Shown one piece after another: positions 1 through 64,000 of a stretch of DNA of 64,000 nucleotides. Location: positions 562,286 to 626,285 of the forward strand of contig CAWGQE010000003.1 in assembly GCA_963824705.1 (NCBI GenBank). The letters run 5' to 3'. Each line of letters starts with the position of its first letter. The first letter of the stretch is position 1. Both the position numbers and the translations under genes were made by a program. The stretch comes from an uncultured Solirubrobacterales bacterium. Its GTDB lineage: Bacteria > Actinomycetota > Thermoleophilia > Solirubrobacterales > 70-9. The notes under the pieces are model-generated. The model ran no database searches. It saw only the letters and a list, made by a program, of their open reading frames with translations, and was not told the DNA's origin.

Positions 1-1
1 G

Positions 2-1147
2 TTCTACTGCGACATCCCCCGCGGCCTTTCGCCGCGCAAGTCGGGCAACGACTTCCTGATCGAGCCGGGTGGGCGGAAAACCTACGTCTACGACCTGCGC
101 GAGGACGGCCGCCCCGAACGGGCCGCGCTTCAGTGGTACCACGACCACCGCCTCGACCACACGGCCCGCAACGTCTGGCACGGGCTGGCGGGGATGTGGA
201 TCGTCGACGACGAGCTCGACGCTTCGTTGCCGCTGCCGTCGGGCGAGCGCGACATCCCGCTGATGATCGCCGACCGCAGCTTCGATCGTCACAACCAGCT
301 CACCGATCCCTTCACCGGGCTCCGCCCGCCGGCCGACGGCGTCGCCGGCCACCGGGTCCTCGTCAACGGCGCCTATATGCCCCATCATCGTGTGGCGGCG
401 CAGCGTTACCGCTTGCGCCTGCTGAACGTCTCTGGCTTCCGCGCCTACAACGTCCACCTCTCCAACGGGGCGCCGATGATCCAGATCGGCACCGACAGCG
501 GCCTGATGCCGAAGCCGGCGAGGCGTGGCCATATCCTGCTCGGCCCAGGCGAGCGGGCGGACTTGATCGTCGACTTCGCCGCCGCGGCAGGCGAGTCGGT
601 GGAGCTGCGCAGCGCCCCTCGCCACGACGGCCACGACGGCGCCGGCTCGAGGCCCTACGTCGGCGCGCTGATGCAGTTCCGTGTCGGCGCGCGGCGGCTG
701 CCTGACCGCACCAAGGTGCCGCGCAAGCTGCGTCCCCTGCCCGACTGGACCAGGCACGTCTCCCACAAGCCCGACCACACCTGGACGATCTCGATCGGCG
801 GCCTCTTCAAGCCGACCTGGTTGATCAACGGCAGGACCTTCAACCCGGCGCGCGCCGACGCTTTCCCGCGACTCGACTCGACTGAGACCTGGGAGATCGT
901 CAACCACACCAGCGTCGCCCACATGATGCATCTGCACCACACCGACTGGTACCTATTGGCGCGCGACGGCAAGCCGCCGCCACCCTGGGAAGACTGTCTC
1001 AAGGAGACCTTCTTCCTCTACCCCGGCGAACGGATCCTCCTCGCCGGCCACTTCGCCGACTACACCGGCAAGTTCATCATCCACTGCCACATGCTCGACC
1101 ACGAGGACCACGGGCTGATGAGCCAGTTCGAGGTCGTCAAGGCCTGA
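2..1147 (+). CDS. Multicopper oxidase, 5' end cut by the window edge
   Basis: The frame of ORF 194..1147 stays open back to nt 2 (FYCDIPRG...LQWYHDHRLDHTARNVWHGLAGMWIVDD). Copper-site motifs WYHDH and C-terminal HCHMLDHEDHGLM are present. Confidence 0.9.
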   Translation, partial: FYCDIPRGLSPRKSGNDFLIEPGGRKTYVYDLREDGRPERAALQWYHDHRLDHTARNVWHGLAGMWIVDDELDASLPLPSGERDIPLMIADRSFDRHNQLTDPFTGLRPPADGVAGHRVLVNGAYMPHHRVAAQRYRLRLLNVSGFRAYNVHLSNGAPMIQIGTDSGLMPKPARRGHILLGPGERADLIVDFAAAAGESVELRSAPRHDGHDGAGSRPYVGALMQFRVGARRLPDRTKVPRKLRPLPDWTRHVSHKPDHTWTISIGGLFKPTWLINGRTFNPARADAFPRLDSTETWEIVNHTSVAHMMHLHHTDWYLLARDGKPPPPWEDCLKETFFLYPGERILLAGHFADYTGKFIIHCHMLDHEDHGLMSQFEVVKA

Positions 1148-1463
1148 GATTTTCGCCGATCCAGGTGAGGTAGCCCGGGCTGCCGGCGACGATCGGCGTG
1201 GCGACTATCTCCGGCTCGTCGTAGGAGTGCAGCTCGCAGATCGCCGCCTCCAGTGCGGAGTAGCGCTCAGCGCTCGTCTTCGCCACGCACATCCACTCGG
1301 TCGAGCGCTCGACGGCACCCTGCCAGCGGTAGTGGCTGGCGATCGGGCCGACGACCTGCACGCAGGCGGCGAGGCGGCGCTCGACCAGCGCCATGCCGAT
1401 CCGCTCGGCCTCCTCCTCGGAGGCCGTCGTGGTCGTCACCTGGAGATAGTCGGCCTTCGCCAA
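1137..1463 (-). CDS. cutA: CutA divalent-cation tolerance protein
   Basis: 108 aa with the typical CutA1 layout (LAACVQ...W.G....EW....KT....Y..L...I...HSYD.PEI). It is convergent with the multicopper oxidase and overlaps it by 11 nt. Confidence 0.85.
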   Translation of the reverse strand: MAKADYLQVTTTTASEEEAERIGMALVERRLAACVQVVGPIASHYRWQGAVERSTEWMCVAKTSAERYSALEAAICELHSYDEPEIVATPIVAGSPGYLTWIGENLRP

Positions 1464-1472
1464 GGGAGTCGA

Positions 1473-2210
1473 CTACCCGTCTGTCTCTCTGTGGACCTCT
1501 ATCGCGGCGGCTTGGTCGCGGGGACGGACGACGATCTCGTCGATGTTCACGTGGGACGGTTGGGCGACGGCCCAGCGGATGCACTCGGCGACGTCCCCGG
1601 CGCTCAGCGGGGTCATTCCCTGGTAGACGCGACGGGCGGCCTCCTCGTCGCCGCCGAAGCGGACCAGCGAGAACTCGGTCTCGACCATGCCTGGCGCGAC
1701 CTCGGTCACCCGCACCGGCTCGCCGAGCAGCTCTAGACGCAGCACCCGCAGCATCGAGCGCTGGGCATGCTTGGCGGCGATGTAGCCGGCACCGCCGCGG
1801 TAGGCCTCGAAGCCGGCGATGCTGGTGATCGAGACGACGTGACCGTCTCCCGAGGCGATCAACCGCGGCAGCAGCGCCCGCGTCATCCGCATCGTCCCCA
1901 GCACGTTCGCCTCGTACATCGTCCGCCACTTCTCCTCGTCGGCCTCGCCGAGCGGTTCGAGCCCATGCGCGCCGCCGGCGTTGTTGACCAGCACGTCGCA
2001 GCGGGGAACCCGGGCGACGAACTCCTCGACCGAGTCCGGATCGGCTACGTCGAGCGCGACGGCCTCGCCACCAACTTCGGCAGAGAGCTCTTCCAACCGT
2101 TCCAAGCGCCGCGCCCCGAGCACGACCTGGAAGCCGTCTCCCGCCAGGGCCCGCCCTGCAGCCGCGCCGATCCCACTCGAAGCTCCCGTAATTACGGCGA
2201 CTTTTGCCAT
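1473..2210 (-). CDS. Short-chain dehydrogenase/reductase (SDR)
   Basis: N-terminal TGASSGIG Rossmann motif, NNAG, and the catalytic Y..AK pattern (YIAAKHA). Confidence 0.9.
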   Translation of the reverse strand: MAKVAVITGASSGIGAAAGRALAGDGFQVVLGARRLERLEELSAEVGGEAVALDVADPDSVEEFVARVPRCDVLVNNAGGAHGLEPLGEADEEKWRTMYEANVLGTMRMTRALLPRLIASGDGHVVSITSIAGFEAYRGGAGYIAAKHAQRSMLRVLRLELLGEPVRVTEVAPGMVETEFSLVRFGGDEEAARRVYQGMTPLSAGDVAECIRWAVAQPSHVNIDEIVVRPRDQAAAIEVHRETDG

Positions 2211-2340
2211 GCCGGACGAGCCTATCCACCTGGAGTGGGGAGAACTCGAGGCGCCCAGGACTTGAGCCTGGATGGAGACGACAACCCAGCGCCGCCCTGG
2301 CGTTTCCAGTCCCGTCCTGGGCGGAGTTATACTACTAGGT

Positions 2341-2634
2341 ATGACTTATAAGGTGGGGCCAAAAGGGCAGGTCGTCATCCCCAAGCCGATCCGCGATCGC
2401 CTCGGGATCTCACCCGGTGACGAGGTCGTGGTCGAGCAGGATGGGAGAGACGTGCGAATCCGACTTCAGGCGGACGACGTTGAGGCGCGACGCAAGCGCA
2501 TTCGCGCGCTACGCGGGATCTCAGCCGATACCCCAGGGCTCCCGGGCTTCGAGGCCGACAAGCAGGAGGAACGCGAACGCGAGCAGCGGAAGGATCGCGA
2601 ACTCGAGCAGCTCTATGGGCGGAGCCCCCGGTGA
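2341..2634 (+). CDS. AbrB/SpoVT-family antitoxin (VapB-like)
   Basis: MTYKVGPKGQVVIPKPIRDRLGISPGDEVVV is a SpoVT/AbrB swapped-hairpin motif. The ATG at 2341 is preferred over the ORF-track start at 2272. Its stop overlaps the PIN gene start (GTGA). Confidence 0.75.
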   Translation: MTYKVGPKGQVVIPKPIRDRLGISPGDEVVVEQDGRDVRIRLQADDVEARRKRIRALRGISADTPGLPGFEADKQEEREREQRKDRELEQLYGRSPR

Positions 2635-3014
2635 AGGCGGTCTTGGATGCGTGGGCGCTGATTGCCTTCTTCGACGATGCGCCTGGCAGCGCGGCTCAGG
2701 TGGAGGCCCTGCTGGAAGAGGGCGAGGGGGTCGTCTGCTCGATCAACCTGGGAGAGGTTCTCTACCGGCAAACCCGCCTGGCCGGCGCCCGGGCGGCGCG
2801 CGAACGAGTTGCTGCCCTGCGCGACAATCTCAAGGTCGTCGATCCGGACTGGCAGCTCGTCGAGGCAGCCGCCGCGATCAAGGCGCCGGGCGGCCTCTCC
2901 TATGCCGATGCCTTTTGCGTTGCCACGGCGACGCGCCTCGACGCTCCTCTCTGGACCGGCGACCCGGAGATAATCGAGCTGTCCGGCGACCACGAGGTCG
3001 TCGATCTCCGCTAA
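2631..3014 (+). CDS. vapC: PIN-domain toxin (VapC-like)
   Basis: 127 aa with an N-terminal acidic D (LDAWALIAFFDD) and a later D in SYADAF, matching the PIN layout. It overlaps the upstream antitoxin gene by 4 nt. Confidence 0.8.
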   Translation: MKAVLDAWALIAFFDDAPGSAAQVEALLEEGEGVVCSINLGEVLYRQTRLAGARAARERVAALRDNLKVVDPDWQLVEAAAAIKAPGGLSYADAFCVATATRLDAPLWTGDPEIIELSGDHEVVDLR

Positions 3015-3020
3015 GCGGGG

Positions 3021-3398
3021 CTACTCCCCGATCAGCTCTATGCGGTAGCCGTCCGGATCGCGGACGAAGCAGATGCGGTGGCCCTCGATGCGGCCGCCGG
3101 GGCGGTAGGGGGGCTTTTCGGGCTCGATGCCCTCCGCGGCCAGACCCTCCAGGGTGCCGTCGAGGTCGTCGACGGCGAGGGCGATGTGGTTGTAGCCGCT
3201 GCCGTGCTCGTAGGAATCGATGCCATGGTTGTAGGTCAGCTCCAGGCGCGGGTCTTCGCCCGGCATGCCCATGAAGACGTTGATCGCCTCGTCGCCGATC
3301 GGCATTCGCGCGACCTCTTCGAAGCCGAGCTTCTCGTAGAACTCGACCGAGCGATCGATCTCGCCGATCCGGTAGCAGGTGTGGAGGAAGCTGGGCAA
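3021..3398 (-). CDS. gloA: Glyoxalase I / VOC-family lactoylglutathione lyase
   Basis: 125 aa; HTCYRIGEIDRSVEFYEKLGF...ELTYNHG...GYNHIALAVDD...ICFVRDPDGYRIELI is the typical GloA pattern. Confidence 0.8.
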   Translation of the reverse strand: MPSFLHTCYRIGEIDRSVEFYEKLGFEEVARMPIGDEAINVFMGMPGEDPRLELTYNHGIDSYEHGSGYNHIALAVDDLDGTLEGLAAEGIEPEKPPYRPGGRIEGHRICFVRDPDGYRIELIGE

Positions 3399-3431
3399 AG
3401 CGATCTACCCGGAAGGCTACTGTTTATCCGC

Positions 3432-4325
3432 ATGTCCGAGATGCGGGTCAAGACCGCCACCGTCCACGGCCGCTCTGTCTCCTACGTGGAGGTCGGCGAG
3501 GGACCGGTGCTGCTGCTGATCCACGGCATCGCCGGCACATGTGAGAACTGGCGAGAGGTGGTCGAGCCACTGGCCCGCCACCACACCGTGATCGCCCCGG
3601 ACTTCCCCGGTCACGGGGCGTCGGAGGCCGGTAGCGGCGATTACTCGATCGGGTCGCTCGCCAGCGGCCTGCGCGATCTGCTGCTGGCGCTCGGGCACGA
3701 GCGCGCGACTCTGGTCGGGCACTCGCTCGGCGGCGGGGTCGCGATGCAGCTCGCTTACCAGTATCCGGAGATGATCGAACGCCTGGTCCTGCTCTCCAGT
3801 GGCGGCCTTGGCCCGGAGGTGAGCCCGGTCCTGCGCGCCGCCGCGCTCCCCGGCGCCGATCTCTTCATCTCGGTCACGGCGGGTGCCGGCCAGCGGGTCG
3901 GCTCTGTTCTCGGCCGCGGCCTCGCCGCGATCGGCCTGCGCCCCAACGCCGACGTTGCGGAGGTGGCGCGTGGCTACGCCGCGCTCCAGGACGCCGCTCG
4001 CCGCGCCGCCTTCCTCGACACGTTACGCGCGGTCGTGGGCACCGGGGGCCAGCGCGTCGCGGCGGGGGACCGTCTCTACCTGGCCGAAGCGGTGCCGGTG
4101 CTGATCGTCTGGGGCGCCCGCGACTCGATCATTCCCGTCCGCCATGGCGAAGACGCGCACCGGGCGATCCCCGGCAGCCGGCTCGAGGTCTTCGAGGACG
4201 TCGGCCACATGCCGCAGCTGGAGGCGCCGGGACGCTTCATCGCCGTGCTCGAACGCTTCCTGCGCGAGACCGAGCCGGCCCGGTTCGACCGCGAGGAGTG
4301 GCGGGCCCGGATGCGCGCCGCCTGA
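3432..4325 (+). CDS. Alpha/beta-fold hydrolase
   Basis: LLLIHGIAG, the nucleophile elbow GHSLGG and a late H (DVGHMPQLE). The ATG at 3432 is chosen because the ORF-track extension 3078-3431 is antisense to gloA. Confidence 0.85.
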   Translation: MSEMRVKTATVHGRSVSYVEVGEGPVLLLIHGIAGTCENWREVVEPLARHHTVIAPDFPGHGASEAGSGDYSIGSLASGLRDLLLALGHERATLVGHSLGGGVAMQLAYQYPEMIERLVLLSSGGLGPEVSPVLRAAALPGADLFISVTAGAGQRVGSVLGRGLAAIGLRPNADVAEVARGYAALQDAARRAAFLDTLRAVVGTGGQRVAAGDRLYLAEAVPVLIVWGARDSIIPVRHGEDAHRAIPGSRLEVFEDVGHMPQLEAPGRFIAVLERFLRETEPARFDREEWRARMRAA

Positions 4326-4414
4326 GTTTGTTCCGGCGGGGTTTTTGCCGCCACGCACGCGAAATTGCCGCTTGCTGAAGCGGAAAAGGCCAGTTCGGTC
4401 CCCTCAATACAATT

Positions 4415-6571
4415 TTGGCGATGACGAACCGGGCACGACGGCAGCAGCGCAGGCACCATCGCCTCAGCTGGAAGAAGAAAGTGCTGATCCCGCTTGGGAT
4501 CCTCGCGGCCGCCGCGGCGGTGGCCGGCACCGTGGCGGCGAGCTGGGCGGTCGACGTCTACAACTCGGCCCCGCCGCTCTCCAGCCTCAAACCGGTGCAG
4601 AAGGGCCGCTCCTCAGCCATTTATGCCGCCGATGGCAGCCTGATCGGCTTCATCCGCGCCAGCAGCGTGCGCCAGCCGGTCCCCTCGAAGGCGCTGCCGC
4701 AGAGCCTCAAGTACGCCACGGTCGCGATCGAGGATCGCAACTACTTCAACCATGGAGCGCTCGACCCGGCCGGCATCGCCCGCGCCGCCTGGAAGGACCT
4801 GCTCGCCGGCGGCAAGCCGGTCCAGGGCGCCTCGACGATCACCCAGCAGCTCGTCCGCAACCTCTACATCCGCGATCCGGAACAGACGCTGAAGCGAAAG
4901 CTGGTCGAAGCTCACCTCGCCTACGAGGAGGAGGAAGCCCACTCGAAGCAGTGGATCCTCACCGCCTACCTCAACACCGCGCCTTACGGCACGGTCGAAG
5001 GCGAGACCGCGGTCGGCGCCGAGGCGGCGGCGCAGACCTACTACGGCAAGCCCGCCCGCGAGCTCGGTCTGACCGAAGCGGCGATGATCGCCGGCCTGCC
5101 CCAGGCTCCCTCCGAATACAACCCCTTCCTCGACCCGCGCGCCGCCCTCAAACGCCGCAACGAGGTGCTGGAAGCGATGAGGGACCAGGGCTACGTCACG
5201 CAGAGCGAATACCACGAGTCCGTCAACGAAGGCCTCAAGCTGAACCCGGGACACAAGTACCGGGTCATCCGCGACCCCTTCCTCTTCGACCTCGTCCAGC
5301 AGGAGCTGATCGACAAGTACGGCCTCAACACCGTCCGCTACGGCGGGCTCAAGGCCTACACGACGATCGATCCCGAGCTGCAGGAACGGGCGCAGGAAGC
5401 GGTCGACTCGTGCAGCGTCTGCTATTCCGAAGGCGGCCCGGCCGCGGCCCTCGCCTCGGTCGACCCTTCCAACGGCGAGATCGTCGCCCTCGCCTCCACC
5501 CCCGGCGGCCCGGAAGAAAGCGAATTCAACTATGCCTGGCAGGCCCACCGCCAGCCCGGCTCCTCGTTCAAGACCTTCGTCCTCACGACCGCGATCAAGC
5601 AGGGCATCGATCCTGAGAGCACCTATTACGACGGCACCTCGCCAAAGACGCTCGACCTGCCAGGGGGCGGTACCTGGACCGTCAACAACGCCGAGCCGGG
5701 CGGTGGCACGATGTCGCTCGCCGAGGCGACCTGGGAGTCGGTCAACGTCGTCTTCGCCCAGCTCGACCTCGACGTCGGCTCCGAAAACGTGACCCACACC
5801 GCGCACCAGATGGGCATCGAAGCGCCGCTCGAATCGGTTCCCGCGGAGGCGATCGGCGGACTGGCGATCGGCGTCACGCCGCTCGAAATGGCCGATGCCT
5901 ACGCGACCCTGGCCAATGGCGGAATCCACCACGAACCGACGGCGATCGGCCGGGTCGAGTTCCCCAGCGGCAAGGTCGACGAACCGAGCCCGGACGCGGG
6001 TGACCGCGTCCTCACCGCGGGCGAGGCCTATGACGTGACGAAGCTGCTCGAGGGCGTGATCACCCAGGGCACCGGCGCCGGCTACACCTATATGGGCTGC
6101 AGCGCCGAGGCCGGCAAGACCGGCACCTCGGAGGGCCTTTCCGACGCCTGGTTCGTCGGCTACACGCCGCTCTACTCGACCGCGGTCTGGGTGGGCCACC
6201 CGCAGTCGCGCGAAGAAACCGGCTTCGGCGGACCCACCGCCGGGCCGATCTGGCGCTCCTTCATGGAATCGGCGGCCGCGGGCAACTGCCCCGAATTCGC
6301 CGAACCGTCCAGCCTGCCCGAACTCTCCGGCCTCGACAGCGAACACACCAGTGGCTCCTCGGGCTCCTACAGCGAAAGCGAAGAAGAAGGCGAATACGGC
6401 GAAGAAGAATTCGAAGCCGCCGAAGAAGAACTGGACAAGGGGAAGGGCGGCGGCGGTGGTGGGGCCGGGGAAGCGGAAGCAGCCCCGGAAGTGACGCCGT
6501 CTCCCACGCCGACTCCCAGCCCCGCGCCAGCTCCTTCCTCGCCTGCCGGCGGGGTCGCGCCCAGCGGTTGA
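4415..6571 (+). CDS. Class A penicillin-binding protein (transglycosylase + transpeptidase)
   Basis: N-terminal TM segment, GT51 motifs (EDRNYFNHGALD, GASTITQQL), transpeptidase SSFK and KTGT motifs, and an acidic then Pro/Thr/Ser-rich C-terminal tail. Confidence 0.9.
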   Translation: MAMTNRARRQQRRHHRLSWKKKVLIPLGILAAAAAVAGTVAASWAVDVYNSAPPLSSLKPVQKGRSSAIYAADGSLIGFIRASSVRQPVPSKALPQSLKYATVAIEDRNYFNHGALDPAGIARAAWKDLLAGGKPVQGASTITQQLVRNLYIRDPEQTLKRKLVEAHLAYEEEEAHSKQWILTAYLNTAPYGTVEGETAVGAEAAAQTYYGKPARELGLTEAAMIAGLPQAPSEYNPFLDPRAALKRRNEVLEAMRDQGYVTQSEYHESVNEGLKLNPGHKYRVIRDPFLFDLVQQELIDKYGLNTVRYGGLKAYTTIDPELQERAQEAVDSCSVCYSEGGPAAALASVDPSNGEIVALASTPGGPEESEFNYAWQAHRQPGSSFKTFVLTTAIKQGIDPESTYYDGTSPKTLDLPGGGTWTVNNAEPGGGTMSLAEATWESVNVVFAQLDLDVGSENVTHTAHQMGIEAPLESVPAEAIGGLAIGVTPLEMADAYATLANGGIHHEPTAIGRVEFPSGKVDEPSPDAGDRVLTAGEAYDVTKLLEGVITQGTGAGYTYMGCSAEAGKTGTSEGLSDAWFVGYTPLYSTAVWVGHPQSREETGFGGPTAGPIWRSFMESAAAGNCPEFAEPSSLPELSGLDSEHTSGSSGSYSESEEEGEYGEEEFEAAEEELDKGKGGGGGGAGEAEAAPEVTPSPTPTPSPAPAPSSPAGGVAPSG

Positions 6572-6613
6572 GCTCCCTCGCGCTCGGCGTGCTGGCCGTA
6601 CTCTGATGGCCGC

Positions 6614-8549
6614 GTGAGCAGGGATGCCGACAGACCGCGCGCCACCGCGCGCTCCCCGGCGCAGGCGGCGCTCGTCCTCGGCGCGCTCGGGGTTGTCTTC
6701 GGCGACATCGGCACCAGCCCGCTCTACACCGTCCAGACCGTCTTCAACCCGAGCGATCCGCACCCGGTCTCGGCGAACGACCGAGAGCATCTTCGGCGTC
6801 ATCTCACTGATCTTCTGGAGCGTGACGATCGTCGTCACGCTCACCTACGTGCTGCTGGTGATGCGCGCCGACAACGAGGGCGAGGGCGGCATCATGGCGC
6901 TGATCACCCTGATCCGGCGCCGCGCTGTCAGCGGCGGGCGGCGGACGAAGCTGGCGCTGGCGGCGCTCGGCATCTTCGGCGCCTCGCTCTTCTTCGGCGA
7001 CAGCATGATCACGCCGGCGATCTCGGTGCTCTCGGCGGTCGAAGGGCTGAAGGTCGTGCAGCCCTCCCTGGCGCACCTGATCGTTCCGATCACGGCGACG
7101 ATCATCGTCATCCTCTTCGCCGCCCAGCGGCTCGGGACCGCGGCGGTGGGGCGGATGTTCGGACCGGTGATGATCGTCTGGTTCACCGTCATCGGCGCCT
7201 GCGGCATCTCGGGTATCGCGCTCCACCCCGAAATCCTCAAGGCGCTCTCGCCGAGCTATGCCGCTCGGATTCCTCACCGGACATTTCTCGACCGCCTTCT
7301 TCTCGCTGGCGGCAGTCGTCCTGGCGATCACCGGGGCCGAGGCGCTCTACGCCGACATGGGGCACTTCGGCCGGCGCGCCGATCACGCGCGCCTGGCTGC
7401 TGCTCGTCTTCCCGGCCCTGATCCTCAATTACATGGGCCAGGGGGCGCTGATCCTCGGCAACCCGAGCGCCAACATCGCCAGCCCGTTCTTCCTGCTGGT
7501 TCCCGAATGGGGGCGGCTGCCGATGGTCCTCCTGGCGACCGCGGCGACCGTGATCGCCTCCCAGGCGGTGATCACCGGCGCCTTCTCGGTCGCCCATCAG
7601 GCGGTGCAGCTCGGCTACCTGCCGCGACTGCGGATCGCTCACACCTCGAGCGAGACCGTGGGACAGATCTACGTGCCCTGGATCAACTGGGTGCTGATGG
7701 TCTCGGTGCTGATCCTCGTCTTCGCCTTCGAGTCCTCGGCTTCGCTCGCCTTCGCCTTCGGTATGGCGGTGACGGGGACGATCACTATCACCACGCTGCT
7801 CTTCTTCTACATCGTCCGCCATCGCTGGGGGAAACCGCTCTGGCTGGTCGTGGGCGGAGCGGGGGCGCTGCTCACCGTCGACCTTCTCTTCCTCGCCGCG
7901 AACACGACCAAGATCGCGCATGGCGCCTGGCTGCCGCTGCTGATCGCGGTGACGGTGTTCACCGCGCTGACGACCTGGCAGCGGGGACGCGAGCTGGTCA
8001 CCGCCCGGCGCGAAGGGGAGGAGGGCTCGCTACGCGAGTTCGTCGACGCTCTGCACGAGCGGCATCCGCCTCTTCAGAGGGTGCCCGGCACCGCAGTCTT
8101 CCTCAACCGCAACAAGACGACCACGCCGCTGGCGATGCGCGCCAACGTCGAGCACAACCGGATCCTCCACGAGCATGTCGTCATCCTCTCGATCGAGACG
8201 CTGCCCGGTTCCGCAGGTCCCGCCCGCCGAGCGCCTCGCGATCGATGATCTCGGTTACGGCGACGACGGCATCACCCACGTCACCGCCTGCTTCGGCTAT
8301 ATGGAGCAGCCCGATGTCCCGGGCGCCCTGCGCATGGCCGAGCAGGCTGGCCTGGAGTGTCCGCTCGAGGTCGACGAAGCCTCCTATTTCCTCTCGACGA
8401 TCGAGCTGCGGCCCGGCGATGCCCCCGGGATGACCCGCTGGCGCAAGCGCCTCTTCGTCGCCATGTCACATATCACCGCTGACGCGGCCGAATACTTCGG
8501 TTTGCCCCGCGATCGCACGGTGATCATGGGTTCGCTGATCGAGGTCTAG
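6614..8549 (+). pseudogene. kup: Kup-family K+ uptake transporter interrupted by four frameshifts
   Basis: Kup motifs are spread over five frame segments: GVVFGDIGTSPLYT; SLIFW...MRADNEGEGGIMAL; TGAEALYADMGHFG; LNYMGQGALIL...HEHVVILSIETLP; ...IMGSLIEV*. See the finding for details. Confidence 0.8.
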
Positions 8550-8588
8550 GGAGCCCGCGGCGGACCCGGTCCGGCCTCGCCGTACGCT

Positions 8589-9746
8589 GTGGCGATGCGC
8601 GGGCGCGAATGGTCACTTCGCCTCGGGGGCGAGCCGCCCCCGCTCTGGCTCGGCCTGCTGGCGACGCTTGCCGCGGTCGCGGCGAGCACGCTGATCGTCT
8701 ACCTGCTGAAGCCGGTTTCGCCAGTCGTCTCGCTGGGCGTCGTCTACCTGCCGGCGATCCTGGCGATCTCGATCTTCTGGGGGCTGCGTCTCGGCCTGCT
8801 CGCCTCGCTGGCCAGCGTCGTCGCCTTCAACTTCTTCCACATCCCGCCGCTGCACCGCTTCACGATCGGCAGCGATCAGAACTGGGTCGCGCTGGCGATC
8901 TTCGCGATCGTCGCGGTTGGCAGCAGCGCCCTAGCCGGGTTGGCGCGCGCACAGACGCTTGAGGCGGAGCGGCGGCGCGAGGACGCCGACCGGGCCCTGG
9001 TGGAGCTCGCGGCCCTCTCCCGCGAGCGCGACCGAATGCAGGAGGAGATGGTCGAGGCCGAGGCGTTGCGGAGAAGCGATGAGCTGAAGACGGCGCTGCT
9101 GCGCTCGATCTCCCATGATTTGCGCACGCCGCTCACCTCGATCATCGCCGGTGGCACGGCGCTGGGCTCGGCAACGCTCACCGAGGCGGAGAGGGCGGAG
9201 TTGAGCACGGCGATCGTCGCCGAGGGCGACCGGCTCTCGCGCCTGGTCGAGAACCTGCTCGATATGTCACGGCTTGAGGCCGGCAAGGCGGAGCCACACC
9301 GTGAGCAGACCGATCTTGGCGAGGTGCTGGACGTCGCTCGCGAGACCGTCGTCCGCCCCGAGATGGTGAAGCTGGCCCTCGATCCCGCGCTGCCAACCGT
9401 GAGGGCCGACGCCGCTCAGCTCGAGCGTGCCTTCGCCAACCTGCTCGAAAACGCGATCCGGCATGGCGGCGGCAGGCCGGTCACGGTGCGCTCGCGGCTA
9501 GTCGGTGACAAGATCGCGATCCGCGTGGTCGACCAGGGCCCGGGCATACCGGAGAGCGAGTGGGAGCGGATCTTCGAGCCGTTCCAGAGCGGGGCAAACG
9601 GAGTGGGGGGAGGCTCGGGCCTGGGGCTGGCGATCGCCAGGGGCTTTGTCGAGGCCAACGGCGGCGAGATCGCGGTCGAGTCGGTGGTCGGCCAGGGGTC
9701 GAGCTTCGTCGTCGGCTTTCCACGCGGCGAGCGAGCCGGCGCGTGA
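8589..9746 (+). CDS. kdpD: KdpD-type sensor histidine kinase, C-terminal half only (membrane DUF4118-like + HisKA + HATPase)
   Basis: Three to four N-terminal TM helices with AFNFFHIPPLHRFTI (KdpD membrane-domain motif), the H-box SHDLRTPLTSI, and the G-boxes DQGPGI and GSGLGLAI. It overlaps kdpE by 4 nt. Confidence 0.8.
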   Translation: MAMRGREWSLRLGGEPPPLWLGLLATLAAVAASTLIVYLLKPVSPVVSLGVVYLPAILAISIFWGLRLGLLASLASVVAFNFFHIPPLHRFTIGSDQNWVALAIFAIVAVGSSALAGLARAQTLEAERRREDADRALVELAALSRERDRMQEEMVEAEALRRSDELKTALLRSISHDLRTPLTSIIAGGTALGSATLTEAERAELSTAIVAEGDRLSRLVENLLDMSRLEAGKAEPHREQTDLGEVLDVARETVVRPEMVKLALDPALPTVRADAAQLERAFANLLENAIRHGGGRPVTVRSRLVGDKIAIRVVDQGPGIPESEWERIFEPFQSGANGVGGGSGLGLAIARGFVEANGGEIAVESVVGQGSSFVVGFPRGERAGA

Positions 9747-10423
9747 ACGGCGCTGCGCGGGTCCTCGTCTGCGACGACGAGCCGCAGATCCTCCGCGCCC
9801 TCAAGGTCATCCTCCGCGACGCGGGCTATGAGGCGGTCCCGGTTGCCAGCGGCGAGGAGGCGCTCGACAGCGCTTCGGTGAAGCCGCCGGCGGCGGCGAT
9901 AGTCGACCTGATGCTGCCCGACATCGACGGTGTCGAGGTGACCAAGCAGTTGCGCGAGTGGAGCGAGATGCCGATCATCGTCCTCTCCGCGGTCGGGGAG
10001 GAGGAGGCGAAGGTGCGCGCCCTCGCCGCCGGTGCGGACGACTATGTGACCAAGCCGTTCGGGCCCCCTGAGCTGGTTGCGAGGCTCGAGGCCGTGCTGC
10101 GGCGGGCCAAGCCCGAGGCCTCGGAGCCGAAGATCGTCGCCGAGGGCCTGGAGATCGACCTCGCGGCGCGCAGTGTCCGCCGCGACGGCGAGGAGGTGCA
10201 CCTGACGCCGACGGAGTTCGAGCTGTTGCGCACCCTGGCCCAGAACAGGGGTCGGCTGATGACGCACAGCGTTCTGCTGGCCGAGGTGTGGGGGCCGGCG
10301 TATGCGGACGATCTGCAGATCCTCCGCGCTCATGTCGCCAACCTACGCCGCAAGATCGAGCCCCCCGAGGGCCCCCACTACATACGCACCGATCCCGGCG
10401 TCGGCTACCGCTTCGCGGCGTAG
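9743..10423 (+). CDS. kdpE: OmpR-family response regulator KdpE
   Basis: The GTG at 9743 overlaps the kinase stop. Receiver domain (VLVCDDE...DLMLPDIDG...SA...K) plus a winged-helix output domain (LTPTEFELL...GYRF). Confidence 0.85.
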   Translation: MNGAARVLVCDDEPQILRALKVILRDAGYEAVPVASGEEALDSASVKPPAAAIVDLMLPDIDGVEVTKQLREWSEMPIIVLSAVGEEEAKVRALAAGADDYVTKPFGPPELVARLEAVLRRAKPEASEPKIVAEGLEIDLAARSVRRDGEEVHLTPTEFELLRTLAQNRGRLMTHSVLLAEVWGPAYADDLQILRAHVANLRRKIEPPEGPHYIRTDPGVGYRFAA

Positions 10424-10426
10424 CAC

Positions 10427-10446
10427 ATTGTGTATTCAATTGTGTA
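10427..10446. promoter_or_regulatory. Direct repeat ATTGTGTA x2 (12-bp register) plus palindrome GTGTACAC just upstream of the phd-like gene; candidate TA operator/promoter
   Basis: ATTGTGTA occurs at 10427-10434 and 10439-10446, and GTGTACAC at 10441-10448. This is an AT-rich patch within GC-rich DNA. Confidence 0.35.
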
Positions 10447-10450
10447 CACT

Positions 10451-10744
10451 ATGGCAATGGCGAAGACTGTTCCCGTTCGTGAGCTGCGCAGCAACCTCAG
10501 CAGCCTGCTCGATGACGTCAGTGACAGGCGAGATCACGTGCTGGTGACCCGCAACGGCACCCCGGCTGCCGCCCTGGTACCGATCGACGAGTACGAGGCG
10601 CTGGAGGAGACCGCGGAGGTTCTGTCCGATTCCGATGCGCTGGTCGCCCTGGAGGCCGGTCTCGCCGAGATCGGACGCGATGAAACGATCACCCTCGCGG
10701 AGCTTCGTGGCGAGCTGGCGGAACGTCGAGCCGCAGCCGGCTGA
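10451..10744 (+). CDS. Phd/YefM-family antitoxin
   Basis: MAKTVPVRELRSNLSSLLDDV...VLVTRNGTPAAALVPIDEYEAL is the canonical Phd/YefM N-terminus. The start is ambiguous (GTG 10430, ATG 10451 or ATG 10457). Confidence 0.8.
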   Translation: MAMAKTVPVRELRSNLSSLLDDVSDRRDHVLVTRNGTPAAALVPIDEYEALEETAEVLSDSDALVALEAGLAEIGRDETITLAELRGELAERRAAAG

Positions 10745-10747
10745 TCC

Positions 10748-11011
10748 TTGGCGCGACTCGTCCTTGCCCGCCGAGCCCGTCGCGAGCTGCTTGAGCTCAA
10801 CTGGCCACTGATCGACGCGATCGAGGATGCCCTGGGTCTGCTTGAGCCCGACCCGAAAGCCGGCCATGCGCTCCGCGGCAAACTGCGCGGGCTGTACTTG
10901 TTGCGAGTTGGCGCCTACAGGATCCTCTACCAAGTGACCGACGCCGAGCAGACGGTTCGGGTGGCCGCCATCCGCCACCGTGGTGTCGCCTATCGCGCCG
11001 ACCCGCGCTGA
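10748..11011 (+). CDS. ParE/RelE-family toxin
   Basis: 87 aa, TTG start 3 nt after the antitoxin stop. L.G.L.G.Y..RVG.YRI.Y......V.V..I.HR is the ParE/RelE signature. Confidence 0.8.
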   Translation: MARLVLARRARRELLELNWPLIDAIEDALGLLEPDPKAGHALRGKLRGLYLLRVGAYRILYQVTDAEQTVRVAAIRHRGVAYRADPR

Positions 11012-11105
11012 GCCCTGTCGTCGAGCTGCGCGTCTTCACAAAATCTGTATGCGCAGGGGCGCTGAGTTCATGCGCTCTTGATGGGGTCGCACGCATGATC
11101 GGTCC

Positions 11106-11234
11106 GTGCTCTCGGTCCTCGCGGACATCTTCCCCGGCGGCGGCGGTCCCCTCGCCGATGTCTTCTCGATAGCGATCGCCGTCGGCCTCTTCGCCCTCCT
11201 CTACTGGGCGATCGACCTGATCGACCGGGTATGA
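11106..11234 (+). CDS. Unannotated 42-codon single-TM ORF translationally coupled to kdpF
   Basis: GTG start; VLSVLADIFPGGGGPLADVFSIAIAVGLFALLYWAIDLIDRV*. Third codon positions are GC-rich like real genes. Its stop TGA (11232-11234) overlaps the kdpF ATG (11231). It is too short for the ORF track. Confidence 0.4.
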   Translation: MLSVLADIFPGGGGPLADVFSIAIAVGLFALLYWAIDLIDRV

Positions 11235-11344
11235 GCGCGCTGCCTCTAGCCACGCTCTCCGGCGCCGACCTCTTCGGCCTGGTCGTCTCGGCCCTTGTCT
11301 GCGTCTACCTCGTCTACGCGCTGCTGCGGGGGGAGAACCTCTAA
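11231..11344 (+). CDS. kdpF: K+-transporting ATPase subunit F
   Basis: 37 codons, MSALPLATLSGADLFGLVVSALVCVYLVYALLRGENL*. The hydrophobic helix ending in Y.YALLR is KdpF-like. The stop is immediately followed by the kdpA GTG at 11345. Confidence 0.7.
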   Translation: MSALPLATLSGADLFGLVVSALVCVYLVYALLRGENL

Positions 11345-13102
11345 GTGGCGCAGGGCTGGGTGCAGATTGCCGTCTTCGTCGCCGTGCTGGTCGCGCTCGT
11401 CAAGCCGGTCGGCATCTACATGGCACGCGTATTCACCGACCAGCGCGTCTTCCTCAGTCCCGTCGTCGGGCCAATCGAGCGCCTCGCCTACAGGGCGTTG
11501 CGTGTGCGGCCCGATGAGGGCCAGGACTGGAAGGGCTACGCCCGCAGCCTGATCGTCTTCTCGTTGCTCTTCTGGATCGCGCTCTACCTGATCCTGCGCA
11601 CCCAGGGCATCCACCCGTTCAACCCCGAAGGGTTCAAGTCCGCCCCCTGGGACGTCAACTTCAACACGACCTCCTCCTTCGTCACCAACACCAACTGGCA
11701 GTACTACGGCGGCGAAACGACGCTCTCCTACTTCTCCCAGATGGCCGGGCTGGCGGTGCAGAACTTCGTCTCCGCCGCGGTCGGGATCGCCGTCGTCGTC
11801 GCCCTGATCCGGGGGCTCGTCGCCCGCAGCGGGCGGGCGATCGGCAACTTCTGGCAGGACCTGGTCCGGATCCTGCTCTACATCCTCCTGCCGATCTCGA
11901 TCCTCGGCGCCCTCTTCCTCGTCTCCCAGGGCGTGATTCAGAACCTCAGCCACGCCACCGTGATCCACACCGTCACCGGCGGTACGCAGACGCTGGCCCA
12001 GGGCCCGGTCGCCTCGCAGGAGGCGATCAAGGAGCTCGGCACCAACGGCGGCGGCTTCTTCAACGTCAACTCCGCCTTCCCGTTCGAGAACTCGACCGGG
12101 TTGACCGACTTCTTCGAGATGCTGCTGATCCTCGTCATCCCGGCCAGCCTCACCTACACCTACGGGCGCATGGTCGGCAGCCAGCGCCAGGGCTGGGCGA
12201 TCTTCTCGGCGATGGCGGTCCTCTTCGTCGCCGGCGTCGCCGTCGTCTACATGGCCGAGCAGCACGGCACCGTCGCCCAGCACGCCGCCGGCCTCCACAC
12301 CCACGCCTTCGACGGCTCCACCGGCGGCAACATGGAGGGCAAGGAGCAGCGCTTCGGGGTCGCCGATACCTCCCTCTGGACGGCGATCACGACGGTGACC
12401 TCGTGCGGGGCGGTGAACGGCGCCTTCGAGTCATTGACCGGGCTCGGACAGGCGGTGCCCTTCGCCAACCTCGGCTTCAGCGAGGTGATCTTCGGCGGCG
12501 TCGGCGCGGGCCTGTACTCGATGCTGCTCTACGTCATCCTCGCCGTCTTCATCGGCGGCCTGATGGTCGGCCGCACTCCCGAGTACCTGGGCAAGAAGAT
12601 CGGCGCCAGGGAGATCAAGCTGGTTGCCCTCGGGGTGCTGGTCACGCCGCTGTTCACCCTGCTCGCTTCCGGGCTGGCCTCGGCGACCAGGCTGGGGACG
12701 CGATCGATCTACGCCGGCATCAACCCCCAGGGCTTCTCCGAGACCCTCTACGCCTACCTCTCCCAGGCCAACAACAACGGCTCCGCCCTCGCCGGCTATA
12801 CCGGCTTCATCCAGCCGAACGCGCCCGGCAACACCGGCGCCTATGGGATCAGCTTCGCCGACCTGCTCGGCGGCGCGGTGATGGTCGGCGCCCGCTTCCT
12901 GCCGATCCTCTTCGTCCTCGCCGTCGCGGGCTCCCTTGCCGGCAAGAAGGTCTCCCCGGCGGGCCTCGGCACGATGCGCACCGACAACCCGACCTTCGTC
13001 TTCCTCTTGATCGGCGTCGTGATCCTGGTCGGCGCCCTGACCTTCTTCCCGGCACTGCTGCTCGGACCGGTCGTCCAGAGCCTGACCACGAGGTTGTTCT
13101 GA
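11345..13102 (+). CDS. kdpA: K+-transporting ATPase subunit A
   Basis: 585 aa, polytopic, with the KdpA motifs NTNWQ.Y.GE and LGTNGGGFF. Confidence 0.95.
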   Translation: MAQGWVQIAVFVAVLVALVKPVGIYMARVFTDQRVFLSPVVGPIERLAYRALRVRPDEGQDWKGYARSLIVFSLLFWIALYLILRTQGIHPFNPEGFKSAPWDVNFNTTSSFVTNTNWQYYGGETTLSYFSQMAGLAVQNFVSAAVGIAVVVALIRGLVARSGRAIGNFWQDLVRILLYILLPISILGALFLVSQGVIQNLSHATVIHTVTGGTQTLAQGPVASQEAIKELGTNGGGFFNVNSAFPFENSTGLTDFFEMLLILVIPASLTYTYGRMVGSQRQGWAIFSAMAVLFVAGVAVVYMAEQHGTVAQHAAGLHTHAFDGSTGGNMEGKEQRFGVADTSLWTAITTVTSCGAVNGAFESLTGLGQAVPFANLGFSEVIFGGVGAGLYSMLLYVILAVFIGGLMVGRTPEYLGKKIGAREIKLVALGVLVTPLFTLLASGLASATRLGTRSIYAGINPQGFSETLYAYLSQANNNGSALAGYTGFIQPNAPGNTGAYGISFADLLGGAVMVGARFLPILFVLAVAGSLAGKKVSPAGLGTMRTDNPTFVFLLIGVVILVGALTFFPALLLGPVVQSLTTRLF

Positions 13103-13755
13103 TGCGGCGCGACCTGATCACCTCGCTGCTCGCGATCGTCGTCATGACGGTCTTTCTTGGCCTCGTCTACCCGCTGGCGATCACCGGCATCTCCCAGGTC
13201 GTCTTCCCCGGCAAGGCCAACGGCTCCAAGCTGAGCGTCGACGGAAAGATCGTCGGCTCGAGCCTGATCGCGCAGTCCTTTTCGCACCCGGTGCTCGGCA
13301 AGGACGGCAAGCCCGAGCTCGACGAAGAAGGCGAAGAAATCCTCGCTCCGGACAAGGCCTACTTCCAGCCGCGCCCCTCGGCGACCGGCTACTCGGGCAA
13401 CGTCACCTACTTCGGCAACGTCGGCCCGAACTCGGTCGAAGGCCGCGAAGAGGTGCGCGAAAGCCTCGCCTCCTACGTGGCCCTGGAGAAGCCGTTCGAC
13501 CAGGGCCTGAGCAAGGGCCAGATTCCAGTCGACGCGGTGACCCAGTCGGCCTCCGGGGTGGACCCGCACATCTCTGAAGCCAACGCGTCGATACAGGCGC
13601 ACCGCATCGCCGCCGTCCGCAAGCTGCCGCTCGCCCGGGTCGAAGAACTGATCTCCGCCAACACCGACGGACGCTCCCTCGGCCTGCTCGGCGAGCCCGG
13701 CGTCAACGTCCTCGAGCTCAACATCGCCCTCGACAAGGAAGCACCGATCGAATGA
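13102..13755 (+). CDS. kdpC: K+-transporting ATPase subunit C
   Basis: The ATG shares its A with the kdpA stop. N-terminal TM + VYPL...Q..FP..ANGS...F..RPSA...SASG.DP.IS...A..Q...ELN.ALD matches E. coli KdpC along its whole length. Confidence 0.9.
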
Positions 13756-15815
13756 CCTCCGAGACGCAGCCCCGATCCCTCTTCGACCCCGAGATCCTCC
13801 GCCCGGCGCTGCTCGAGTCGCTGCGCAAGCTCGACCCGAGGGTGCAAGCCCGCAACCCGGTCATGTTCGTGGTCGAGATCGGCGCCCTGATAACCACCGT
13901 CGCCTGGCTGATCCAGGTCTTCGGCGACAGCCCGCTCGGCGGTGGCCACGAGCCCTCGTGGTTCACCTTCAGCGTCACCGTCTGGCTCTGGCTGACCGTC
14001 GTCTTCGCCAACCTCGCCGAGGCGCTGGCCGAGGGCCGCGGCCGTGCCCAGGCCGCGAGCCTGCGGGCGATGCGCACCGAGGCGAACGCGAAGATGCGCG
14101 ACGGCAGCGAGAAGTCCGCCGCCGAGCTCGTCCGCGGCGACGTCGTGATCGTCGAGGCGGGCGAGGGCATCCCCGGCGATGGCACCGTGATCGAGGGAAT
14201 CGCCTCGGTCGACGAGTCGGCGATCACCGGCGAGTCGGCGCCGGTTATCCGCGAGGCCGGCGGCGACCGCAGCGCCGTCACCGGTGGCACCAAGGTGCTC
14301 TCGGACCGGATCGTCGTCGAAATCACCCAGGAGCCCGGCAAGTCCTTCCTCGACCGCATGATCGCCCTCGTCGAGGGCGCCGAGCGGCGCAAGACGCCGA
14401 ACGAGATCGCGCTGGGAATCCTGCTCTCGGCGCTGACCCTGATCTTCGTGATCGTCGTCGTCTCGCTGCGCCCCTTTGCCCTCTTTGCCGGCACCGAACT
14501 CTCCGAGACGACCCTGATCGCCCTCCTCGTGGCGCTGATCCCGACCACGATCGGGGCGCTTCTCTCGGCGATCGGGATCGCCGGCATGGACCGCCTGGTG
14601 CGCCGCAACGTGCTCGCCCTCTCCGGTCGCGCCGTGGAGGCCTCCGGCGACTGCGACGTGCTGCTGCTCGACAAGACCGGCACGATCACGCTCGGCAACC
14701 GTGAGGCGGTCGAGTTCATGCCGATGCCCGGTGTCGAGGTTGAGGAGCTGGCCGAGGCGGCGCAGATGTCCTCGCTCTCCGACGAGACTCCCGAGGGACG
14801 CTCGATCGTCGTCCTCGCCAAGACCTTCGGCATCCGCGAGCACACCTTCTCGGGCCACGAGCCCGAGTTCGTCCCCTTCTCAGCCCAGACCCGGATGAGC
14901 GGCGTCGACTACAACGGCACTCGCCTGCGCAAGGGCGCCGGCGACGCGATCGAAGACTGGGTCGCCTCCGAGGGTGGGCGCGCCCCGGCCGAGCTTCGCG
15001 CCGAGCTCGACCGGATCGGCCGCGAGGGGGGGACCCCGCTGGCCGTCGCCCGCAACGAGCGCGTGCTCGGGGTGATCTACCTCAAGGACGTGGTCAAGGA
15101 AGGGATGAGCGCTCGCTTCGACCAGCTGCGGGCGATGGGGATCCGCACGATCATGGTCACCGGCGACAACAAGCTGACCGCGGCGAAGATCGCCGCGGAG
15201 GCGGGCGTCGACGACTTCCTCGCCGAAGCGACCCCGGAGCGCAAGCTGGAGCTGATCAAGGAGCAGCAGTCCGACGGCCGCCTGATCGCTATGACCGGCG
15301 ACGGCACCAACGACGCCCCGGCGCTGGCGCAGGCCGACGTCGGCGTGGCGATGAACACCGGCACCCAGGCGGCGCGTGAGGCCGGCAACATGGTCGACCT
15401 CGACTCCAACCCGACGAAGCTGATCGAGATCGTCGAGGTTGGCAAGCAGCTGTTGATCACGCGCGGCGCCCTGACCACCTTCTCGATCGCCAACGACGTC
15501 GCCAAGTACTTCGCGATCCTGCCGGCGATGTTCGCCACGACCTACGCCATCGGCAGCCACAGCGGGCCGCTCGACGCCCTCAACGTGATGTCCCTGGGGA
15601 CGCCGGAATCGGCGATCCTCTCAGCGGTGATCTTCAACGCCCTGATCATCCCGCTGCTGATCCCGCTTTCCCTGCGGGGAGTTCGCTACCGGCCGATCGG
15701 CGCCACGGGGCTGCTGCGGCGCAACATCCTCATCTACGGCCTCGGCGGCCTGATCGTCCCCTTCGTCGGCATCAAGCTGATCGACCTCGTGGTTCACAAC
15801 CTGCTGGGGGCCTGA
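13752..15815 (+). CDS. kdpB: K+-transporting P-type ATPase subunit B
   Basis: LFDP.I...A...S..KL.P....[11 protein letters not shown] matches the KdpB N-terminus; DKTGTIT, TGDN and [13 protein letters not shown] are present. ATGA overlap with kdpC. Confidence 0.95.
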
Positions 15816-15833
15816 GGCCCCGCGGGGCGCGGG

Positions 15834-16958
15834 ATGGAGCGCGGCCACTACAAGATCTTCCTCGGCATGGCCGCCGGCGTCGGCAAGACCTATCGGATGC
15901 TGCAGGAGGGTCACGCCGAAGCCACCGCGGGACGCGACGTCGCGATCGGCTACCTGGAGCCGCACAAGCGCCAGGAGACGAGCGATCAGGCTCGTGGGCT
16001 GGAGATGGTGCCGCGCCGTTCCGTCCCCTATCGCGACGTCGCCGTCGAGGAGATGGACCTGCCGGCGGTGCTCGCGCGCCGCCCCGACCTGGCGCTGATC
16101 GACGAGCTCGCCCACACCAACCCTCCCGGGCTCGAGCACAACAAGCGCTACGAAGACATTGCCGACGTGCTGGCGGCCGGCATCGACGTCTTCTCCACCG
16201 TCAACGTCCAGCACCTGGAGTCGCTCAACGACCGAGTCGCCGAGCTGACCGGCGTCACGGTGCGCGAGACCGTGCCCGACTCGGCGCTTGGAATCGCTGA
16301 CGAGGTCGTCCTCATCGATCTCACCCCGGAGGCGCTGATCGCGCGTCTGCGCGCCGGCAAGATCTACCCCGGCGAGAACATTCAAGCGGCGCTCGACAAC
16401 TTCTTCCGGATCGAGAACCTTGCGGCGCTGCGCGAGGTGAGCCTGCGTCAGGTCGCCGAGGACGTCGAGTCCAAGCGGCTGACCCTGCACCGGTTGGAGC
16501 CCGTCGGGACGCGGGAAGAGCGCGTCGTCACCGACGCGCCCAAGGCGGTCGGCGAGCGGTTGCTCGCGCTGGTGCGACCGCGACCGAGCTCGCAGCGCCT
16601 CGTTCGCCGCGCCTGGCGCTCGGCGCAGCGACTCGGCACCGACCTCGATCTGCTCTGGGTCAAGCCGCCGGGGCGGCCGATCGAGGGGGAGGAGGAGCGC
16701 CAGGTGACTGCGCTGCGCCAGCTCGCCTCGGTGCTCGGCGCGACCTTTCTGATCGAGGAGCATGACGATCTGGTGGCTGGCGCCGCCCGGGTCATCGCCG
16801 AGCGCGGATCCACCTACGTGATGGTCGGCGAGTCCAGTCCACCAAGCGGCCTGGCGCGGCTGCGGACCCCTCTGCCGCAGGCGCTGATGCGCGCGACTCC
16901 GCCCGGGGTCGACGTGAGGATCGTCGCCCACCGCAGCCAGAAGGAGGGCGAGTCGTGA
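15834..16958 (+). CDS. kdpD: KdpD N-terminal sensor domain + Usp-like domain, with no kinase part
   Basis: HYKIFLGMAAGVGKTYRML (the Walker-A-like motif of the KdpD N-domain), ...DELAHTN...KR.EDI..LL..GIDV.STVN.QHLESLND, followed by a Usp-like half. It ends without TM or kinase domains. Confidence 0.85.
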   Translation: MERGHYKIFLGMAAGVGKTYRMLQEGHAEATAGRDVAIGYLEPHKRQETSDQARGLEMVPRRSVPYRDVAVEEMDLPAVLARRPDLALIDELAHTNPPGLEHNKRYEDIADVLAAGIDVFSTVNVQHLESLNDRVAELTGVTVRETVPDSALGIADEVVLIDLTPEALIARLRAGKIYPGENIQAALDNFFRIENLAALREVSLRQVAEDVESKRLTLHRLEPVGTREERVVTDAPKAVGERLLALVRPRPSSQRLVRRAWRSAQRLGTDLDLLWVKPPGRPIEGEEERQVTALRQLASVLGATFLIEEHDDLVAGAARVIAERGSTYVMVGESSPPSGLARLRTPLPQALMRATPPGVDVRIVAHRSQKEGES

Positions 16959-17497
16959 TCGAGCACTTCCTCGTCGGCTTCGCGCTGCTCCTCGGCCTCG
17001 GTGGGGGATACCTGATCGCCAGCTCGCAATGGCGAGGCAAGCGCTCGGAGCGACCGGAGGAGGTTCACCAGATCCTCCTGCCTTTCACCGGGACCGAGAT
17101 CTCACGCCGTGCGGTGGACGCGGCCCTGCGACTGGCTCGGGCGGAGAGTGCAACCTTGATGCCGGCCTACCTGGCGGCCGTTCCCAAGCAACTGCCGCTG
17201 GACTGCGCGATTCCCGCCGAGGCGGCGAGGGCGATGCCGATGCTGGAGGCGATCGAGCAGCGGGCCACTTCGCAGGGTGTGCCGGTCGACGCTCGGATCG
17301 AGCGTGGCCGCTCTTACCGCCACGCGCTGCAGCGCCTGCTCGAGCGCGAGGAGTTCGACCGGGTCGTCGTCTCGGCAACCGCGACCGGCCAAGCCGGTCT
17401 CTCGGGGGACGACCTCGTCTGGCTCTTGGAGAAAGCTCCGGCCGAGGTGCTGATCCTGCGCCCGGCGGCGAGCGACAAGCGACGCCTGACGGTCTAG
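16955..17497 (+). CDS. Membrane-anchored universal-stress-protein-like protein
   Basis: GTGA overlap with the upstream gene. One N-terminal TM helix, then a Usp-like alpha/beta pattern (ILLPFTG...AVDAALRLA...RVVVSAT...VLILRP). Confidence 0.65.
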   Translation: MIEHFLVGFALLLGLGGGYLIASSQWRGKRSERPEEVHQILLPFTGTEISRRAVDAALRLARAESATLMPAYLAAVPKQLPLDCAIPAEAARAMPMLEAIEQRATSQGVPVDARIERGRSYRHALQRLLEREEFDRVVVSATATGQAGLSGDDLVWLLEKAPAEVLILRPAASDKRRLTV

Positions 17498-17532
17498 TCG
17501 GGGATGCGGTCGTCGCTCACTGTGGCCCCGTC

Positions 17533-18291
17533 ATGATGCGGCCAATGAGCGATGCTGATGAGCAAGCGTTGATCCGGCGCTACCGCACCGCGCGACGCGA
17601 TACGCAGCTCGCTGTGCTCGAGGGATTTCACGCGCTCAAGCACGCGTTGCGCTTCGGTGCCGAGGTGCTCGAGGCGGTTGCTGCCGATCCGGCGCGGCTA
17701 CGCGAGCTCGCCGCCGAGCTGGCTCCGGACCTCGGCGACGCGCTCGCCGAGCGCACCTCCCCTGTCTCCGCCGAGTTGATCGCCGGGCTGGTGCCGCAGG
17801 CACCGCGCACCGGCGTCGTCGCGATTGCCCGCCGGCCGGAGATCGACCTGGCCGCGGTGCTCGCAGGACAAGCGCCGGCGCCGCTCGTCCTGCTCGAGGA
17901 CCCGCGCACGATGGGCAACATGGGGGCCTGCGTGCGGGTCGCCGCCGGCGCCGACGCCGCCGGGGTGCTGACCGTCGGTCCAAACGATCCCTGGCATCCC
18001 GACGCGTTGCGTGGAGCCGCCGGGCTCCACTTCGCCCTGCCGGTGGTCGGGGTCGAGGAGTTGCCGGCCGGCGACCGGCCGCTGATCGCGATCGACCCCG
18101 GCGGGGAGGACCTCCGCCCGGCCGAGCTGCCGCTGCGCGCGATCCTCGCCTTCGGCACCGAGCGCTACGGTCTCAGCGCCGATCTGCTCGACCGCGCCGA
18201 TGCCCGTCTCGGCATCCCGATGCGCCCCGGCGTGTCCAGCCTCAACCTGGCCACTGCGGTTGCCGCGGTCTTATTTGCTCAGCGGCTTTAG
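17533..18291 (+). CDS. SpoU/TrmH-family RNA 2'-O-methyltransferase
   Basis: LEGFHALKHAL, LLEDPRTMGNMGA..R, FGTERYGLS and IPM..GVSSLNLATAVAAVLF are SpoU motifs 1-3. The ATG at 17533 is preferred over the ORF-track start at 17029. Confidence 0.8.
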   Translation: MMRPMSDADEQALIRRYRTARRDTQLAVLEGFHALKHALRFGAEVLEAVAADPARLRELAAELAPDLGDALAERTSPVSAELIAGLVPQAPRTGVVAIARRPEIDLAAVLAGQAPAPLVLLEDPRTMGNMGACVRVAAGADAAGVLTVGPNDPWHPDALRGAAGLHFALPVVGVEELPAGDRPLIAIDPGGEDLRPAELPLRAILAFGTERYGLSADLLDRADARLGIPMRPGVSSLNLATAVAAVLFAQRL

Positions 18292-18457
18292 AACCCTGTG
18301 CCAAAACTCCCGCGCACGTCTGGCGGCGCCGGACACACTGCGCGGTGCGGCGTCCTCAGTCGGCCAAATAGCGCTGCTATTCGGCCTCCCTGCGTCCTTG
18401 CCCCGCTTGGTCCGGCACTCACCAGCCGCACACGCGAGTTTTGGCACAGGGTTCTAA
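18288..18457. repeat. 170-bp palindromic MITE-like element
   Basis: Perfect 22-bp termini: TTAGAACCCTGTGCCAAAACTC (18288-18309) and GAGTTTTGGCACAGGGTTCTAA (18436-18457). The internal arms are imperfect, with an apical hairpin GGCCAAATAGC-GCT-GCTATTCGGCC. TA lies at both outer ends. Confidence 0.6.
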
Positions 18458-18495
18458 GATCGCGTAGCTCTTTCCATCCATCGAAAGGAACACCC

Positions 18496-18891
18496 TTGTT
18501 GCCGTTTGCGGATATCAACTTTGGCGAAGCGCTCCTCGTCGCCTTCGAGGTCTTCTTCTTCGTCATCTGGATCTGGATCCTGATCACGATCCTCACCGAC
18601 CTCTTCCGCGACCACGAGACCTCGGGCTGGGCGAAGGCCGCCTGGGTGCTCTTCCTCGTCTTCATCCCATTCCTGACGGCGCTCATCTACCTGATCGCGC
18701 GCGGCAGTGGCATGCGTGAAAGGACGATCAAGGCGCAGGCGGAGGCCAAACAGCATTTCGATTCCTACGTCCGCGAGCAGGCGCACGGTGGCTCCGCGGC
18801 GGACGAACTGCACAAGCTCAACGACCTGAAGGAAAAGGGCGCGCTCTCAAGCGAGGAGTTCGACAAGGCCAAGGCCAAGCTGCTCGCCTAG
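18496..18891 (+). CDS. PLD-nuclease-N-terminal (PLDc_N) membrane domain + SHOCT domain protein
   Basis: TTG start 5 nt after GAAAGGAA. Two TM helices with the WAKAAWVLFLVFIPFLTALIYL pattern, and a C-terminal LHKLNDLKEKGALSSEEFDKAKAKLL (SHOCT). Confidence 0.75.
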   Translation: MLPFADINFGEALLVAFEVFFFVIWIWILITILTDLFRDHETSGWAKAAWVLFLVFIPFLTALIYLIARGSGMRERTIKAQAEAKQHFDSYVREQAHGGSAADELHKLNDLKEKGALSSEEFDKAKAKLLA

Positions 18892-18903
18892 TCCGTGTAA
18901 TGG

Positions 18904-18936
18904 CCGCCGCCGCGCCTCGGCGTGGCGGCGGTTTCT
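18904..18936 (+). terminator. Candidate intrinsic terminator
   Basis: CCGCCGCCGCGCC (18904-18916) pairs with GGCGTGGCGGCGG (18919-18931) with one G-U pair. It is followed by TTTCT. Confidence 0.5.
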
Positions 18937-19025
18937 CCTGCAAGTTCCGTGATTTTGCAAGAGGAGTTGCAAGTTATGAGCAACTCCTAACAATCTTTAG
19001 GCGACTTCGTTAGCGTGCGCCGCCG

Positions 19026-20237
19026 ATGCGTCCTCCTGCCGGTACCTCCCGGTGGCTGTTGCTTCCGGCCGCCCTGCTCTTCCTCGTGCTCTGCCTCGTG
19101 GCGAGCGCGCCTGCCAAGACCCTGAGCGAAAAGCTCGACTCGACCCAGGGCAAGCTGAGCCATGTGCGCGAAAGCCAGAGCGCGCTCTCGGCGACGATCG
19201 AAGAACAGAACAAGGCGATCGACTCTATGCTCGGCGAAGTCTCGCGGCTGCGCCAAGAACAGCAGGCGCTCGAATCCGAACTGACGAGCAAGCAGGATGA
19301 ACTCGACAGCGCCACGGCGAAGCTCGAAGCCGAGCAGCGCCGCTTGGAAGCGATCCGCGAACGCCTGCAGCGGGCGCTCGACGCGTTGCGCGAACGGCTC
19401 GTCTCGATGTACGAGGCGGGCAGCCCCGACGTGGTCAGCGTCGTGCTCGAATCGGAGACCTGGTCGCAGGCCAGCGCCCGGGCCGAATACCTGAGCCGCG
19501 TCCAGGACTACGACGACTCGGTCGCCGACCGGGTCAAGGGCCTGCGCGACGAAGCCAAGGCAGCGGTCGAACGGATGGCTGCGATCAGGGCGCAGCTGAA
19601 GGAAGCGCGCGACGAAATCGCCGCCAAGGAGCAAGAAGCGTCCAAGGCGAGCGCCGAAGCCGCGGCGCGCTTCGCCGACCTCAAGGAAGCCCAGGCGCAG
19701 CGCCAGGGAGAGCTCGAATCGCTCGAGTCGCGCGAACAGGCGCTGAGCGACAACCTCTCGGCGATCTCCGAACAGCTCGCGAGCGCCGGCGCGCCGGTCG
19801 CGACCGGGACGCCGGCACCGCTCACCCCGGGGCAGAGCGCCGAATACATCTCCGAAAGCCAGGCGAGCGTGCCGAGCGCCGCGCCGCCCGCGGTGCAGGC
19901 GGCGATCGAAGCCGCCAACTCGATCGCCACCACCCCCTATATCTGGGGCGGCGGTCACGGCTCGTTCGAATCGGAAGGCTACGACTGCTCGGGGGCGGTC
20001 AGCTTCGCCCTCAACGGCGGCGGCTTCCTATCCAGCCCGCTCGACTCGACCGGGCTGGAGACCTGGGGCGACCCCGGTCCCGGTCAGTGGATCACGGTCT
20101 ACGCCAACGCCGAACACGCCTGGATGATCATCGCCGGCCTCGCCTTCGACACGGTCGGCGGCCCGGGGCCGCGTTGGCATCCGGAACTTGTGGACTCGCC
20201 CGAAGGGTTCATTGCGCGGCACCCGAGCGGGTATTGA
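19026..20237 (+). CDS. Secreted coiled-coil + NlpC/P60-like (C40) cell-wall hydrolase
   Basis: Signal peptide, about 230 aa of heptad-rich coiled coil, and a C-terminal PYIWGGGHG...YDCSGAVSFAL...AEHAWMII (Cys/His catalytic pattern). Confidence 0.7.
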   Translation: MRPPAGTSRWLLLPAALLFLVLCLVASAPAKTLSEKLDSTQGKLSHVRESQSALSATIEEQNKAIDSMLGEVSRLRQEQQALESELTSKQDELDSATAKLEAEQRRLEAIRERLQRALDALRERLVSMYEAGSPDVVSVVLESETWSQASARAEYLSRVQDYDDSVADRVKGLRDEAKAAVERMAAIRAQLKEARDEIAAKEQEASKASAEAAARFADLKEAQAQRQGELESLESREQALSDNLSAISEQLASAGAPVATGTPAPLTPGQSAEYISESQASVPSAAPPAVQAAIEAANSIATTPYIWGGGHGSFESEGYDCSGAVSFALNGGGFLSSPLDSTGLETWGDPGPGQWITVYANAEHAWMIIAGLAFDTVGGPGPRWHPELVDSPEGFIARHPSGY

Positions 20238-20354
20238 GCGCCTCTCCCGGTAGGGCTTTCACTTAACTTTTTCGGTGGATCGTCGGTGGGCTGACGCCCG
20301 TGAGCCGACACCGAAAAAGTACAAGACGTTCCAGCCCTACCGGGAGAGGCGCTC
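20236..20354. repeat. Structured palindromic intergenic repeat, copy A
   Basis: Perfect 22-bp outer stem GAGCGCCTCTCCCGGTAGGGCT / AGCCCTACCGGGAGAGGCGCTC. Conserved blocks at 20247-20277 and 20311-20343 are shared with copy B. The element contains the stop codons of both convergent genes. Confidence 0.7.
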
Positions 20355-21003
20355 AGGCTCGGGCGCTTGCGAGGTCGGTGAGGTAGCTGGGGAGCTCGAT
20401 GTCGGGGAGGAGGCGGTCGTCGGGCTTGGGTGAGCTGGCGGCAATTCGTAGGTCGATCGTTCCGGCCCAGACCGGCAGCTCGTAGTCTTCCTCGTCGTCG
20501 AGGGGGCCGCCCTCTCGCACCTTGGCGGAGGCCTCCTCAAGCGGCAGGCGCAGCACCCCGACCGCCCGTAGCTCTTTCTCTGTCGGTAGACGAGCGTCGC
20601 CCCAGCGACCCGGTACGAGCTTTTCGGTGAAGGCTTCGAGCGCCTCGCGTTTGCCGGCGCTTGTCTCGATCTTCTCGGCCTGACCGAAGACGACGACGGA
20701 GCGGTAGTTGACCGAGTGGTGGACGGCCGAGCGGGCCAGCACGAGCCCGTCGAGCAGGGTCGCGGTCAGGCAGATCTCGGCTTGCGCCGCGCGACGCAGC
20801 GTCGGACTCGCCGCCGAGCCGTGGATGTAGAGCCAATCTCCGGCGCGCGCATGCAGGGTGGGGATGACGATTGGATGACCGTCGGGAGCAACCGTGCCGA
20901 CGTGGGAGACGATCGCCTCGTCGAGGATCGCCTCGATCGTCGCGCGCTCGTAGTCGGCCCGGCTGGGCATCCGCGTGACTCTGGTTCTTGGCCTTGCCGC
21001 CAT
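20353..21003 (-). CDS. Pyridoxamine 5'-phosphate oxidase-family FMN-binding protein
   Basis: The split-barrel family pattern (ILDEAIVSHVGTV.PDGHP.VIPT...GD.LYIHGS..S) is present. The ATG at 21003 lies 5 nt after AAGGAGG. Confidence 0.8.
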   Translation of the reverse strand: MAARPRTRVTRMPSRADYERATIEAILDEAIVSHVGTVAPDGHPIVIPTLHARAGDWLYIHGSAASPTLRRAAQAEICLTATLLDGLVLARSAVHHSVNYRSVVVFGQAEKIETSAGKREALEAFTEKLVPGRWGDARLPTEKELRAVGVLRLPLEEASAKVREGGPLDDEEDYELPVWAGTIDLRIAASSPKPDDRLLPDIELPSYLTDLASARA

Positions 21004-21152
21004 CCCCGCCTCCTTAAATCTGTTACAGTACAAATCTGCCTACTGAAGTAACACAGTATCGAATAACGGGCGAAGGTGCGGGCGAGATCGCCGCCAGCGT
21101 CGAGCGGGGGATAGAAACGGGCGAGCTGCGCCCGGGCTCGCCGCTGCCGGCG

Positions 21153-22367
21153 GTGCGCTCGCTCGCGAGCCAGCTCGGCGTCAGCCCGACGACGGTCGCT
21201 GCCGCCTTCAAGGACCTGCGCTCGCGCGGCCTCGTCATCACCCGTGCACGCAGCGGAGCCATCGTCAGCTGGCGACCGCCGGTTGCCGGCGCCTGGATAG
21301 GCACGCTGGCACCAGCGAGCGCCCGCGACCTCTCCAGCGGCAACCCCGACCCCGAGCTGTTGCCCGACCTGACGTCGGTTCTGCGCCGGATCGAGCCACC
21401 GCGCCAGCTCTACGGCGGCGACCCGGCGGATCCGCTACTGCTCGAGCTGGCGCGGGCGGAGCTGGAGCGGGACGGGATAGAGGCCGAGGACGTCGCCGTG
21501 GTCAACGGCGCCCTCGACGGGATCGAGCGCGCCCTGGCGGCGCAGTTGCGACAGGGAGACGTGGTCGCGGTCGAAGATCCAGGCTTCGCCGGGCTCTTCG
21601 ATCTATTGCGCGCGCTGGGGCTCGCGCTGCGCCCGGTGGCAATCGACCGGAAGGGAATGATCCCCGCGGCACTCGCGGACGCCCTCGACGACGGTGCGAG
21701 CGCGGTGGTGCTCAACCCCCGCGGCCAGAACCCGACCGGCGCGTCGCTCGACGAGGAGCGCGCCGCGGAGTTGAAGCACGTCCTCGACCGAAACCCGGAG
21801 ACGATGGTCCTCGAGGACGATCACCTCGGCCCGATCGCCGGTGCGCCCCGGCTGACGCTGACCACCGGGCGTACGCGCTGGGCAGCAGCCCGCTCGCTCG
21901 CGAAGTCCCTGGGCCCTGACCTCCGCCTGGCGGTCCTGGCCGGCGACCCCCACACGATCAGCCGCGTCCGCGGCCGTCAGGCCGTAGGCCCCGGTTGGGT
22001 AAGCCACCTGCTCCAGCGCACGGCAGCGACGCTCTGGGCAGATTCCAAGATCGCCCGCAACCTGGAGAAGGCCACCACGACCTACAGCAAACGCCGCGAA
22101 GCTTTCATCTCGGCCCTGGCCAACCACGACATCGAGACCCAGGACTCAAGCGGCCTAAACGTATGGATCCCAGTCCCCGACGAGACCAGCATCGTGCAGG
22201 CACTACAGACCCAAGGCTGGGCCGTGGCCCCGGGAGCCCCCTTCCGCCTCCAAGCAGAGCCAGCAGTCCGAGTAACCATCAGCACCTTGCAAGCTGACGA
22301 GACGCCAGCGTTGGCCGCCGCAATCGCTCGGGCCCTACAACCATCCCCCCGAACGCGCCCCGCATAA
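21153..22367 (+). CDS. MocR/GntR-family regulator (wHTH + PLP aminotransferase-like domain); true start unresolved
   Basis: SLASQLGVSPTTVAAAFKDLRSRGLV is the GntR recognition helix, followed by a fold-type-I aminotransferase-like domain. The HTH continues in frame upstream of the first canonical start (see finding). Confidence 0.8.
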   Translation: MRSLASQLGVSPTTVAAAFKDLRSRGLVITRARSGAIVSWRPPVAGAWIGTLAPASARDLSSGNPDPELLPDLTSVLRRIEPPRQLYGGDPADPLLLELARAELERDGIEAEDVAVVNGALDGIERALAAQLRQGDVVAVEDPGFAGLFDLLRALGLALRPVAIDRKGMIPAALADALDDGASAVVLNPRGQNPTGASLDEERAAELKHVLDRNPETMVLEDDHLGPIAGAPRLTLTTGRTRWAAARSLAKSLGPDLRLAVLAGDPHTISRVRGRQAVGPGWVSHLLQRTAATLWADSKIARNLEKATTTYSKRREAFISALANHDIETQDSSGLNVWIPVPDETSIVQALQTQGWAVAPGAPFRLQAEPAVRVTISTLQADETPALAAAIARALQPSPRTRPA

Positions 22368-22479
22368 AGCCCCATCCGGTAGGGCTGAAACGTCTTGTAC
22401 TTTTTCGGCGTCGGCCCCGGGCGACAGCCGTATGCGATTCACCGAAAAAGTTAAGTGAAAGCCCTGCCGGATGGGGGCT
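22368..22479. repeat. Structured palindromic intergenic repeat, copy B (inverted relative to A)
   Basis: Blocks 22376-22408 and 22440-22470 are the reverse complements of copy A blocks (32/33 and 30/31 identical). The element fills the entire gap between two convergent stop codons. Confidence 0.7.
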
Positions 22480-23871
22480 CTACGCAGGCGCTTCGCCGCC
22501 CTCGACCGGCCGCCCTTCAGCCTGCCAAGTCCCGACGCCACCCCGCGCAACGTGAATCGTCGAGAACCCCTCACGCTGCAAAACCGAAGCCGCCAGCCCA
22601 CTCCGTTTGCCCCCCTTGCAGATAGTCGCCAAGGCCCGGTCGCGCGGCAGCTCGTCGAGGCGCCGCGCCAACTCTCCGTAAGGGATGTGGAGCGAGCCGG
22701 CGATGTGCCCGTCGGCGTACTCGCCCGCCCCGCGCACATCGAGGACTAGCGGCGGCTCATCGCCATCCAGCAGCCCCGCGAGATCGTCGGGCCCGATCGG
22801 CTCGATCCGGGCAACCGGGCGCTCTTCCGCCCGCCAGGCGCTCATCCCGCCGCCGAGGAAGCCGCGCACCCGCAGCCCGACCGCGGCGAGCAGCTCCGCC
22901 GCCTCGAGCTCGTTGCCGTCCGAAGCGGCGACGACGACGATCTCACCGTCGGGCGGGACGACCTGGGCGACCTTGGTGGCGAAGCCGGTGTCGTAGCCGG
23001 AGGCGCTGATCGCCCCGGGGATGTGCGCCTCGTCGAACTGCTCGTTGGTGCGCGAGTCGACGGCGAAGGCGCCGGCGGCGATCGCCGCCTCGAAGCGGCG
23101 CGGGGTCAGCGACGCGGGCGAGCCGATCGACTCGACCAGCGGACCGCGGTTGAGGGAGACGATGTGCTCGACGTTCGGCGGCCGCTCGCCGATGCTGGCA
23201 ACCGCGTCCTCGACGAACTCGGCCTCGTCGATCAGCGCCAGCGCCCGGTTGTGGCGCCGCTCGAAGCCGATCGTCGAGGAGGTCTTGAGGTCGATGCCGG
23301 AGCTGCCGCAGAGCGAGCCGCCAAGGTGGCCCGGCCAGACCTCGACCTCGTCGGGGAGGGAGAGCAGCCGCTGGTGCAGTGAGCGGAAGATGTCGGCGGC
23401 GCCTTCACGTGGCTCCACTGCCAGGTCGGGCCGGGCGACGTCGCCGACGAAGAGCGAGTCGCCGCTCAATACCGCCACCGGATCGCCACCCCGCTCGGCG
23501 TCGCGGAGCAGGAAGGAGGTGTGCTCGGGCCGGTGACCGGGGGTGTGGATCGCCTCGATCGAGACCCCACCGCCGAGCTCTAGCGTCCAGCCGTCGTCGA
23601 AAGCTTCGTGCTCATACTCGGCCTCGGCCAGTGCGTTGACGTGGATCGCCGCCCCGCTCGCCCGGGCGAGGCGACCGTGGCCGGAGACGTGGTCGGCATG
23701 GTTGTGGGTCTCCAGCACGTGCTCGATCCGCACACCGTGCAGGCGGGCGAGGTTCACGTAGGGGTCGATGTCCCACTGCGGATCGACCACCGCCGCGACG
23801 CCGGCACCCGGGTCGCCGACCAGGTAGGAGGCGCAGCCGAGATCCTCGTGGATTATCTGCCGGAAAAGCAT
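22480..23871 (-). CDS. Metallo-beta-lactamase-fold (persulfide-dioxygenase-like) protein fused to two rhodanese domains
   Basis: MLFRQI...ETHNHADHVSG (HxHxDH), then two rhodanese-like halves, the second with the active-site loop CKGGKRS. The start is at 23871 (MLFRQ) or 23889. Confidence 0.8.
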   Translation of the reverse strand: MLFRQIIHEDLGCASYLVGDPGAGVAAVVDPQWDIDPYVNLARLHGVRIEHVLETHNHADHVSGHGRLARASGAAIHVNALAEAEYEHEAFDDGWTLELGGGVSIEAIHTPGHRPEHTSFLLRDAERGGDPVAVLSGDSLFVGDVARPDLAVEPREGAADIFRSLHQRLLSLPDEVEVWPGHLGGSLCGSSGIDLKTSSTIGFERRHNRALALIDEAEFVEDAVASIGERPPNVEHIVSLNRGPLVESIGSPASLTPRRFEAAIAAGAFAVDSRTNEQFDEAHIPGAISASGYDTGFATKVAQVVPPDGEIVVVAASDGNELEAAELLAAVGLRVRGFLGGGMSAWRAEERPVARIEPIGPDDLAGLLDGDEPPLVLDVRGAGEYADGHIAGSLHIPYGELARRLDELPRDRALATICKGGKRSGLAASVLQREGFSTIHVARGGVGTWQAEGRPVEGGEAPA

Positions 23872-23971
23872 GTTTTCCCCGTCAACCATCGGGTAAACGG
23901 TTAGAGCACGATAGCCCTCGGTCGGGGCACCCTTCCTGTATCGGGGGCCGGCTACCGAAAAGGAGGGCATC

Positions 23972-24625
23972 ATGGAGTCAGCAACGATCCGCGGTCGTGA
24001 GCCGACCGCAGGCGACACGGGACGGCAGGCAGTCGGAGCCGTCCACGTGCAGGAGGGGTGGAGCCCCGCCGACCCCGGGCCGCTGGGGCTGGCTGCTTTT
24101 GCGCTCACCACCTTCGTCCTCAGCATGTTCAACGCCGGCCTGGTCAACAGCGCCGGTGAGCCCGTGGTGCTCGGTCTGGCGCTGGGCTACGGCGGTATCG
24201 CCCAGATCCTCGCCGGGATGTGGGAGTTCCGTACCGGCAACACTTTCGGCGCCGTCGCCTTCACCTCGTTCGGTGCCTTCTGGCTCTCCTTTTGGGCCTT
24301 TGTCACCTTCTTCGCCGGCGACATCCCGGCGGCGCACGTCGGCGCTTCGGTAGGCCTCTACCTGATCGCCTGGGGCATCTTCACCACCTACATGTTCGTC
24401 GCCTCGCTGCGCACGACCGCGGCGGTCGCCGTCGTCTTCTTCCTGTTGGCGATCACCTTCTTCCTGCTCGGGATCGGCAACTCGAACGAAACCGAGGGTC
24501 TGATCGAAGCCGGCGGCTGGTTCGGTCTGGCAACGGCGGTCGCTGCCTGGTATGCATCTTTTGCGGCGGTGACCAACTCGACCTTCGGACGGACTGTCCT
24601 GCCGGTCCGTCCGCTGCGTCGCTGA
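23972..24625 (+). CDS. satP: GPR1/FUN34/YaaH-family acetate/succinate channel
   Basis: ADPGPLGLAAFALTTFVLS plus six TM helices; RBS AAAGGAGGG upstream. It lies immediately upstream of acs. Confidence 0.85.
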   Translation: MESATIRGREPTAGDTGRQAVGAVHVQEGWSPADPGPLGLAAFALTTFVLSMFNAGLVNSAGEPVVLGLALGYGGIAQILAGMWEFRTGNTFGAVAFTSFGAFWLSFWAFVTFFAGDIPAAHVGASVGLYLIAWGIFTTYMFVASLRTTAAVAVVFFLLAITFFLLGIGNSNETEGLIEAGGWFGLATAVAAWYASFAAVTNSTFGRTVLPVRPLRR

Positions 24626-24638
24626 CGAGGGGAGCAAC

Positions 24639-26621
<1,983 letters not shown>

Positions 26622-26624
26622 GCG

Positions 26625-27434
26625 TCAGCGCGGAGTGCGTTCGTCGACCATGCGCTCGACCGCCACCTCGAGGGCCTCGAGCTGCTCGCGGACGTTACGC
26701 AGCTCGCGCAGGGCTATCGCCTCGGCCGATGCCGCCTCGGCCTCCAGCTCCGCCTCGACTTCGGCGATCTCGGGGCCGAGGAAGCGCTGGGCGATCGCGC
26801 CGGTGAGCAGGGCGACGAAGGAGATGCCGACGATCACGACGATGACGCCTACGATCTCGCCGCCGGTCGTCATCGGGTAGATGTTCGAGCCGAGCGTGGT
26901 CATCGAGGTGACCGCCCAGTAGATCCCGTCCCAGGCGGTGAGGTGCTGGCTGTGCTTCTCGAAGCCGACGAAGAGGGCGCCGCCGGCGACCGCGGTCAGC
27001 ACGGCGAGCAGGGCTGCGTAGTGCAGGCCGCGCAGCGAGAAGGCCTCGCGCGAGAGCTGGGCGAGGCGCAGCAGGCGGAGGAGGCGCAGCAGGCGCAGGA
27101 CTCGCAAGCTCTGCAGGCCGGCCGGCAGCACTGGCGGCGTGAAGACGACGATGATCAGGTCGAGCGGGTGGTGCTTGAGCCAGGTCAGCCGTTCCGGCAC
27201 GACCGCCAGCATCACCACGAGCTCGGTGAGGAAGGCAAGCCAGATGATCCAGTTGAGTGCGTGGGCGACGTCCAGCAGCCAGCCCCCCGGATGGGACTCG
27301 TTGATCGCCACCGCGGGGATCGTCAGCGCCGCGGCGAACAGCATCGGCGTGTTGAGGACTTCGGCGACGCGCGTGCTGCGCGCGTCCATCCCCGGCCCGT
27401 AGCGAACTGGATTCTCGGCGATCTCAGCGGCCAT
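26625..27434 (-). CDS. 6TM voltage-sensor-type ion channel with a non-canonical pore signature
   Basis: S4-like LRVLRLLRLLRLLRL, a pore loop WAVTSMTTLGSNIYPMT, an inner helix and a C-terminal coiled coil. Confidence 0.75.
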   Translation of the reverse strand: MAAEIAENPVRYGPGMDARSTRVAEVLNTPMLFAAALTIPAVAINESHPGGWLLDVAHALNWIIWLAFLTELVVMLAVVPERLTWLKHHPLDLIIVVFTPPVLPAGLQSLRVLRLLRLLRLLRLAQLSREAFSLRGLHYAALLAVLTAVAGGALFVGFEKHSQHLTAWDGIYWAVTSMTTLGSNIYPMTTGGEIVGVIVVIVGISFVALLTGAIAQRFLGPEIAEVEAELEAEAASAEAIALRELRNVREQLEALEVAVERMVDERTPR

Positions 27435-27482
27435 CCACGCCTATTCGACGTGCTCGGGCAAGGGCCTACAGGGGTTGTGTCG

Positions 27483-27884
27483 CTACTGGGGTGTTCGCTC
27501 CACGTCTGCGGGCGTTGCGGAGGGCCGGGCCCTGCGCTCGAGTGAAGCGAGCAGGTTGCGTGCAGCCGGCCCACCCGATTCCAGGCGCTTTCGAAGCGCC
27601 GACGGGGGCTTGTTCATCGAGTACATTCCCGCGTCCAGATCCGCGTTGACCCGCGCGACCTCAGCTTCGACCGCGGTCGTGTCGAGCATCGCCCACATGC
27701 CGCTCGGAGGTGGGTCCGCGCTGTCGGGCGCGAGGTAATAAGGCCCGCCCCTGCTGTTATGGAGCATCGCCTCGTGCGGCGATTCCGAGTCTCTGGCCGT
27801 CTCCTCCACCCCGACGCTCACCTCGCTCTCGGGAGGGGGTGCGCTGCTCTCATCCTCGTGCGGAACATCGTGGTCATCAGCCAT
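27483..27884 (-). CDS. Hypothetical acidic protein (133 aa)
   Basis: The ATG at 27884 lies 9 nt after GAGAGGTGG and 20 nt downstream of the preceding gene stop. I recognise no domain. Confidence 0.5.
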   Translation of the reverse strand: MADDHDVPHEDESSAPPPESEVSVGVEETARDSESPHEAMLHNSRGGPYYLAPDSADPPPSGMWAMLDTTAVEAEVARVNADLDAGMYSMNKPPSALRKRLESGGPAARNLLASLERRARPSATPADVERTPQ

Positions 27885-27904
27885 GCGAACTAACCACCTC
27901 TCGG

Positions 27905-29506
27905 TCAGCAGATCGAAGGTCGGCACTCAACAGAGCCCAAATGTTCATATGGCATGAAGTCGAACCATGACCACCATGCGCTCCAGACATTACCCGGAAA
28001 GTCGGGAGAAAAGAAATGATCGTGTTGCAGGACAGCCTGCGTGCGGGCGAAGCCAACCACGATGACCGCCCAGCAGAGCAGGAAGGCGAGCGCCTGAAGG
28101 ATCTGGTTGCGTCGACAGGCGACCGGGGAAGTCTTCTTAGTAGCTGTCTGTCTGCGCGATCTTTCATTTTTTCGCCATCTTGGCCCAAGTTGAATGAAAC
28201 TAAAAATTCCTATAACAATCAAGCTATATATCGACAATATGTAAGCGACTGCTTCGGAAAGGTCGTCGAGGTTCTTGAGGCTGACCACCGCCGCGAAGAA
28301 GGCGGCCTGGCCGGAGAGGATCGCCAGAAGCACGCGTGGGCCGCGGCTGGCATGACGGACGAAGGTCTGCCCGCGGTAAGCGAGCGCCCCGGCGATCCCG
28401 GCCGGCACGGCGGCGAAGATGCTGCCCAGGGCGACCAGGATCGCCCGGTCTTCGCTGCTGGTTTGGTTGCGAAGTTCGGGTAGGGCCTGGAAGACGTACG
28501 TCGACACGACCAGCAGCAGCGCCGCCAGTGCGATCGTCGCGGCGATCGCTGAGGAAGGGGATATTTGCGCATCGAGGAGCAGCAAGTCGTTTTCGACCGG
28601 GTCGTCCCTTTCGTAGCGTCGAGAGGCTACGGCCCGCGTCCTTTCTACCGCCGTCGGCTCGAGAGGCCGCGTGTCTCTGCCCTCCCGGCGCCAGTAGTAG
28701 CGAAGGGCCTCAGCCCCTTCGGGCACGAGCTGGACGATCCAAAGCGAGGCCGCCTGGCCGAGGTTGGCGACCGCGCGCGCGGTCGGCATCCCGATCAGGC
28801 CGAGCCAGGCGAGCCCCTTGCGAATCAGCCCGTTGAGGGTGGTTTTCGCGTAGTCGCGATAGTGGAAACGCTCGGTGTACTGGACGGTGACGACGTAGGT
28901 GCGCTCCGGCTCACCGCGCATCTTTGCCACGAGGAGCCGCGTTTTGGCAAGGGAGCGCAGGTCCCGCCAGAACTCGTCCTCTTCGAGGACGGTCAGGGGG
29001 AAGGCGCGCAATTCGTCTGACGGCGCCGCCTCGCTCTGCTCGATCAGATGCTCTTTCAGCTCGTCGACCTGCTCCTCTGCCGCTTCTTTGGAGTTCACCA
29101 CGATCTCTCCCACGGTGAAGTACATCTCGCCATGCCAGAGCGCCAGGGCTTCATCCCTGGCTTCTCCCGCGATGCCCGCGAAGAAGCGGTCATGCCAACG
29201 CGCGTTGAACAGGCTCGCGCCGAGCTGCTTGCGTTCCTCCCGCTTCAGCAGGGGCAGGACAGTTCCATCGGGGCTGGTCACTCGCAGGTTCGGCATCTGA
29301 TCCTTGGAGAACTGCCCCAGGGGCACCAGTAGGTCGGCCGTCTCACTGCTGGAGCCGTGCGAGGGGACTGCTACCTGCTGCGTGACCGTGACTCCATAGT
29401 GATAGTCGTCGGAGAGATCCAGGTGTTCGACCCGCCTCTCGACGTACCGCGCAGGTGAGCGCTGCATGATTGCGAGGCGTCCCACCTCGATTTTCGAAAG
29501 TCCCAT
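27905..29506 (-). CDS. Hypothetical protein: ~300-aa soluble N-domain + C-terminal polytopic membrane domain
   Basis: 533-aa ORF with at least five hydrophobic helices in the last ~230 aa. It contains a locally AT-rich stretch (hand count 27/60 and 19/60 G+C for 28141-28260). No family recognised. Confidence 0.6.
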   Translation of the reverse strand: MGLSKIEVGRLAIMQRSPARYVERRVEHLDLSDDYHYGVTVTQQVAVPSHGSSSETADLLVPLGQFSKDQMPNLRVTSPDGTVLPLLKREERKQLGASLFNARWHDRFFAGIAGEARDEALALWHGEMYFTVGEIVVNSKEAAEEQVDELKEHLIEQSEAAPSDELRAFPLTVLEEDEFWRDLRSLAKTRLLVAKMRGEPERTYVVTVQYTERFHYRDYAKTTLNGLIRKGLAWLGLIGMPTARAVANLGQAASLWIVQLVPEGAEALRYYWRREGRDTRPLEPTAVERTRAVASRRYERDDPVENDLLLLDAQISPSSAIAATIALAALLLVVSTYVFQALPELRNQTSSEDRAILVALGSIFAAVPAGIAGALAYRGQTFVRHASRGPRVLLAILSGQAAFFAAVVSLKNLDDLSEAVAYILSIYSLIVIGIFSFIQLGPRWRKNERSRRQTATKKTSPVACRRNQILQALAFLLCWAVIVVGFARTQAVLQHDHFFSPDFPGNVWSAWWSWFDFMPYEHLGSVECRPSIC

Positions 29507-29718
29507 GTGACGTACGTATCTGATTGGTTGCGTGACGCTCGAACGGCGGTGGCCGTTCTATCCCTGCCTGTTGTGCTCAAAGAACTATGAGTAGACGGAG
29601 GCGAACCCTATGAGCAATGTGCGCGGTGTGTCAAGGCGATTAGTAAGTACTCAGAGATACATAAGGTTTTAGGAGGGGCTCCATCGTCCTCGTATTTAGT
29701 TTGATATGCTAATTACCA

Positions 29719-30177
29719 ATGCTAACGACTCAGGGCACTGCTGGCGCCGCACTCACCGACTCCGCCGCCCGCCTGCGGATGGCGATCGTGCGGACCTCAC
29801 GGCGCCTGCGCCAAGAGGCCGCGGGGGCGGTGGGCGAGTTGACCCCGACTTCGGCGGCGGCGCTGGTGACCGTCGAGCGGCGTGGGCCGCTGACGCCCAG
29901 CGAGCTGGCCGAGATCGAGCGGGTGAAGCGGCCGACGGCGACGCGGACGCTGCGCGTGCTCGGCGAAGCCGGCCTGGTGGAGAGGGCACCGGACCCCGAG
30001 GACGGGCGCAGCGCCCTGGTCAGCATCACCGCGACGGGACGCGAGCGCTTGCGCCGCATGCGGCGCCGCAAGAACGCCTACCTGGCCCGCCGCATGCGCG
30101 ACCTGCCTGCCGGCGACGTCGAGACGCTGGAGCGGGCGGCCGAGATCCTCGAGGGGATCCTGGAGGAGCCGAGTTGA
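29719..30177 (+). CDS. MarR-family transcriptional regulator
   Basis: LTPTSAAALVTVERRGPLTPSELAEIERVKRPTATRTLRVLGEAGLVER..DPEDGR is a MarR wHTH. Confidence 0.85.
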   Translation: MLTTQGTAGAALTDSAARLRMAIVRTSRRLRQEAAGAVGELTPTSAAALVTVERRGPLTPSELAEIERVKRPTATRTLRVLGEAGLVERAPDPEDGRSALVSITATGRERLRRMRRRKNAYLARRMRDLPAGDVETLERAAEILEGILEEPS

Positions 30178-31457
30178 GCGCCGCGGTGAGGCGCAGCTTC
30201 CACTCGCTCTCCGTCCCCAACTACCGGCGCTACTTCGCCGGCCAGGTCGTCTCGCTGTCGGGCAACTGGATGCAGACGGTGGCCGCGGTCTGGCTGATCC
30301 TCAGCCTTACCGGCAGCGGCCTCGCCGTCGGGCTGACCACCGCCCTGCAGTTCCTGCCGATGCTCCTCTTCGGCGCCTGGGGTGGGTTGTTTGCCGACCG
30401 CTTCCCCAAGCGGCGCCTGCTGATGGTGACCCAGGCGCTGATGGCGCTTCCCGCGATCGGCCTCTTTGCGGTGACCGAGGGCGGGACGGTCGCTCCCTGG
30501 ATGGTCTACCTCGCGGTCTTCGCGATGGGCTCCGTCAACGCGGTCGACAACCCGACCCGGCAGAGCTTCGTGATCGAGATGGTCGGCCCCGACCGGGTCG
30601 TCAACGCGGTCAGCCTCAACAGCGTCATCGTCCAATCGGCGCGGATCGTCGGCCCGGCGATCGGCGGGCTGCTGATCGCGGCGTTCGGCGTCGGGCCCTG
30701 CTTTGGCGTCAACGCCCTCACCTTCGCGGCGATGATCCTCGCCCTCTGGCGGATGGACCCCGCGCAGCTGCGGGCGGCGCCCATGGGCGGCCGCGAGCCG
30801 GGGGCGATCCGCGCCGGCCTGCGCTACGTCAAGCGAACGCCGGCGCTGGCGGTGCCGCTGGCGCTGATGGCGCTGGTCGGCACCTTCGGCTTCAACTTCC
30901 AGGTGGTGCTGCCACTGCTCGCCCGTTTCAGCTTCGACGGCGGCGCCAGTACCTACGCGGTGCTGGTCTCGGCGATGGGCGTCGGCTCGGTCGCGGGCGC
31001 GCTGATCACCGGTGCCCACGGTCGCACCGGCCCGCGTCTGATCGCCGCCGCGGCGCTTGCCTTCGGCGTCTCGGCCCTACTCGCGGCGGCGATGCCGGCA
31101 CTGGCATTCGAGATCCCGATGCTCGCCCTGTTGGGTGCCGCCGCCGTCACCTTTGCGGCCAGCATCAACTCGACTCTTCAGCTGGCGGTCGAGCCGGCGA
31201 TGCGGGGCAGGGTGATGGCGCTCTACTCGGTCGTCTTCCTCGGCTCGACCCCGATCGGGGGACCGCTGACGGGCTGGCTCTCCGAGGCCTACGACCCGCG
31301 GGTGGCGCTGCTCCTGGCGGCGATCGCGGGCATCTCCGCCGCCTGGGCGGCCCACGTCTCCTTCGCCCGGATTGAGGCGAGGGCGGTCGAGGTTAGGTGC
31401 GCTGAGCGACCCAAACCTCGACCGCAGTCCTCGTCAGTCGACGCTCAGCCGGTGTAG
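30174..31457 (+). CDS. MFS transporter (EntS/MFS_3-like)
   Basis: The TTG start overlaps the MarR stop. FRSL..PNYRRYFAGQ.VS..G.WMQ is the typical N-terminus, with ~12 TM helices. Confidence 0.85.
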   Translation: MSAAVRRSFHSLSVPNYRRYFAGQVVSLSGNWMQTVAAVWLILSLTGSGLAVGLTTALQFLPMLLFGAWGGLFADRFPKRRLLMVTQALMALPAIGLFAVTEGGTVAPWMVYLAVFAMGSVNAVDNPTRQSFVIEMVGPDRVVNAVSLNSVIVQSARIVGPAIGGLLIAAFGVGPCFGVNALTFAAMILALWRMDPAQLRAAPMGGREPGAIRAGLRYVKRTPALAVPLALMALVGTFGFNFQVVLPLLARFSFDGGASTYAVLVSAMGVGSVAGALITGAHGRTGPRLIAAAALAFGVSALLAAAMPALAFEIPMLALLGAAAVTFAASINSTLQLAVEPAMRGRVMALYSVVFLGSTPIGGPLTGWLSEAYDPRVALLLAAIAGISAAWAAHVSFARIEARAVEVRCAERPKPRPQSSSVDAQPV

Positions 31458-32425
31458 CCGGCTTCCTTGAGGTACGCGGCGGCCGCCTTGGCCGGCGACT
31501 GCTTTTCGAGTTCGACCCGGGCGTCGAGCTCCTGCATGACCGGCAGCGTCAGGCCTTCCTGGACCTGGACGATCGTCTTTTCGTAGTCGGGCCCGGCTTT
31601 TTCCGCCGTCGAGGCCTTGCTGACGAAGATGATGTTGCCCGCCGGAAAGACGTGCTTGTCGTCTTCGAGGATGACGAACTTGTCCTTCTCCGCCGAGAGC
31701 TGCGCGTCGGTGGTGAAGAGGATCGATAGGTCGGCCTGACCCGTTTCGAGGACCTTGTAGCGCAGGCCGATGTCGACTGGGGTGAACGACTTGAACTTGA
31801 GGCCGTAGTACTTTTCGAGCCCGGCGAGGCAGTCGATCCGCTGGCGGCACTCGGGCGAGCCGTAGAGGCTGAGCTGTTCCGACTTGCCCTTCAGGTCGGA
31901 GATCGTCTTCAGCCCTTCCTTTTCAGCCGTCTTCTTCAGCGTCCCGACCGCGTTGGCGCTGGCGAACGGGGTCGGCGGGAAGGCCGTCAAGCCTTCCTTT
32001 TCGAATTCTTCGTTGGCCTTTTCATAGGCCGCCTGGGCGCCGGCGGGAACTTCTTCCGGTTCCAGTCCGAAGAAGGAGGTCAGCGCCGTGCTCGCGTACT
32101 CCGGGTAACCGGATATCTGCCCCGATTTGACCGCCTTGTGGGCGACCGTTTCGGAGCCGAGGTTGAGCGCGCTCTTCACCTTGTATCCGGCCGCTTTCAG
32201 CGCCTGGGCATAGATTTCCCCGAGAATTTCCTGTTCGGGGAAGTTCTTCGAGCCGATCGTCAGGCTGACTTTCCCGTTCTTCGGGTTGGAGACGATCGCA
32301 CCGCCGCCTTCTTCGCCTTCGGTGCTGCTGTCATTGCTCGAGCCGCAGGCAGCGACTCCGAGGCTGAGGAAGAGCGCGAGCAGCACTGCTACGGAGGCGC
32401 GCCCCCTCTGGGTCGTGTTTCTCAC
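31445..32425 (-). CDS. Glycine-betaine/choline-type ABC substrate-binding lipoprotein (OpuAC/OpuCC-like)
   Basis: Lipobox LSLGVAAC, then the SBP pattern (IGSKNFPEQEILGEIYAQALKAAGY). Confidence 0.85.
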   Translation of the reverse strand: MRNTTQRGRASVAVLLALFLSLGVAACGSSNDSSTEGEEGGGAIVSNPKNGKVSLTIGSKNFPEQEILGEIYAQALKAAGYKVKSALNLGSETVAHKAVKSGQISGYPEYASTALTSFFGLEPEEVPAGAQAAYEKANEEFEKEGLTAFPPTPFASANAVGTLKKTAEKEGLKTISDLKGKSEQLSLYGSPECRQRIDCLAGLEKYYGLKFKSFTPVDIGLRYKVLETGQADLSILFTTDAQLSAEKDKFVILEDDKHVFPAGNIIFVSKASTAEKAGPDYEKTIVQVQEGLTLPVMQELDARVELEKQSPAKAAAAYLKEAGYTG

Positions 32426-32473
32426 TGTGCTTCCTCTCTTGTCGATTGCATTGCGGTCGTCTTTGGGAAAGCG

Positions 32474-33196
32474 TCAGGCCGCACTGAGCCGCAAGCCTCT
32501 CGAAGTGAGCAGACGTTGCAGCCAGGCGAGGAGGGACTCGAGCGTGAGGGCGAGCAGGGCGACGAGGATGCCGCCGGCGAGCAGGCCGTTGTCGCCATAG
32601 ACGTTGTTGTTGATGATGAAGTCGCCGAGGGTGAGTACGCCGGCGATCGGCCCGATCGTGGCGGTGGCCACGATCGCGATCGTGGCGCTGCGGATGCCGG
32701 CCATCAGGGTCGGCACGGCGAGCGGCATCTCGACCTTGAGGAGGATCTCCGCCTCGGTCATTCCCATTCCCCGTGCCGCGTTGACCGGGGCGCGGTCGAC
32801 CTGGCGGATGCCGACGAAGGCATTGGTGAGGATCGGTGGCACGCCGAGCACCGCGAGCGCGATCGTCAGGTTGAGCAAACCCACCCCGATCACCGCCGCC
32901 ATCAGCGCGATCAGCGCCAGCTCGGGAACCGCCCGGCCGACGTTGCCCAGTCCCACCGCGAACAGCTCGCCGACGCCGCGGTGGCCCAGGTAGAGGCCGA
33001 TCGGCAGTGCGATCGCGATTGCCAGCACCAGGGCGAAGAGAGTGACTTCGAGCTGGTTCAGCGTCAGTTCGATCACCTGTTCGAGCCCACCCACCTTCTT
33101 GCCGCCGGTGACGTTCGAGCTCTGCGGCTCGAAGATGAATTCGATCGCGCCGCCGATCGAGGCGGGAACGAAGGGCGGGAGAAGGGCGCCGATCAT
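32474..33196 (-). CDS. ABC transporter permease (osmoprotectant type)
   Basis: BPD-transport EAA loop (VNAARGMGMTEAEILLKVEMPLAVP). Confidence 0.85.
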   Translation of the reverse strand: MIGALLPPFVPASIGGAIEFIFEPQSSNVTGGKKVGGLEQVIELTLNQLEVTLFALVLAIAIALPIGLYLGHRGVGELFAVGLGNVGRAVPELALIALMAAVIGVGLLNLTIALAVLGVPPILTNAFVGIRQVDRAPVNAARGMGMTEAEILLKVEMPLAVPTLMAGIRSATIAIVATATIGPIAGVLTLGDFIINNNVYGDNGLLAGGILVALLALTLESLLAWLQRLLTSRGLRLSAA

Positions 33197-33939
33197 CCCG
33201 CTGCCACCCTTCGCCAGGGGGTCGCCAGGCGCTCGATCCAGACCAGGGCCAGGTGGAAGGCGAAGGCCATCAGCATCGCGATCCCGGCGGCGATGATGAT
33301 GCTGGTCGGAAAGGTGAGGTTGCCGCTGCCGTAGATCTTCACCCCGAGCCCGCCGCCGTTGACGAAGACGGCCAGCGTTGCCAGGGCGACCGTGCTGACG
33401 GTCGCGATGCGCAGTCCCGCGACGATCTCCGGCGTGGCCAAGGGCAGCTCGACTCGCCAGAGGATCTGACGGTCGGTCAGTCCCATGCCCCGGGCCGCGT
33501 CCTTGGTCGCGGTCGGGACGTTGGCCAGTCCCGTGATCGCGTTGCGGTAGATGGTCTGCAGCGTGTAGGCACTGAGCGCGACGATCACCGTGTCCCGTCC
33601 AAGCCCGGTGACCGGCAGCAGGAGGAAGAAGAAGGCGATGCTGGGCACGGTGTAGATGACGCCGGTGATCCCCAGCAGCGGCGCCTGCAGCCAGCGCCGC
33701 CGGTGCGCCAGCAGGGCGAGAGTGATCGCGATGGCGAAGCCGATGACGACCGAGATGAGGACCAGTTCGAGGTGCTGCTCGGTCGGCGTCGTGAAGCTGC
33801 CGATGTTTTCCTTTGCCCAGCCGAAGCAGAAGAGGTGGTCGCTTTGCGCCTGGCAGGGCAGCGTCTCCGACGTCCGTTCCTTGAAGAAGCCTTCGCCTAC
33901 TTCGCCGACCTTGGCGAGCGGCAGTAGATAGCTAGTCAC
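33193..33939 (-). CDS. ABC transporter permease (osmoprotectant type)
   Basis: EAA loop (KDAARGMGLTDRQILWRVELPLATP). It overlaps the next gene by 4 nt. Confidence 0.85.
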   Translation of the reverse strand: MTSYLLPLAKVGEVGEGFFKERTSETLPCQAQSDHLFCFGWAKENIGSFTTPTEQHLELVLISVVIGFAIAITLALLAHRRRWLQAPLLGITGVIYTVPSIAFFFLLLPVTGLGRDTVIVALSAYTLQTIYRNAITGLANVPTATKDAARGMGLTDRQILWRVELPLATPEIVAGLRIATVSTVALATLAVFVNGGGLGVKIYGSGNLTFPTSIIIAAGIAMLMAFAFHLALVWIERLATPWRRVAAG

Positions 33940-35083
33940 GCGGTCGCTCCACGGCGCTGTTCTCGTCGACCTTCGCCTTGGGCGAGGCGAGGAACTCGGA
34001 GATGATCTCGACCGAGAGCACGCCGTCGATCCGGCCCTGGTGATCGGTCACCGCGGCGTACTGGGCCTCGCCCTGCAGCAGGTCGGCGAGCGCGTCGCGC
34101 ATCACGTCGTCGCGGTCGAGCAGCGGGCCGAGCGGCGAGTCAGGTTGCGCCGGCACCGTCTCGGCGGCCAGGTCGCGCTCCGAGAGCCACCCAAGCGGCC
34201 GGCGCTGGGAGTCGACCAGCAGTGGGTATGGGACCTCGGCGCCTTGCAGCTTCGCCCGCACCTCTGCGGTCGGCTGGCCGACGTAGGCAAGCGGTGCCTC
34301 CCAGAGGTCGATGTCGGAGACGCGCATCAGCGCCAGCCGCTTCAGGGCGCGGTCGGCTCCGACGAAGTCCTCGACGAACTCGTCGGCGGGCGCCATCAGC
34401 AGTTCGGCCGGCGTCGCAAACTGGGCGAGGTGGCCACCCTTTCGCATGATCGCGATCCGATCGCCCATCTTGATCGCCTCGTCGATGTCGTGGGTGACGA
34501 AGAGGATCGTCTTGCGGATCTCCGCCTGCAGACGGAGGAACTCGTTCTGCAGGCGCTCGCGGTTGATCGGGTCGATCGCGCCGAAGGGCTCGTCCATCAG
34601 CATCACCGGCGGGTCGGCGGCGAGCGCTCGCGCCACCCCGACGCGCTGCTGTTGGCCGCCGGAGAGCTGCGCCGGGTAGCGCTCGCCCAGCTCCGGGTCG
34701 AGGCCGATCAACTCGATCAGCCCGGCGGTGCGCGCCTCGATCCTGTCCTTCTTCCAGCCCAGCAACTGCGGCACGGTGCCGATGTTCTGGGCGATCGTGC
34801 GGTGGGGGAAGAGGCCGACCTCCTGGATCACGTAGCCGATTTCGCGCCGCAGCCGCGCCGGGTCGCGCTCTCGCACGGACTCGCCGCCGATCAGTACGTC
34901 GCCCTCGCTCAACTCGACCGTGCGGTTGACCAGCCGCATCGCGGTCGTCTTGCCACAGCCCGACGGACCGACTAGAACGCAGATCTCACCGGCCGCGGCT
35001 TCCAGGCTGAGCCGCTCGACCGCAGCTTCGGTAGAGCTGCCGTAGCGCTTGGTCGCGTTCTCGAAGCGGACTGCAGCGGGCAC
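33932..35083 (-). CDS. ABC transporter ATPase with a C-terminal CBS pair (OpuCA/ProV-like)
   Basis: GPSGCGKTT, LSGGQQQRV and LLMDEPF, plus a tandem CBS-like C-terminus. Confidence 0.9.
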   Translation of the reverse strand: MPAAVRFENATKRYGSSTEAAVERLSLEAAAGEICVLVGPSGCGKTTAMRLVNRTVELSEGDVLIGGESVRERDPARLRREIGYVIQEVGLFPHRTIAQNIGTVPQLLGWKKDRIEARTAGLIELIGLDPELGERYPAQLSGGQQQRVGVARALAADPPVMLMDEPFGAIDPINRERLQNEFLRLQAEIRKTILFVTHDIDEAIKMGDRIAIMRKGGHLAQFATPAELLMAPADEFVEDFVGADRALKRLALMRVSDIDLWEAPLAYVGQPTAEVRAKLQGAEVPYPLLVDSQRRPLGWLSERDLAAETVPAQPDSPLGPLLDRDDVMRDALADLLQGEAQYAAVTDHQGRIDGVLSVEIISEFLASPKAKVDENSAVERPRD

Positions 35084-36340
35084 TCAGGTTGAGCCTATAC
35101 CCAACCTGTCCGTTCTCTCACGGGCCTGGGCGACGATCTCCGCCGTCCCCTCGACCTCGCCGCCACTCATCAGCACCCGGCCGGCGACCACGGTCGTGTC
35201 GACGACCGAGCCGTTCGCGGCGTAGACGAGGTCGGAGGCGAGGTCGCCGATGCCGAGCTCCGGCGAGTCGCCGCGCAGGAGCAGGAAGTCGGCTGGCGCG
35301 CCGGCGGTGAGCGGCTTCGCGCCCCCGCCGAGCAGCGGCGCGCGGGCGCCGGTCGCGATCTCCAGCGCCTCGTCTGCCGGGATGACGGTTGCGTCGCCGG
35401 CTGCGTGGCGCTGGGTTAGGGCGAAGGTCTTCAGGTCGGAGAGCAGGTCGAGCGAGTCGTTGGAGCCGGGCCCGTCGGTGCCGAGTCCGATCGCGACGCT
35501 GGCCTGGCGCGCCGCCGGGTAGGGGAGGACTCCGCCGACCGCCAGCTTCATATTGGCGACCGGGTTGGCGACCACGGTGGCACCGCGCTCCGCGATCAGC
35601 TCCAGCTCCGCCTGGTCGAGCCAGACGCCGTGGGCGAGCACCGTGCGCTCGCCGAGCAGGCCGAGCCGGTCGAGATACGCGGCGGGTCGCTCGCCGTGGG
35701 CGGTGAGGCAGTCGTTCACCTCCTGCTCGGTCTCGGATAGGTGGATCTGGAGCGCCAGGCCGCGCTCGGCGGCCTGCTCTCCGGCCCAGCGCAGCAGCGC
35801 TTCGCTGACCGTGTAGATCGAGTGCGGGGCGAGGGCGGCGGCGATCTCACCGGGACTGCCGGCCAGCGCGTCGAGCTCTCCGCTCACCCGGGCCCGCGCC
35901 TCGGCGGTGCGGCCGTCGGCATCGAAGAGCGGCCCGCCGATCGTCGCCCGCATCCCGGCGTCCTTGACCGCCCGCGCCGTCGCCTCGGGCTGCCAGTACA
36001 TGTCCCAGAAATGGCCGGTGCCGGTGCGGATCATCTCGGCACAGGCGAGCCGCGTGCCCCAGCAGACGTCCTCGGCCTCGAGCTTCGCCTCGATCGGCCA
36101 GATCTTCTCCTGCAGCCAGCGCATCAACGGCAGGTCGCCGCCGTAGCCTCGGAACAGCGTCATCGCGGCGTGGGTGTGGCCGTTGACCAAGGCGGGGACG
36201 AGCGGCATCCCACCTGCGTCGATCGCCTCGTCGCCGGCCTCGGCGACGACCTCGGGCCCGATAGCCGCGATCGCCCCGTCCACGCAGCGCAGCCCAACGG
36301 TCTCGCCGTCGAGCGCCGCTCCTGTAACCGCCAGGGTCAT
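35084..36340 (-). CDS. Amidohydrolase-family nucleoside deaminase (MtaD / 5'-methylthioadenosine-SAH deaminase-like)
   Basis: PALVNGHTHAAMTLFRGYGGDLPLMRWL..KIWP.E and H.SET are the typical MtaD/SsnA/guanine-deaminase group pattern. The stop abuts the GTG of the ABC ATPase. Confidence 0.7.
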   Translation of the reverse strand: MTLAVTGAALDGETVGLRCVDGAIAAIGPEVVAEAGDEAIDAGGMPLVPALVNGHTHAAMTLFRGYGGDLPLMRWLQEKIWPIEAKLEAEDVCWGTRLACAEMIRTGTGHFWDMYWQPEATARAVKDAGMRATIGGPLFDADGRTAEARARVSGELDALAGSPGEIAAALAPHSIYTVSEALLRWAGEQAAERGLALQIHLSETEQEVNDCLTAHGERPAAYLDRLGLLGERTVLAHGVWLDQAELELIAERGATVVANPVANMKLAVGGVLPYPAARQASVAIGLGTDGPGSNDSLDLLSDLKTFALTQRHAAGDATVIPADEALEIATGARAPLLGGGAKPLTAGAPADFLLLRGDSPELGIGDLASDLVYAANGSVVDTTVVAGRVLMSGGEVEGTAEIVAQARERTDRLGIGST

Positions 36341-37008
36341 CGAGCCAGCACCGGCAGCGCCGCGGCCAGCGCGTCGCGGAGACGAGCCGCGTTGCGCTCG
36401 CGGTGGCGTTCCAGCTCGACCGGCGACAACGGCTGCGCCTCGATCCCGTTAGCCAGGTTGTCGACCACGCAGACGGCCGCGTAGGGCAGGCCCAGCTCGC
36501 CGGCGACGATGCACTCCGAGGCCAGCGTCATCCCGACCAGATCGGCGTGGGCGGCGATCAGGCCGATCTCGGCGGGGGTCTCGAAGCGCGGGCCGTTGGT
36601 CTGCCAGTAGACCCCGCCGTCGCGCAGCGAGCCGGCGCCGCTCGCCTCCCAGGCGGCGAGGACCTCGCCGCGCCAGGTCGCGTCGAAGCCGGGCATCGCG
36701 TGGCCACGCGGGTCGTCGAAGCTGGTGACCGTGACCTGCAGGGCGATGAAATCGTGTGGGCAGACGAAGCTGCCGACTCCGAGCCCGGCGTCGAGCGAGC
36801 CAACCGAGCAGATCGCCAGCACCCGGTCGCAGCCGGCCTCGCCGAGTGAGCGCAGGTTGGCCTCGTGGTCGATCCGGTGGGGGAGGACGTAGGCATCGGC
36901 GGGGCCATGGCGCTGCAGCACGACCGCGTGACGCTCGGCGGCGGCGGCGATCTCCGTGCCACCTGGGCCGGCGGCGCCGCTGCCGAGGATGACGGCGAGG
37001 CGTCCCAC
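36337..37008 (-). CDS. MTAP-family purine/thio-nucleoside phosphorylase
   Basis: PNP_UDP fold pattern with NGPRFETPAEI and MTLASE. It overlaps the deaminase by 4 nt. Confidence 0.7.
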   Translation of the reverse strand: MGRLAVILGSGAAGPGGTEIAAAAERHAVVLQRHGPADAYVLPHRIDHEANLRSLGEAGCDRVLAICSVGSLDAGLGVGSFVCPHDFIALQVTVTSFDDPRGHAMPGFDATWRGEVLAAWEASGAGSLRDGGVYWQTNGPRFETPAEIGLIAAHADLVGMTLASECIVAGELGLPYAAVCVVDNLANGIEAQPLSPVELERHRERNAARLRDALAAALPVLAR

Positions 37009-37038
37009 AGAGCGATCCTATTTGCCTATCGTGGGCAT

Positions 37039-37533
37039 ATGACCGACCGTCCTTCCGGCAGGGAGGAGAGCGAGGACGAGCGCCTAGACCGCAACCTCGG
37101 CGAGCTGCTCCAGGAGTTGCGGGTGGCGCTGCCCGGGGTTCAGGTCCTCTTCGCCTTCCTGCTTGCCGTTCCGTTCCAGCGGAACTTCACCAAGATCACC
37201 CCGTTTCAGGAAAAGGTCTACTTCGCGACGTTGCTCTGCACCGCGATCTCGGCCGCTCTGCTGATCTCGCCGACCGCCTACCACCGGCTCACCTTCCATC
37301 TGCAGCAGAAGAAGGAGCTGGTGTTCGTCTCCAATCGGCTCTCGATCGCCGGCCTCGCCTTCCTCGCGCTGGCGATGACCGGCGCGGTCACCCTGATCAC
37401 CGACGTTCTCTTCGGCGGGGTCGCCACGGCGATCTTCGGCGCGGCCGCGGCGTTGATGTTCGTCCTGCTCTGGGGGGTCCTGCCGCTGCGGCAGCGCTTC
37501 AGGCTGGCGCGGAACGAGGACCGCTCAACATAG
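37039..37533 (+). CDS. Membrane protein, DUF6328-like (family recalled from memory)
   Basis: RLDRNLGELLQELRVALPGVQVLFAFLLAVPF followed by three more TM helices. ATG at 37039. Confidence 0.55.
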   Translation: MTDRPSGREESEDERLDRNLGELLQELRVALPGVQVLFAFLLAVPFQRNFTKITPFQEKVYFATLLCTAISAALLISPTAYHRLTFHLQQKKELVFVSNRLSIAGLAFLALAMTGAVTLITDVLFGGVATAIFGAAAALMFVLLWGVLPLRQRFRLARNEDRST

Positions 37534-38145
37534 GGACGCCTGCTCTCCCTCGGCGCGCTGCCCCCACAGCCCCACCATCTCGTCGGCAAACCTCTCGACC
37601 AGCGCGCTGTCGGGCGACTTCGAGAAGAGCATTTCGAGGTCGAACTCCCAGACGAGGATCTTGGCATCGAGGGAGACCGGCAGATCCTCGTCGACCCCCT
37701 CGCCGAGGATCTCGTAGGCCTCGCGCAGGACCGCGACGTTGGTGGCCTTGTCGGCGGCGAAGATCGCCTGCGCGTGCGGCCCGGCCGCGGCCACCCTCTC
37801 GCGATGCTCCTGCTTGCGTTCCTCGTAGTCGGGGATCGTCGGGTCTTCGGTCAGGGCCTCGACGAGCTCGACTACTTCATCGCCGAAGCGGGCGCGCAGG
37901 GACTCGGGTTCGACGTCCGCGTGCTCGGCGACGTCGTGCAGCAGGCCGGCGGCGAGCACCTCGTCAGGGTAGCTCTGTTCCGCCAGCAGCTCGCCGACGG
38001 CCAGCAGATGCTCGATGAAGGCGATCTCGTCGCAACCGGTCTGGCGGAACTGGCCGGCGTGCGAGCGGCGCGCAACCGAGAGGGCGCCTCGGACCAGCGC
38101 AGAGCGCTCAGTCCTGGAGTCGATCCGACTGGAGGTGAAGGACAT
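37525..38145 (-). CDS. HD-domain hydrolase (RelA/SpoT-type (p)ppGpp hydrolase-like)
   Basis: RRSHAGQFR......IEHLLAVGELL........LAAGLLHDVAEH is the HD motif. Confidence 0.7.
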   Translation of the reverse strand: MSFTSSRIDSRTERSALVRGALSVARRSHAGQFRQTGCDEIAFIEHLLAVGELLAEQSYPDEVLAAGLLHDVAEHADVEPESLRARFGDEVVELVEALTEDPTIPDYEERKQEHRERVAAAGPHAQAIFAADKATNVAVLREAYEILGEGVDEDLPVSLDAKILVWEFDLEMLFSKSPDSALVERFADEMVGLWGQRAEGEQASLC

Positions 38146-38217
38146 CCCAGGGTGCAGCGTAACGGACCAAACGAGAAAAGTACTCCATTCGTACCGAAAC
38201 GGGGACGGATAGTTTAG

Positions 38218-39099
38218 CTAGGTCGTCGGAAGCGGGCTCGCCGCCACCGTGCGCACATCCAACTCGGCCCCCTCGGCGGCAAGCTCGACCGCCTCCGGAG
38301 CGCCCCCCGCGGCCACCCAGCGGTCTTGTGCTTCCGCCCCGAGCAGGTCGAGCTGCTCGTCGGAATGCAGCGGGTCGTGATGGAAGAGGACGGTGCGGTC
38401 GGCGCCGGTGCGGCGGGCGAAGCTGAGTGCGTGCGAGATCGAGGAATGCCCCCAACCGAGGTGCTCGGGGTACTCGGAGTCGGCGTACTGGCCGTCGTGG
38501 ATCAGCAGCGAGGCGTCGCGGGCGAGGCCGAAGCCGGAGATCCACTCCTCCTCGAGCGTGTCGAGGTTGGCGCCGAGCGCGGGCTCGTGGTCGGGGATGT
38601 AGGCGAGCGAGTCCTCGCCGTCGTCGATCCGGTAGCCGAGCGTGGGGCCGCGGTGGGAGACCGAGGCGGCGCGGATCCGCGCCGGGCCGATCTCCCACTC
38701 GGTCTCCGGCGTGCTGCGGAAGGAGACGTCGCAGGGCAGCTCGCGCACCTCAACCGGGCTGAGCGGCGCCGAGATGTAGCGGGCGATGCGGTCGCGCAGC
38801 GAGGCCTCCGGAGAGGCGGGGCCCCAGATCACGATCTCGGTCTGTGGGCGGAAGGCGGGGGCGAAGAAGACGAGGCCCTGGATGTGGTCGAGGTGCAGGT
38901 GAGTGAGGAGGATGTGCAGGCGGGTCGGCTCCTCGGGGAGGGAGAGGCCGAGGTTGCGGATGCCGGTGCCGGCGTCGAGCGCCAGCAGCGAGCCGTCCGA
39001 GAGGGTGACGCCGATGCAGGAGGTGTTTCCGCCGTAGCGGATCGTCTCCGGCCCTGGGGAAGGGACCGAACCGCGCGTGCCCCAGAGCTTCGCCTTCAA
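38218..39099 (-). CDS. Metallo-beta-lactamase-fold hydrolase
   Basis: LWGTRGS...YGGNTSC....DAGTG...LLTHLHLDHIQG. The TTG start lies 1 nt after the PAS-gene stop. The ORF-track extension to 39288 overlaps the PAS gene. Confidence 0.75.
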   Translation of the reverse strand: MKAKLWGTRGSVPSPGPETIRYGGNTSCIGVTLSDGSLLALDAGTGIRNLGLSLPEEPTRLHILLTHLHLDHIQGLVFFAPAFRPQTEIVIWGPASPEASLRDRIARYISAPLSPVEVRELPCDVSFRSTPETEWEIGPARIRAASVSHRGPTLGYRIDDGEDSLAYIPDHEPALGANLDTLEEEWISGFGLARDASLLIHDGQYADSEYPEHLGWGHSSISHALSFARRTGADRTVLFHHDPLHSDEQLDLLGAEAQDRWVAAGGAPEAVELAAEGAELDVRTVAASPLPTT

Positions 39100-39100
39100 C

Positions 39101-39514
39101 TCAGCTGCCCGTTCCGTTTTCGGCGGCGGGCCAGAAGACGGCGATCGCGCCGCGCGACCCATGCGCGGTCTGAATCGGGAAGGCGGAGGCCTCGACCTGG
39201 TGGCGAGTGCCGTCGATCGAGTGGATCTCGAAGTTGGCGTGGGCCGGGCGGTCGTCGCGCACGGCGACGACCAGCGGCAGCTCGTCATAAGGGATCGGCT
39301 CGCCGTTGCCGTCGAAGGGACCGAAGATACGCCCCCACTCCTGCGGGCCGACGGTGCCGAGCTCCTCCCACGATTTGCCGAGCAGCATGCCCGCCGCCTC
39401 GTTGTAGAAGACGAGCAGTCCCCCCTCGTCGACCAGGAAGGCAGGCGTCGACAGGGCCGACATCAGATTGCGAGCAAGAATCAGCTCCAGTGGCTTCTGG
39501 GACGCGGTTGGCAC
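39101..39514 (-). CDS. Stand-alone PAS-domain protein
   Basis: 137 aa with a PAS-like pattern (PAFLVDEGGLLVFYNEAAGMLLG....G). Confidence 0.65.
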   Translation of the reverse strand: MPTASQKPLELILARNLMSALSTPAFLVDEGGLLVFYNEAAGMLLGKSWEELGTVGPQEWGRIFGPFDGNGEPIPYDELPLVVAVRDDRPAHANFEIHSIDGTRHQVEASAFPIQTAHGSRGAIAVFWPAAENGTGS

Positions 39515-39563
39515 GGGAATCTCCTACCCTCGAACGCGGGTGTCTATAGCGGCTGTGACTTTC

Positions 39564-39591
39564 GTCACGTATATCCCATCACTGTAGAAGC
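39564..39591. repeat. Left terminal inverted repeat (28 bp), preceded by TTTC
   Basis: GTCACGTATATCCCATCACTGTAGAAGC is the exact reverse complement of 44181-44208. Confidence 0.8.
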
Positions 39592-39695
39592 GAAATCCGT
39601 CTCTGACGCGCCCTAGCTTCCTTCGCCGTCAACAGAAAAGCGGCCGGGGCGCTGCGTGAACAGCCCCCGGCCTGGCACAGGAAGGGGTACTTCCC

Positions 39696-39980
39696 ATGCA
39701 CGGCAAGGCTAACGGGGCGCGTCCAAAGCGCTCCAATCACGCCCAGGACATCCGCGATCAGAGCATCATGCTCATGCACGTCCTGGCGCTCCATCCAACG
39801 CACCTAATCATCCCCGATCTGGTGCGCGAGCTAATCGGTGATCCCGAGGACTTCGCCGAGGGCGACCGCTACGAGCGAGCGGTCCGTGATCTGACGGGCG
39901 TCGGGCTTCTCCATAGCGAGGGCGGCTTGATCCAGCCGACGCGGGCGGCGCTCCGCTTCATCGAGATTCTGGAGGCGTGA
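39696..39980 (+). CDS. Small hypothetical protein, possibly winged-helix
   Basis: 94 aa; the ATG lies after GGAAGGGG, and its stop lies 1 nt before the XRE gene GTG. The wHTH-like assignment is an impression only. Confidence 0.5.
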   Translation: MHGKANGARPKRSNHAQDIRDQSIMLMHVLALHPTHLIIPDLVRELIGDPEDFAEGDRYERAVRDLTGVGLLHSEGGLIQPTRAALRFIEILEA

Positions 39981-39981
39981 G

Positions 39982-40296
39982 GTGAAGTGCGCTGATCGCT
40001 TCGCCAAGAACCTGCGGCGCTACCGCAGGCGGTCGGGTATGTCGCAGGAACAGGTCGGCCTCCGTGCCCAACTGCACCGGACCGAGATCGGCCTGTTGGA
40101 GCGCGGGGCGCGAGTCCCGCGCATCGACACGCTGGTCAAGATCGCCGCCGCGCTCAACGTCAACCCCGCCGAGTTGTTGGAGGGGATCGATTGGGAGCCG
40201 GGCGAGATCACCGTTGGGCAGTTCATCGAAACCGACGTTCCGGGTCTTGGGATCGTCCATCGCCGGTTTGAGGTTGAGCGTGAGGGCAATGGCTAA
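39982..40296 (+). CDS. XRE-family HTH regulator
   Basis: FAKNLRRYRRRSGMSQEQVGLRAQLHRTEIGLLERG.R.PRIDTLVKIAAAL is the Cro/C1 HTH. Confidence 0.8.
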   Translation: MKCADRFAKNLRRYRRRSGMSQEQVGLRAQLHRTEIGLLERGARVPRIDTLVKIAAALNVNPAELLEGIDWEPGEITVGQFIETDVPGLGIVHRRFEVEREGNG

Positions 40297-40334
40297 CCAC
40301 GGCAGCGGCTCTGTGCTTCATCGAGATCATCGAA

Positions 40335-40376
40335 GGGGCGTTAGCCCGTTCGCCCCGCTTGGGGCGAACGCTTTAA
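40335..40376 (+). promoter_or_regulatory. Hairpin with an alternative pairing between the XRE gene and the membrane-protein gene
   Basis: GTTCGCCCC (40348-40356) / GGGGCGAAC (40361-40369) with loop GCTT, then GCTTTAA. The upstream GGGGCG (40335-40340) could instead pair with CGCCCC (40351-40356). Confidence 0.3.
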
Positions 40377-40379
40377 GCG

Positions 40380-41018
40380 GTGCGACCCCCCCTGACACTG
40401 CACGTCCCGTCGGCCGACGAAAGTGAGACGATAGGTCCTGTGTCGGAACCTGCTGAGTCACCGGCGAATATGCCCATAAAGGGAGGCGACGGTGGGGCAA
40501 CCCAGCTCTCGATCCTCCTCGATGCGGCGACCGCAATCATCGATGAGGAGTTCAAACGCAGCGAACGCCTAGATGCGAAGTCGCGCAACATGATCACGGT
40601 GGCCGGGGCATTCTTCGCGGTCGTTCAGGCCGTCGTGGCCGCGTTGATCAATGAAACGCTTGGTGCGACGGAAACTCAGGCCGCCTCGTCTCTTGTTCCT
40701 TGGCTTGCGGCTGCGGGAGGGATAGCAACGATAGGGCTTGGGATTGCTTTCACTTGGAGCTACGAAGCCTGGAGGCTCCGAAATGACGAAGCGCTCAAGG
40801 TCAAAACGATTCGCGACTACCGAGACGCTGCTTATGCGGGCAATCCAGCCGTTGGGGCGAAGCTCGTTGATGCCTACGCGAAAATTGCCGATGATCGCCG
40901 GGCAGTCAATGCGGAGCGAGCCGTCGCTGTCGATAAGGCTGCGATAGCTTGCGGGATCGCAATGCTTCTAATCGGTACTGAGCTAGTCCTAGCGTTCATC
41001 GCGGTCGCCATTCGGTGA
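40380..41018 (+). CDS. Hypothetical 3-TM membrane protein (candidate effector)
   Basis: 212-aa ORF. An amphipathic helix (IIDEEFKRSERLDAKSRNM) runs directly into TM1 and TM2, followed by a ~60-aa helical region and a C-terminal TM. The start is uncertain (GTG 40380 or ATG 40470). Confidence 0.6.
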   Translation: MRPPLTLHVPSADESETIGPVSEPAESPANMPIKGGDGGATQLSILLDAATAIIDEEFKRSERLDAKSRNMITVAGAFFAVVQAVVAALINETLGATETQAASSLVPWLAAAGGIATIGLGIAFTWSYEAWRLRNDEALKVKTIRDYRDAAYAGNPAVGAKLVDAYAKIADDRRAVNAERAVAVDKAAIACGIAMLLIGTELVLAFIAVAIR

Positions 41019-41905
41019 ACGGCGAGGATCTGCCCGATCCCGCCGACAAAGAACCGGATCTGCCCCCTCCGGAGTTCGAGCCAATCCGAAATTTCGCTGG
41101 CCTGCCAGCTCGCATACGACGACTAGTCGATGACGGCCTTTTCGTTGCTCTTGGCAGGTCGGAAGACAACGCGATCCGAGTAGGGACTCTCTGGGGCTTG
41201 CTGGAGCACCTAGACAAGCTCTTTCATGCGGTTCAGGTGAATAAGTCTGGATCGGACGTCAATCGGCGTGGCGCACTCGCGGCAGTGACGGGGGGGCGGG
41301 AACTGGAGGCACTTCCGTCTCTGCATGGCAGTTATGCGCTCCCACTGCGTTTGACGCCACCCGATGGTCAGATGGTTGGGCAGGAGTACCAGGAGCTAGA
41401 CGCTCTGATCGATCTGTTGGCACCCACCACGGATCTAGAGGAGATGCTTCAGGAGCTACCAGAGCGCATCGGCGACGAGCTGCGAAGACTCTTTGCAGTC
41501 TTGGCAAGCGGTGACACTGGCCTGCGGATGGAACTGGTTCGAAATGGGCAGGCCGTAACGGAGGTTGAGGTTAGGGCTGATGAAGCGCAGTCAAAAGCTG
41601 CTTGGCTCAACGAAAAGACGCCACACGACCTAGGGACGAAAACCCTCCGAGGCAAGCTGTTCCGAATCGACACGAAGAAGAAGGAAATCCGAATCGATGT
41701 CATCGGTGGCACCGATGGCGAGCTGGATGTAGAGAGCGCCATCTTCCAAGATGAGCAACTGGACGAGCTTCGAGAGGCTCTGAATCACCAAGTGGAGATG
41801 GAGGTGTCCGTGTCTGAGGATCGCCGCCCCTACGAACGCTCCGTGACTAGTCCTACGCTCCGTGTCGGTTGGGTGCGTCGGGTCGAGGGCGAGGGCGTGA
41901 ACTAA
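41015..41905 (+). CDS. Hypothetical 296-aa soluble protein, translationally coupled to the membrane protein
   Basis: The GTG at 41015 overlaps the upstream stop (GTGA). I recognise no motif. Confidence 0.6.
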   Translation: MNGEDLPDPADKEPDLPPPEFEPIRNFAGLPARIRRLVDDGLFVALGRSEDNAIRVGTLWGLLEHLDKLFHAVQVNKSGSDVNRRGALAAVTGGRELEALPSLHGSYALPLRLTPPDGQMVGQEYQELDALIDLLAPTTDLEEMLQELPERIGDELRRLFAVLASGDTGLRMELVRNGQAVTEVEVRADEAQSKAAWLNEKTPHDLGTKTLRGKLFRIDTKKKEIRIDVIGGTDGELDVESAIFQDEQLDELREALNHQVEMEVSVSEDRRPYERSVTSPTLRVGWVRRVEGEGVN

Positions 41906-42058
41906 GCCTCGTCGGCGACCAACTCCCGCGTAGGCCAAAATCTCGCCCTCGATCATCCGCATCCTTAAACTCAGCACAGATGGCCGATCGCAAGCAGAAG
42001 ACGAACAAGGGACTCGAGATCCCGGTCCCGACTAAAGGCGACTTCGACGCTGCTGTGT

Positions 42059-42262
42059 CTAAGGTCGCTCCGCCAGCAGGTCGTAAACGCCCTGGCGGGA
42101 AAGACCAGCCTCCAAAGCGATCTGAGTGACCGGGACCCCAGCATCCTGCGCTTCCTTGCAGTAGCGCCGTAGTTCGTCCGTCGCTTTGTGGCGGGCGGCA
42201 TCGGCCCGCTCGCGGCTCTTGGCGGCTCGCCGGATGCCCTTGATTGCGGCGGCGTCTTTCAT
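42059..42262 (-). CDS. Small HTH protein coupled to the transposase
   Basis: 67 aa; ATGA overlap with the transposase stop. The C-terminal VTQIALEAGLSRQGVYDLL looks like an HTH. Confidence 0.5.
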   Translation of the reverse strand: MKDAAAIKGIRRAAKSRERADAARHKATDELRRYCKEAQDAGVPVTQIALEAGLSRQGVYDLLAERP

Positions 42263-43206
42263 CGCGGAGAGCGAGCAGCGTTGTCGAGCAGGGCGAAGAA
42301 CATCCCCCGGCCGTCGCGGCGTTGGTTGTAGCGCCAGGCGTACTCGTCCAGGTAGGACTGAAGCCATTTCTGCGACACCTTCTTGTAGGTGCCGCGCATC
42401 CCGGTCTTGAGGTTGCCGAAGAAGCCCTCAATCGTGTTCGTGTGGATATCGCCGTGGACGTAGACGCCCGCCGAGTGGTTGATGATGCTGTGGCCTGCGT
42501 ACTCCCGGCCAAGCGGCCGGTAGGAGCGCCAGTCGTCCGTGAAGATGATCGATTGTGGGTTGACGTTCGCCCGCACGGCTCCACTCAGCGGCTCGCCTCG
42601 ACGGGACTTGATCACGCGCAGCTTGACCCGCCCGCCACGCTCGACCATGCCCAGCACCGAGACCTGGCGCTCGCGCCACTGAGCAGCTTCTTTTTTGGTC
42701 ATTCGCGGCCCGCGTGGGCGACCGTGGACGCCGGTCTCGTCAACCTCGACCTTGCCCTTCAACGGCTTGGCGTCGTCCTTCATCAACTCGTTGCGGATCT
42801 TGTTGAACATGCGCCAGGCGGTCTTGTAATGAACCCCAAGCTCTCGCTCTAGCTGTTTCGCGGATATGCCGCATCGCGTACTCGTCATCAAGTACATGGC
42901 GTAGAACCAAAGCTGAAGCGAGGTCGAGGACTTGTGAAAGATCGTGCCGGCCGTGGGATGCACGTGGTGCCCGCAGCCGGTGCAGGTCCATGACTGCCGC
43001 CCTTGCTTGGTCGCGTAGCGCTTGAAGACCCGCTCAGAGCCGCATTTGGGGCAGTAAGCGTGTTCTCCGTCCGGGGAATGCCGAGTGCGCCATAGATGCT
43101 CCAGGCAGGCGGCATCGTCGGGGAAGTCCCGCAGGAACTCCGTAACCGAATAGTCCGAAGTCGAGGACTTCGCTCGGCGCGGTTCGTGGCGGTTGGCAGG
43201 TGGCAT
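42259..43206 (-). CDS. IS1595-family (ISXO2-like) DDE transposase
   Basis: N-terminal zinc ribbon CPKCG...CTGCGHH, then VEVDETGVHG, IIFTDDWRSY and NTIEGFFGNLKTGMRGTYKKVSQKWLQSYLDEYAWRYNQR. Confidence 0.9.
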   Translation of the reverse strand: MPPANRHEPRRAKSSTSDYSVTEFLRDFPDDAACLEHLWRTRHSPDGEHAYCPKCGSERVFKRYATKQGRQSWTCTGCGHHVHPTAGTIFHKSSTSLQLWFYAMYLMTSTRCGISAKQLERELGVHYKTAWRMFNKIRNELMKDDAKPLKGKVEVDETGVHGRPRGPRMTKKEAAQWRERQVSVLGMVERGGRVKLRVIKSRRGEPLSGAVRANVNPQSIIFTDDWRSYRPLGREYAGHSIINHSAGVYVHGDIHTNTIEGFFGNLKTGMRGTYKKVSQKWLQSYLDEYAWRYNQRRDGRGMFFALLDNAARSPR

Positions 43207-43212
43207 AGTGTA

Positions 43213-43241
43213 AAGTTACTTGACACAAGATCATTTGTCAA
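43213..43241 (-). promoter_or_regulatory. Candidate promoter giving a leaderless transposase mRNA
   Basis: On the minus strand: TTGACA (43241-43236), a 17-nt spacer, TAACTT (43218-43213), 6 nt, then ATG at 43206. A second TTGACA faces the other way (43220-43225), and the two form the palindrome CTTGACA-N10-TGTCAAG. Confidence 0.45.
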
Positions 43242-43264
43242 GCAGCTTTACGAAGGGATGGCGA

Positions 43265-44131
43265 ATGCGGGAGGAAGCACCATCGCTGGATAGTGCTTTT
43301 GAAAAGCTGAGGCGAGGACTAGAGCACTTCAACTCGATTGAGCAAGCGAGCGACGTCGCAGTCAAAGCGAGCGCCAAGGCCCCATTTGTCGAAGACGATG
43401 GCGACTGGAAAGTAGTCGGTATCAGTCTCGGGAAGTTCCCACTCCGCCCCAGCATTATCTCGGGGGACATGGTCCACAACTTGCGCTCCGCTCTTGATCA
43501 TGCGGTTTGGCAGCTGGTCAAGGTCTCCGGGGGTCAGCCGGGAAGCTGGACCTATTTCCCAATTTATGGGAACAAGGACGGCTTCATCAACGATGTCCAG
43601 CAACGGGCCAAGAAGCGAGGTCTCGGGCCGCTGCATGGGATTGAAAAGGGCGGCCCGATATGGACACTCATCGAGAAATATCAGCCGTACAAGAACACCC
43701 AGCTCCCACCTTGGTTTAAACCGCCTCCCGCAGATCCGATCAAGTGGGCGGCGCGTCTGACGCCGCTGGCGACGCTGAGTGCGCTCTCGCGAATCGACAA
43801 GCACCGAACGATCCACGGTTTCAACGTCTTCCCCGCGAGAGGCAAAGCGATCAACGACAGCATCAGATGGAATCCGGACGCCATATTGGTCGAGCAGCGC
43901 GGAGGGCATTCCTTTGACGTGCTCGAAGGTCGCGCAGAGCTTGCGCGGTTCCGCTTCCGGCCCGGCGTCGAGCCAAATGTGCGCGTGACCGGACCAATGT
44001 TCTTGGAGGCAGGATTTGAGGCTGAGTTCAGTCCCGGCGAAAGAATCACCGTCCTCTCTGACGGAATCAAAGCGATGGGTGCAGCCGTCGAAGGGATACT
44101 GACCTCCTTCAAGGAGTTCTTCCCCGAGTAG
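43265..44131 (+). CDS. Hypothetical protein with an Rx4H motif (possible HEPN-like)
   Basis: The ATG at 43265 lies after GAAGGGA. The motif is NLRSALDHAVWQL (R-x4-H), followed later by LSRIDKHRTIH. Confidence 0.5.
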   Translation: MREEAPSLDSAFEKLRRGLEHFNSIEQASDVAVKASAKAPFVEDDGDWKVVGISLGKFPLRPSIISGDMVHNLRSALDHAVWQLVKVSGGQPGSWTYFPIYGNKDGFINDVQQRAKKRGLGPLHGIEKGGPIWTLIEKYQPYKNTQLPPWFKPPPADPIKWAARLTPLATLSALSRIDKHRTIHGFNVFPARGKAINDSIRWNPDAILVEQRGGHSFDVLEGRAELARFRFRPGVEPNVRVTGPMFLEAGFEAEFSPGERITVLSDGIKAMGAAVEGILTSFKEFFPE

Positions 44132-44180
44132 ATCGTCGGCGCGCTCAGCCACCGCCTAGATCGCCCCTCCGAGCCGCTGA

Positions 44181-44208
44181 GCTTCTACAGTGATGGGATA
44201 TACGTGAC
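44181..44208. repeat. Right terminal inverted repeat (28 bp), followed by TTTC
   Basis: GCTTCTACAGTGATGGGATATACGTGAC. Confidence 0.8.
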
Positions 44209-44328
44209 TTTCGTCACTTAGGCAATTTACAGCGCCCACGCTGGCCTGGCGCAATTTGACTCAGAGGTGTCGCAGAAGATTTTGGTTCCGAGCGACACTC
44301 GCGACGCCGCAATCTTTAGGGTGCAATC

Positions 44329-44547
44329 ATGGAGACCATGAGAGAGAGTTGGACCGACGCGCGGCTGGACGACATGAAGCAGGGGATGGATGCTGGCTTC
44401 AAACGGATGGACGAGGACATCAAGGGCTTGCGGACGGAAATGAACCAGCGCTTCGACGGTTTGAATCGAACGCTGCTGCAGATCAGCGGTGGCGTCATCG
44501 CGACCCTGATCGCTGGATTCATGGGCTTGATAGCGACGCAGCTCTAG
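44329..44547 (+). CDS. Small tail-anchored coiled-coil protein
   Basis: 72 aa: a charged helical N-part (RLDDMKQGMDAGFKRMDEDIKGLRTEMNQRFDGLNR) and a C-terminal TM (ISGGVIATLIAGFMGLIATQL). Confidence 0.45.
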   Translation: METMRESWTDARLDDMKQGMDAGFKRMDEDIKGLRTEMNQRFDGLNRTLLQISGGVIATLIAGFMGLIATQL

Positions 44548-44557
44548 GCAGCGCTTG

Positions 44558-45247
44558 TTACAGCGAGGCGAGCAGGAGATCGCTCAGCTCCGGCTCGAGA
44601 TCGTGCAGGCGCTGCGGGTCGCCACCGCCGGCGCGGGTCGATACCAGCGCCATCGCGGCGCCGATCAGGCGGCGCTCCAGCCCGGGCAGCGGTGTTGCCC
44701 TGTCGGGGTCGGTGAGCACGTCGCGCAGCATCGCGCCGAGGCGCTCGATCAGATCGCGGCGCGCGCCGGTCAGCGCCGCGATCTGCGGCGGTGGCTCGGC
44801 GCTGAGCAGGCGGCCGACGTCGGGCTCGGCGGCGAGGAAGCCGAGCGCCGCGGCGATGCCGGTGCGAGCCCGGCCACGCCGGTCCGCCTCGGCGACGGGG
44901 CCGCGCGCCTCGACCAGCGCCGCGCAGGCCCCCTCGATCTCCTCGCAGAGCCGGCTCGCCTCAGTCTCATACGCCGCCAGGAGGCAGGCCCAGAGGTCCT
45001 CGAAGTGCTGGTAGAAGGTGCGGCTGGAGACGCCGGCCAGCTCGGTCACGCGGGCCGCGGTGATGCGGCCGTAGCCCTGCTCGGCGACGGCCGTCGCCGC
45101 TGCCTCGAGCAAGCGCAGGCGCTGGTGCGCGCGGACCAGGTCGGCCGGGATGCCGTGGTGGCCGGGGGGGAGGCGCAGCGTCGGCACGGCCTCGGCCTCC
45201 GCCGGCTCGGCGAGGGCGGTGCCGGCGACGAGGCGCAGCTCAGTCAT
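44558..45247 (-). CDS. TetR-family regulator (1 of 4)
   Basis: The ATG at 45247 gives MTELRL. LPPGHHGIP...RLRLLEAAATAVAEQGYGRITAARVTELAGVSSRTFYQHF. Confidence 0.85.
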   Translation of the reverse strand: MTELRLVAGTALAEPAEAEAVPTLRLPPGHHGIPADLVRAHQRLRLLEAAATAVAEQGYGRITAARVTELAGVSSRTFYQHFEDLWACLLAAYETEASRLCEEIEGACAALVEARGPVAEADRRGRARTGIAAALGFLAAEPDVGRLLSAEPPPQIAALTGARRDLIERLGAMLRDVLTDPDRATPLPGLERRLIGAAMALVSTRAGGGDPQRLHDLEPELSDLLLASL

Positions 45248-45960
45248 CTCTCCTCGGCCTCTTCCTCGACCCCCGTCAGCCGCGTCCGCTCGCGCTCCAG
45301 CAGCTCGCTCGCCCGCTCGAAGGCGCCTTCGGCCTCCTCCTTGCCGAAGTAGGAGCCGGCGGCGAAGTGCATCAGCTCGGGCAGCGTCTCCCAGAGGCGC
45401 CCCGGATCGCCGGCGCCGAGCGCCTCGCAGACGCAGGACTCGATCCCGCCGACGACGAAGGCGCCGGTCGCCTCCGGCGGTGCCTCGGCGGGGTCGATGT
45501 CGGCGCGGACGCTGTCGATCGTCGCAGCGAGGCGCTCGACCGCGGCCTCGTGGCGGGCCAGCGCCGGCTCGCCGGCGATCTGCACCTCGACGAAGAGCGC
45601 CCTGGAGATCGCCGGCCGCGCGGTGACGAACTGAAAGAGGCGCACTATCGCCTCGCGGACGCCGGCCTCCCACCCCGGAGCGGTCGCCGCCGCTTCGAGC
45701 ACGCTGACACCGAGCCGCTCGATCCAGACCGCGTAAGCCTGGGCGAAGCAGTCCTCCTTGCTCTCGAAGTGCTGGTAGAACTGCGCCCGGTGCCCGCCGC
45801 TGTGCTCGAGGATCGCGCGCACCGAGGTCTCGCGGAAGCCGACCTCGCCGCAGACCGCCAGTACCGCTTCCATCGCCCCCTCGCGCACATCGAGCTCGGA
45901 GCCTTGGTCTGCTCCCAGCGAATCGACCCGATTAGCAGCTGCTGAGGCTTTCGCTGACAT
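45244..45960 (-). CDS. TetR-family regulator (2 of 4)
   Basis: ATG at 45960. AMEAVLAVCGEVGFRETSVRAILEHSGGHRAQFYQHF. ATGA overlap with the next TetR gene. Confidence 0.85.
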   Translation of the reverse strand: MSAKASAAANRVDSLGADQGSELDVREGAMEAVLAVCGEVGFRETSVRAILEHSGGHRAQFYQHFESKEDCFAQAYAVWIERLGVSVLEAAATAPGWEAGVREAIVRLFQFVTARPAISRALFVEVQIAGEPALARHEAAVERLAATIDSVRADIDPAEAPPEATGAFVVGGIESCVCEALGAGDPGRLWETLPELMHFAAGSYFGKEEAEGAFERASELLERERTRLTGVEEEAEER

Positions 45961-46029
45961 ACGCCCTATAAAAACTACTCCTTTTTCGTCAGATATGAAA
46001 TCTTTTTCAAGTCGGCTACTCTCGGAGGC

Positions 46030-46683
46030 ATGCAGTACCTCTCGCAAAGACTGGCGACCAAGCCGTCTCCGCGGCGGGGGAAGGAGACCGACGGGCCGCT
46101 TGCATCGTCCCCGCAGCGCGAGCGGATCCTCGACGCGGCCGAGCGGCTGAGCGCCGAGCGCGGCTGCGCCGGCACCTCGATCGAAGCGATCGTCAAGGAG
46201 GCGGGGGTCTCCTCGGTCACCTTCTACGAGTTCTTCGCCGGCAAAGAAGAGTGCTTCGTCGCCGCCTTCGACCGAGCCGTGGGCTGGGGCATGGAGCGGA
46301 TCGAGGTCGCGATCCGCGAGGCCGGCGAGGCGGGCGAGCTCTCCTGGCCGGAGCGGCTGGCGACCGGCCTGCGGACGACGACGGCCCTCGTCGTCGAGGC
46401 CCCGGCGAGGGCCCGCCTCTGCCTAGTCGAGGCGCAGAGCGGGGGATCCGAGCTGAACGCCCGCTTCGAGGCGACGCTCGACCGGCTCGCGGCGAAGCTG
46501 CGCGAGGGGCGGGCCCTCTCGACGGCGTCGGTTGACCTGCCGGCGACCCATGAGGAGGCGACCGCGGGGGCCCTCGCCTGGTTGCTGCGCGAGCGCCTCG
46601 AGACAGGCGGCGCCGGGAAGCTCGAGGCGCTCTATCCCGAACTGATCGACATCGCCCTGGCCCCGTACCTAGGAGATGGCTGA
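46030..46683 (+). CDS. TetR-family regulator (3 of 4)
   Basis: RERILDAAERLSAERGCAGTSIEAIVKEAGVSSVTFYEFF. Confidence 0.85.
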   Translation: MQYLSQRLATKPSPRRGKETDGPLASSPQRERILDAAERLSAERGCAGTSIEAIVKEAGVSSVTFYEFFAGKEECFVAAFDRAVGWGMERIEVAIREAGEAGELSWPERLATGLRTTTALVVEAPARARLCLVEAQSGGSELNARFEATLDRLAAKLREGRALSTASVDLPATHEEATAGALAWLLRERLETGGAGKLEALYPELIDIALAPYLGDG

Positions 46684-47341
46684 GCAGGGCTCACAAGCGG
46701 CCGGGACCCTGGCGGGCAGCGAGCGCCTGCCGCCGGGCCGGCACGGCCTGCCGCGCATCTTCGTCGCTGAGAACCAGCGCGAACGCCTGCTCAACGGCGT
46801 CGTCGAGGCGGTCGCCGGGCACGGCTACAACGCGGCGACGATCGCGAGCATCACCAAGGCGGCGAAGATCTCCCGCCGCACCTTCTACGAGTACTTCGAG
46901 GGCAAGGAGGACTGTTTCCTCGCCGCCTTCGAGATGATCGAGGCCCATGTCCTCGACTCGATGCTGGCGGCGCCAGGAGCGGGGGAGGCCTGGCCCGACC
47001 GGGTGCGCGTCCGCCTCGCCGCCCTGCTCGATGTCCTCTCCCGCGACACCGCCATCGCCCGCTGCTTCCTGATCGAGCCCCTCGCCGCGGGCGGCGAGGT
47101 CGCCGCCCGCTACCGCGAGGCGATGCAGCTGCTCGCCGCGACCCTCCGCCCCGAGCCGCCCCCCTCCGAGCTGAACATGGAAGTCCGCGACCAGGCCCTC
47201 GTCGGCGGCATAGCGACCCTGATCGTCCGCCGCCTCAACAGCGGCGGCGCCCAGCGCCTTCCCGACCTCCTGCCAGATCTGGTCGAGCTGGCTCTCGCGC
47301 CCTACTTAGGTCGCGAACAGGCCAAGCGTTTGGCGGCGTAG
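46676..47341 (+). CDS. TetR-family regulator (4 of 4)
   Basis: LPPGRHGLPR...RERLLNGVVEAVAGHGYNAATIASITKAAKISRRTFYEYF. It overlaps the previous gene by 8 nt. Confidence 0.85.
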   Translation: MAEQGSQAAGTLAGSERLPPGRHGLPRIFVAENQRERLLNGVVEAVAGHGYNAATIASITKAAKISRRTFYEYFEGKEDCFLAAFEMIEAHVLDSMLAAPGAGEAWPDRVRVRLAALLDVLSRDTAIARCFLIEPLAAGGEVAARYREAMQLLAATLRPEPPPSELNMEVRDQALVGGIATLIVRRLNSGGAQRLPDLLPDLVELALAPYLGREQAKRLAA

Positions 47342-47372
47342 GTCCTCACGGACGGGTGTTAACGTATCCGTT

Positions 47373-47741
47373 ATGCAAGCGAATGACACTCCCCTACTCG
47401 GGCAGGTGCTTCGAGACGCCCGCCGTCGCGCCGGGATTTCCCAGAAGCAGCTTGCCATCCGCACGGGCATAGCGGCTCCGGCGATAAGCAGGATCGAAAA
47501 TGGGCGGGAGTCACCTTCGTTCGAGCGCCTGGTCACCTGTCTCGAGGCCCTCGGCTTCGAACCCAACCTCGAGCTGCTTCCGCTTTCCGGCAGTCAGGCC
47601 GATCCCGTGCATCTGGCGGCTGAGGCAGAATTGACTCCGGCTCAACGCCTGGAAAGCCTGTTCGAATGGATGCGATTTGGCGACAGTCTGGCCCGGGCGC
47701 AACTGAAGCCGCTCGCTCCGCGTGAGGTCGACGATGCTTGA
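47373..47741 (+). CDS. XRE-family HTH protein (putative antitoxin)
   Basis: LGQVLRDARRRAGISQKQLAIRTGIAAPAISRIENGRESPSFERLVTCLEALG. Confidence 0.8.
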   Translation: MQANDTPLLGQVLRDARRRAGISQKQLAIRTGIAAPAISRIENGRESPSFERLVTCLEALGFEPNLELLPLSGSQADPVHLAAEAELTPAQRLESLFEWMRFGDSLARAQLKPLAPREVDDA

Positions 47742-48270
47742 GGACCTTCCCTCCGAGCTCGATCGCGGGCCGCTCGACCCAGTGCGCATCTTCGAGGCCC
47801 TCGAGCGCCACGGTGTCGAGTACCTGACGATCGGCGGCGTTGCGGTGAACGCTCACGGCCATCTCCGCAACACGCGGGACGTCGACGTTCTGATCGAGTG
47901 GACGACAGAGAACATGGGACGACTCGCCGTCGCCCTCGGTGAGCTAGACGCAAAGCTCTTCGGGGTCGACGCGGGCCTTCTCGACGTCGATCCACTCGAT
48001 CCCGAGGACCTCTTCAACGGCGGCAACTTCACGCTGCGCACCGCTGCCGGCGGCCTCGATCTCTTCGATCCCGACGAGATCCCCGGTGGGCGCCCCTATG
48101 ACGAGATGCGACCCCGAGCGGTCGAAGCGACCGTCGCAGGAATCCGCATTCGCGCTGTCGGTCTCGACGACCTGATCCGGCTCAAGCGCGAGTCGGGTCG
48201 CGACCGTGATCTCGAGGATGTTGCGACCTTGTTGGCAGCCTCCCGAAAGACCATCGACGGGGAAACTTAG
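47722..48270 (+). CDS. Minimal nucleotidyltransferase-fold protein (putative toxin partner)
   Basis: It overlaps the XRE gene (GTG 47722 or ATG 47734). YLTIGGVAVNAHGHLRNTRDVDVLI fits the hG[GS]x9-13Dh[DE]h NTase signature. Confidence 0.55.
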   Translation: MRSTMLEDLPSELDRGPLDPVRIFEALERHGVEYLTIGGVAVNAHGHLRNTRDVDVLIEWTTENMGRLAVALGELDAKLFGVDAGLLDVDPLDPEDLFNGGNFTLRTAAGGLDLFDPDEIPGGRPYDEMRPRAVEATVAGIRIRAVGLDDLIRLKRESGRDRDLEDVATLLAASRKTIDGET

Positions 48271-48301
48271 AGCCGAAAGCTTTCTTCTCGAAAACTTCTC
48301 C

Positions 48302-48330
48302 TTGCATTTGTAAACTGTTTCTTTTATGCT
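48302..48330 (+). promoter_or_regulatory. Candidate sigma70-type promoter for the giant secreted-protein operon
   Basis: TTGCAT (48302-48307), a 17-nt spacer, TATGCT (48325-48330), within the only AT-rich patch upstream. The hexamer match to consensus is only partial. Confidence 0.3.
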
Positions 48331-48448
48331 GCGCGAGCGCCTTCGAATCAGAGGGCGACAGGGAACGCAGCAACAGGGAAAACCGAGCGCCACGAAGGCC
48401 GCCATGGGAGGCGGCAGGCAGGGGCTCAAGGGACAAGGAGAGAGATAC

Positions 48449-51400
48449 GTGAGACGCCACGCGAGGGCATCGTCTTCGGGATCGAGCAAGCGCCAAGACC
48501 ACGGCGCTCCGCGCCGCCTTGCGCTCGTGGGGGCAGGAGCCCTTGCCCTGCTCATAGCCCTCGCCTCGACCGCCCTCGCCCTGCAGACCCACGCACCGGG
48601 GACCGACGTCGAAGCCCCCGCCGATGGCTTCGGATCCCTCGCGGGCATCGCCACCGATCCGAACTCCCACCAGCTCTACGTCGCCGACTCAGGCTCAAAC
48701 CGGATCGAGGGCTTCTCTTCCTCTGGGGAATTCGAAGGGACCGGAGGTTGGGGCGTCGTCGCCTCCGGACCCGGCAACGTCCCCACCAACGAGCACCAGG
48801 AACTCACGATCGATGCCACCGGCGGCACCTACTCCCTCGCCTATGAAGGCGAACCCACTTCAGCGATCGCCTTTGACGCAACGGCAGCAGAAGTTCAGTC
48901 GGCCCTCGAGGCGATCGCCCAGATAGGCCCCGGCAACGTCTCGGTCACGGGAGCGGCAGGAGGCCCCTATGACATCGAGTTCCAAGGAACGAAAGCCGAC
49001 ACCGACGTAAGTGAGCTGAGTGCAGACCCGACCAATCTCAGCGGTGGAGCACAAAGCGCCACGATCGCCACCACCGCCCAGGGCGCAGACGCCGCGGAGA
49101 TCTGCCTGACCCCCGCGAACACCTGCAAAGCAGGCATCCCCGGCAGCGGCCTAGGCCAGTTCAACGGACCCCAGGACGTAGCCATAGACGCCTCGGGGGA
49201 CTTCTTCGTCGCCGACACCGCCAACAACCGCATCGCCGCCTTCAAGGCAAACGGAGAACCGCTCGCCACCTTCGGCACCGAAGGCCTGATCGACGGCACC
49301 GCAGCACAACCCGGAAGCCAAGACGAAACCCCGGCCCCCGGCTTCTCCTCGCCTTGCGGGCTCGCGATCGACGATTCAAACGGCAACCTCTTCGTCGCCG
49401 ATCAGAACAACAACCGCATCTGGATCTTCGACTCATCAGGCGCCTTCAAAGGCAAAATCGCCGACAGCTCCCTGAACGGTCCCTGCGGGATCGCCTTCGA
49501 CTCAACTGGCGATCTCTACGTCAGAAACGCAAACAACGGCAAGGTCTTGCGCTTCGATCGCAAAGGAGCTGTCGACTACGACTTTGCCTCGACCCTCTAT
49601 GACCCTGAAGCCGAACCCAAAGAACCGGGCGCGACCGATGTAGCGGTAGACACCGCAACCGACCACGTCTACGTCGACAAGGGCGATCGGATCACCGAGT
49701 ACGACTCATCCGGCTCTTTTGTCTCGAGCTTCGCCCAAGGCCACATCAACGCCAGCGCAAGCATCGCGGTCGACTCCACCGACGCAAAGCTCTACGCGAC
49801 CTCTGGCAACCGCATCGCCACCTTCGGGCAGCTGATCACCGTTCCGGACGTAAACACCGGCGAAGCGACCGACATCGCCGATGAAACCGCGACCCTCAGG
49901 GGAACCGTCGACCCCGCCGGGCTTGACACGACCGATTGCCACTTCGAATACGACACCGCTCCCTACGCCGTCGGCGAACCGGGCCACGGTACCGAGGTCG
50001 AATGCCTCTCCGGAGACGTCATCCCCGCCGCCGGGGGAGGCCCGGTCGATGTTGCCGCGCCCGTAGCGGGCCTCGGCCCCGCCACGACCTACCACTTCCG
50101 CCTTGTTTCAGCCAACGCAGAAGGCCAGAACCAGGGCAAGGACCGCAGCTTCACGACGGTCGGTCCCCCGACCGTCGTGCGCACCTTCATAAGCGAAGTT
50201 AGCGCCAAGGCCGCAACTCTCAACGCCGACCTCAAATCCAACGGCGCTGCCACCGACTGGCACTTCGAGTACGTCGGCGACGGCGACTTCCAGCGGAGCG
50301 GCTTCGCCGGCGCGATCGATATCCCGATACCCGACGCGATTCTTGCCGCCGGCACCGCGACGATCACCCTCAGCGAGCCGCTCTCCGGCCTTCAGCCCGG
50401 GGCCCGCTACCACTACCGGATCGTCGCTTCGAACCTTGCCGGACCGCTCGCCGGTCCCGAGCGGAGCTTTCAGACCGACCCGGTCCAGACGCCGGTCGGG
50501 GTAGGCCAGTTCCCCGGCCAGGGCTTCCTGCCCGACAACCGCGCCTGGGAGATGGTCTCGCCTCCCGACAAGAACGGGGGCGGGGTGCGCGCCGGCGCGC
50601 CGACTATGTTTGTCTCCCCCGACGGCAGCCGCGTCGGCTACTCGGCCGCCTCGGCCTTCGCCGACGCTCACGGGACGGGCGAGGCTGGCGACGTGCAGTA
50701 CGGCGCCGCCCGCGGCGCCGGCGGCTGGACGAGCCACGCGATCACCCCGGAATCGGCGCCAGGCTGGACTCAGGCGCTCTCCGGCGTGACCATCGGCTTC
50801 TTCTCCAAGAACGTGACCCGCGCGATGCTGGTGGCCTACGACCTGCCGGGGGCCTCGAACGACATCCCCGAAGGGTCCACGAACCTCTATCGGGTGAACG
50901 CCGACGGGACCGATTTGCAGACGCTGACCACGCCCTTCGATCCCGGCATCACGAATCCGCTGCTCGAATTCGGCCTTCCCAATCGCCCGATTGGCGGCGA
51001 CCCCGACTTCGACCGCCTCTACTTCTCCAGCGCCCAGCCACTACTGGAGGGCGTTCCTGGCTTCCAGGAGAACGTCTACGAATGGGACGAAGGCAGCCTG
51101 CACCTCGCCGGGGTGCTGCCCGACGGCTCGATTCCCCCTGGCGGCTCTCGGGAAGTAATAGAAGGCGGTCGCGGCAGCGAAAACGTCGACACCGTCTCCG
51201 AGGACGGCTCGCGCGTCCTCTTCCTGGCCGCCCCCCCAGGCCTGAGCGACCAGCTCTACATGCGCCGCAACCACACCGACACGGCGTGGATCTCCGAACC
51301 GGAGGGCTCGACCCCGGTGTCCGACCCCCAGGGCGTCAGGTATGAGGCGGCATCGCGCGACCTGCACAGGGTCCTCTTCAGCACCGAATCCCAACTGAAC

Positions 51401-52399
51401 GACGAAGACCCCGGCGGAGGCGGCCGCGCCCTCTACACCTACACCGACTCGCCCGATCCCGAAGCGGAAACGAACCTGAAGTTCGTCTATCGGGGCGGCG
51501 ACCCCGTGGTGGTGGGCACGAGCGTCGACGGCTCAGCCGGCTACTTCTACGACAAAAGCTCCGCCGTGCTCTCTCACTGGGACGCGAGCGGCGTCGAGGC
51601 GGCGGTCGGCAGCGGCGTCTCTGGGATAACCGGCAATCTCCACACGCCGGACGCCAGGGTCAAGGTCTCGGCCGACGGCACGACGATCGCCTTCCTGGAA
51701 AGCAGACAGCTGACCGACGCCGAAATCGGCGGCCAGGCTGATGGCACACAAAACGGGTACGAGGCCCTCTATGTCTATGACTCCGACACCGAAGAGCTTG
51801 CCTGCGCCTCCTGCCCGCCGAGCGGCGCGGCGACGAGTGGGCTCACCTGGCTCTCGCCGCAGGCAAGCGAGGACATCGGACTCTACTTCCCGCTTCAAGC
51901 CCCCCGCTCCCTCTCCGCCGACGGGCGCCGGCTCTTCTTCTCGACTCCGGACGCGCTGGTGCCCGGCGACGTCAACGGCCGCTATGACGCCTACGAGTAC
52001 GATGTCGCCACGGGAGAGCCGCACCTGCTCTCCTCCGGGCACTCCAAATACGACAGCTGGTTCGCCAACGCCAGCGAAAGCGGCGACGACGCCTTCTTCG
52101 TCACCTTCGAGCGGCTCTCGGGCCACGACGTCGACAACGCCAAGGACATCTATGACGCGCGAGTCGGCGGTGGGCTGCCAGAGCCGACCCCCGCCCCGCC
52201 GGCCTGTGAGGGAGACGCCTGCCAGCCGCCGCCGGTCGGCCTGAACGACCCGACGCCCGCCAGTGAAGCTTTCCTAGGCGACGGCAACATCAAGCGGAAA
52301 AAGCAGCGGCACCACCACTCCCACAGGGGTCGCGGTGGCAAGCACAAGCATGGACGACCCCACAAGAAAGCCAATGGCGACCGGAGGGCGGCGAAGTGA
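48449..52399 (+). CDS. Very large secreted protein: NHL-repeat region, two Fn3-like modules, PD40/TolB-like beta-propeller repeats, Cys-containing polybasic tail
   Basis: GTG 6 nt after AAGGAGAG. RR-containing signal peptide (APRRLALVGAGALALLIALAS). NHL-like repeats (YVADSGSNRIEGF, FVADTANNRIAAF, FVADQNNNRIWIF). Fn3-like TYHFRLVSANAEG and YHYRIVASNLAG. PD40-like SPDGSRV, SEDGSRVLF and SADGRRLFF. Confidence 0.8.
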   Translation: MRRHARASSSGSSKRQDHGAPRRLALVGAGALALLIALASTALALQTHAPGTDVEAPADGFGSLAGIATDPNSHQLYVADSGSNRIEGFSSSGEFEGTGGWGVVASGPGNVPTNEHQELTIDATGGTYSLAYEGEPTSAIAFDATAAEVQSALEAIAQIGPGNVSVTGAAGGPYDIEFQGTKADTDVSELSADPTNLSGGAQSATIATTAQGADAAEICLTPANTCKAGIPGSGLGQFNGPQDVAIDASGDFFVADTANNRIAAFKANGEPLATFGTEGLIDGTAAQPGSQDETPAPGFSSPCGLAIDDSNGNLFVADQNNNRIWIFDSSGAFKGKIADSSLNGPCGIAFDSTGDLYVRNANNGKVLRFDRKGAVDYDFASTLYDPEAEPKEPGATDVAVDTATDHVYVDKGDRITEYDSSGSFVSSFAQGHINASASIAVDSTDAKLYATSGNRIATFGQLITVPDVNTGEATDIADETATLRGTVDPAGLDTTDCHFEYDTAPYAVGEPGHGTEVECLSGDVIPAAGGGPVDVAAPVAGLGPATTYHFRLVSANAEGQNQGKDRSFTTVGPPTVVRTFISEVSAKAATLNADLKSNGAATDWHFEYVGDGDFQRSGFAGAIDIPIPDAILAAGTATITLSEPLSGLQPGARYHYRIVASNLAGPLAGPERSFQTDPVQTPVGVGQFPGQGFLPDNRAWEMVSPPDKNGGGVRAGAPTMFVSPDGSRVGYSAASAFADAHGTGEAGDVQYGAARGAGGWTSHAITPESAPGWTQALSGVTIGFFSKNVTRAMLVAYDLPGASNDIPEGSTNLYRVNADGTDLQTLTTPFDPGITNPLLEFGLPNRPIGGDPDFDRLYFSSAQPLLEGVPGFQENVYEWDEGSLHLAGVLPDGSIPPGGSREVIEGGRGSENVDTVSEDGSRVLFLAAPPGLSDQLYMRRNHTDTAWISEPEGSTPVSDPQGVRYEAASRDLHRVLFSTESQLNDEDPGGGGRALYTYTDSPDPEAETNLKFVYRGGDPVVVGTSVDGSAGYFYDKSSAVLSHWDASGVEAAVGSGVSGITGNLHTPDARVKVSADGTTIAFLESRQLTDAEIGGQADGTQNGYEALYVYDSDTEELACASCPPSGAATSGLTWLSPQASEDIGLYFPLQAPRSLSADGRRLFFSTPDALVPGDVNGRYDAYEYDVATGEPHLLSSGHSKYDSWFANASESGDDAFFVTFERLSGHDVDNAKDIYDARVGGGLPEPTPAPPACEGDACQPPPVGLNDPTPASEAFLGDGNIKRKKQRHHHSHRGRGGKHKHGRPHKKANGDRRAAK

Positions 52400-55300
52400 A
52401 TTATCCGAGGAGCATTGCGTTTGCGATTGCGGCCCTTGTCGTACTTTCCTTGACCCCTGTCGCTGACGCCGCGCCACCGCCCCCTGAAGTGACCATCATT
52501 GCCCCCAGTTCGATCGAAGCCGGTGAGCCGGGTGTCGTTGCACCGTTTGTCTTCAACAACTCCAACCAACCTCTCGCCGGCCCGGTCACCATCGTCGAGA
52601 CCGTTTCGCCGGGAGCTGAACTGAGCGCACCGAGCTGTTTCTGCGAGTCGGCACTCGACGAGCTCGCGCGGAGGAAAGACCAGAACTGTGAGCTATCGGG
52701 CCGCACCTGGACCTGCATTGTCGACTTCGAATCGCCGGGGATGCGGGGCGGTGTCCTGCTGCGATCGTCCGATTCCTTTCAAGACGGTCAGTTGATCAGC
52801 GCCGAACCGGGCGCGAGTGGCGACATCACGATCGACGTCCGGGTGACAAGCGCCAATGCGCCTGCCGTCGAAGCTCAGAAGACTGTGAGGATCGGTCCGC
52901 CTGGGCCGTACGAATTCGGTTGGAAGGGTGCGCTCCGCAGGTCGGATCGTTCGCCCTTCGCGACCGCTGGCTCCACCCCGGATAGCTTTCTCACTGACCT
53001 CAGCCAGCCCACCTTCCCCCGTAAAGCCTTCGGAATCTTCCCGGCAGTTACCGATGTCGCCCAGCAGCTCGACGAGGTTGTCGCTCACCTTCCCCCTGGC
53101 TTCATCGGCAACCCGCAGGCTGTTCCCACCTGCCCCTTCGTTGAGCTTCAGCACCATCAGGGAAACACCCCCACCTGTCCTCGCGATTCACAGGTCGGCC
53201 TCGTCAAGCTCTCCGTCGGGGGCTTCACCGGCAGGGATATGCTCACGCCGGCGCTCTTTAACCTCGAACCTTCGGTGGGCTCCCCGGCTCGCTTCGGCTT
53301 TGAGGTTTTCGGCGTGCCGGTCGTCCTCACGGCACGCCTCAACCCCGACGACTACAGCATCGACCTCGTCAGTTCCAATACGAGTTCGACCCTCGCCCTC
53401 TTCGATGCTGAGGTTGAAGTCTGGGGCGTGCCCACTGATCCGAGTCATGACGGGGTCAGAGGTCGCTGCCTCGAAAAAGGTACCGTGAACGGCAACGGCA
53501 ACGAATGCCCCTCCGCCCTGCCTCGCACCGCCTTCCTCCGGACCCCGACCCGCTGTGAGGGTCCGCTTCGTTTCGGCCTTGAAGCAACCACCTACCAGCA
53601 CCCCGAGCTGGTCCACGAGAAGAGCTTCGAATTGCCGGTGCTGCAGGCCTGCGACAAGATCCCCTTCGACCCCGACATCTCGGTCCAGGCGACCAGCCTC
53701 GACGCCGAGTCGCCCACCGGCCTGCACGCCACCGTGCAGGTGCCGAACACCGGCTTGGAAAACCCGGACGCGGTCTCCGAATCCGACATCAAGGCGGTCA
53801 AGGTCGCCCTGCCCCGGGGAGTCACCCTGAATCCATCCCAGGCCGAAGGCCTGGGGGTCTGCACCGAAGCCCAGTATGAAAGCTCAGAACTGAGCTTTCA
53901 TCCCGACGGGACCAAGGGCTGCCCGGCCGACTCCAAGATCGGCACCGTGGAGGTCCACACGCCGCTCCTCAAAGAGACGATCCCCGGCAACGTCTACGTC
54001 GCCAAGCCCTACGACAACCCCTTTGACTCCTTGCTGGCGATCTACGTCGTGCTCGAAGAACCGATGCGCGGCGTCCTGGTCAAACTCGCCGGCAAGGTAG
54101 AACCCGACGAGAAGACCGGCAAGATCGTCACGACCTTCTCCGACCTGCCCCAACAGCCCTTCTCGAGCTTCGAGTTCAAGTTCCGCGAGGGAGCAAGAGC
54201 ACCGCTGGTAACCCCATCGACCTGCGGCACCTACACCACCGATGCCGAGTTCACCCCCTGGGCGAACCCCGACCAGGTGATCAAGCGATCGACCGCCTTC
54301 CAGATCACCAGGGGCATCGGCGGAGCGCCTTGTCCCAAGGGAGCTCCGGGCTTCAAACCGGGCTTCTCGGCAGGTTCGATCAACAACAACGCGGGCTCCT
54401 TCAGCGCCTTCGACATGCGCCTGACCCGCCAAGACGGCGAACAGGACATGACCCGCTTCTCGACCACCCTGCCGCCGGGAGTGCTCGGCAAGCTCGCAGG
54501 AGTCTCCAAATGCCCCGAAACGGCGATTGCGATTGCCAAGGCAAAGACGGGACTCGATGAGCGCGCCAATCCCTCGTGCCCAGCGAGCTCAGAGATAGGC
54601 CACAGCCTCGTCGGAGCAGGCGTGGGCTCGGTCCTCACCTACATCCCCGGCAAGATCTACCTCGGCGGTCCCTTCCACGGCGATCCGCTGAGCGTGATCG
54701 CGATCACCCCGGCTGTGGCGGGTCCCTTCGACGTCGGCACCGTCGTAGTCCACGAGGCACTGACCCTCAACCCGAAGACCGCCGAAGTAGAAGTAGACGG
54801 AGCGGCCTCGGACCCGATCCCCCACATCCTCAAGGGCATACCGGCCAAAGTCAGGGACCTGCGCGTCTACGTCGACAAGCCAAACTTCATCCTCAACCCC
54901 ACCTCTTGCGCGCCAAGCGCGACCGAGGCGACTCTCTCAGGCGGAGGTGCCGACCCCTTCAGCGTCGCCGATGACGTCCCGGTGGCGCTCACCTCGCGCT
55001 ACCAGGCGGCAGGCTGTCAGGGACTCGGCTTCAAACCAAGCCTGGCGCTCAACCTCAAGGGCGGCACCAAACGAGGTGAGTTCCCAGCCCTGAAAGCTCT
55101 TTACAAGCCACGCAAGGGCGACGCGAACGTCAAAGGCCTCGTAGTCCGCCTGCCACGCTCCGCCTTCCTCGAACAGGGCCACATCAGAACGATCTGCACC
55201 AGGGTCCAGTTCGCAGCAGACAACTGCCCCAAGGCATCTGTCTACGGCCAGATCAAAGCCTGGACCCCGTTGCTCGAAGACCCCCTGGAAGGACCTGTCT

Positions 55301-55620
55301 ACCTCAGATCCTCGAGCCACAAGCTCCCAGACCTCGTCTTCGACCTGCACGGCTTGGTCGACGTCGAGGTCTCGACCAGGATCGACTCCTCACACGGAGG
55401 CATCAGGGCAACTGTCCAAGACGCACCCGATGCCCCGATCTCCAAAGTGCTCTTGAAGATGCAGGGAGCCGAAAAGGGCCTGATCGTCAACAGCAGGAAC
55501 CTCTGTGGGCACGACAGCAGGGCAAACGTGGAAGGTGAAGGGCAAAACGGCAAGCAGGTTGCTCTCAAGCCGGTGCTCAGGCCCGATTGCGGTGGGAAGG
55601 GTCGGAAGAAGAAGAGATAG
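52396..55620 (+). CDS. Very large secreted protein of unknown family, translationally coupled to the preceding gene
   Basis: The GTG overlaps the upstream stop (GTGA). Signal peptide MNYPRSIAFAIAALVVLSLTPVADA. 1074 aa ending in ...RPDCGGKGRKKKR. Confidence 0.75.
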   Translation: MNYPRSIAFAIAALVVLSLTPVADAAPPPPEVTIIAPSSIEAGEPGVVAPFVFNNSNQPLAGPVTIVETVSPGAELSAPSCFCESALDELARRKDQNCELSGRTWTCIVDFESPGMRGGVLLRSSDSFQDGQLISAEPGASGDITIDVRVTSANAPAVEAQKTVRIGPPGPYEFGWKGALRRSDRSPFATAGSTPDSFLTDLSQPTFPRKAFGIFPAVTDVAQQLDEVVAHLPPGFIGNPQAVPTCPFVELQHHQGNTPTCPRDSQVGLVKLSVGGFTGRDMLTPALFNLEPSVGSPARFGFEVFGVPVVLTARLNPDDYSIDLVSSNTSSTLALFDAEVEVWGVPTDPSHDGVRGRCLEKGTVNGNGNECPSALPRTAFLRTPTRCEGPLRFGLEATTYQHPELVHEKSFELPVLQACDKIPFDPDISVQATSLDAESPTGLHATVQVPNTGLENPDAVSESDIKAVKVALPRGVTLNPSQAEGLGVCTEAQYESSELSFHPDGTKGCPADSKIGTVEVHTPLLKETIPGNVYVAKPYDNPFDSLLAIYVVLEEPMRGVLVKLAGKVEPDEKTGKIVTTFSDLPQQPFSSFEFKFREGARAPLVTPSTCGTYTTDAEFTPWANPDQVIKRSTAFQITRGIGGAPCPKGAPGFKPGFSAGSINNNAGSFSAFDMRLTRQDGEQDMTRFSTTLPPGVLGKLAGVSKCPETAIAIAKAKTGLDERANPSCPASSEIGHSLVGAGVGSVLTYIPGKIYLGGPFHGDPLSVIAITPAVAGPFDVGTVVVHEALTLNPKTAEVEVDGAASDPIPHILKGIPAKVRDLRVYVDKPNFILNPTSCAPSATEATLSGGGADPFSVADDVPVALTSRYQAAGCQGLGFKPSLALNLKGGTKRGEFPALKALYKPRKGDANVKGLVVRLPRSAFLEQGHIRTICTRVQFAADNCPKASVYGQIKAWTPLLEDPLEGPVYLRSSSHKLPDLVFDLHGLVDVEVSTRIDSSHGGIRATVQDAPDAPISKVLLKMQGAEKGLIVNSRNLCGHDSRANVEGEGQNGKQVALKPVLRPDCGGKGRKKKR

Positions 55621-55644
55621 ACATGGGCCGATAGCCTTCCGCCG

Positions 55645-56727
55645 GTGGAGCGGAAGGCCGTCATCGTCGGGGCCGGCATCGCCGGCCTGGCCGCCGCCAG
55701 GGCCCTCGGCGATCTTGGCTATGCGGTGCGCGTCCTGGAGCGCGAGCCAGGGCTGAGGACCGAAGGAGCGGGGTTGAGCCTCTGGCCTAACGCTTTGCGC
55801 GCTTTGGAGGCGATCGGCCTCGGCGACGCCTTGGACGGGTGCGGACACGTTCTCTCTACTGGGGGGACGCTGGACGTGGCCGGCGAGACGATCTCCACTG
55901 CCCCGCTCGACCGACTCGCCGCTCGCTATGGGCCGCTGGTCAGCGTCAATCGCGGCGAGCTGCTCGGAGCCTTGCGCAAGCGGGTTGAGGCGCCGATCGA
56001 GTTCGGCGTCGAGGTCAGCTGCTCTGAAGGCGTGCTCCACGCCGACGGCGAGCCGATCGAGGCCGACCTCGTCATCGGCGCCGACGGCATCCGCTCCGCC
56101 GTTCGTGAGCTGGTCGCACCGGGCGTCGAGGCCCGCGGCGCCGGCCAGGGCGCCTGGCGGGGAGTCGCGCGCACAGGCGATCTCACTCCGGAGGGTGCCT
56201 CCGAGACGCTCGGCCGCGGCAAGCGCTTCGGCCTCGTCGCGCTGGGCGAAGAGCGCACCTACTGGTTCGCGGTGCTCGCTGACGGCGCAGGAGACGCGGA
56301 CCTCGAGCGCGAGTTCGCCGGCTGGCACGAGCCGATCGCCGCTGTCCTCGCCGCGACCCCCGCGAGCGAGCGCTCCTACCTCGAGCTGCGCGACCTGCCG
56401 CCGTTGCCGCGCTGGCATCGCGACCGCCACGTGCTGGTCGGCGACGCCGCCCACGCGATGACCCCCAACATGGGCCAGGGCGCCGCCCAGGCTCTGCTCG
56501 ACGTCGCCGCGCTGCGCGACGAGCTGGCAGGCAAGCCTCCCGCCGAGGCCTTCCGCGCCTACGAACGAGCCCGCAAGCGCCCCGCGGAGCGCATCGTCCG
56601 CCAGTCCCGCACGATCGGCCGCATAGCCCAGACCGCCAGCCCCCTCGCCGCTCGCCTCCGCGACACCGTGGCCCGCCATACGCCTCCCGCACTGATGGCC
56701 CACCAGATGGGCCGAGTGCTGCGTTGA
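55645..56727 (+). CDS. FAD-dependent aromatic-ring monooxygenase
   Basis: VIVGAGIAGLAAARAL (GxGxxG), ...DLVIGADGIRS and GDAAHAM.PN.GQGA. Confidence 0.85.
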   Translation: MERKAVIVGAGIAGLAAARALGDLGYAVRVLEREPGLRTEGAGLSLWPNALRALEAIGLGDALDGCGHVLSTGGTLDVAGETISTAPLDRLAARYGPLVSVNRGELLGALRKRVEAPIEFGVEVSCSEGVLHADGEPIEADLVIGADGIRSAVRELVAPGVEARGAGQGAWRGVARTGDLTPEGASETLGRGKRFGLVALGEERTYWFAVLADGAGDADLEREFAGWHEPIAAVLAATPASERSYLELRDLPPLPRWHRDRHVLVGDAAHAMTPNMGQGAAQALLDVAALRDELAGKPPAEAFRAYERARKRPAERIVRQSRTIGRIAQTASPLAARLRDTVARHTPPALMAHQMGRVLR

Positions 56728-58016
56728 TTCCCCCCGCCGTCCGTGCGCCGGTCGCCTGGCAGACGCTTCGCTACGGCCTCGACCCGGAGGGCTTCTTCGC
56801 CGCCGCCCGACGCCGTCACAGCGACGCGGTCACCGTCCGCGTGCTTTCCGAGCAGTGGCTGGTCCTCTCTGATCCCGTCGCCGTCAGGGAGGTCTTCTCC
56901 CGCGGGCCGGATGAGCTCAATTCCGGCGAGGCCAACCTCGCCCTGCGGCCATTGATCGGCACCGGCAACGTGCTGCTGCTGGATGGCCCGGAGCATCTGC
57001 GCCGCCGGCGCCTGGTGCTGCCCCCCTTTCACGGCGACCGCATGCGTGCCTACGAGCAGATCATCCGCGCGGCTGCGGCCAGGCAACTCGAAAGCTGGCC
57101 GCTCGGCCGCGTCGACGCCGTCCTGCCGCGCATGCAGGAGTTGACCTTCGCCGTGATCCTGCGCAGCGTCTTCGGCCTCACGGAGGGCGAGCGGTTGCGC
57201 CGGCTGACCGTCGCGATGCGGGAGATCCTCAGCTGGGCGGGGGACATGCGCCGCGCTCTCTTCTTCGCCTTCCTCGGTCCCGAGCGCCTGATGGGGTTGC
57301 GCAGCTTCCGGCGCGGGCAGTCGGCGGTCGACCGCGAGGTCTTCGGCCTGATCGCCGAGGCCCGTCGCGACCCCGGCCTCGAGCAACGCGAGGACATCCT
57401 CGCCCTGCTGCTCCAGGCCCGCGACGAGGAGGGCGAGGGGCTGACGGACGAGGAGCTGCGCGACGAGCTGGTGACGCTGCTCGTCGCCGGCCACGAGACG
57501 ACGGCGACCCTGCTGGCCTGGGCCGTGCACGAACTAGCCCGCGATCCGGCGACCCAGGAGCGCCTGGCCGCCGACGCGCGTGCGGGGGCGGAGAGCCCAT
57601 TCATCGACGCGACGGTCACCGAGACTCTGCGCCTGCGTCCACCGATCCCGGTGGTTCTGCGCCGCCTGCGCGAGCCGCTCGAGATCGCGGGCTTCCGGCT
57701 TGCGGCTGGGACGACGGTGGCGCCGTGCACGTTGCTCGTCCATCGCGACCCGGAGCTCTATCCGGATCCCTGGCGCTTCGACCCCGGTCGCTTTCTCGAC
57801 CGCCGCCCGGCGGCAAGCGAGTGGTTCCCCTTCGGCGGCGCCGTCCGCCGCTGCATCGGCGCCGCCTTCGCCCAGTTCGAGGCGCGCATCGTGCTCCAGG
57901 AGGTGTTTGCGGCCCTGCGCTTGCGACCCGATCGCGAGCGGCCGGAGCGGGTCGGTCGCCGCGGCCCCGTGCTTGTCCCCGCCCGCGGGGCGCGCGTCGT
58001 CGCAGCTGGGCGCTGA
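56724..58016 (+). CDS. Cytochrome P450
   Basis: AGHETT (I-helix), ETLR (K-helix) and FGGAVRRCIGAAFA (heme-thiolate loop). Confidence 0.9.
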   Translation: MIPPAVRAPVAWQTLRYGLDPEGFFAAARRRHSDAVTVRVLSEQWLVLSDPVAVREVFSRGPDELNSGEANLALRPLIGTGNVLLLDGPEHLRRRRLVLPPFHGDRMRAYEQIIRAAAARQLESWPLGRVDAVLPRMQELTFAVILRSVFGLTEGERLRRLTVAMREILSWAGDMRRALFFAFLGPERLMGLRSFRRGQSAVDREVFGLIAEARRDPGLEQREDILALLLQARDEEGEGLTDEELRDELVTLLVAGHETTATLLAWAVHELARDPATQERLAADARAGAESPFIDATVTETLRLRPPIPVVLRRLREPLEIAGFRLAAGTTVAPCTLLVHRDPELYPDPWRFDPGRFLDRRPAASEWFPFGGAVRRCIGAAFAQFEARIVLQEVFAALRLRPDRERPERVGRRGPVLVPARGARVVAAGR

Positions 58017-58085
58017 GCCGGACACCGCCGGGCGTATTGGGGCGCGTTCGAGTACAACTCCCCTCCCTTGAAGGAGCCGAGCCGC

Positions 58086-58694
58086 ATGTACAGAGTCGCG
58101 ATGGCCGTGTCCCGGCCGGTCGTCGTGGCGTGGGGGCGGCTCGAGGTCGAGGGGCTTGACGCGTTGCCCGCGGATGGGCCGGTGCTTGTCGTCGGCAACC
58201 ACGACAGCCACTGGGATCCCATCGCCGTCGGCGTGTCGGCGATTCGGCGCCGCCAGATCAAGGCGCTGGCGAAATCGACGCTCTGGGATGTGCGCGGCCT
58301 GGCTCCCGTCCTCAACGGCATGGGCCAGATTCCGATCGAGCGGGGGGCTGGGGACGTCGGGGCCCTTGCCCGCGCGATCGAGGAACTGCGCGCCGGCGCC
58401 TGCATCGGCGTCTTCCCGGAAGGCACCCGCTCGCGCGGCGAGGTGCTGCGGGCGCGCAGCGGCGTCGGCCGGCTCGCCCTCGAGGTTCCCGGGGCGAAGC
58501 TCGTCTGCGTGGCGATCGAGGGGACCTCTGACCTGACCGGCTTCCCCCGGCGCCCCCGCCTGCGGGTCCGCTTCTTTGAGCCCAGGGGAGGCCAGGCGCG
58601 GCCCGAGGAGGAGCCGGGCGAGATCGCGGTGCGGCTCGTCGAGGAGATCCGCGAGCAGGTTCCGCCCTCGATCTCCTTCCGCAAGCGTTCGTAG
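58086..58694 (+). CDS. 1-acyl-sn-glycerol-3-phosphate acyltransferase-family protein
   Basis: VVGNHDSHWD (the H-x4-D motif) and FPEGTRS. ATG after GAAGGAG. Confidence 0.8.
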   Translation: MYRVAMAVSRPVVVAWGRLEVEGLDALPADGPVLVVGNHDSHWDPIAVGVSAIRRRQIKALAKSTLWDVRGLAPVLNGMGQIPIERGAGDVGALARAIEELRAGACIGVFPEGTRSRGEVLRARSGVGRLALEVPGAKLVCVAIEGTSDLTGFPRRPRLRVRFFEPRGGQARPEEEPGEIAVRLVEEIREQVPPSISFRKRS

Positions 58695-58696
58695 CG

Positions 58697-59368
58697 CTAG
58701 GCAGCTCCGCTTGAGCTGACCGGCGCAACGAAGGTCCGGTTGCCCACCCGCACGCCGATTGCCCTGGTGCGGGAGAGATCGAGGGCGGCGCTGAGCACCG
58801 CGTCGGAGTCGTCGCCCCAGCGGTAGCGGAAGGAGCCTGCCGATTGGCGGACGCCGTTCGGGCCGCGGACGAAGACGCGGCAGAGGGTGCCCGACGGGGC
58901 TCCCTTCACATACATATGGATCTCGGTCCCGTAGGCATGCGGCTCGAGGTTTGCGCTGATTCGCAGTCCCGGTGGCAGCGAGGCGAAGGCGACGTGCTGC
59001 TCCGGGGTGCCGTCGGATCCGCCTGGCAGCACGAAGATCGCCAGTGCAGCCGCGGCGACGGCCGCGGTCAGGCCGCTGAAAGCAAAGCCAAGTCGCATCC
59101 GGCGTCGCCTGCCTTTGCGCCTCTCGGCGCGGATCGTCGCCACGACCTGGTCGGCGAGCGAGGGTGGGGGGGCCGGGGCGGTGTCGAAGTGCTCTGGGTC
59201 GGCCATCGGCAGTAGCCGCGCCACCCCCAGGAGCGTGTTGAGCTCGGCGCGGCACTCGGGGCAGCCCTCCAGGTGCGCCTCGAGCGCCGCGCGCTCCTCC
59301 TCTGGCAGCTGGCCGAGGGCGTGGGCGCCCAGAGACTCGCGCCATTCGCGGCATCGCTCAGTCGTCAT
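58697..59368 (-). CDS. Anti-sigma factor (zf-HC2), single-pass membrane
   Basis: C....L.A.....L......LEAHLEGCPECRAEL plus a TM helix. It overlaps the sigma gene by 11 nt. Confidence 0.8.
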   Translation of the reverse strand: MTTERCREWRESLGAHALGQLPEEERAALEAHLEGCPECRAELNTLLGVARLLPMADPEHFDTAPAPPPSLADQVVATIRAERRKGRRRRMRLGFAFSGLTAAVAAAALAIFVLPGGSDGTPEQHVAFASLPPGLRISANLEPHAYGTEIHMYVKGAPSGTLCRVFVRGPNGVRQSAGSFRYRWGDDSDAVLSAALDLSRTRAIGVRVGNRTFVAPVSSSGAA

Positions 59369-59867
59369 AGCCGATCTCCTCCAGCGCGACCCGCAGCGCC
59401 CGCAGGCCGTAGTAGACGCGGCTCTTGACCGTCCCCTCGGGCACGCCGAGCTCCGCGGCGACCTCGGCGTAGGGGCGGCCGCGGTAATAGGTCTCGACCA
59501 GGACGCGACGGTGCTGGTCGCCGATCCGCCGCATCGCCTCCTCGACCTGCCAGGAGAGCAGCGCCTCCTCGAAGGGCTCGACCGTCGGCTCGATGCCGCC
59601 CTCGGCGACCGTCGGCCGCGAGGCCCGTGCCCGGCCGAGGTCGATCACGACGTTGCGCAGGATCGCGAACAGCCAGGTCCGCAGCGATCCGATCTGCGGG
59701 TCGAACCGGGCCCCGGCTTTCCACGCCCGCAGGAAGGTCTCCTGGACGGCCTCCTCGGCCAGCCCCGAGTCGCCGAGCGAGCGCACCGCGAAGCCATAGA
59801 GCTCGCCCGCGTGGGCCGCGTAGGCCTCGCGCACATCCCGCTCGCCACTGAGGGCGCCCGATGGCAT
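59358..59867 (-). CDS. ECF (group IV) RNA polymerase sigma factor
   Basis: Region 2 (AEEAVQETFLRAW...F) and region 4 (YYRGRPYAEVAAELGVPEGTVKSRVYYGLRAL). Confidence 0.9.
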   Translation of the reverse strand: MPSGALSGERDVREAYAAHAGELYGFAVRSLGDSGLAEEAVQETFLRAWKAGARFDPQIGSLRTWLFAILRNVVIDLGRARASRPTVAEGGIEPTVEPFEEALLSWQVEEAMRRIGDQHRRVLVETYYRGRPYAEVAAELGVPEGTVKSRVYYGLRALRVALEEIGYDD

Positions 59868-59908
59868 TCAGGTCTCCACTTTGGCTTCGTTCGACTGCAT
59901 GCTTGGTC

Positions 59909-59935
59909 ATACGAAGGATCCACCATCAGCGTTCA
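59909..59935 (-). promoter_or_regulatory. Candidate autoregulated ECF promoter
   Basis: The minus strand reads TGAAC-N17-CGTAT about 40 nt upstream of the sigma start, resembling the GGAAC-N16/17-CGT ECF consensus. Confidence 0.3.
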
Positions 59936-60041
59936 GTCGCCTCCACGGAGGAGGCGTTCTACGTGGTGGGATGGTTTTGTCTACAATACGGCAATCCACG
60001 GATCGGTCGGAGAGAACAGGCGAGAGGACCCGTACGCCCCC

Positions 60042-60239
60042 GTGCCGGCGTGGCGGGTCGATGGGCTGGAAAGACAGCTCGATCACGTTGAACGCGACGC
60101 CGGACGACGTGTCGAGCATCTCGAAGGCCGCCTTAACCGTCTTTCTCAGAGTCGGGTCGAGGACACCCTGTTTCTACTCTTTGTCTTTGCTGTTGTCTTT
60201 CTCATTGTGGTGGCAGCCGCCGCTGCGGGCCATCACTAG
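60042..60239 (+). CDS. Possible small tail-anchored protein (65 aa)
   Basis: GTG start. A charged helical part (LERQLDHVERDAGRRVEHLEGRLNRL) and a C-terminal TM (LFLLFVFAVVFLIVVAAAAAG). It is the tail of a long shadow ORF, so the call is weak. Confidence 0.3.
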   Translation: MPAWRVDGLERQLDHVERDAGRRVEHLEGRLNRLSQSRVEDTLFLLFVFAVVFLIVVAAAAAGHH

Positions 60240-60245
60240 AGCGCA

Positions 60246-60659
60246 GTGTTCTGTCTGCGTCCTCTATATGGTGCATCGTGTGCACCGACAGACAACAACT
60301 ATCAAGGGAGCGGCGAAGGCTGCGCTCGTAGCCGGATTTTTGCCAGCGCAATCTATCTGAGCACTTGCGCCACCGTCCCAAGGCTATTGCCGGGCGTAGC
60401 GCTCGGTTGGGAAGCGCTATTCCATGTCGAGCGAGCCGGCGCGATGCTGGGGGCGATAGGCATGGTCCTGCTTATCGCGCGGCGTGCGCTTGCCGGCGAG
60501 TTCCCAGTCAGGCTCGGGAGCATTGAATATGCAGCGAAGGAAGCGGCTATTGACGCAGAGGAGTTGTCCCAATCGCATGAGCCCCGGATCCGCCTCCTCG
60601 AGGCTCTCGCGGGTCTGCGCGATGGAGACACGGTTAAAGACGACCGCGCGAAGGTGTGA
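60246..60659 (+). CDS. Hypothetical protein
   Basis: ORF-track ORF in a lower-GC patch. No motif recognised and the start is uncertain. Confidence 0.3.
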   Translation: MFCLRPLYGASCAPTDNNYQGSGEGCARSRIFASAIYLSTCATVPRLLPGVALGWEALFHVERAGAMLGAIGMVLLIARRALAGEFPVRLGSIEYAAKEAAIDAEELSQSHEPRIRLLEALAGLRDGDTVKDDRAKV

Positions 60660-60863
60660 CTTACTGTCGTCATGAGATCAGCGGCTTACAAACCACTCTC
60701 CGATGAGGAACGGGCACGGCTCATCGAGCTAGGGCGTCACCAGTTGCCGGAGTTGGATCGCCGTTACGAGAAGGCGATTAAAAACCTCCGGCGCATCTCG
60801 CAAGGACTTCCACGCAAGCCCTAAGTGAGTAATAAGCGGCGCCCCGACGACGCCGCTCACCGC

Positions 60864-61010
60864 CTATTCGAGTTTGCCGATCTTGAAGATTTTGGTGCCG
60901 CAGTCGGGGCAGGTGCCTTGGATCGCGGGGCGACCGTTTTTCATGGTCACCTGTTTGGCGTCCTGGATCTCAACCTTCTTGCGCTCTTTGACGCAGTAAC
61001 CCTCGGGCAT
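60864..61010 (-). CDS. Small zinc-ribbon protein (DUF5679-like, family recalled from memory)
   Basis: The ATG lies 5 nt after AAGGAGA. MPEGYCVKERKKVEI......MKNGRPAIQGTCPDCGTKIFKIGK. Confidence 0.6.
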   Translation of the reverse strand: MPEGYCVKERKKVEIQDAKQVTMKNGRPAIQGTCPDCGTKIFKIGKLE

Positions 61011-61132
61011 GGGGGTCTCCTTTCGTTGCCGGTCCCGGCAAGACTCACGCTGGGCGCGAGGTGGATTGCGACGAATGTAACGCAGAGGGGGGACGATCAA
61101 ACAGGCACGGACGTGCTGATCAGCACAAACTG

Positions 61133-61576
61133 CTACTTGCCTTGTTTCGCCCGTTCTTCGGCCTGTTCGACCAGTTCCTGGAGCTTGGCGGCGCTCGCGT
61201 CGCCGCCCGTCGCCCCCTTGGGGGTGCTGCCAGTCTTGCCCCCGGTGCCGCTGCCTCCGTTTTTCTTGCCCTCGTCGGGGCTGGTTTCGGGCGTCGATTC
61301 GGGTGCCGATTCGGCTTCCTGTTCTGGTAGGGCTCCCGGTTCGGCCGGCGGCGTCGCGGCGGTCGCGCCCAGTTCGTCGATCCGCGTTTCGAGCTGCTGC
61401 TGCAGCGCCTGCACGTCGCTTTCGCTGACCGAGCTTTCACGGGCGTCGATCGCCAGGTAGACCGCGGCGCCGGCGATGCCGATCGCGATCACGGTGAGCA
61501 CGAGGAAGACGCGGGTGCGCTTGGCGAGCTTGCGCTCGACCTCGCCGATCCATGCCCGCAACCCCTCCAGCGACAT
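61133..61576 (-). CDS. Hypothetical single-pass membrane protein with a low-complexity tail
   Basis: N-terminal helix, TM (VFLVLTVIAIGIAGAAVYLAI), then a coiled-coil and Pro/Glu/Gly-rich region. Confidence 0.55.
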   Translation of the reverse strand: MSLEGLRAWIGEVERKLAKRTRVFLVLTVIAIGIAGAAVYLAIDARESSVSESDVQALQQQLETRIDELGATAATPPAEPGALPEQEAESAPESTPETSPDEGKKNGGSGTGGKTGSTPKGATGGDASAAKLQELVEQAEERAKQGK

Positions 61577-61667
61577 CGTCCTAACTTAGTCGAGAACCGC
61601 GCCGGGGGGCCGGGTCAAATACCCTGCGGTCCGCACTTCCCATCCCGATATCAAGGAGAACCACGAT

Positions 61668-62828
61668 ATGCCCGAGGCAGTGATCGTCGACACCATCCGC
61701 ACGCCGATCGGCCGTGCCTTCAAGGGCTCGCTGGCCCAGCTGCGCCCCGATGAGATGGGCGCCTACGTCGTCGACCAGCTGCTCGAGCGCAACCCGGAGG
61801 TCGACCCGGCGTTGGTCGAAGACCTCTTCTGCGGCTGCGGCATGCCGCAGGGCCTGCAGGCCTTCAACATCGGCCGCATCGTCAGCCTGCTCTCCGAGAA
61901 GCTGCCCAAAGAGGTCAACGGCGTCACCGTCTCCCGCTACTGCTCCTCCAGCCTCGACGCGATCCGCCACGCCGGCAACGCGATCAAGGCCGGCGAGGGC
62001 GACGTCTACATCGCCGCCGGGGTCGAGTGGGTCAGCCGCTACAACGAGCGCACCGAGCCCGCCGGCGCCGCCGACCAGAACGAGAACCTGCAGGGCAACG
62101 ACGGCCAGCCCGACGCCTACATCGAGATGGGCAAGACGGCGGTCAACGTCGCCGAGAAATACGAGGTCAGCCGCGCCGACATGGACAAGTTCGCGCAGCG
62201 CTCCCAGGAACTCGCCGTGCAGTCCCAGGAGGACGGCTTCTTCGACCGCGAGATCGTCCCGGTGACCCTGTCCGACGGCACCGAGGTCGCCAAGGACGAC
62301 GGCCCCCGCGCCAGCTCCACGCTGGAGAAGCTCTCCCAGCTGGAGGAGTCCTTCGGCGGCGGCGGCGTCACCGCCGGCAACTCCTGCCCGCTCAACGACG
62401 GCGCTGCCGCGGTGCTGCTGATGAGCGACACCAAGGCCAAGGAGCTGGGCCTGACTCCGCGCGCCCGTATCGTCACCGCCGCCACCTTCGGCAACGAGCC
62501 CGAGTACATGGGCGTCGCCCCGATCGGCGCGATCAAGAAGGTGCTGGAGCGCTCGGGGATGACGATGGAGGACGTCGGCACGGTCGAGCTCAACGAGGCC
62601 TTCGCCGCCCAGGTGATCCCGATCATGGACGAGTGCGACATCCCGCTGGAGAAGCTCAACACGCACGGCGGCGCGATCGCCCTCGGCCACCCCTTCGGCA
62701 TGACCGGGGCGCGCATCATGGGCACGCTGCTCAACGTGATGGAGACCGACGACCACCAGGTCGGGATCGAGACCATGTGCGTCGCCGGTGGGCAGGGCAA
62801 GGCCATGCTCGTGGAGAGGATGAACTGA
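61668..62828 (+). CDS. Acetyl-CoA C-acetyltransferase / thiolase
   Basis: VSRYCSSSLDA (active-site Cys), NEAFA, GGAIALGHPFGMTGAR and CVAGGQG. Confidence 0.9.
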   Translation: MPEAVIVDTIRTPIGRAFKGSLAQLRPDEMGAYVVDQLLERNPEVDPALVEDLFCGCGMPQGLQAFNIGRIVSLLSEKLPKEVNGVTVSRYCSSSLDAIRHAGNAIKAGEGDVYIAAGVEWVSRYNERTEPAGAADQNENLQGNDGQPDAYIEMGKTAVNVAEKYEVSRADMDKFAQRSQELAVQSQEDGFFDREIVPVTLSDGTEVAKDDGPRASSTLEKLSQLEESFGGGGVTAGNSCPLNDGAAAVLLMSDTKAKELGLTPRARIVTAATFGNEPEYMGVAPIGAIKKVLERSGMTMEDVGTVELNEAFAAQVIPIMDECDIPLEKLNTHGGAIALGHPFGMTGARIMGTLLNVMETDDHQVGIETMCVAGGQGKAMLVERMN

Positions 62829-62883
62829 GCCTCGGGGCGAGTTAGTGGTCCATAGGGCAACTAACTCGCCCTGCGACGATCTC

Positions 62884-63798
62884 ATGGATCTGGCGACGCT
62901 CACCTATGAGGCCGGCGATCGGGTCGCCCGCATCACCCTGAACCGGCCCAAGCGCGGCAACGGGATCGTGCCGCGGATGCCGGCCGAGATCGCCTCCTGC
63001 GTCGAGCGGGCGAACCTCGACCCGGAGGTTCACGTCATCGCTCTCGCCGGCAACGGCACGGGCTTCTGCGGGGGCTATGACCTGGTCGCCTCGGCCGAGG
63101 GCGACATGAGCGGGCTCGATGGCGTCGAGGCGCCGCCCGGCTCGCCCGTCGACCCGGCGACGATCGGCGCCAACCATGCGCCGGAGTCCAACTGGGACCC
63201 GGTCACCGACTTCCAGTTCATGTCGCGCAACGTGCGCGGCTTCATGAGCCTCTTCCACTCCGAGAAGCCGGTGCTCTGCAAGGTGCACGGCTACTGCGTC
63301 GCCGGCGGCACCGACATGGCGCTCTGCTCGGACCTGCTGGTGATCGGCGCCGACGCCAAGATCGGCTACCCGCCGGCCCGCGTCTGGGGCTCGCCGACGA
63401 CGGCGATGTGGGCGGCGCGGCTTGGCCCGATGCGGGCCAAGCGGCTGCTGCTCACCGGCGACTCGCTGAGCGGCGAGCAGGCGGTGGAGTGGGGGTTGGC
63501 GACGGAGGCGGCGCCCCCTGAGCAGCTCGACGAGCGCTTCGAGGCGCTGCTGGAGCGCGTCGCGCGGATGCCGATCAACCAGCTGGTGATGATGAAGATG
63601 CTCGTCAACCAGTCGCTCTACTCGCAGGGCCTGCACCAGACGCAGCTGCTCGGCACCTTCTTCGACGGCATCGCCCGCCATACCGAGGAGGGCCACGGCT
63701 TCGTCCGCCGCGCCGCCGAGGGCGGCTTCAAGGAGGCGGTGCGGGAGCGCGACCAACCATTCGGCGACTACGGCCTGGGAGGCTCGGATGTCAACTAG
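62884..63798 (+). CDS. Enoyl-CoA hydratase/isomerase (crotonase) family protein
   Basis: ITLNRPKRGNG, G.GFCGGYDL and HGYCVAGGTD. The ATG at 62884 is preferred over 62845. Confidence 0.85.
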   Translation: MDLATLTYEAGDRVARITLNRPKRGNGIVPRMPAEIASCVERANLDPEVHVIALAGNGTGFCGGYDLVASAEGDMSGLDGVEAPPGSPVDPATIGANHAPESNWDPVTDFQFMSRNVRGFMSLFHSEKPVLCKVHGYCVAGGTDMALCSDLLVIGADAKIGYPPARVWGSPTTAMWAARLGPMRAKRLLLTGDSLSGEQAVEWGLATEAAPPEQLDERFEALLERVARMPINQLVMMKMLVNQSLYSQGLHQTQLLGTFFDGIARHTEEGHGFVRRAAEGGFKEAVRERDQPFGDYGLGGSDVN

Positions 63799-64000
63799 CA
63801 ACGGAATGCCGGCCCGCTCGCGCTCGATCGCTGTCGTCGGCGGCGGCTTCGGCGGTGTCGGTGCGGCGGTGATGCTGAAACGCGCCGGCTACGAGGACGT
63901 GACCATCTTCGAGAAGGGCGAGCGGGTCGGCGGCGTCTGGAACCACAACACCTACCCGGGTGCTGCCTGCGACGTGCCGTCGCACCTCTACGAGTTCTCC
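63788..64000 (+). CDS. Flavin-containing (Baeyer-Villiger-type) monooxygenase, 3' end cut by the window edge
   Basis: IAVVGGGFGGVGAAVMLKRAGYEDVTIFEKGERVGGVWNHNTYPGAACDVPSHLYEFS is the FAD GxGxxG motif plus the BVMO N-terminal pattern. It overlaps the previous stop. Confidence 0.75.
   Translation, partial: MSTSNGMPARSRSIAVVGGGFGGVGAAVMLKRAGYEDVTIFEKGERVGGVWNHNTYPGAACDVPSHLYEFS

Follow-up and report, generated by a model that had tools for sequence, protein, structure and literature searches.

The window analysed here, a stretch of 64,000 nt from an uncultured Solirubrobacterales genome, contains two copies (A and B) of a structured repeat on either side of a PNPOx-like gene and a MocR-type regulator gene. 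The features of the locus are as follows.

19026-20237: open reading frame upstream of copy A, its TGA falling in the copy A stem
20235-20355, plus strand: copy A, the whole hairpin including both convergent stops, delimited by a 23-bp outer inverted repeat and supported by nhmmer, CM and MFE
20235-20257, plus strand: copy A outer stem, 5' arm TGAGCGCCTCTCCCGGTAGGGCT, partner 20333-20355
20258-20267, plus strand: copy A 5' internal loop TTCACTTAAC, in which CTTAAC forms invariant columns
20268-20277, plus strand: copy A inner stem P2, 5' strand TTTTTCGGTG, partner 20309-20318 (CACCGAAAAA)
20278-20308, plus strand: copy A apical hairpin with tip GGGCTGACGCCC, variable between copies in sequence and length
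20319-20332, plus strand: copy A 3' internal loop GTACAAGACGTTCC, with GTACAAGACG near-invariant
20333-20355, plus strand: copy A outer stem, 3' arm AGCCCTACCGGGAGAGGCGCTCA, the inverted-repeat match
20353-21033 including the stop TCA (feature row 20356-21033), minus strand: PNPOx-like gene (Pyridox_ox_2, Pfam E 5e-39)
21018-22367, plus strand: MocR-type regulator (GntR HTH and aminotransferase fold, Pfam)
22365-22482, minus in element orientation: copy B, from the MocR TAA (22365-22367) to CTA (22480-22482)
Beyond copy B, minus strand: rhodanese/MBL gene of 555 aa, stop CTA 22480-22482

A preliminary description of the locus had reported that both copies run from stop codon to stop codon, that both stops of copy A lie within its stem, and that the arms of A and B are inverted and nearly identical, all of which is borne out. 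The ORF coordinates place the stops at the copy boundaries, and in copy A the TGA (20235-20237) and the TCA (20353-20355, a minus-strand TGA) belong to an outer stem that is a perfect 23-bp inverted repeat (20235-20257/20333-20355). Between the copies, 36 nt match in inverted orientation at 94% (20247-20282 vs 22435-22470) and 47 nt at 89% (20304-20350 vs 22369-22415); the window holds two instances of each arm pattern and no more, where shuffles predict none. Both copies fold as the proposed long hairpins, with energies well below those of shuffled sequences: copy A has an MFE of -82.1 kcal/mol (z -9.3), and copy B, with inverted arms at 22370-22386/22460-22476, gives -65.6 and -64.8 kcal/mol (z -6.4 and -6.9). 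The nhmmer cores lie at 20245-20345 in copy A (90.8 bits; CM score 133.5 bits) and at 22376-22470 in copy B (78.6 bits).

The element extends beyond these two copies: the ~120-nt, non-coding repeat is present in many further copies in the same genome, 40 by BLAST and 60 by iterated nhmmer. Covariation strongly supports the fold. In the own genome 21 of 33 pairs are compensated, while 104 foreign copies show double changes at 26/33 pairs and have 96.5% of cells paired; the corresponding values are 78% for shuffles and 38-54% for slid controls. The foreign figures derive from a CM alignment (A3) at E<=1e-12, an earlier set having been contaminated by opposite-strand matches of the palindrome. 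Across the family all 20 pairs of the outer helix covary, with GC<->CG swaps as frequent as GC<->AU, and the T5CG/CGA5 pairs of P2 are invariant in the 60 own and 104 foreign copies. One base of the 5' loop, A 20261 in copy A, pairs with T 20329 and shows R-Y covariation (AU 45/GC 13 in the own genome; GC 56/AU 47 in other genomes). An invariant core, consisting of the T5CG/CGA5 stem and the asymmetric loops ...CTTAAC and ACA(A/G)GACG, is common to the main family, to a CTCAAC subfamily with unrelated outer stems and to a 16-copy sister family. The terminal ~10 bp differ between copies, though each copy's ends are mutually inverted, and the conserved blocks are internal. The centres of A and B do differ as described, but this variation runs through the whole family, and the outer stems are part of the repeat. 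With invariant unpaired loops and covarying stems, the element is a structured repeat family and more than a plain hairpin, as had been suggested.

More than 117 loci were recovered, nearly all in Solirubrobacterales/Thermoleophilia metagenome-assembled genomes. An exact pattern search detected the repeat in 85 of 101 genomes of the same genus, with 0-50 matches each, and 11 genus genomes that are >=90% complete carry none. The same type of search in an order-wide sample located it in one Solirubrobacterales family (f1), where a few sister genera have it; among the other five families it was not found in four and gave a single hit in the fifth (f4). A CM search of 120 order genomes with 0 hits was discounted, only 28 of thousands of first-look candidates having been scored per genome. 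In both surveys the apical hairpin subtypes are genome-specific. Plasmid and phage collections contained no match, an Rfam scan of 19500-23500 gave nothing beyond a chance match to MIR839, which scored 26 bits (E 0.027) where the gathering score is 200, and no description of the family was found in the literature. The repeat family is restricted to a single clade within one Solirubrobacterales family.

Sites of insertion could be compared directly with a close relative, in which 42 of the 60 sites are syntenic (contig G018:C1). Only 6 are filled there and ~30 are empty; several of the "empty" sites retain a solo arm or short hairpins, a sign that copies are also lost. The clean empty sites are TA dinucleotides inside stop codons, often the two nucleotides that a pair of convergent stops share (CTAG, CTAA, TTAG):

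CTAG: C3:847938 and 1310257
CTAA: 1083592
TTAG: 706609
cATAGc: 676476

At fixed offsets, the left boundary has the dinucleotide T[A/G] and the right boundary [T/C]A in 27-33 of the 60 own copies and in 47-56 of 82 foreign ones; TA accounts for 1.2% of all dinucleotides in the genome. A clean TA...TA flank (the G009 counterpart of copy A, C3:847938, 1255263, 1790081 and others) is limited to a minority, many copies having TG...CA, or TT/TG at the side away from the stop. Of the 60 copies, 43 enclose the stop codon of one or both neighbouring genes, 15 of them both; 27 copies lie between convergent genes, 25 in tandem contexts and ~8 in "divergent" ones, most of them likely ORF miscalls. At least 16 genes of the own genome take their stop codon and C-terminal residues from the repeat. 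The possibility that insertion into hairpins already present at the target gave rise to the outer stems was rejected for the main family, as no palindrome longer than CTAG is visible at the clean empty sites. An odd case in this respect is C3:1278832.

The preliminary description had further proposed that the inverted pair delimits a 2.1-kb module able to move or invert as a unit. A two-gene module that is flanked by two inverted copies and that only some of the genus genomes carry would be consistent with A and B as the termini of a composite or invertible element carrying PNPOx/MocR. The related genomes speak against this. Five genomes (G018, G005, G007, G004 and G014) have the module at this same locus but no copy A, the empty junction reading TAC-TAG-CTC or TAC-TAG-ACG in G018, G005 and G007; copy A is present in G000, G008 and G009, and the G009 junction reads TAT-TA[GGCGTC..GACGCC]TA-GTC. 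Copy B occupies the same junction in 8/8 module-carrying genomes, that of G004 being a different subtype, and the module is inverted in none of the genus genomes compared. At least 8 genomes that lack the module have no element at the junction; G015 apparently lacks the module, yet has one element there. In module-less genomes the outer genes are directly convergent, and 8 of 9 show no repeat scar. Since the module occurs without copy A, is never inverted and leaves such junctions when missing, A and B are independent insertions at two convergent gene junctions, and the PNPOx and MocR genes are bystanders outside the element; a composite unit is very improbable.

A different reading gives the host the leading role: a transcribed, protein-bound hairpin selected as a structured RNA or 3'-end element that would end or insulate convergent transcription or make the mRNA upstream more stable, with spread being secondary. 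Copies lie directly 3' of stop codons, their loops are invariant while their stems covary, and element-free convergent genes have overlapping stops, with no space for any terminator between them. In tandem contexts the element is oriented with the upstream gene in 18 cases vs 7 (two-sided binomial p ~0.04). Orthologous copies of the own genome and G018 differ by 6 compensated double changes where ~0.4 are expected, an excess that could reflect host-level selection on the structure instead of selfish spread. Against such a role, copy number among congeners ranges from 0 to 50, the near-complete genomes with no copy included, and most of the syntenic sites in the close relative are empty. Nor is a canonical bidirectional terminator supported: the stem is followed by no U tract, neither direction shows a T run after it, the T5/A5 runs are of the wrong polarity and base-pair with one another, and a terminator scan flags nothing at A or B. 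The folding-energy test gave no signal for one RNA strand, the minus strand folding slightly better than the plus, and the outer helix carries no strand-specific wobble signal (~39 G-U vs ~50 A-C). Orientation relative to replication followed no pattern, GC skew being too weak. Taken together, we consider a primarily host-selected element unlikely.

If the repeat is mobile, as is probable, an enzyme should move it. Searches with PF01797, PF13358, PF01609, PF00589, PF07282, PF01548 and PF00665 linked no transposase to the family. Profile searches found TnpB and IS110 to be absent, a DDE_Tnp_1 match is a degenerate gene, five tyrosine recombinases are present, and a resident 4-copy rve insertion sequence has ends (TGGTCTTCCCCCGG) unrelated to the element. 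Neither autonomous or long copies nor solo arms were found in the own genome, G018:C1 or the 117 loci. A gene located between close plus/minus element pairs in several genomes was tried as a candidate transposase and turned out to be a conserved orthologous locus.

IS630 transposases prefer CTAG and duplicate TA. A MITE of the TA-targeting IS630/Tc1-mariner type, moved in trans by IS630 transposases that visit the genus intermittently, would fit the empty sites, which are TA in CTAG-like tetranucleotides; of the 101 genus genomes, 17 contain TA-flanked IS630-family copies, as many as 13 in one genome, and other TA-flanked palindromic MITE families coexist in the own genome. However, this 60-copy genome has no IS630 DDE_3 gene, and across the genus the presence of IS630 is unrelated to copy number: G009, G012, G194 and G204 have 31-50 copies and no IS630 match, whereas G161 and G139 carry IS630 and zero copies. 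The element arms bear no relation to the terminal repeats of IS630 (GTGACCTGAGTCGTT, CTACTCCGG..., GGGTCTGATACCGG...), and the element termini are unconserved, although a DDE transposase binding terminal repeats would be expected to require conserved ones. We regard this origin as improbable.

The "REP/BIME-like" label of the preliminary description holds only in the broad sense of a structured repeat family. REPINs of the REP-RAYT system are inverted-arm hairpins that are extragenic, often lie between convergent genes and behave as within-genome populations (PMC3116915, PMC3337134, PMC3184786). The present repeat shares the two inverted arms forming a long hairpin, the extragenic position, often between convergent genes, and the population behaviour; its arms co-evolve and contain GTAG/CTAC within GGTAGGG/CCCTACC. 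In contrast to REPINs, the arms are not short autonomous REP palindromes, the Y1/RAYT profile (PF01797) had no hit in the own genome or in any of the 101 genus genomes while positive controls scored, and no gene is bracketed by copies in the RAYT manner. Mobilisation by a RAYT (Y1 HUH) transposase is scarcely credible.

Among other known small repeats, MITEs are short (<~400 bp), non-coding and multi-copy, as is this family, which also shows filled and empty orthologous sites (6/42 filled in G018) and has TA at its clean empty sites (CTAG, CTAA, TTAG and ATAG), in keeping with the TA integration of IS630/Tc1-mariner MITEs. Classical MITEs nevertheless have conserved termini, here the least conserved part, and no autonomous insertion sequence with matching ends was found for the repeat. 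Like Correia/NEMIS of Neisseria and RUP of pneumococcus, it is a small palindromic and probably mobile repeat. Those elements are TA-associated. They differ in their conserved terminal inverted repeats and, for Correia, an IHF site and promoters, none of which is seen here; nor was a related insertion sequence found for this repeat. Transcripts of these elements form long hairpins, and those of Correia are processed by RNase III (PMC10969869). ERIC, a ~127-bp imperfect palindrome that is transcribed, intergenic and has no known transposase, is likewise an orphan ~120-bp non-coding hairpin repeat near gene ends with variable copy number (PMC10969869), but there is no sequence similarity, and in our family the internal core rather than the ends is invariant, insertion is tied to the stop-codon TA, and the host clade is Solirubrobacterales. 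The dispersed ~155-bp bcr1 of the Bacillus cereus group has a non-conserved genomic distribution and compensatory changes that keep its fold (PMC3184786), a parallel to our dispersed, compensating repeat; it differs by 5-bp direct repeats and a cruciform-like, multi-stem structure, as opposed to a single long hairpin at a stop-codon TA. SPRITE of Streptococcus pneumoniae resembles a Rho-independent terminator, unlike this repeat without a U tract. Integron attC, in which an RYYYAAC box pairs with GTTRRRY at the base of the hairpin and cassettes form arrays beside intI, was considered and set aside: ACTTAAC fits RYYYAAC, but its partner is GTACAAG, both lie 20 bp inside the stem and copies are dispersed singly. 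We class the family as an orphan MITE/ERIC/REPIN-like repeat.

In our favoured interpretation, which we hold to be likely, A and B are independent insertions of this ~120-nt, non-coding, palindromic, orphan MITE-like family. The element would integrate at TA within stop codons, and either the TA is duplicated or A...T ends enter between T and A, alternatives between which sequence cannot discriminate. Its purine start and pyrimidine end would rebuild both stop codons, so that insertion would be nearly neutral and copies would come to "exactly fill" convergent gaps. Mobilisation would depend on a putative protein, acting in trans, that recognises the hairpin in its folded state by the invariant core (the T5CG/CGA5 stem with the CTTAAC and GTACAAGACG loops), and not by the ends, because these vary freely. 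One or both transcripts would then end in a hairpin of -65 to -85 kcal/mol, which is probably a barrier to 3' exonucleases or read-through. A more specific version has a low probability: the core might be the docking site of an undiscovered non-RAYT, non-DDE reader of folded ssNA, with arms matched by DNA-level conversion, making the family a RAYT-independent REPIN-like system homing to the TA that overlapping convergent stops have in common. Such a protein would mobilise or process the hairpins, and conversion would proceed arm-to-arm or copy-to-copy.

For those annotating these genomes, masking of the repeat is advised. The combination of a conserved interior with free ends, no known hairpin transposase and signs of concerted evolution could lead to a new protein with a mobilising or hairpin-binding role. 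Targeting of the TA at convergent stops, with both stops rebuilt, would explain how palindromes accumulate cheaply in a compact genome. The repeat places very stable hairpins at ~60 transcript ends in the own genome, and it shapes the ends of genes in soil actinobacteria of a widespread, uncultured group.

The arms of copies A and B, the two inverted hairpin repeats that bracket the PNPOx/MocR gene pair, are mutually reverse-complementary over 36 nt at 94% and 47 nt at 89%, and either arm pattern occurs at two sites in the 64-kb window, both of them in A and B, where shuffled sequences are expected to give 0. Such inverted, near-identical arms had been reported in the preliminary description, together with a stop-to-stop span for both copies and the inclusion of both stops in the stem of copy A, and the ORF coordinates confirm that arrangement:

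20235-20257 and 20333-20355: perfect 23-bp inverted repeat, the outer stem of copy A, containing the TGA of the ORF at 19026-20237 and the TCA of the minus-strand ORF at 20353-21033
22368-22479: copy B, bounded by the TAA of the ORF at 21153-22367 and the CTA of the minus-strand ORF at 22480-24147

The neighbouring genes encode a coiled-coil protein, a PNPOx-like protein (Pyridox_ox_2), a MocR-type regulator (GntR + aminotransferase) and an MBL-fold + rhodanese protein. Each copy folds into a single long hairpin, of -82.1 kcal/mol for A (z -9.3 versus shuffled sequence) and about -65 kcal/mol for B (z -6.4 to -6.9).

The inverted pair had also been thought to delimit a 2.1-kb unit that could move or invert, a proposal that did not survive comparison across the genus. 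The two genes are present at this locus in eight genomes, in the same orientation in all, accompanied by copy B in 8/8 and by copy A in three (the window's own genome G000, G008 and G009), and in at least eight other genomes the outer genes converge directly on each other and no element intervenes. Constant orientation, patchy presence of copy A and element-free junctions without the module thus indicate that the repeats neither brought the module in nor flip it. In G015, the module is apparently missing, yet one element sits at the junction.

Copies A and B are not a pair; they are members of a dispersed family. The genome-wide search for further copies suggested in the preliminary description was positive: BLAST with copy A against its own genome (2.67 Mb, 4 contigs, 68% G+C) gave 40 further matches, and iterated nhmmer brought the count to 60 copies. 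No Rfam family is matched by the repeat. Its invariant core parts are CTTAAC, GTACAAGACG and the T5/A5 stem (T5CG/CGA5).

Anatomy of the main-family repeat
Left boundary dinucleotide, 5' of the outer stem: T(A/G), from the family alignment
Outer stem, ~20 bp: consensus rGAGCCCATCCCGGTAGGGGT; its 3' arm closes the element
5' loop, after the 5' arm of the outer stem: TYCRCTTAAC
Inner stem: 5' strand TTTTTCGGTG, 3' strand CACCGAAAAA
Apical hairpin, ~30-35 nt, between the inner-stem strands: variable
3' loop, between the inner stem and the 3' arm of the outer stem: GTACAAGACGYTYC
Right boundary dinucleotide, 3' of the outer stem: (T/C)A

A CTCAAC subfamily of eight copies (CTCAAC ... GTACAAGCCG) has quite different outer stems, similar to those of a sister family recovered by a relaxed scan (16 copies in the own genome, 11 in contig 1 of the close relative G018). 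The sister family has the form GCTGGG-TTTTTCGCC ... GGCGAAAAA-CAGGACGCCGC, and shares with the main family only the T5CG/CGA5 stem and the ACA(A/G)GACG 3' loop.

Sister-family copies, G000:C3 (contig 3 of the own genome)
100538, 241196, 332283, 392164, 472403, 472561, 978406, 1088000
1089205, 1251514, 1385087, 1437329, 1566901, 1678828, 2036778, 2038212

Of the 33 pairs that RNAalifold predicts from the 60 own copies, 21 show compensatory changes; these include an R-Y pair within the internal 'loop', AU in 45 copies and GC in 13. A further 104 copies from other genomes were collected by covariance model and fitted to its structure, which biases pairing counts towards it; in this foreign alignment, standard pairs fill 96.5% of cells, compared with 77.9% in shuffles and 38-54% with slid partners. 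Changes occur on both sides in 26 of the 33 pairs, doubly changed cells number 600 (156 in shuffles), and all 20 pairs of the outer helix covary, with the T5CG/CGA5 pairs invariant, so that the covariation anticipated in the preliminary description is present. The outer helix has few G-U pairs, and GC<->CG swaps in it are as frequent as GC<->AU; outside the innermost helix, G-U (~39) does not exceed A-C (~50), and folding is slightly more favourable for the minus than for the plus strand. No single transcribed strand is therefore picked out. The covariation is DNA-like in 'flavour'.

Synteny with G018 contig 1 (1.85 Mb) covers both flanks of 42 of the 60 own sites, of which 6 are filled in G018, 2 lie in large rearrangements and the rest are without the element; a few of the last are occupied instead by a solo arm, a short hairpin flanked by TA or an element of the sister family, and losses thus occur alongside gains. 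At sites with cleanly aligned flanks, what stands in place of the element is a TA within stop codons:

Copy A junction in G018, G005 and G007: TAC-TAG-CTC / TAC-TAG-ACG, convergent stops overlapping as CTAG
C3:847938: CTAG
C3:1310257: CTAG
C3:1083592: CTAA
C3:706609: TTAG
C3:676476: cATAGc

Filled sites follow the pattern T-A-[R...Y]-T-A, as in copy A of G009 (TAT-TA[GGCGTC...GACGCC]TA-GTC) and at C3:847938 (ATC-TA[ GCGGAGCC...GGCTCC ]TA-CTC). In copy A of the own genome and in its counterpart from G008 the sequence is TG[A...T]CA, a change from TAA/TTA to TGA/TCA on both arms, with pairing and both stops kept. Measured from the core, the dinucleotides T[A/G] to the left and [T/C]A to the right recur at constant distances in about half of all copies, TA making up 1.2% of genome dinucleotides; the second TA, on the non-stop side, is often TT or TG. 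Because T-A-X...X'-T-A is palindromic, a TA duplication looks the same as insertion, between T and A, of an element with A...T ends.

At least one neighbouring stop codon lies inside the hairpin in 43/60 copies, and both do in 15/60; 16 genes end at stops supplied by the core (TAG in GGTAGGG or TAA in CTTAAC). Crude ORF calls place 27 copies in convergent contexts, 18 in tandem contexts with the element oriented along the upstream gene, 7 in tandem contexts with the element in the opposite orientation and 8 in 'divergent' contexts, most of these last being probably ORF miscalls. Convergent genes of the genus often overlap by the stop-codon TA (CTAG, CTAA, TTAG; loci L151:4545-4560, L153:1485-1500 and L152; G018, G005, G007), an overlap that leaves no intergenic DNA and hence no room for a terminator.

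One junction may hold different hairpins from genome to genome. At the copy A junction, G004, G014, G011 and G010 carry an unrelated hairpin, TGA-GACGTGCC...GGCACGTC-TGA (L154:1440-1500, L155:1390-1450, L156, L162), and copy B of G004 is of a different subtype; it appears that several hairpin families have re-used the stop-codon junctions of convergent genes. At G000:C3:1359881-1359930, outside the window, there is a related copy of the TGA-flanked hairpin. A single extra base in the T run, AACTT[C]TTTCGG, is seen in 5/8 copies of G018 and in both copies of G008 (G in one of these), among them copies at three loci whose own-genome orthologues are without it, and in only one of the 60 own copies. 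Among 263 stem pairs in six orthologous own/G018 pairs of copies, 234 are unchanged, 21 singly and 8 doubly changed, with Watson-Crick pairing kept in 6 of the 8 (~0.4 expected under independent change). Re-use, T-run insertion and double changes suggest that the fold is under selection, that sequence is converted between arms or between copies, or that one element replaces another at the same TA.

At the miaB/miaA junction (G000:C3:1278832-1278929), outside the window, a 13-nt piece of the MiaB coding sequence, AGCGGGGTGTCGG, which G018 conserves at the protein level, recurs inverted beyond the element as CCGACACCCCGCT, a repetition that simple TA insertion does not explain; the G018 junction holds only a solo main-family arm, GTAAAGCCCATCCCGGTGTGA. 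In several genomes, +/- element pairs 320-370 bp apart surround one conserved short coding stretch (...GLSPGLLSAGLGSVPAEQTYLDISQGNRVFDSLY...; L039:4553-5082, L045:7215-7720, L085:4131-4682, L142:1321-1855), one orthologous locus repeatedly bearing a pair.

As for a mobiliser, Y1/RAYT (PF01797) was found neither in the own genome nor in any of 101 genus genomes, and control genomes scored. IS630 DDE_3 is missing from the own genome and present in 17/101 genus genomes; its occurrence does not follow copy number, and the terminal repeats of these TA-flanked elements are unrelated to the hairpin repeat. Neither TnpB nor IS110 was detected in the own genome, which contains one degenerate, frame-broken DDE_Tnp_1 gene (L261:550-2131, G000:C3:1964172 region), five tyrosine recombinases and an rve insertion sequence, apparently its only active one. 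The latter (~1.28 kb, 324-aa rve-type transposase, ends TGGTCTTCCCCCGGTT...AACCGGGGGAAGACCA) is present in four identical copies (L273-L276; G000:C3:533109, 754798, 1187089, 1633643), and is unrelated to the repeat, as are its ends. No solo arms or long elements with these arms were found in searches of the own genome, G018 contig 1 and 117 foreign loci. The window also carries, at 18288-18457, a 170-bp palindromic element with ~8 full or partial genome copies and ends T-TA/GAACCCTGTGCC...GGCACAGGGTTC/TA-A, which makes it a second MITE-like family with TA flanks, here in a genome without IS630 transposase.

An exact-pattern scan of species-representative genomes gave >117 loci, nearly all in MAGs titled Solirubrobacterales or Thermoleophilia, and plasmid and phage collections gave no matches. 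Within the genus, the pattern occurs in 85 of the 101 genomes sampled, counts per genome run from 0 to about 50, and 11 of the genomes that lack it are at least 90% complete. In a sample of 301 genomes of the order, it was found in the genus and three further genera of its family and once in another family, and not in the other four families sampled. Apical sequences group by genome (CCGAAGACAG... in G318, G215 and G198; GGTGGAGACG...GGAATTGCC in G012), a clustering that indicates lineage-specific amplification.

The proposed reading as a bidirectional terminator, in its canonical form, is not supported: no U tract lies 3' of the stem, a terminator scan of A and B flags nothing, and the T5 run is base-paired with the A5 run. 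The element behaves as ERIC, Correia, bcr1 and REPIN-type palindromic repeats do, but it lacks the RAYT that defines REPINs and the parent IS of a classical MITE. We file it as an orphan in the palindromic dispersed-repeat class. A role as barrier or stabiliser at transcript 3' ends, for which REP, ERIC and SPRITE are precedents (PMC3184786, PMC10969869), may reasonably be inferred.

Follow-up and report, generated by a model that had tools for sequence, protein, structure and literature searches.

The segment at positions 39566-44206 of the window, by which we mean the whole 64,000-nucleotide stretch of DNA that was analysed, is a cargo-carrying mobile element of the IS1595 family. It belongs to an already known kind of element, the IS1595 transporter IS, and the family of which it is a copy has a strict, self-regenerating target specificity. 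The overall explanation that we consider highly probable is that the segment would be a Solirubrobacterales IS1595-type transporter IS that generates an 8-bp target duplication, inserts into GTG-N8-CAC targets and carries cargo positions.

The left junction (39555-39591) reads GTGACTTTCGTCACGTATATCCCATCACTGTAGAAGC and the right junction (44181-44217) reads GCTTCTACAGTGATGGGATATACGTGACTTTCGTCAC. A direct sequence check confirmed the repeats reported in the preliminary description: the arms at 39564-39591 and 44181-44208 are the reverse complement of each other without mismatch over 28 nt, and the 14-mer GTGACTTTCGTCAC occurs in two identical, directly repeated copies, at 39555-39568 and at 44204-44217. 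The 23-nt core of the inverted repeat occurred at only 2 sites in the 64-kb window, even allowing 3 mismatches, and was matched 0 times in 100 shuffles of the sequence. The lower G+C content noted earlier was likewise borne out, with a value of 0.606 for 39566-44206 (60.6%) compared to 0.680 in the remainder of the window; the 5-kb flanks of the element had values of 0.70 and 0.68, and no stretch of the window has a lower G+C content.

We fetched 80 orthologous loci from related Solirubrobacterales genomes. The segment is an insertion: the same locus was empty in 68/80 of these, and the empty site predicted in the preliminary description, ...CTAAGTGACGAAAGTCACAGCC..., exists, one empty locus (L091) matching it base for base over the compared stretch. 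The search for further copies that had been suggested alongside this prediction yielded, in addition to the 68 empty loci, 43 complete elements (39 distinct) of 2.7-5.4 kb with common inverted repeats at both ends, all from metagenome assemblies. A single GTGA-N6-TCAC box was found in 63/68 empty loci, its half-sites being conserved and its spacer variable. In the present genome the box is GTGACGAAAGTCAC and lies upstream of an operon encoding PAS, MBL-hydrolase and HD-hydrolase proteins, and it has the appearance of a conserved operator-like palindrome. The MBL gene of this operon gave weak matches to cyclic-nucleotide phosphodiesterases.

The transposase predicted earlier for the interior of the segment is encoded on the minus strand (42259-43206, 315 aa), and matched the DDE_Tnp_IS1595 model PF12762 over its full profile (1-153; 4.4e-36, 124.6 bits, cut-off 27) as well as NCBIfam NF033547 (2.6e-58, 197 bits, cut-off 75). 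Its score against the zinc-ribbon model PF12760 was slightly below the cut-off (24.0 bits versus 25.4), and that against NF050000 was 18.3 (cut-off 28); a CxxC...CxxC pattern is visible in the translation (YCPKCG...CTGCG). Approximately 8000 homologues were found, of which the best 120 were at least 79% identical and came mostly from Solirubrobacterales or soil metagenomes. In agreement with the preliminary description, a search within the segment found no additional inverted-repeat pair of IS size around the transposase gene alone. Instead, six further ORFs lie together with it within one inverted-repeat pair, as they do in a transporter IS, and the 43 relatives are organized likewise. The view that the passenger-carrying unit moves as a whole was upheld. 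The passenger genes, at least six by the earlier count, do exist as six non-transposase ORFs; they are not all free passengers, as four of the six recur across the family. A composite transposon was rejected on the grounds that there is one transposase gene and the repeat occurs only twice in 64 kb. An element that targets hairpins or single-stranded DNA (IS200/IS605, IS91) was also rejected, given the DDE transposase and a wider target palindromy that is not conserved across sites.

The family requires a GTG-N8-CAC target, and such a target surrounds all of the complete elements examined, which occupy 29 distinct sites. The flanking 14-mers were identical in 40/43 elements (the exceptions being L019, L044 and L052), giving 29 distinct target 14-mers, all of which bear an outer GTG on the left and an outer CAC on the right (29/29; 58/58 in the symmetrised count). 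The symmetrised logo is usually YGTGA-N6-TCACR. Distant members of the family, with 65-68% identity and in one instance a different inverted repeat, display the same GTG-N8-CAC structure, and tandem ends share one 14-mer. The element ends follow the consensus CAC-NNN-TATCCCTTCTCTGTAGAAGC. All real ends among 121 distinct end contexts begin with CAC, and the outer triplet of these contexts was GTG except in L012 and L052. Sites were intergenic in 24-28/30 cases, a bias that survivorship may inflate. The window contains 2 other matches to GTGA-N6-TCAC, both unoccupied and inside long open reading frames.

Because a GTG-N8-CAC target mimics the tips of the element, the position of the boundary is ambiguous, and duplications of 4, 6, 8, 10, 12 and 14 bp are all compatible with the sequence at this site. 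Since GTG and CAC are part of every target, these symmetric readings give one and the same empty site. The end of ISAcr1, which among named elements is the closest relative, reads CTT-GCCTATCC and is homologous to the CAC-GCCTATCC of the present element, and the duplications of ISAcr1 are exactly 8 bp (ATATATTG and GACCATAC), which argues for a tip at CAC and for an 8-bp duplication, ACTTTCGT. An 8-bp duplication is also the rule for the IS1595 family, with 7-9 bp in the IS1016 group (PMC12561309). We infer that the locus is best read as a 4641-bp element (39566-44206), delimited by its repeats, its G+C content and its absence from the 68 orthologous loci, with 26-bp inverted repeats that begin at CAC. 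On this reading, the repeat at the regulator (wHTH/XRE) end (39566-39591, plus strand) is CAC-GTA-TATCCCATCACTGTAGAAGC and is the perfect complement of that at the C3 end (44181-44206, minus strand). The identical copies of ACTTTCGT would occupy 39558-39565 and 44207-44214, and the host-derived outer halves of the target motif would be the GTG at 39555-39557 and the CAC at 44215-44217, triplets that are found at all 29 targets and in single copy in empty sites. The 8-bp call draws on end homology to ISAcr1, and the transposases of the two elements share only 35% identity.

The preliminary description had offered a 4-bp or a 14-bp duplication, neither of which is the best reading, and had been troubled by the mismatch with the ~8-bp duplications of the IS1595 family, a difficulty that disappears with ACTTTCGT. 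A 14-bp stagger, in which the same element would have 23-bp repeats starting from G(T/C)NTATCCC and the entire GTG-N8-CAC would be duplicated, predicts the same empty site and agrees with the identity of the 14-nt direct repeats in 40/43 elements. We nevertheless consider it unlikely, as it would assign the invariant CAC to the host and leave the element with three variable bases at its start. Moreover, the GCCTATCC block of ISAcr1 starts at IS position 4 next to duplications of 8 bp, the family values cited above point to the same length, and one end (L012:11701) has the inner CAC together with an outer TTG. The shorter alternative, 28-bp repeats flanked by a 4-bp TTTC, or else an insertion guided by a GTGAC-TTTC-GTCAC hairpin, draws on the complementarity of GTGAC and GTCAC at the present site, to which the repeat owes its 28-nt length. 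It has almost no chance of being right and is contradicted by the family comparison: the bases beside GTG and CAC are not complementary elsewhere (e.g., GTGAGCACCGTCAC, GTGCGCGGCATCAC and GTGATGGATCCCAC), and the enzyme is a DDE transposase, with no Y1/HUH or other hairpin-dependent transposase in evidence. Since 14-mers at other sites contain a non-palindromic N8, such as that in GTGAGCACCGTCAC, the 28-bp repeat and the duplicated 'target hairpin' that had been singled out as a feature are accidents of this site.

At least 20 genomes or contigs from relatives had this locus filled. Independent insertions at this box were found in both orientations and in sizes of 2.9-5.6 kb, and the duplication tracked each host's own variant of the box. 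Occupancy in so many relatives might also be expected of an ancient resident island, inherited vertically and then precisely removed in the majority of lineages through recombination of its 14-bp repeats, which could permit rare precise deletion; DNA identities of the transposase gene (88-93%) and of the flanks (85-94%) do fall in a similar range. We regard this history as very improbable in light of the two orientations and the host-specific boxes, and the discordance between module and flank identities argues against it as well: the flank in L105 is 85% identical compared to 92.7% for the transposase gene and 94% for C1-C2, while the flank in L002 is 94% identical compared to only 72% for C1-C2. 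In addition, 68/80 orthologous loci are empty, hosts with and without the insertion intermingle when ordered by similarity, and members of the family occupy 29 or more different sites.

The layout of the family is fixed and consists of the transposase and a small HTH protein, a wHTH and XRE pair at one end, a terminator and two variable cargo positions; the modules are mosaic among the elements. Between the regulator end and the wHTH gene lies an outward-facing, terminator-like hairpin (39632-39673, minus strand), with stem GGCCGGGGGCTG/CAGCGCCCCGGCC followed by CTTTTCTGT. It is found ~105 nt from this end in 30/39 distinct elements, with compensatory changes at 6/10 pairs of the stem. The adjacent gene (39696-39980, plus strand), family module C1, is present in 32/39 elements and encodes a 94-aa winged-helix-like protein with no match in Pfam, NCBIfam or PHROG. 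Its AlphaFold2 model (pLDDT 87) has an H-H-H-beta-beta-H layout, and Foldseek aligned it to IclR, MarR and ArsR winged-helix domains (probability ~1, E 0.01-0.1). Module C2 (39982-40296, plus strand; 28/39 distinct elements) encodes a 104-aa XRE-type HTH regulator (PF01381, 4.7e-13; PADLOC 'Control_protein', 1.9e-15). As 7-11 of the 39 distinct elements are without them, the wHTH and XRE genes are not essential in cis. The 67-aa HTH protein is encoded by a core gene (42059-42262, minus strand) found in 39/39 distinct elements, with an ATG start that overlaps the stop of the transposase gene (ATGA; overlap verified). It matched PHROG 686 'HTH DNA binding protein' (1.5e-7) and a DNA-invertase HTH (1.3e-3).

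With respect to cargo, the first gene (40380-41018, plus strand) encodes a 212-aa protein whose hydrophobic segments, recognized by eye in the translation, are probably membrane-spanning. The start of the second (41015-41905, plus strand; 296 aa) overlaps its stop. Neither protein matched a family in Pfam, PADLOC, NCBIfam or PHROGs, and the 296-aa protein had no significant match among PDB sequences (best E 0.032). This pair is absent from the other 38 distinct elements and is the sole cargo unique to this copy. Cargo position A is occupied by a gene of family C3 (43265-44131, plus strand), divergent from the transposase and encoding 288 aa, or 303 aa from an upstream TTG. C3 genes, for proteins of ~300 aa, were detected in 16/39 elements by tblastn and in 26/43 by clustering, and share the invariant motifs GDxxHNLRSxLDH and DKHR; the AlphaFold2 model (pLDDT 90) had no PDB fold match with E < 1, and the protein had no Pfam match. 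The cargo positions of relatives contain defence-like and toxin-antitoxin-like genes, including an N6_N4_Mtase+Mrr_cat fusion, NYN, SLFN_AlbA_2+HATPase_c_4, SocA_Panacea, Peptidase_M78 and HNH, as well as one weak RexA match. PADLOC returned nothing from the present copy except the XRE protein, and no complete known defence system was identified in this copy or in the relatives' cargo.

Based on these findings, we propose that the DDE transposase would act on 26-bp inverted repeats that start with an invariant CAC, probably with the assistance of the translationally coupled 67-aa HTH protein, and that the whole unit would be inserted with an 8-bp target duplication. The 8 duplicated bases would have to sit between GTG and CAC, usually within YGTGA-N6-TCACR, and the GTG and CAC of the target would correspond to the trinucleotide pair of the element's own tips, such that each junction would rebuild a full box. 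The wHTH and XRE pair would be read inward from one end, with the terminator facing outward, and the two variable cargo positions would be filled here by the membrane-protein and 296-aa pair and by the ~300-aa protein. Restoration of a full box from host GTG-N8 and element CAC accounts for the 4-, 8- and 14-bp readings, for tandem arrays and for repeated use of one site.

As regards target choice, the site might be set by a box-bound host regulator of the CRP family that bends GTGA-N6-TCAC, or selected by an HTH protein of the element itself (67-aa, XRE or wHTH) in the manner of TnsD in Tn7, a possibility that we hold to be doubtful yet worth serious attention. In its favour are the likeness of the target logo to the CRP consensus TGTGA-N6-TCACA, the conservation in 63/68 species of the box ahead of the PAS operon, the intergenic position of 24-28/30 sites, the weak phosphodiesterase matches of the neighbouring MBL gene, and the presence of the 67-aa HTH gene in all 39 elements. 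On the other hand, the invariant GTG and CAC are the tips of the element, for which the simplest account is that the transposase active site reads both, and the two other GTGA-N6-TCAC boxes of the window, within long open reading frames, are unoccupied. No CRP-like gene was found in the sequences examined. Somewhat less probable again, and offered tentatively, is the idea of an 'operator-homing' transposon that would recognize CRP-type boxes directly, via CRP-bent DNA or through its own HTH protein. Such an element would cut just inside GTG and CAC, its CAC/GTG tips leaving an intact box at each junction. If so, the host operon would keep its operator, the inward-reading regulator and cargo operon would lie beside a box, the terminator would insulate the host, and the regenerated boxes would permit stacking and module exchange. 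The element would then act as a small shuttle that connects its defence-like and toxin-antitoxin-like cargo to a global regulon.

Comparison with known systems places the family as follows. ISAcr1 likewise has a DDE_Tnp_IS1595 transposase, with an N-terminal zinc ribbon (which here scores below the cut-off), and three terminal bases followed by a GCnTATCC-type end, and its 8-bp duplication was measured on two copies. Unlike the present element, it is a plain IS of ~1.07 kb (by end positions) without passenger genes, and its flanks show no GTG/CAC requirement. The ISSod11-type group of IS1595 has the end consensus nnnGcnTATC. The present ends (CAC-GTA-TATC), those of most relatives (CAC-GCC-TATC) and those of ISAcr1 (CTT-GCC-TATC) can be compared with it, and the present ends appear to agree, a likeness to the group that is one of end sequence alone. 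Transporter IS of the IS1595 family reportedly comprise the groups ISNwi1+, ISPna2+ and ISNha5, distinguished by Siguier, Gagnevin and Chandler in 2009, in a study that PMC12561309 cites. Like the present family, they combine one IS1595-type transposase with passengers in one inverted-repeat pair of several kb, without flanking IS copies; the fixed modular layout and strict target specificity would set the present family apart from them. IS231A targets GGG-N5-CCC, Tn10/IS10 targets NGCTNAGCN, and IS30 uses a palindromic hot spot and also targets its own inverted repeats. These elements share with the present family a palindromic target centred on the duplication, targets that resemble their own termini, and the formation of tandem or abutted copies. 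In contrast, the flanking triplets of the present family are not just preferred but invariant across all 29 sites; they are situated outside the duplication and restored at each junction. The transposase also belongs to another family. Tn7-like transposons with defence cargo (PMC8649781) are similarly site-selective, spare host genes and carry variable cargo rich in defence-type genes; the present family differs in having one DDE transposase and a much smaller size of 3-5 kb, with no TnsABC/D and no single attachment site. Lastly, the target logo YGTGA-N6-TCACR resembles, as a sequence, CRP/GlxR-type operators, the CRP consensus being conserved across phyla (PMC10187061), and the box preceding the PAS operon appears to share their operator-like conservation.

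On re-reading, both junction sequences reported in the preliminary description proved exact. As had been proposed, the arm at 39564-39591 is the exact reverse complement of the arm at 44181-44208 over all 28 nt, and the 14-bp direct repeat is present as perfect copies of the 14-mer GTGACTTTCGTCAC at 39555-39568 and 44204-44217. The 23-nt core of the repeats has no further copy in the window at up to 3 mismatches, and none was found in 100 shuffles. The bounded segment, already recognized as low in G+C, measures 60.6 % against 68.0 % in the remainder of the window and is the window's lowest-GC stretch. The predicted IS1595-family transposase corresponds to a 315-aa ORF with a full-length DDE domain (PF12762, 4e-36; NF033547, 2.6e-58) and a zinc ribbon scoring just below the Pfam threshold; no second, IS-sized pair of repeats surrounds the gene, as had also been noted. 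The catalytic domain, together with the inverted repeats, makes IS1595 membership secure, and the duplication length discussed below is compatible with it. Scanning the window for Rfam families and tRNAs gave no hits, indicating that the insertion site is not a tRNA or known RNA gene, and a sigma-70 promoter scan of the element returned no site.

With the neighbouring MBL-fold protein as query, we recovered 80 orthologous loci from Solirubrobacterales metagenome-assembled genomes in collections of one genome per species (related genomes and contigs carry L-numbers below). A transposase (8 loci) or a solo element end (L129) lies upstream of the PAS gene in 9 of the 80, while 68 are empty, and 63 of these 68 hold a single GTGA-N6-TCAC box at that position. 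The empty site predicted beforehand was found: L091 reads ...GCTGTAAATTGCCTAAGTGACGAAAGTCACAGCCGCTATAGACACCCGCGTTCGAGGGTAGGAGATTCCC, which matches the window minus the segment and one 14-mer, base for base over that stretch. The segment is an insertion. Roughly 8000 homologues of its transposase were found, the best 120 being at least 79 % identical and coming nearly all from soil metagenomes or named Solirubrobacterales. Neither this transposase nor the PAS protein of the window had an exact sequence match in the collection consulted, which therefore does not contain the source genome. From contigs encoding near-identical proteins, together with a metagenome scan, we recovered 43 complete elements (39 distinct) of 2.7-5.4 kb. 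All 43 are bounded by the same inverted repeats and carry extra genes, and none is a bare IS, bearing out the earlier suggestion that the passenger-carrying unit moves as a whole. In the closest genome (L087 7551-8823, CAWFXB010000002.1; flank 94 % identical), the element is very similar to that of the window, with a regulator module 95 % identical, except that its transposase is recovered in three tblastn pieces and appears frameshifted.

Duplications of 4, 6, 8, 10, 12 or 14 bp all predict an identical empty site, and the window alone is therefore not decisive as to where the element ends. Sequences of 14 nt flank both sides of 43/43 elements, the two copies being identical in 40 and differing in L019, L044 and L052. 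The 14-mer takes the form GTG-N8-CAC at 29 distinct sites, with a site-specific N8 (for example AGCACCGT, ATGAAGAT, CGATCGAT and AACGTCCT). Every real end starts with CAC (121 distinct end contexts), with three variable bases and then the conserved TATCCCTTCTCTGTAGAAGC. Among named relatives in the plasmid collection, the closest is ISAcr1 (35 % identity). Its ends read CTT-GCCTATCCGG..., so that the GCnTATCC block shared with the present element begins at IS position 4. Two ISAcr1 copies are flanked by exact 8-bp duplications, ATATATTG and GACCATAC; the copy in L167 lacks one, and the duplication was read from the other copies. By homology to ISAcr1, the present element would have its tip at CAC and ACTTTCGT as its duplication, with copies at 39558-39565 and 44207-44214. 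The evidence thus points to 8 bp, which gives an element spanning 39566-44206 with 26-bp inverted repeats and agrees with the norm for the IS1595 family (PMC12561309).

The preliminary description had offered two other readings. Duplication of the whole GTG-N8-CAC 14-mer would account directly for the identical 14-nt flanks of most elements, yet given the homology to ISAcr1 we consider it quite improbable; at one end in L012 (11701) the inner triplet is CAC and the outer one TTG, giving TTG-N8 in place of GTG-N8. The other reading, 28-bp repeats with a 4-bp duplication, fits the perfect arms of the window but not the other sites, where the bases beside GTG and CAC are non-complementary; for the same reason the target hairpin seen in the window is an accident of that site. 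The mismatch with IS1595 duplications that had seemed puzzling disappears once the duplication is read as 8 bp.

With the boundary placed at CAC, the host triplets just outside the duplicated 8 bp are GTG to one side and CAC to the other at 29/29 sites. In 50 of 58 symmetrised cases the duplication starts with A and ends with T, and beyond the triplets come Y and R in 49 of 58, which gives the logo YGTGA-N6-TCACR. Flanking GTG and CAC were also found in members only 65-68 % identical, one of which has a different inverted repeat, whereas the flanks of ISAcr1 lack them. Since the tips of the element and the outer triplets are the same sequence, a complete motif is restored at each junction (host GTG-N8 plus element CAC-R), which turns one target into two. 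Consistent with a regenerated target, two ends abut across a single shared GTG-N8-CAC 14-mer in tandem arrays in L012 (10626-10685), L013 (6259-6318), L056 (5827-5886), L063 (3400-3460) and L074 (4459-4518); only 10 nt (GTGAGGTCAC) separate two ends in L052 (6662-6717), and in L060 and L061 a family member with 76 % identity to the query lies back to back with a different one at 65 %. By our own base-composition estimate, a ~2.6-Mb genome of 68-70 % G+C should contain only some tens of GTGA-N6-TCAC sites. The window holds 4 matches against 0.63 expected from shuffles; two were made by the insertion, and the other two lie inside long open reading frames and are uninformative on operators. Insertions were intergenic at 24-28 of the 30 sites examined, a bias to which survivorship could add. 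The target rule provides a simple sequence criterion for where elements of this family can land, and it accounts for tandem arrays, mosaics and recurrent independent hits on one conserved operator.

An element of the family is present at the PAS-gene box in at least 20 genomes or contigs, in both orientations and at lengths of 2.9-5.6 kb. The duplication there matches the host's own variant (GTGACATTCGTCAC, GTGACATCCGTCAC or GTGACTTTCATCAC). Inverted repeats also vary among these elements, some of which have one end of each type: in L002, L003, L007 and L093 one end reads ...CCCATCACTG... and the other ...CCCTTCAGTG..., combining the window type with that of L001. Identities of modules and flanks are likewise discordant. 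L105 has 85 % identity in the flank but 92.7 % in the transposase gene and 94 % in the regulator module, and L002 has 94 % in the flank but 72 % in the regulator module. A single ancient insertion at the PAS site is very improbable given the two orientations, the host-specific duplications and the discordant identities. By these sequence comparisons, the occupied boxes are best read as the product of repeated insertions and of recombination between elements; the mixed ends and discordant modules suggest that recombination occurred between elements sharing the site. A second chromosomal site (GTGATGGATC[C/G]CAC) is occupied in opposite orientations in different contigs (L037, L041 and L058), indicating that reuse of particular boxes is not peculiar to the locus of the window. 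Immediately to the right of the insertion site, a 72-aa ORF (44329-44547) precedes an array of TetR-family regulators (window 44558-46047 onward; four genes in L002, 10961-13737). Farther on, window 48001-50000 and 52001-56000 have a moderately lowered G+C of 0.64, a strongly negative GC skew and a positive AT skew, the latter stretch containing a 1074-aa ORF (52396-55620).

Read with the transposase running left to right, the usual layout begins at the left end with cargo position A, transcribed leftward and occupied by a ~300-aa protein in 26 of 43 elements by clustering and by other genes otherwise. The transposase is followed by a 67-aa HTH gene, whose ATG was confirmed to overlap the transposase stop codon, and then by cargo position B, an XRE regulator and a small winged-helix protein (the last two leftward), a hairpin and the right end. 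By tblastn, all 39 distinct elements carry the HTH gene, 32 carry the winged-helix gene and 28 the XRE gene. For the 67-aa protein there is a match to PHROG 686 'HTH DNA binding protein' (1.5e-7), and the best defence-database match of the XRE protein is to restriction-modification 'control proteins' (1.9e-15). The 94-aa winged-helix protein has no match in Pfam, PADLOC, NCBIfam or PHROGs; its confident model (pLDDT 87) is a winged helix that resembles IclR, MarR and ArsR domains. The hairpin, ~105 nt inside the regulator end in 30/39 elements, is G+C-rich, with a T-rich tract after it on the outward strand and compensatory changes at 6 of 10 stem pairs, including whole-arm swaps from GGG/CCC to CCC/GGG. 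In the window it adjoins the winged-helix gene (39632-39673, minus strand). A terminator scan of the element gave no excess over shuffles and missed this hairpin, whose loop and tail fall outside the scan's rule. We infer that the hairpin is a terminator that would halt transcription on the transposase strand before the host PAS operon. It could also act in the 5' leader of the winged-helix gene, since on the other strand it lies a few bases upstream of that gene's Shine-Dalgarno sequence.

According to blastn, only the regulator module (element position 1 to ~715-770) and the HTH-plus-transposase module (~2411-3690) are common to relatives. A 212-aa protein with hydrophobic segments and a 296-aa protein (together 40380-41905) are unique to this copy; neither has a match in Pfam, PADLOC, NCBIfam or PHROGs, and the 296-aa protein has no significant PDB sequence match. 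At the two cargo positions, relatives carry an N6_N4 methylase fused to an Mrr-type nuclease, NYN-domain proteins, Schlafen/AlbA_2 plus HATPase_c_4, DUF6731, a SocA/Panacea antitoxin domain, an ImmA/IrrE peptidase, a GAF-domain protein with an N-terminal hydrophobic stretch, a proteasome-like protein, an HNH nuclease, and a pair comprising a weak RexA match and an adjoining membrane protein. This repertoire appears typical of defence and addiction genes, and no complete known defence system was identified in it. The ~300-aa protein of cargo position A (43265-44131) has invariant GDxxHNLRSxLDH and DKHR motifs. Its AlphaFold2 model is confident (pLDDT 90, pTM 0.86) and has no Foldseek PDB match at E below 1. 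The protein has no match in PADLOC, NCBIfam or PHROGs; each of the 35 alignment members lacks a Pfam match, and the alignment profile has no PDB sequence match. The fold of this family may be new, or the family a new nuclease-like one; by eye, NLRSxLDH might, as a guess, be an R-x4-H (HEPN-like) motif. With its two exchangeable positions, the compact fixed chassis is also a ready-made inventory of candidate toxin and defence genes from a poorly studied soil actinobacterial order, including a confidently folded family without a match among solved structures.

The host box TAAGTGA-N6-TCAC (within window 39101-39568; empty loci L088-L166) lies ~40-90 nt upstream of the PAS start and is kept in 63 of 68 species without the element. 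Across the 68 empty loci, the best-conserved columns upstream of the PAS gene are the TAAGTGA and TCAC half-sites (80-99 %), and the 6-nt spacer is variable. Conserved half-sites with a variable spacer are the usual pattern of a binding site for a dimeric regulator. To judge from sequence, the box GTGACGAAAGTCAC and its homologues at PAS operons look like candidate CRP/GlxR-type operators; a regular expression for the CRP-type recognition helix, [ST]RE[TS][VIL][STNG][RK], had no match in the sequences searched. The operon behind the box encodes the PAS protein, an MBL-fold hydrolase with weak similarity to cyclic-nucleotide phosphodiesterases (NF041851, 2.3e-7; PF02112, 2.7e-3) and an HD_4/SpoT-like hydrolase. 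Given these weak matches, the SpoT-like HD protein and the operator-like box, the operon may serve nucleotide second-messenger turnover under cAMP control. If the boxes are real CRP-type operators, members of this transposon family would home to transcription-factor sites and keep them intact, which would bear on how mobile elements avoid harming the host and tap host regulation.

The insertion as such is ordinary, since passenger-carrying IS1595 elements are already known, having reportedly been described by Siguier and colleagues in 2009 (cited in PMC12561309). The unusual part is how the family behaves. In the literature searched, which did not cover ISfinder, we found no IS1595 element with an invariant, palindromic, tip-mimicking, self-regenerating GTG-N8-CAC target, no case of a single conserved operator being used repeatedly and independently in different species, and no fixed chassis in which an always-present HTH partner gene is combined with paired regulators, a putative insulating terminator and two cargo positions open to exchange; nor did the literature searched include a transposon targeting CRP sites or mention the resemblance of such a target to CRP-type operators. 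The target logo of the family, YGTGA-N6-TCACR, is similar to TGTGA-N6-TCACA, the CRP consensus that distant phyla have in common (PMC10187061).

Follow-up and report, generated by a model that had tools for sequence, protein, structure and literature searches.

A transposon-borne gene pair of Solirubrobacterales, coding for a three-helix membrane protein and an OB-fold protein with profile-level similarity to PDC-M63B

Two overlapping genes, one for a membrane protein and one for a soluble protein, lie in a mobile island of the window, by which we mean the whole 64-kb stretch of DNA that was analysed. What might such a pair do, and what does its place on a mobile element say about it? An earlier note had read the two genes as an uncharacterised conflict or defence system and had likened them to Kiwa and to the membrane effectors of Pycsar/CBASS-type systems. 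The general idea of a conflict- or defence-type pair on a mobile element is still the likeliest reading, but the named likenesses (Kiwa, Pycsar, CBASS and SLATT) are unsupported because neither protein matches their models.

The two genes and their products

Both reading frames are present on the forward strand, at 40380..41018 (212 aa) and 41015..41905 (296 aa), and GTGA at 41015-41018 is the overlap between them. The first frame is open from a GTG at 40380, which had been taken as the start of gene 1. The frame is real, but this start is probably too long. The lengths of family members in the alignment are mostly 191-192 aa, and a GTG at 40440 is favoured because VSEPAESPANMPIK aligns without gaps to MSERSESPANMPIQ of the homologue P0029. 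With this probable start gene 1 occupies 40440..41018 on the plus strand and codes for 192 aa; the call in the source genome itself, P0028, begins at ATG 40470 and has 182 aa.

Gene 1 is a three-TM membrane protein. Kyte-Doolittle windows and the AF2 model agree with the layout first described for it, a charged amphipathic helix leading into TM1 and TM2, followed by a ~60-aa helical segment and a C-terminal TM3. The AF2 model (pLDDT 89.8) has helices at 6-61, 76-101, 111-122 and 126-181, and the cytoplasmic parts are the N-terminal amphipathic helix and the ~60-aa segment. Two polar residues within the membrane are conserved, Q53 in TM1 and E171 in TM3 (P0028 numbering), as is a charged, basic collar made up of EEFKRSERLDAKSRN ahead of TM1 and DRRxxNxxR ahead of TM3. 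There are 120-156 homologue clusters, and a profile search with the family found no annotated remote relatives. Gene 1 itself has no relative among the Pfam, PADLOC, NCBIfam and PHROG models, and PDB sequence searches with the single sequence and with the profile were both empty. The PDB fold search gave generic helical matches only, the best at E 0.4, and none of the known pore-forming effectors came up as a relative in fold. The Pfam family 8xMP (PF24838) was matched by 13 of the 39 family members, at best with 8.5e-5; these matches lie under the gathering score and were taken as noise driven by composition. MgtE, Rv2743c and further TM families also gave weak sub-threshold matches in the family.

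Gene 2 (41015..41905, plus strand, GTG start) codes for an acidic protein that is soluble and charged, as the earlier note had said, with 36 K+R against 56 D+E and a maximum KD19 of 0.71. The AF2 model (pLDDT 83.5, pTM 0.73) contains an alpha/beta domain at ~30-200 and a C-terminal OB-fold at 202-290, and the PDB fold search returned OB-fold domains only. The conserved motifs of the OB-fold are GKLFRIDTKK and E[ED]RRPYER. The N-terminal tail is acidic, rich in Pro and predicted to be disordered (low pLDDT), yet it is conserved. Close homologues number 27 (53 representatives). Taken alone, the window protein matched nothing in the Pfam, PADLOC, NCBIfam and PHROG models, and single-sequence and profile searches of PDB sequences were empty.

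The two genes belong together. In all loci with gene 2, gene 1 lies directly 5' of it, so that the co-occurrence proposed as a check on the pair is borne out. Ka/Ks is 0.09 and 0.11 for the two genes at a Ks of ~1 and, as judged from these sequence comparisons, the pair is under purifying selection. Gene 1 and gene 2 are genuine genes rather than chance ORFs. More distant homologues of gene 1, at 31-36% identity, keep overlapping partners of ~320 aa, and these connect to the gene 2 family via P0175, P0176 and P0184.

As in Kiwa, a small TM protein comes first and a soluble one of ~300 aa second. The sizes, the gene order and the TM helices are the whole of what speaks for a divergent KwaA/KwaB pair, or for gene 1 as a TM effector of the Pycsar/CBASS/SLATT type. 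Neither KwaA nor KwaB/DUF4868 shows similarity in sequence or fold (Pfam, PADLOC and PDB fold search). The KwaA, KwaB, DUF4868, Pycsar, CBASS and SLATT models were unmatched by the window proteins and by 39 members of each family; for KwaA, gene 1 and its 39 family members were scanned with PADLOC at E <= 0.1. The fold matches given above, OB-folds for gene 2 and nothing below E 0.4 for gene 1, also stand against this reading, and none of the annotated loci has a nucleotide cyclase or CD-NTase gene next to the pair. It is therefore largely refuted, and we give it next to no chance of being right. In one distant locus (L044) a gene with a Guanylate_cyc domain lies ~1.2 kb upstream of the pair, with another gene between.

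The transposon and the regulators

The mobile island proposed earlier proved to be a transposon-like unit. It is a low-GC island at 39555-44217 (4.66 kb) with 37-nt inverted repeats at its ends and an IS1595 transposase inside. The left repeat (39555..39591), where GC falls to 0.57-0.64, is 89% complementary to the right one (44181..44217); its outer 14 nt, GTGACTTTCGTCAC, are palindromic, and the 23 nt on its inner side, GTATATCCCATCACTGTAGAAGC, pair with the right end without a mismatch. The terminal motif is unique within the window, with 0 occurrences expected by chance. No inner pair of repeats frames the transposase by itself. In the plasmid collection, no DNA matched the island.

The transposase is an IS1595-family DDE protein of 315 aa (42259..43206, minus strand; Pfam DDE_Tnp_IS1595 at 4.4e-36). 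It also matches Zn_ribbon_IS1595 at 3.9e-5 with 24.0 bits, slightly below the gathering score of 25.4. A gene for a small HTH protein of 67 aa (42059..42262, minus strand, ATG 42262; PHROG 686 'HTH DNA binding protein', 3.7e-7) is linked through an ATGA overlap to the stop codon of the transposase gene. On the other side an orphan frame of 303 aa (43220..44131, plus strand) has its start codon 13 nt away from that of the transposase and is therefore inside the element. This passenger matches nothing in Pfam, PADLOC, NCBIfam, PHROGs or the PDB, and all of the fetched loci lack a homologue.

The DDE_Tnp_IS1595 transposase, the sub-threshold Zn-ribbon match and the terminal inverted repeats around transposase and passengers are shared with the passenger-carrying IS of the IS1595 family (transporter IS). 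Elements of this family are expected to make an 8-bp target duplication. In contrast, the ends of the window element show the 14-nt palindrome as a direct repeat at both sides, without a clean 8-bp duplication. The window element also differs in its cargo, a regulated two-gene module of conflict type that is shared with an unrelated DDE_Tnp_1 transposon.

Two HTH regulators had been claimed upstream of the pair. One of them stands: the gene at 39982..40296 (plus strand, 104 aa) codes for an XRE-family regulator (Pfam HTH_3 4.7e-13, HTH_31 5.4e-12) that also matches the PADLOC 'control protein' model at 1.9e-15. In L003, L015 and L018, homologues with 54-64% identity to this regulator stand upstream of the pair. 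The other is the first cargo gene, a frame of 94 aa at 39696..39980 (plus strand) that is conserved in position and has no match in Pfam, PADLOC, NCBIfam or PHROGs; it may be a winged-helix regulator. In L015-17 and L018/19 the XRE gene is preceded by homologues of this frame with 39-44% identity. A direct repeat of 23 nt, GCGGCnCTnnGCTTCATCGAGAT, brackets the XRE gene on the plus strand, with one copy at 39945..39967 and the other at 40305..40327 in the region between the XRE gene and gene 1 (2 matches, 0 expected). These repeats are a candidate operator. A scan for promoters of the sigma-70 type found none, and terminator-like sites were no commoner than in shuffled sequence. Of what a putative type II TA module would show, the gene overlap and an associated XRE regulator are seen here.

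Relatives of gene 2 in other two-gene systems

The closest known counterpart of gene 2 is found at the level of family profiles. The gene 2 family aligned by hhalign to a PDC-M63B-like set with 99.25% and E 5.5e-20 over ~211 columns. Members of this set, which were picked up in the tail of the profile search with gene 2, match the PADLOC PDC-M63B models down to 1.8e-15, and gene 2 alone reaches none of these models. Gene 2 is, by this comparison of aligned sequences and at the profile level only, a remote homologue of PDC-M63B. PDC-M63 is a 'phage defence candidate' of PADLOC-DB v2, a computational candidate with components A and B. Like the pair studied here, it has two overlapping genes and a B protein of ~300 aa, and the motifs RG, GS[FY], R.G and G.L are common to PDC-M63B-like proteins and gene 2. 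The first genes differ. PDC-M63A is soluble, belongs to DUF6932 and bears a minimal nucleotidyltransferase motif, whereas the partner of gene 2 is an unrelated three-TM protein without a PDC-M63A or DUF6932 match in Pfam or PADLOC. A phenotype of PDC-M63 was absent in one test in its native host, E. coli NILS69 (bioRxiv 10.1101/2024.12.20.629700). That PDC-M63 is itself unvalidated counts against a conflict reading of the window pair.

A second comparison comes from structure. The top match of gene 2 in BFVD was a phage DUF6575 protein (266 columns, E 7e-13, TMq 0.59), and the predicted model of gene 2 thus resembles phage DUF6575 proteins, the class of PD-T4-10B. PD-T4-10B (RCO36088.1) has DUF6575 as its N-terminal domain. 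Gene 2 lacks this domain by Pfam, and among 39 superfamily members P0195 alone has it, joined to a body of the PDC-M63B type. Single-sequence hhalign of gene 2 against the DUF6575 proteins of Pantoea, phiPV83 and Arthrobacter was not significant (E 0.012-0.27).

PD-T4-10 is a validated TA-like Abi system of E. coli ECOR65 that acts against T-even phages (Vassallo et al. 2022; PMC9519451). It has two overlapping ORFs, of which B is toxic and A neutralises it, and A could not be deleted (PMC9519451). Its A+B region of 1,604 bp (~530 codons) is comparable to the 192 + 296 aa found here; the size of PD-T4-10B, ~353 aa, is taken from the length of the PADLOC model. B proteins of the DUF6575 class resemble gene 2 in overall fold, as judged from the BFVD match, and both systems are carried by mobile elements. 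Unlike PD-T4-10B, gene 2 lacks the N-terminal DUF6575 domain. In three DUF6575 systems (Pantoea plasmid, phiPV83 orf62 and Arthrobacter plasmid) the A partner is small and soluble and has a PP..FP...G.vYR motif, in contrast to the membrane protein seen here.

The example of PD-T4-10 opens an alternative in which gene 2 would arrest growth and the membrane-anchored gene 1 would sequester it. The pair would then be mainly an addiction or stabilisation module of the transposon, and any anti-phage effect would be secondary. The toxic B protein and the neutralising, undeletable A protein of PD-T4-10 favour this, as do the order of the two genes and their overlap of 4 bp, which are those usual for a type II TA module, where the neutraliser comes first, and the XRE regulator that accompanies the pair. 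However, the toxicity of PD-T4-10B could reside in DUF6575, which gene 2 lacks, and antitoxins that are membrane proteins are unusual.

The cargo elsewhere and what the pair may do

Four genes, the small ORF, the XRE gene, gene 1 and gene 2, make up the cargo, and they are carried inside at least three different transposons. A sister IS1595 element in L015 bears the same cargo between GGGG-type ends and has a clean 8-bp target duplication, GCTTCCCG; the two IS1595-type transposases are 35% identical to each other. In four lineages the same cargo is found in a DDE_Tnp_1 transposon, where it lies on both sides of the transposase. Carriage of the pair and its regulators by at least three transposons suggests a predicted TA-like or anti-phage function.

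Embedding of the cargo in three transposon types, with cargo on both sides of the DDE_Tnp_1 transposase, is also what a module for transposon addiction would show, and Tn3-family transposons with built-in TA pairs have been described. Two observations from other loci argue against such a module. Copies without any transposase persist in L001 and L002, and in L051 a gene 1-type protein is paired with an unrelated metallo-beta-lactamase protein of 1173 aa, which is ill-suited to a specific antitoxin. The L051 partner has a similar acidic N-terminal tail; a gene 2-like module was looked for in it and is absent. Altogether we consider it rather unlikely that gene 1 is the neutraliser of a toxic gene 2.

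The position of the cargo within the terminal repeats of three transposon types could also mean that the pair helps transposition itself, for example as an OB-fold DNA-binding protein with a membrane tether, and an OB-fold could bind single-stranded DNA. However, the same cargo goes with three differing transposases, the two of IS1595 type and the one of DDE_Tnp_1 type, and a dedicated transposition cofactor shared by them is therefore unlikely. The transposase-free copies are kept under selection, and the PDC-M63 and DUF6575 relatives have no such association with transposons. An accessory role in transposition is thus very improbable.

The neighbourhood check brought out the pair as transposon cargo and placed one lineage in a defence island, together with type III RM, an OLD-family ATPase and DUF4238. 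One copy is near Cas3, and one distant pair lies in a phage-like region. Several copies are flanked by housekeeping or metabolic genes, and one of these 'housekeeping' copies, L001, retains a transposon end. No relatives of gene 1 or gene 2 were found in viral contigs. The copies among housekeeping genes, the lack of relatives in viral contigs and the lack of a match between the two proteins of the pair and any PADLOC, Pfam, NCBIfam or PHROG model count against a conflict reading. Decayed copies in L013 and L037, which speak of dispensability, and the rarity and lineage-restricted spread of the family, found only in MAGs of Solirubrobacterales/Conexibacteraceae, count for it.

Some of these observations would also fit a non-conflict accessory pair, for instance one for membrane-associated stress or signalling, that transposons move as a small, self-contained adaptive cassette. 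Defence models give no direct match, several copies sit amid housekeeping and metabolic genes, an ECF sigma factor gene follows one copy, and the weak sub-threshold matches to 8xMP and Rv2743c in some members point the same way. Against this, the spread is very patchy (7 loci among ~185,000 species genomes in a pattern-based scan that may undercount), and pseudogenised copies exist. The remote kinship with PDC-M63B and with DUF6575 systems of prophages and plasmids, the swapping of partners between systems, the lineage in a defence island and the transposon end kept by L001 are further points against an accessory cassette, which we regard as improbable.

Partner swapping also bears on the conflict reading. 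The gene 2-type body is found with DUF6932 proteins, with soluble PD-T4-10A-like proteins or with gene 1, and exchange of partners around such a body would, by analogy, be a trait typical of conflict systems. We tentatively favour the reading that the pair is the core of the four-gene cargo, a TA-like module of the abortive-infection type, and that the constant part of the superfamily is the PDC-M63B-like, gene 2-type body. The strict pairing, the purifying selection, the profile-level kinship with PDC-M63B and the likeness to phage DUF6575 proteins speak for it, as do carriage by three transposon types, the defence-island lineage, the copy near Cas3, the distant pair in a phage-like region, the conserved collar and intramembrane residues of gene 1 and the conserved tail of gene 2. 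A stronger form of this reading, possible but doubtful, is that the pair is a new, functional anti-phage or Abi system, with a PDC-M63B-type sensor and interchangeable partners, and the dedicated cargo of at least three DDE transposons in Thermoleophilia. The interchangeable partners would be a three-TM pore protein, a DUF6932 nucleotidyltransferase or a PD-T4-10A-like protein.

For the favoured abortive-infection-type module we propose the following mechanism. Gene 2 would be a cytoplasmic sensor or regulator whose disordered, acidic, Pro-rich tail docks on the basic collar of gene 1. Its OB-fold, through the GKLFRIDTKK and E[ED]RRPYER motifs, may bind the trigger, either nucleic acid or another ligand. 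Once triggered, oligomers of gene 1, the putative toxic partner, would pass ions by way of the intramembrane Gln and Glu, and depolarisation and growth arrest would follow, with a possible anti-phage effect. The XRE and small-ORF regulators would hold expression low. That the second gene of PD-T4-10 is the toxin and the first neutralises counts against these roles, but gene 2 lacks the DUF6575 of PD-T4-10B.

If the pair were inert or had no part in conflict, what remains would be a well-delimited composite IS1595 element with passengers, which is ordinary. If it is functional, the unvalidated candidate PDC-M63 and PD-T4-10, a validated system whose mechanism is obscure, would gain a common structural core, an alpha/beta domain with an OB-fold. 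This core would work with at least three unrelated partners, giving a handle on what it senses or does, and a membrane-protein branch would be added from a poorly studied class of actinobacteria. Small DDE transposons, two of IS1595 type and one of DDE_Tnp_1 type, would then repeatedly carry the same regulated conflict module, which bears on how defence and addiction genes move in genomes with few plasmids or prophages. Should the pair prove to be a new anti-phage system, simple IS-like elements would be vehicles for immune genes.

Reading frames, conservation and distribution

Both ORFs were found where the earlier note had placed them, joined by a GTGA overlap at 41015-41018. Gene 1 (40380..41018, + strand) and gene 2 (41015..41905, + strand) have GTG starts and encode 212 aa and 296 aa, respectively. 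The source genome annotation begins gene 1 at ATG 40470 (182 aa; P0028). The true start is probably GTG 40440, giving 192 aa, since homologues are mostly 191-192 aa and VSEPAESPANMPIK aligns without gaps to the N-terminus of the homologue P0029.

Gene 1 and gene 2 are genuine genes, and both have homologue families. Against the closest relative, locus L015 (identities of 84% for gene 1 and 79% for gene 2), Ka/Ks was 0.09 and 0.11 for the two genes, with Ks ~1. A gene 1 relative lies directly upstream of the gene 2 relative in all loci encoding gene 2, usually with a 4-bp overlap. L034, L035, L036, L038 and L040 carry gene 1 homologues at 31-36% identity, each followed by an overlapping ~320-aa ORF that BLASTP links to distant gene 2 representatives (P0175, P0176 and P0184), themselves recovered by the gene 2 profile search. 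Judging from these comparisons, the pair is an old, co-inherited unit.

The family is rare and patchy. Among 1.84 billion proteins, gene 2 relatives formed only 53 representative clusters at E <= 1e-3 and 17 at E <= 1e-30. For gene 1, ~156 clusters were counted. A pattern-based scan of ~185,000 species genomes, which may undercount, returned 7 pair loci, all in Solirubrobacterales or Conexibacteraceae MAGs. The viral contigs searched held no relatives of the pair. In L013 (9584-10597) and L037 (9926-10939) the pair has decayed: gene 1 is cut to its first ~54 residues and the gene 2 remnant is split across two frames. Therefore, the pair is dispensable.

Carriage by transposons and genomic contexts

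The island is a transposon. The limits of its low-GC patch (0.57-0.64 vs at least 0.67 in the flanks) are exactly those of a 37-nt inverted repeat (39555-39591 and 44181-44217), whose inner 23 nt match perfectly and whose motif occurs nowhere else in the window. Inside lie, in order, a small ORF, an XRE gene, gene 1, gene 2, a 67-aa HTH gene, an IS1595-family transposase gene (Pfam 4.4e-36), coupled to the HTH gene through an ATGA overlap, and a 303-aa ORF. No inner repeat pair was found around the transposase alone, and the island ends showed no clean 8-bp duplication. Each outer end carries one directly oriented copy of a 14-nt palindrome, GTGACTTTCGTCAC (39555-39568 and 44204-44217). Three readings can be offered for it: a target duplication of unusual length, a portion of the inverted repeat, or a palindromic target in which 4 bp (TTTC) were duplicated. 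The XRE gene is bracketed by a 23-nt direct repeat, GCGGCnCTnnGCTTCATCGAGAT (39945-39967 and 40305-40327; 2 matches, 0 expected), whose copies are candidate operators for the cargo regulators.

The 303-aa ORF (43220-44131, + strand), which starts 13 nt away from the start codon of the transposase gene, is an orphan: Pfam, PADLOC, NCBIfam, PHROGs and PDB gave no match, and none of the fetched loci has a homologue. A 72-aa ORF (44329-44547, + strand) with a C-terminal hydrophobic tail lies immediately beyond the right inverted repeat; it matched no family, and its exact product is absent from the contig index. Also, the stretch from gene 2 to the small HTH gene (42019-42121) is 78% identical to L020 9693-9798, upstream of gene 1 on the opposite strand, where L020 also encodes a protein related to the 67-aa HTH protein. 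Rearrangement of a small regulator cassette between elements may account for this.

The same four-gene cargo layout occurs in L015 beside a different IS1595 transposase (35% identity), within unrelated 29-nt repeats with GGGG-type ends that are flanked by a perfect 8-bp duplication, GCTTCCCG. These repeats and the duplication directly indicate that the cargo and its transposase travelled together as a single unit. A third transposon type, with the ends CTAG[T/G]AGGG[A/T]TTGGCGAAA, encloses the small ORF, XRE gene, a DDE_Tnp_1 transposase, gene 1 and gene 2 (L018 8037-11649; L049 8002-11634). Its right end lies ~100 nt past gene 2 in L003/L004 (L003 10994) and L001 (11040); the L001 copy, between valS and clpX, has no transposase, and the solo right end persists. 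The end matches had 1-2 mismatches; with up to 4 mismatches allowed, 692 kb should yield about one match by chance. The CTAG present at either outer end may represent a target duplication of 4 bp. Carriage of this kind raises the question of whether the pair serves as a transposition cofactor, a role that we consider highly improbable.

In L005/L006/L007 (~8300-14800) the pair sits in a defence island, with a type III RM system (ResIII + N6_N4_Mtase) on one side and DUF4238, an OLD-like AAA_15/TOPRIM ATPase and an RNase_H_2-helicase on the other. Two unannotated ORFs (104 aa and 221 aa) directly follow gene 2 there. One pair site is 7 kb from Cas3. A distant branch (L044 9001-10477; gene 1 33% identity) lies in a phage-like region, represented by 24 contigs of 50-200 kb, near SSB, NERD, sigma factor, T5orf172/SNIPE nuclease, HNH, RecA and ThyX genes, and the contig is perhaps a phage or some other large mobile element. 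Some copies of the pair are in metabolic neighbourhoods, and a function outside conflict is, in our estimate, improbable.

Protein folds and a possible mechanism

Hydropathy and an AlphaFold2 model (pLDDT 89.8) agreed with the layout claimed earlier for gene 1, of an amphipathic helix, two TM helices, a ~60-aa helical segment and a C-terminal TM helix. The charged, amphipathic N-terminal part belongs to a long helix that runs into TM1; a short outside loop, TM2, the ~60-aa segment, which is cytoplasmic, and TM3 follow. A conserved charged collar, made up of EEFKRSERLDAKSRN ahead of TM1 and DRRxxNxxR ahead of TM3, lies on the cytoplasmic face of the membrane, and the intramembrane polar residues Q53 (TM1) and E171 (TM3) are conserved. 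Searches of Pfam, PADLOC, PDB sequences and PDB folds gave no relative for gene 1. Pfam 8xMP (PF24838) gave weak, sub-threshold matches in 13 of the 39 gene 1 family members (best E 8.5e-5), and four members matched the 'Rv2743c family'; we treat both as probable transmembrane-composition noise.

Gene 2 is acidic and has no hydrophobic segment, as expected from its earlier description as soluble and charged. Its structure model is confident (pLDDT 83.5, pTM 0.73). The N-terminal tail (~residues 8-30) is acidic, Pro-rich and disordered yet conserved, and is followed by an alpha/beta domain and a classical OB-fold of five strands (202-290), in which a helix separates strands 3 and 4. PDB fold matches were limited to the OB-fold (SSB, SilF/CusF-like; weak E-values, TMt ~0.7). 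Its conserved GKLFRIDTKK (beta1-beta2) and E[ED]RRPYER (beta4-beta5 loop) could bind a ligand or nucleic acid.

We tentatively favor a conflict mechanism with gene 2 as sensor and gene 1 as pore. Gene 2 would be a cytoplasmic sensor or regulator whose acidic tail docks on the basic collar of gene 1. A trigger bound by the OB-fold would release or activate gene 1 oligomers, with membrane depolarisation and growth arrest as the result. Repression of the operon would fall to the XRE and small-ORF proteins.

Remote relatives and partner swapping

Neither protein had a direct match in the curated libraries, and membership of Kiwa, Pycsar, CBASS or SLATT was rejected. The general conflict or defence intuition of the earlier note is partly supported, and the analogies it named are not. 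Gene 2 is remotely homologous to a candidate defence component. The weak tail of an exhaustive profile search held P0183, P0185, P0187, P0189, P0194 and P0195, all full-length members of PDC-M63B, a PADLOC candidate (E down to 1.8e-15), and a profile-profile alignment between these and the gene 2 family gave 99.25% probability (E 5.5e-20, 211 columns). At PDC-M63 loci the B protein is paired with an upstream, overlapping DUF6932 protein (PDC-M63A 1.8e-14; Pfam 1.3e-24) carrying a minimal nucleotidyltransferase motif, NGSF...PGDVDIVL, whereas here the common core is partnered by a membrane protein. PDC-M63, the nearest catalogued system, is itself an unvalidated candidate.

Among viral structures, gene 2 matched over its whole fold a phage 'DUF6575 domain-containing protein' (266 columns, TMq 0.59, E 7e-13); two further uncharacterised phage proteins also matched. 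DUF6575 is the N-terminal domain of PD-T4-10B. PD-T4-10 of E. coli consists of two overlapping ORFs, of which B is toxic and A neutralises it, and the pair protects against T-even phages by abortive infection (PMC9519451). Single-sequence hhalign of gene 2 with related DUF6575 proteins gave alignments in a consistent register that were not significant, and the link to PD-T4-10, structural and transitive, is not proven. Following this precedent, the main rival to the sensor and pore mechanism is that the roles are reversed and the module is chiefly a transposon addiction system. We consider this rather unlikely, and a non-conflict function or a transposition cofactor less likely still.

The partners of DUF6575-type B proteins are small soluble proteins with a common PP..FP...G.vYR motif. 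Such pairs are located on a Pantoea plasmid, in the moron region of the S. aureus prophage phiPV83, next to lukM/lukF and attP, and on an Arthrobacter plasmid, pA58H3. On the latter (L048 3561-3977), an unannotated 138-aa ORF overlaps the DUF6575 gene start by 4 nt and contains the motif seen in the upstream partners from Pantoea and phiPV83, so it probably represents an overlooked PD-T4-10A-like gene. A branch of gene 1-type proteins at 46-49% identity is followed by an overlapping 1173-aa protein (L051 10001-14133; L031) that contains helical repeats and the metallo-beta-lactamase motif ATHDHPDH and whose N-terminal tail is acidic and Pro-rich, similar to that of gene 2. This protein is not gene 2-like, and the two may form a separate uncharacterised system with the membrane partner in common. 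The DUF6932, DUF6575-system and 1173-aa pairings give each partner type several unrelated partners, a pattern of swapping typical of conflict systems.

The pair's features are real, coherent and testable; its putative function is unproven. We would class the pair as a variant of a still only candidate kind, in which a PDC-M63B-type core is joined by a membrane-protein partner; its repeated carriage by three different DDE transposons is notable.
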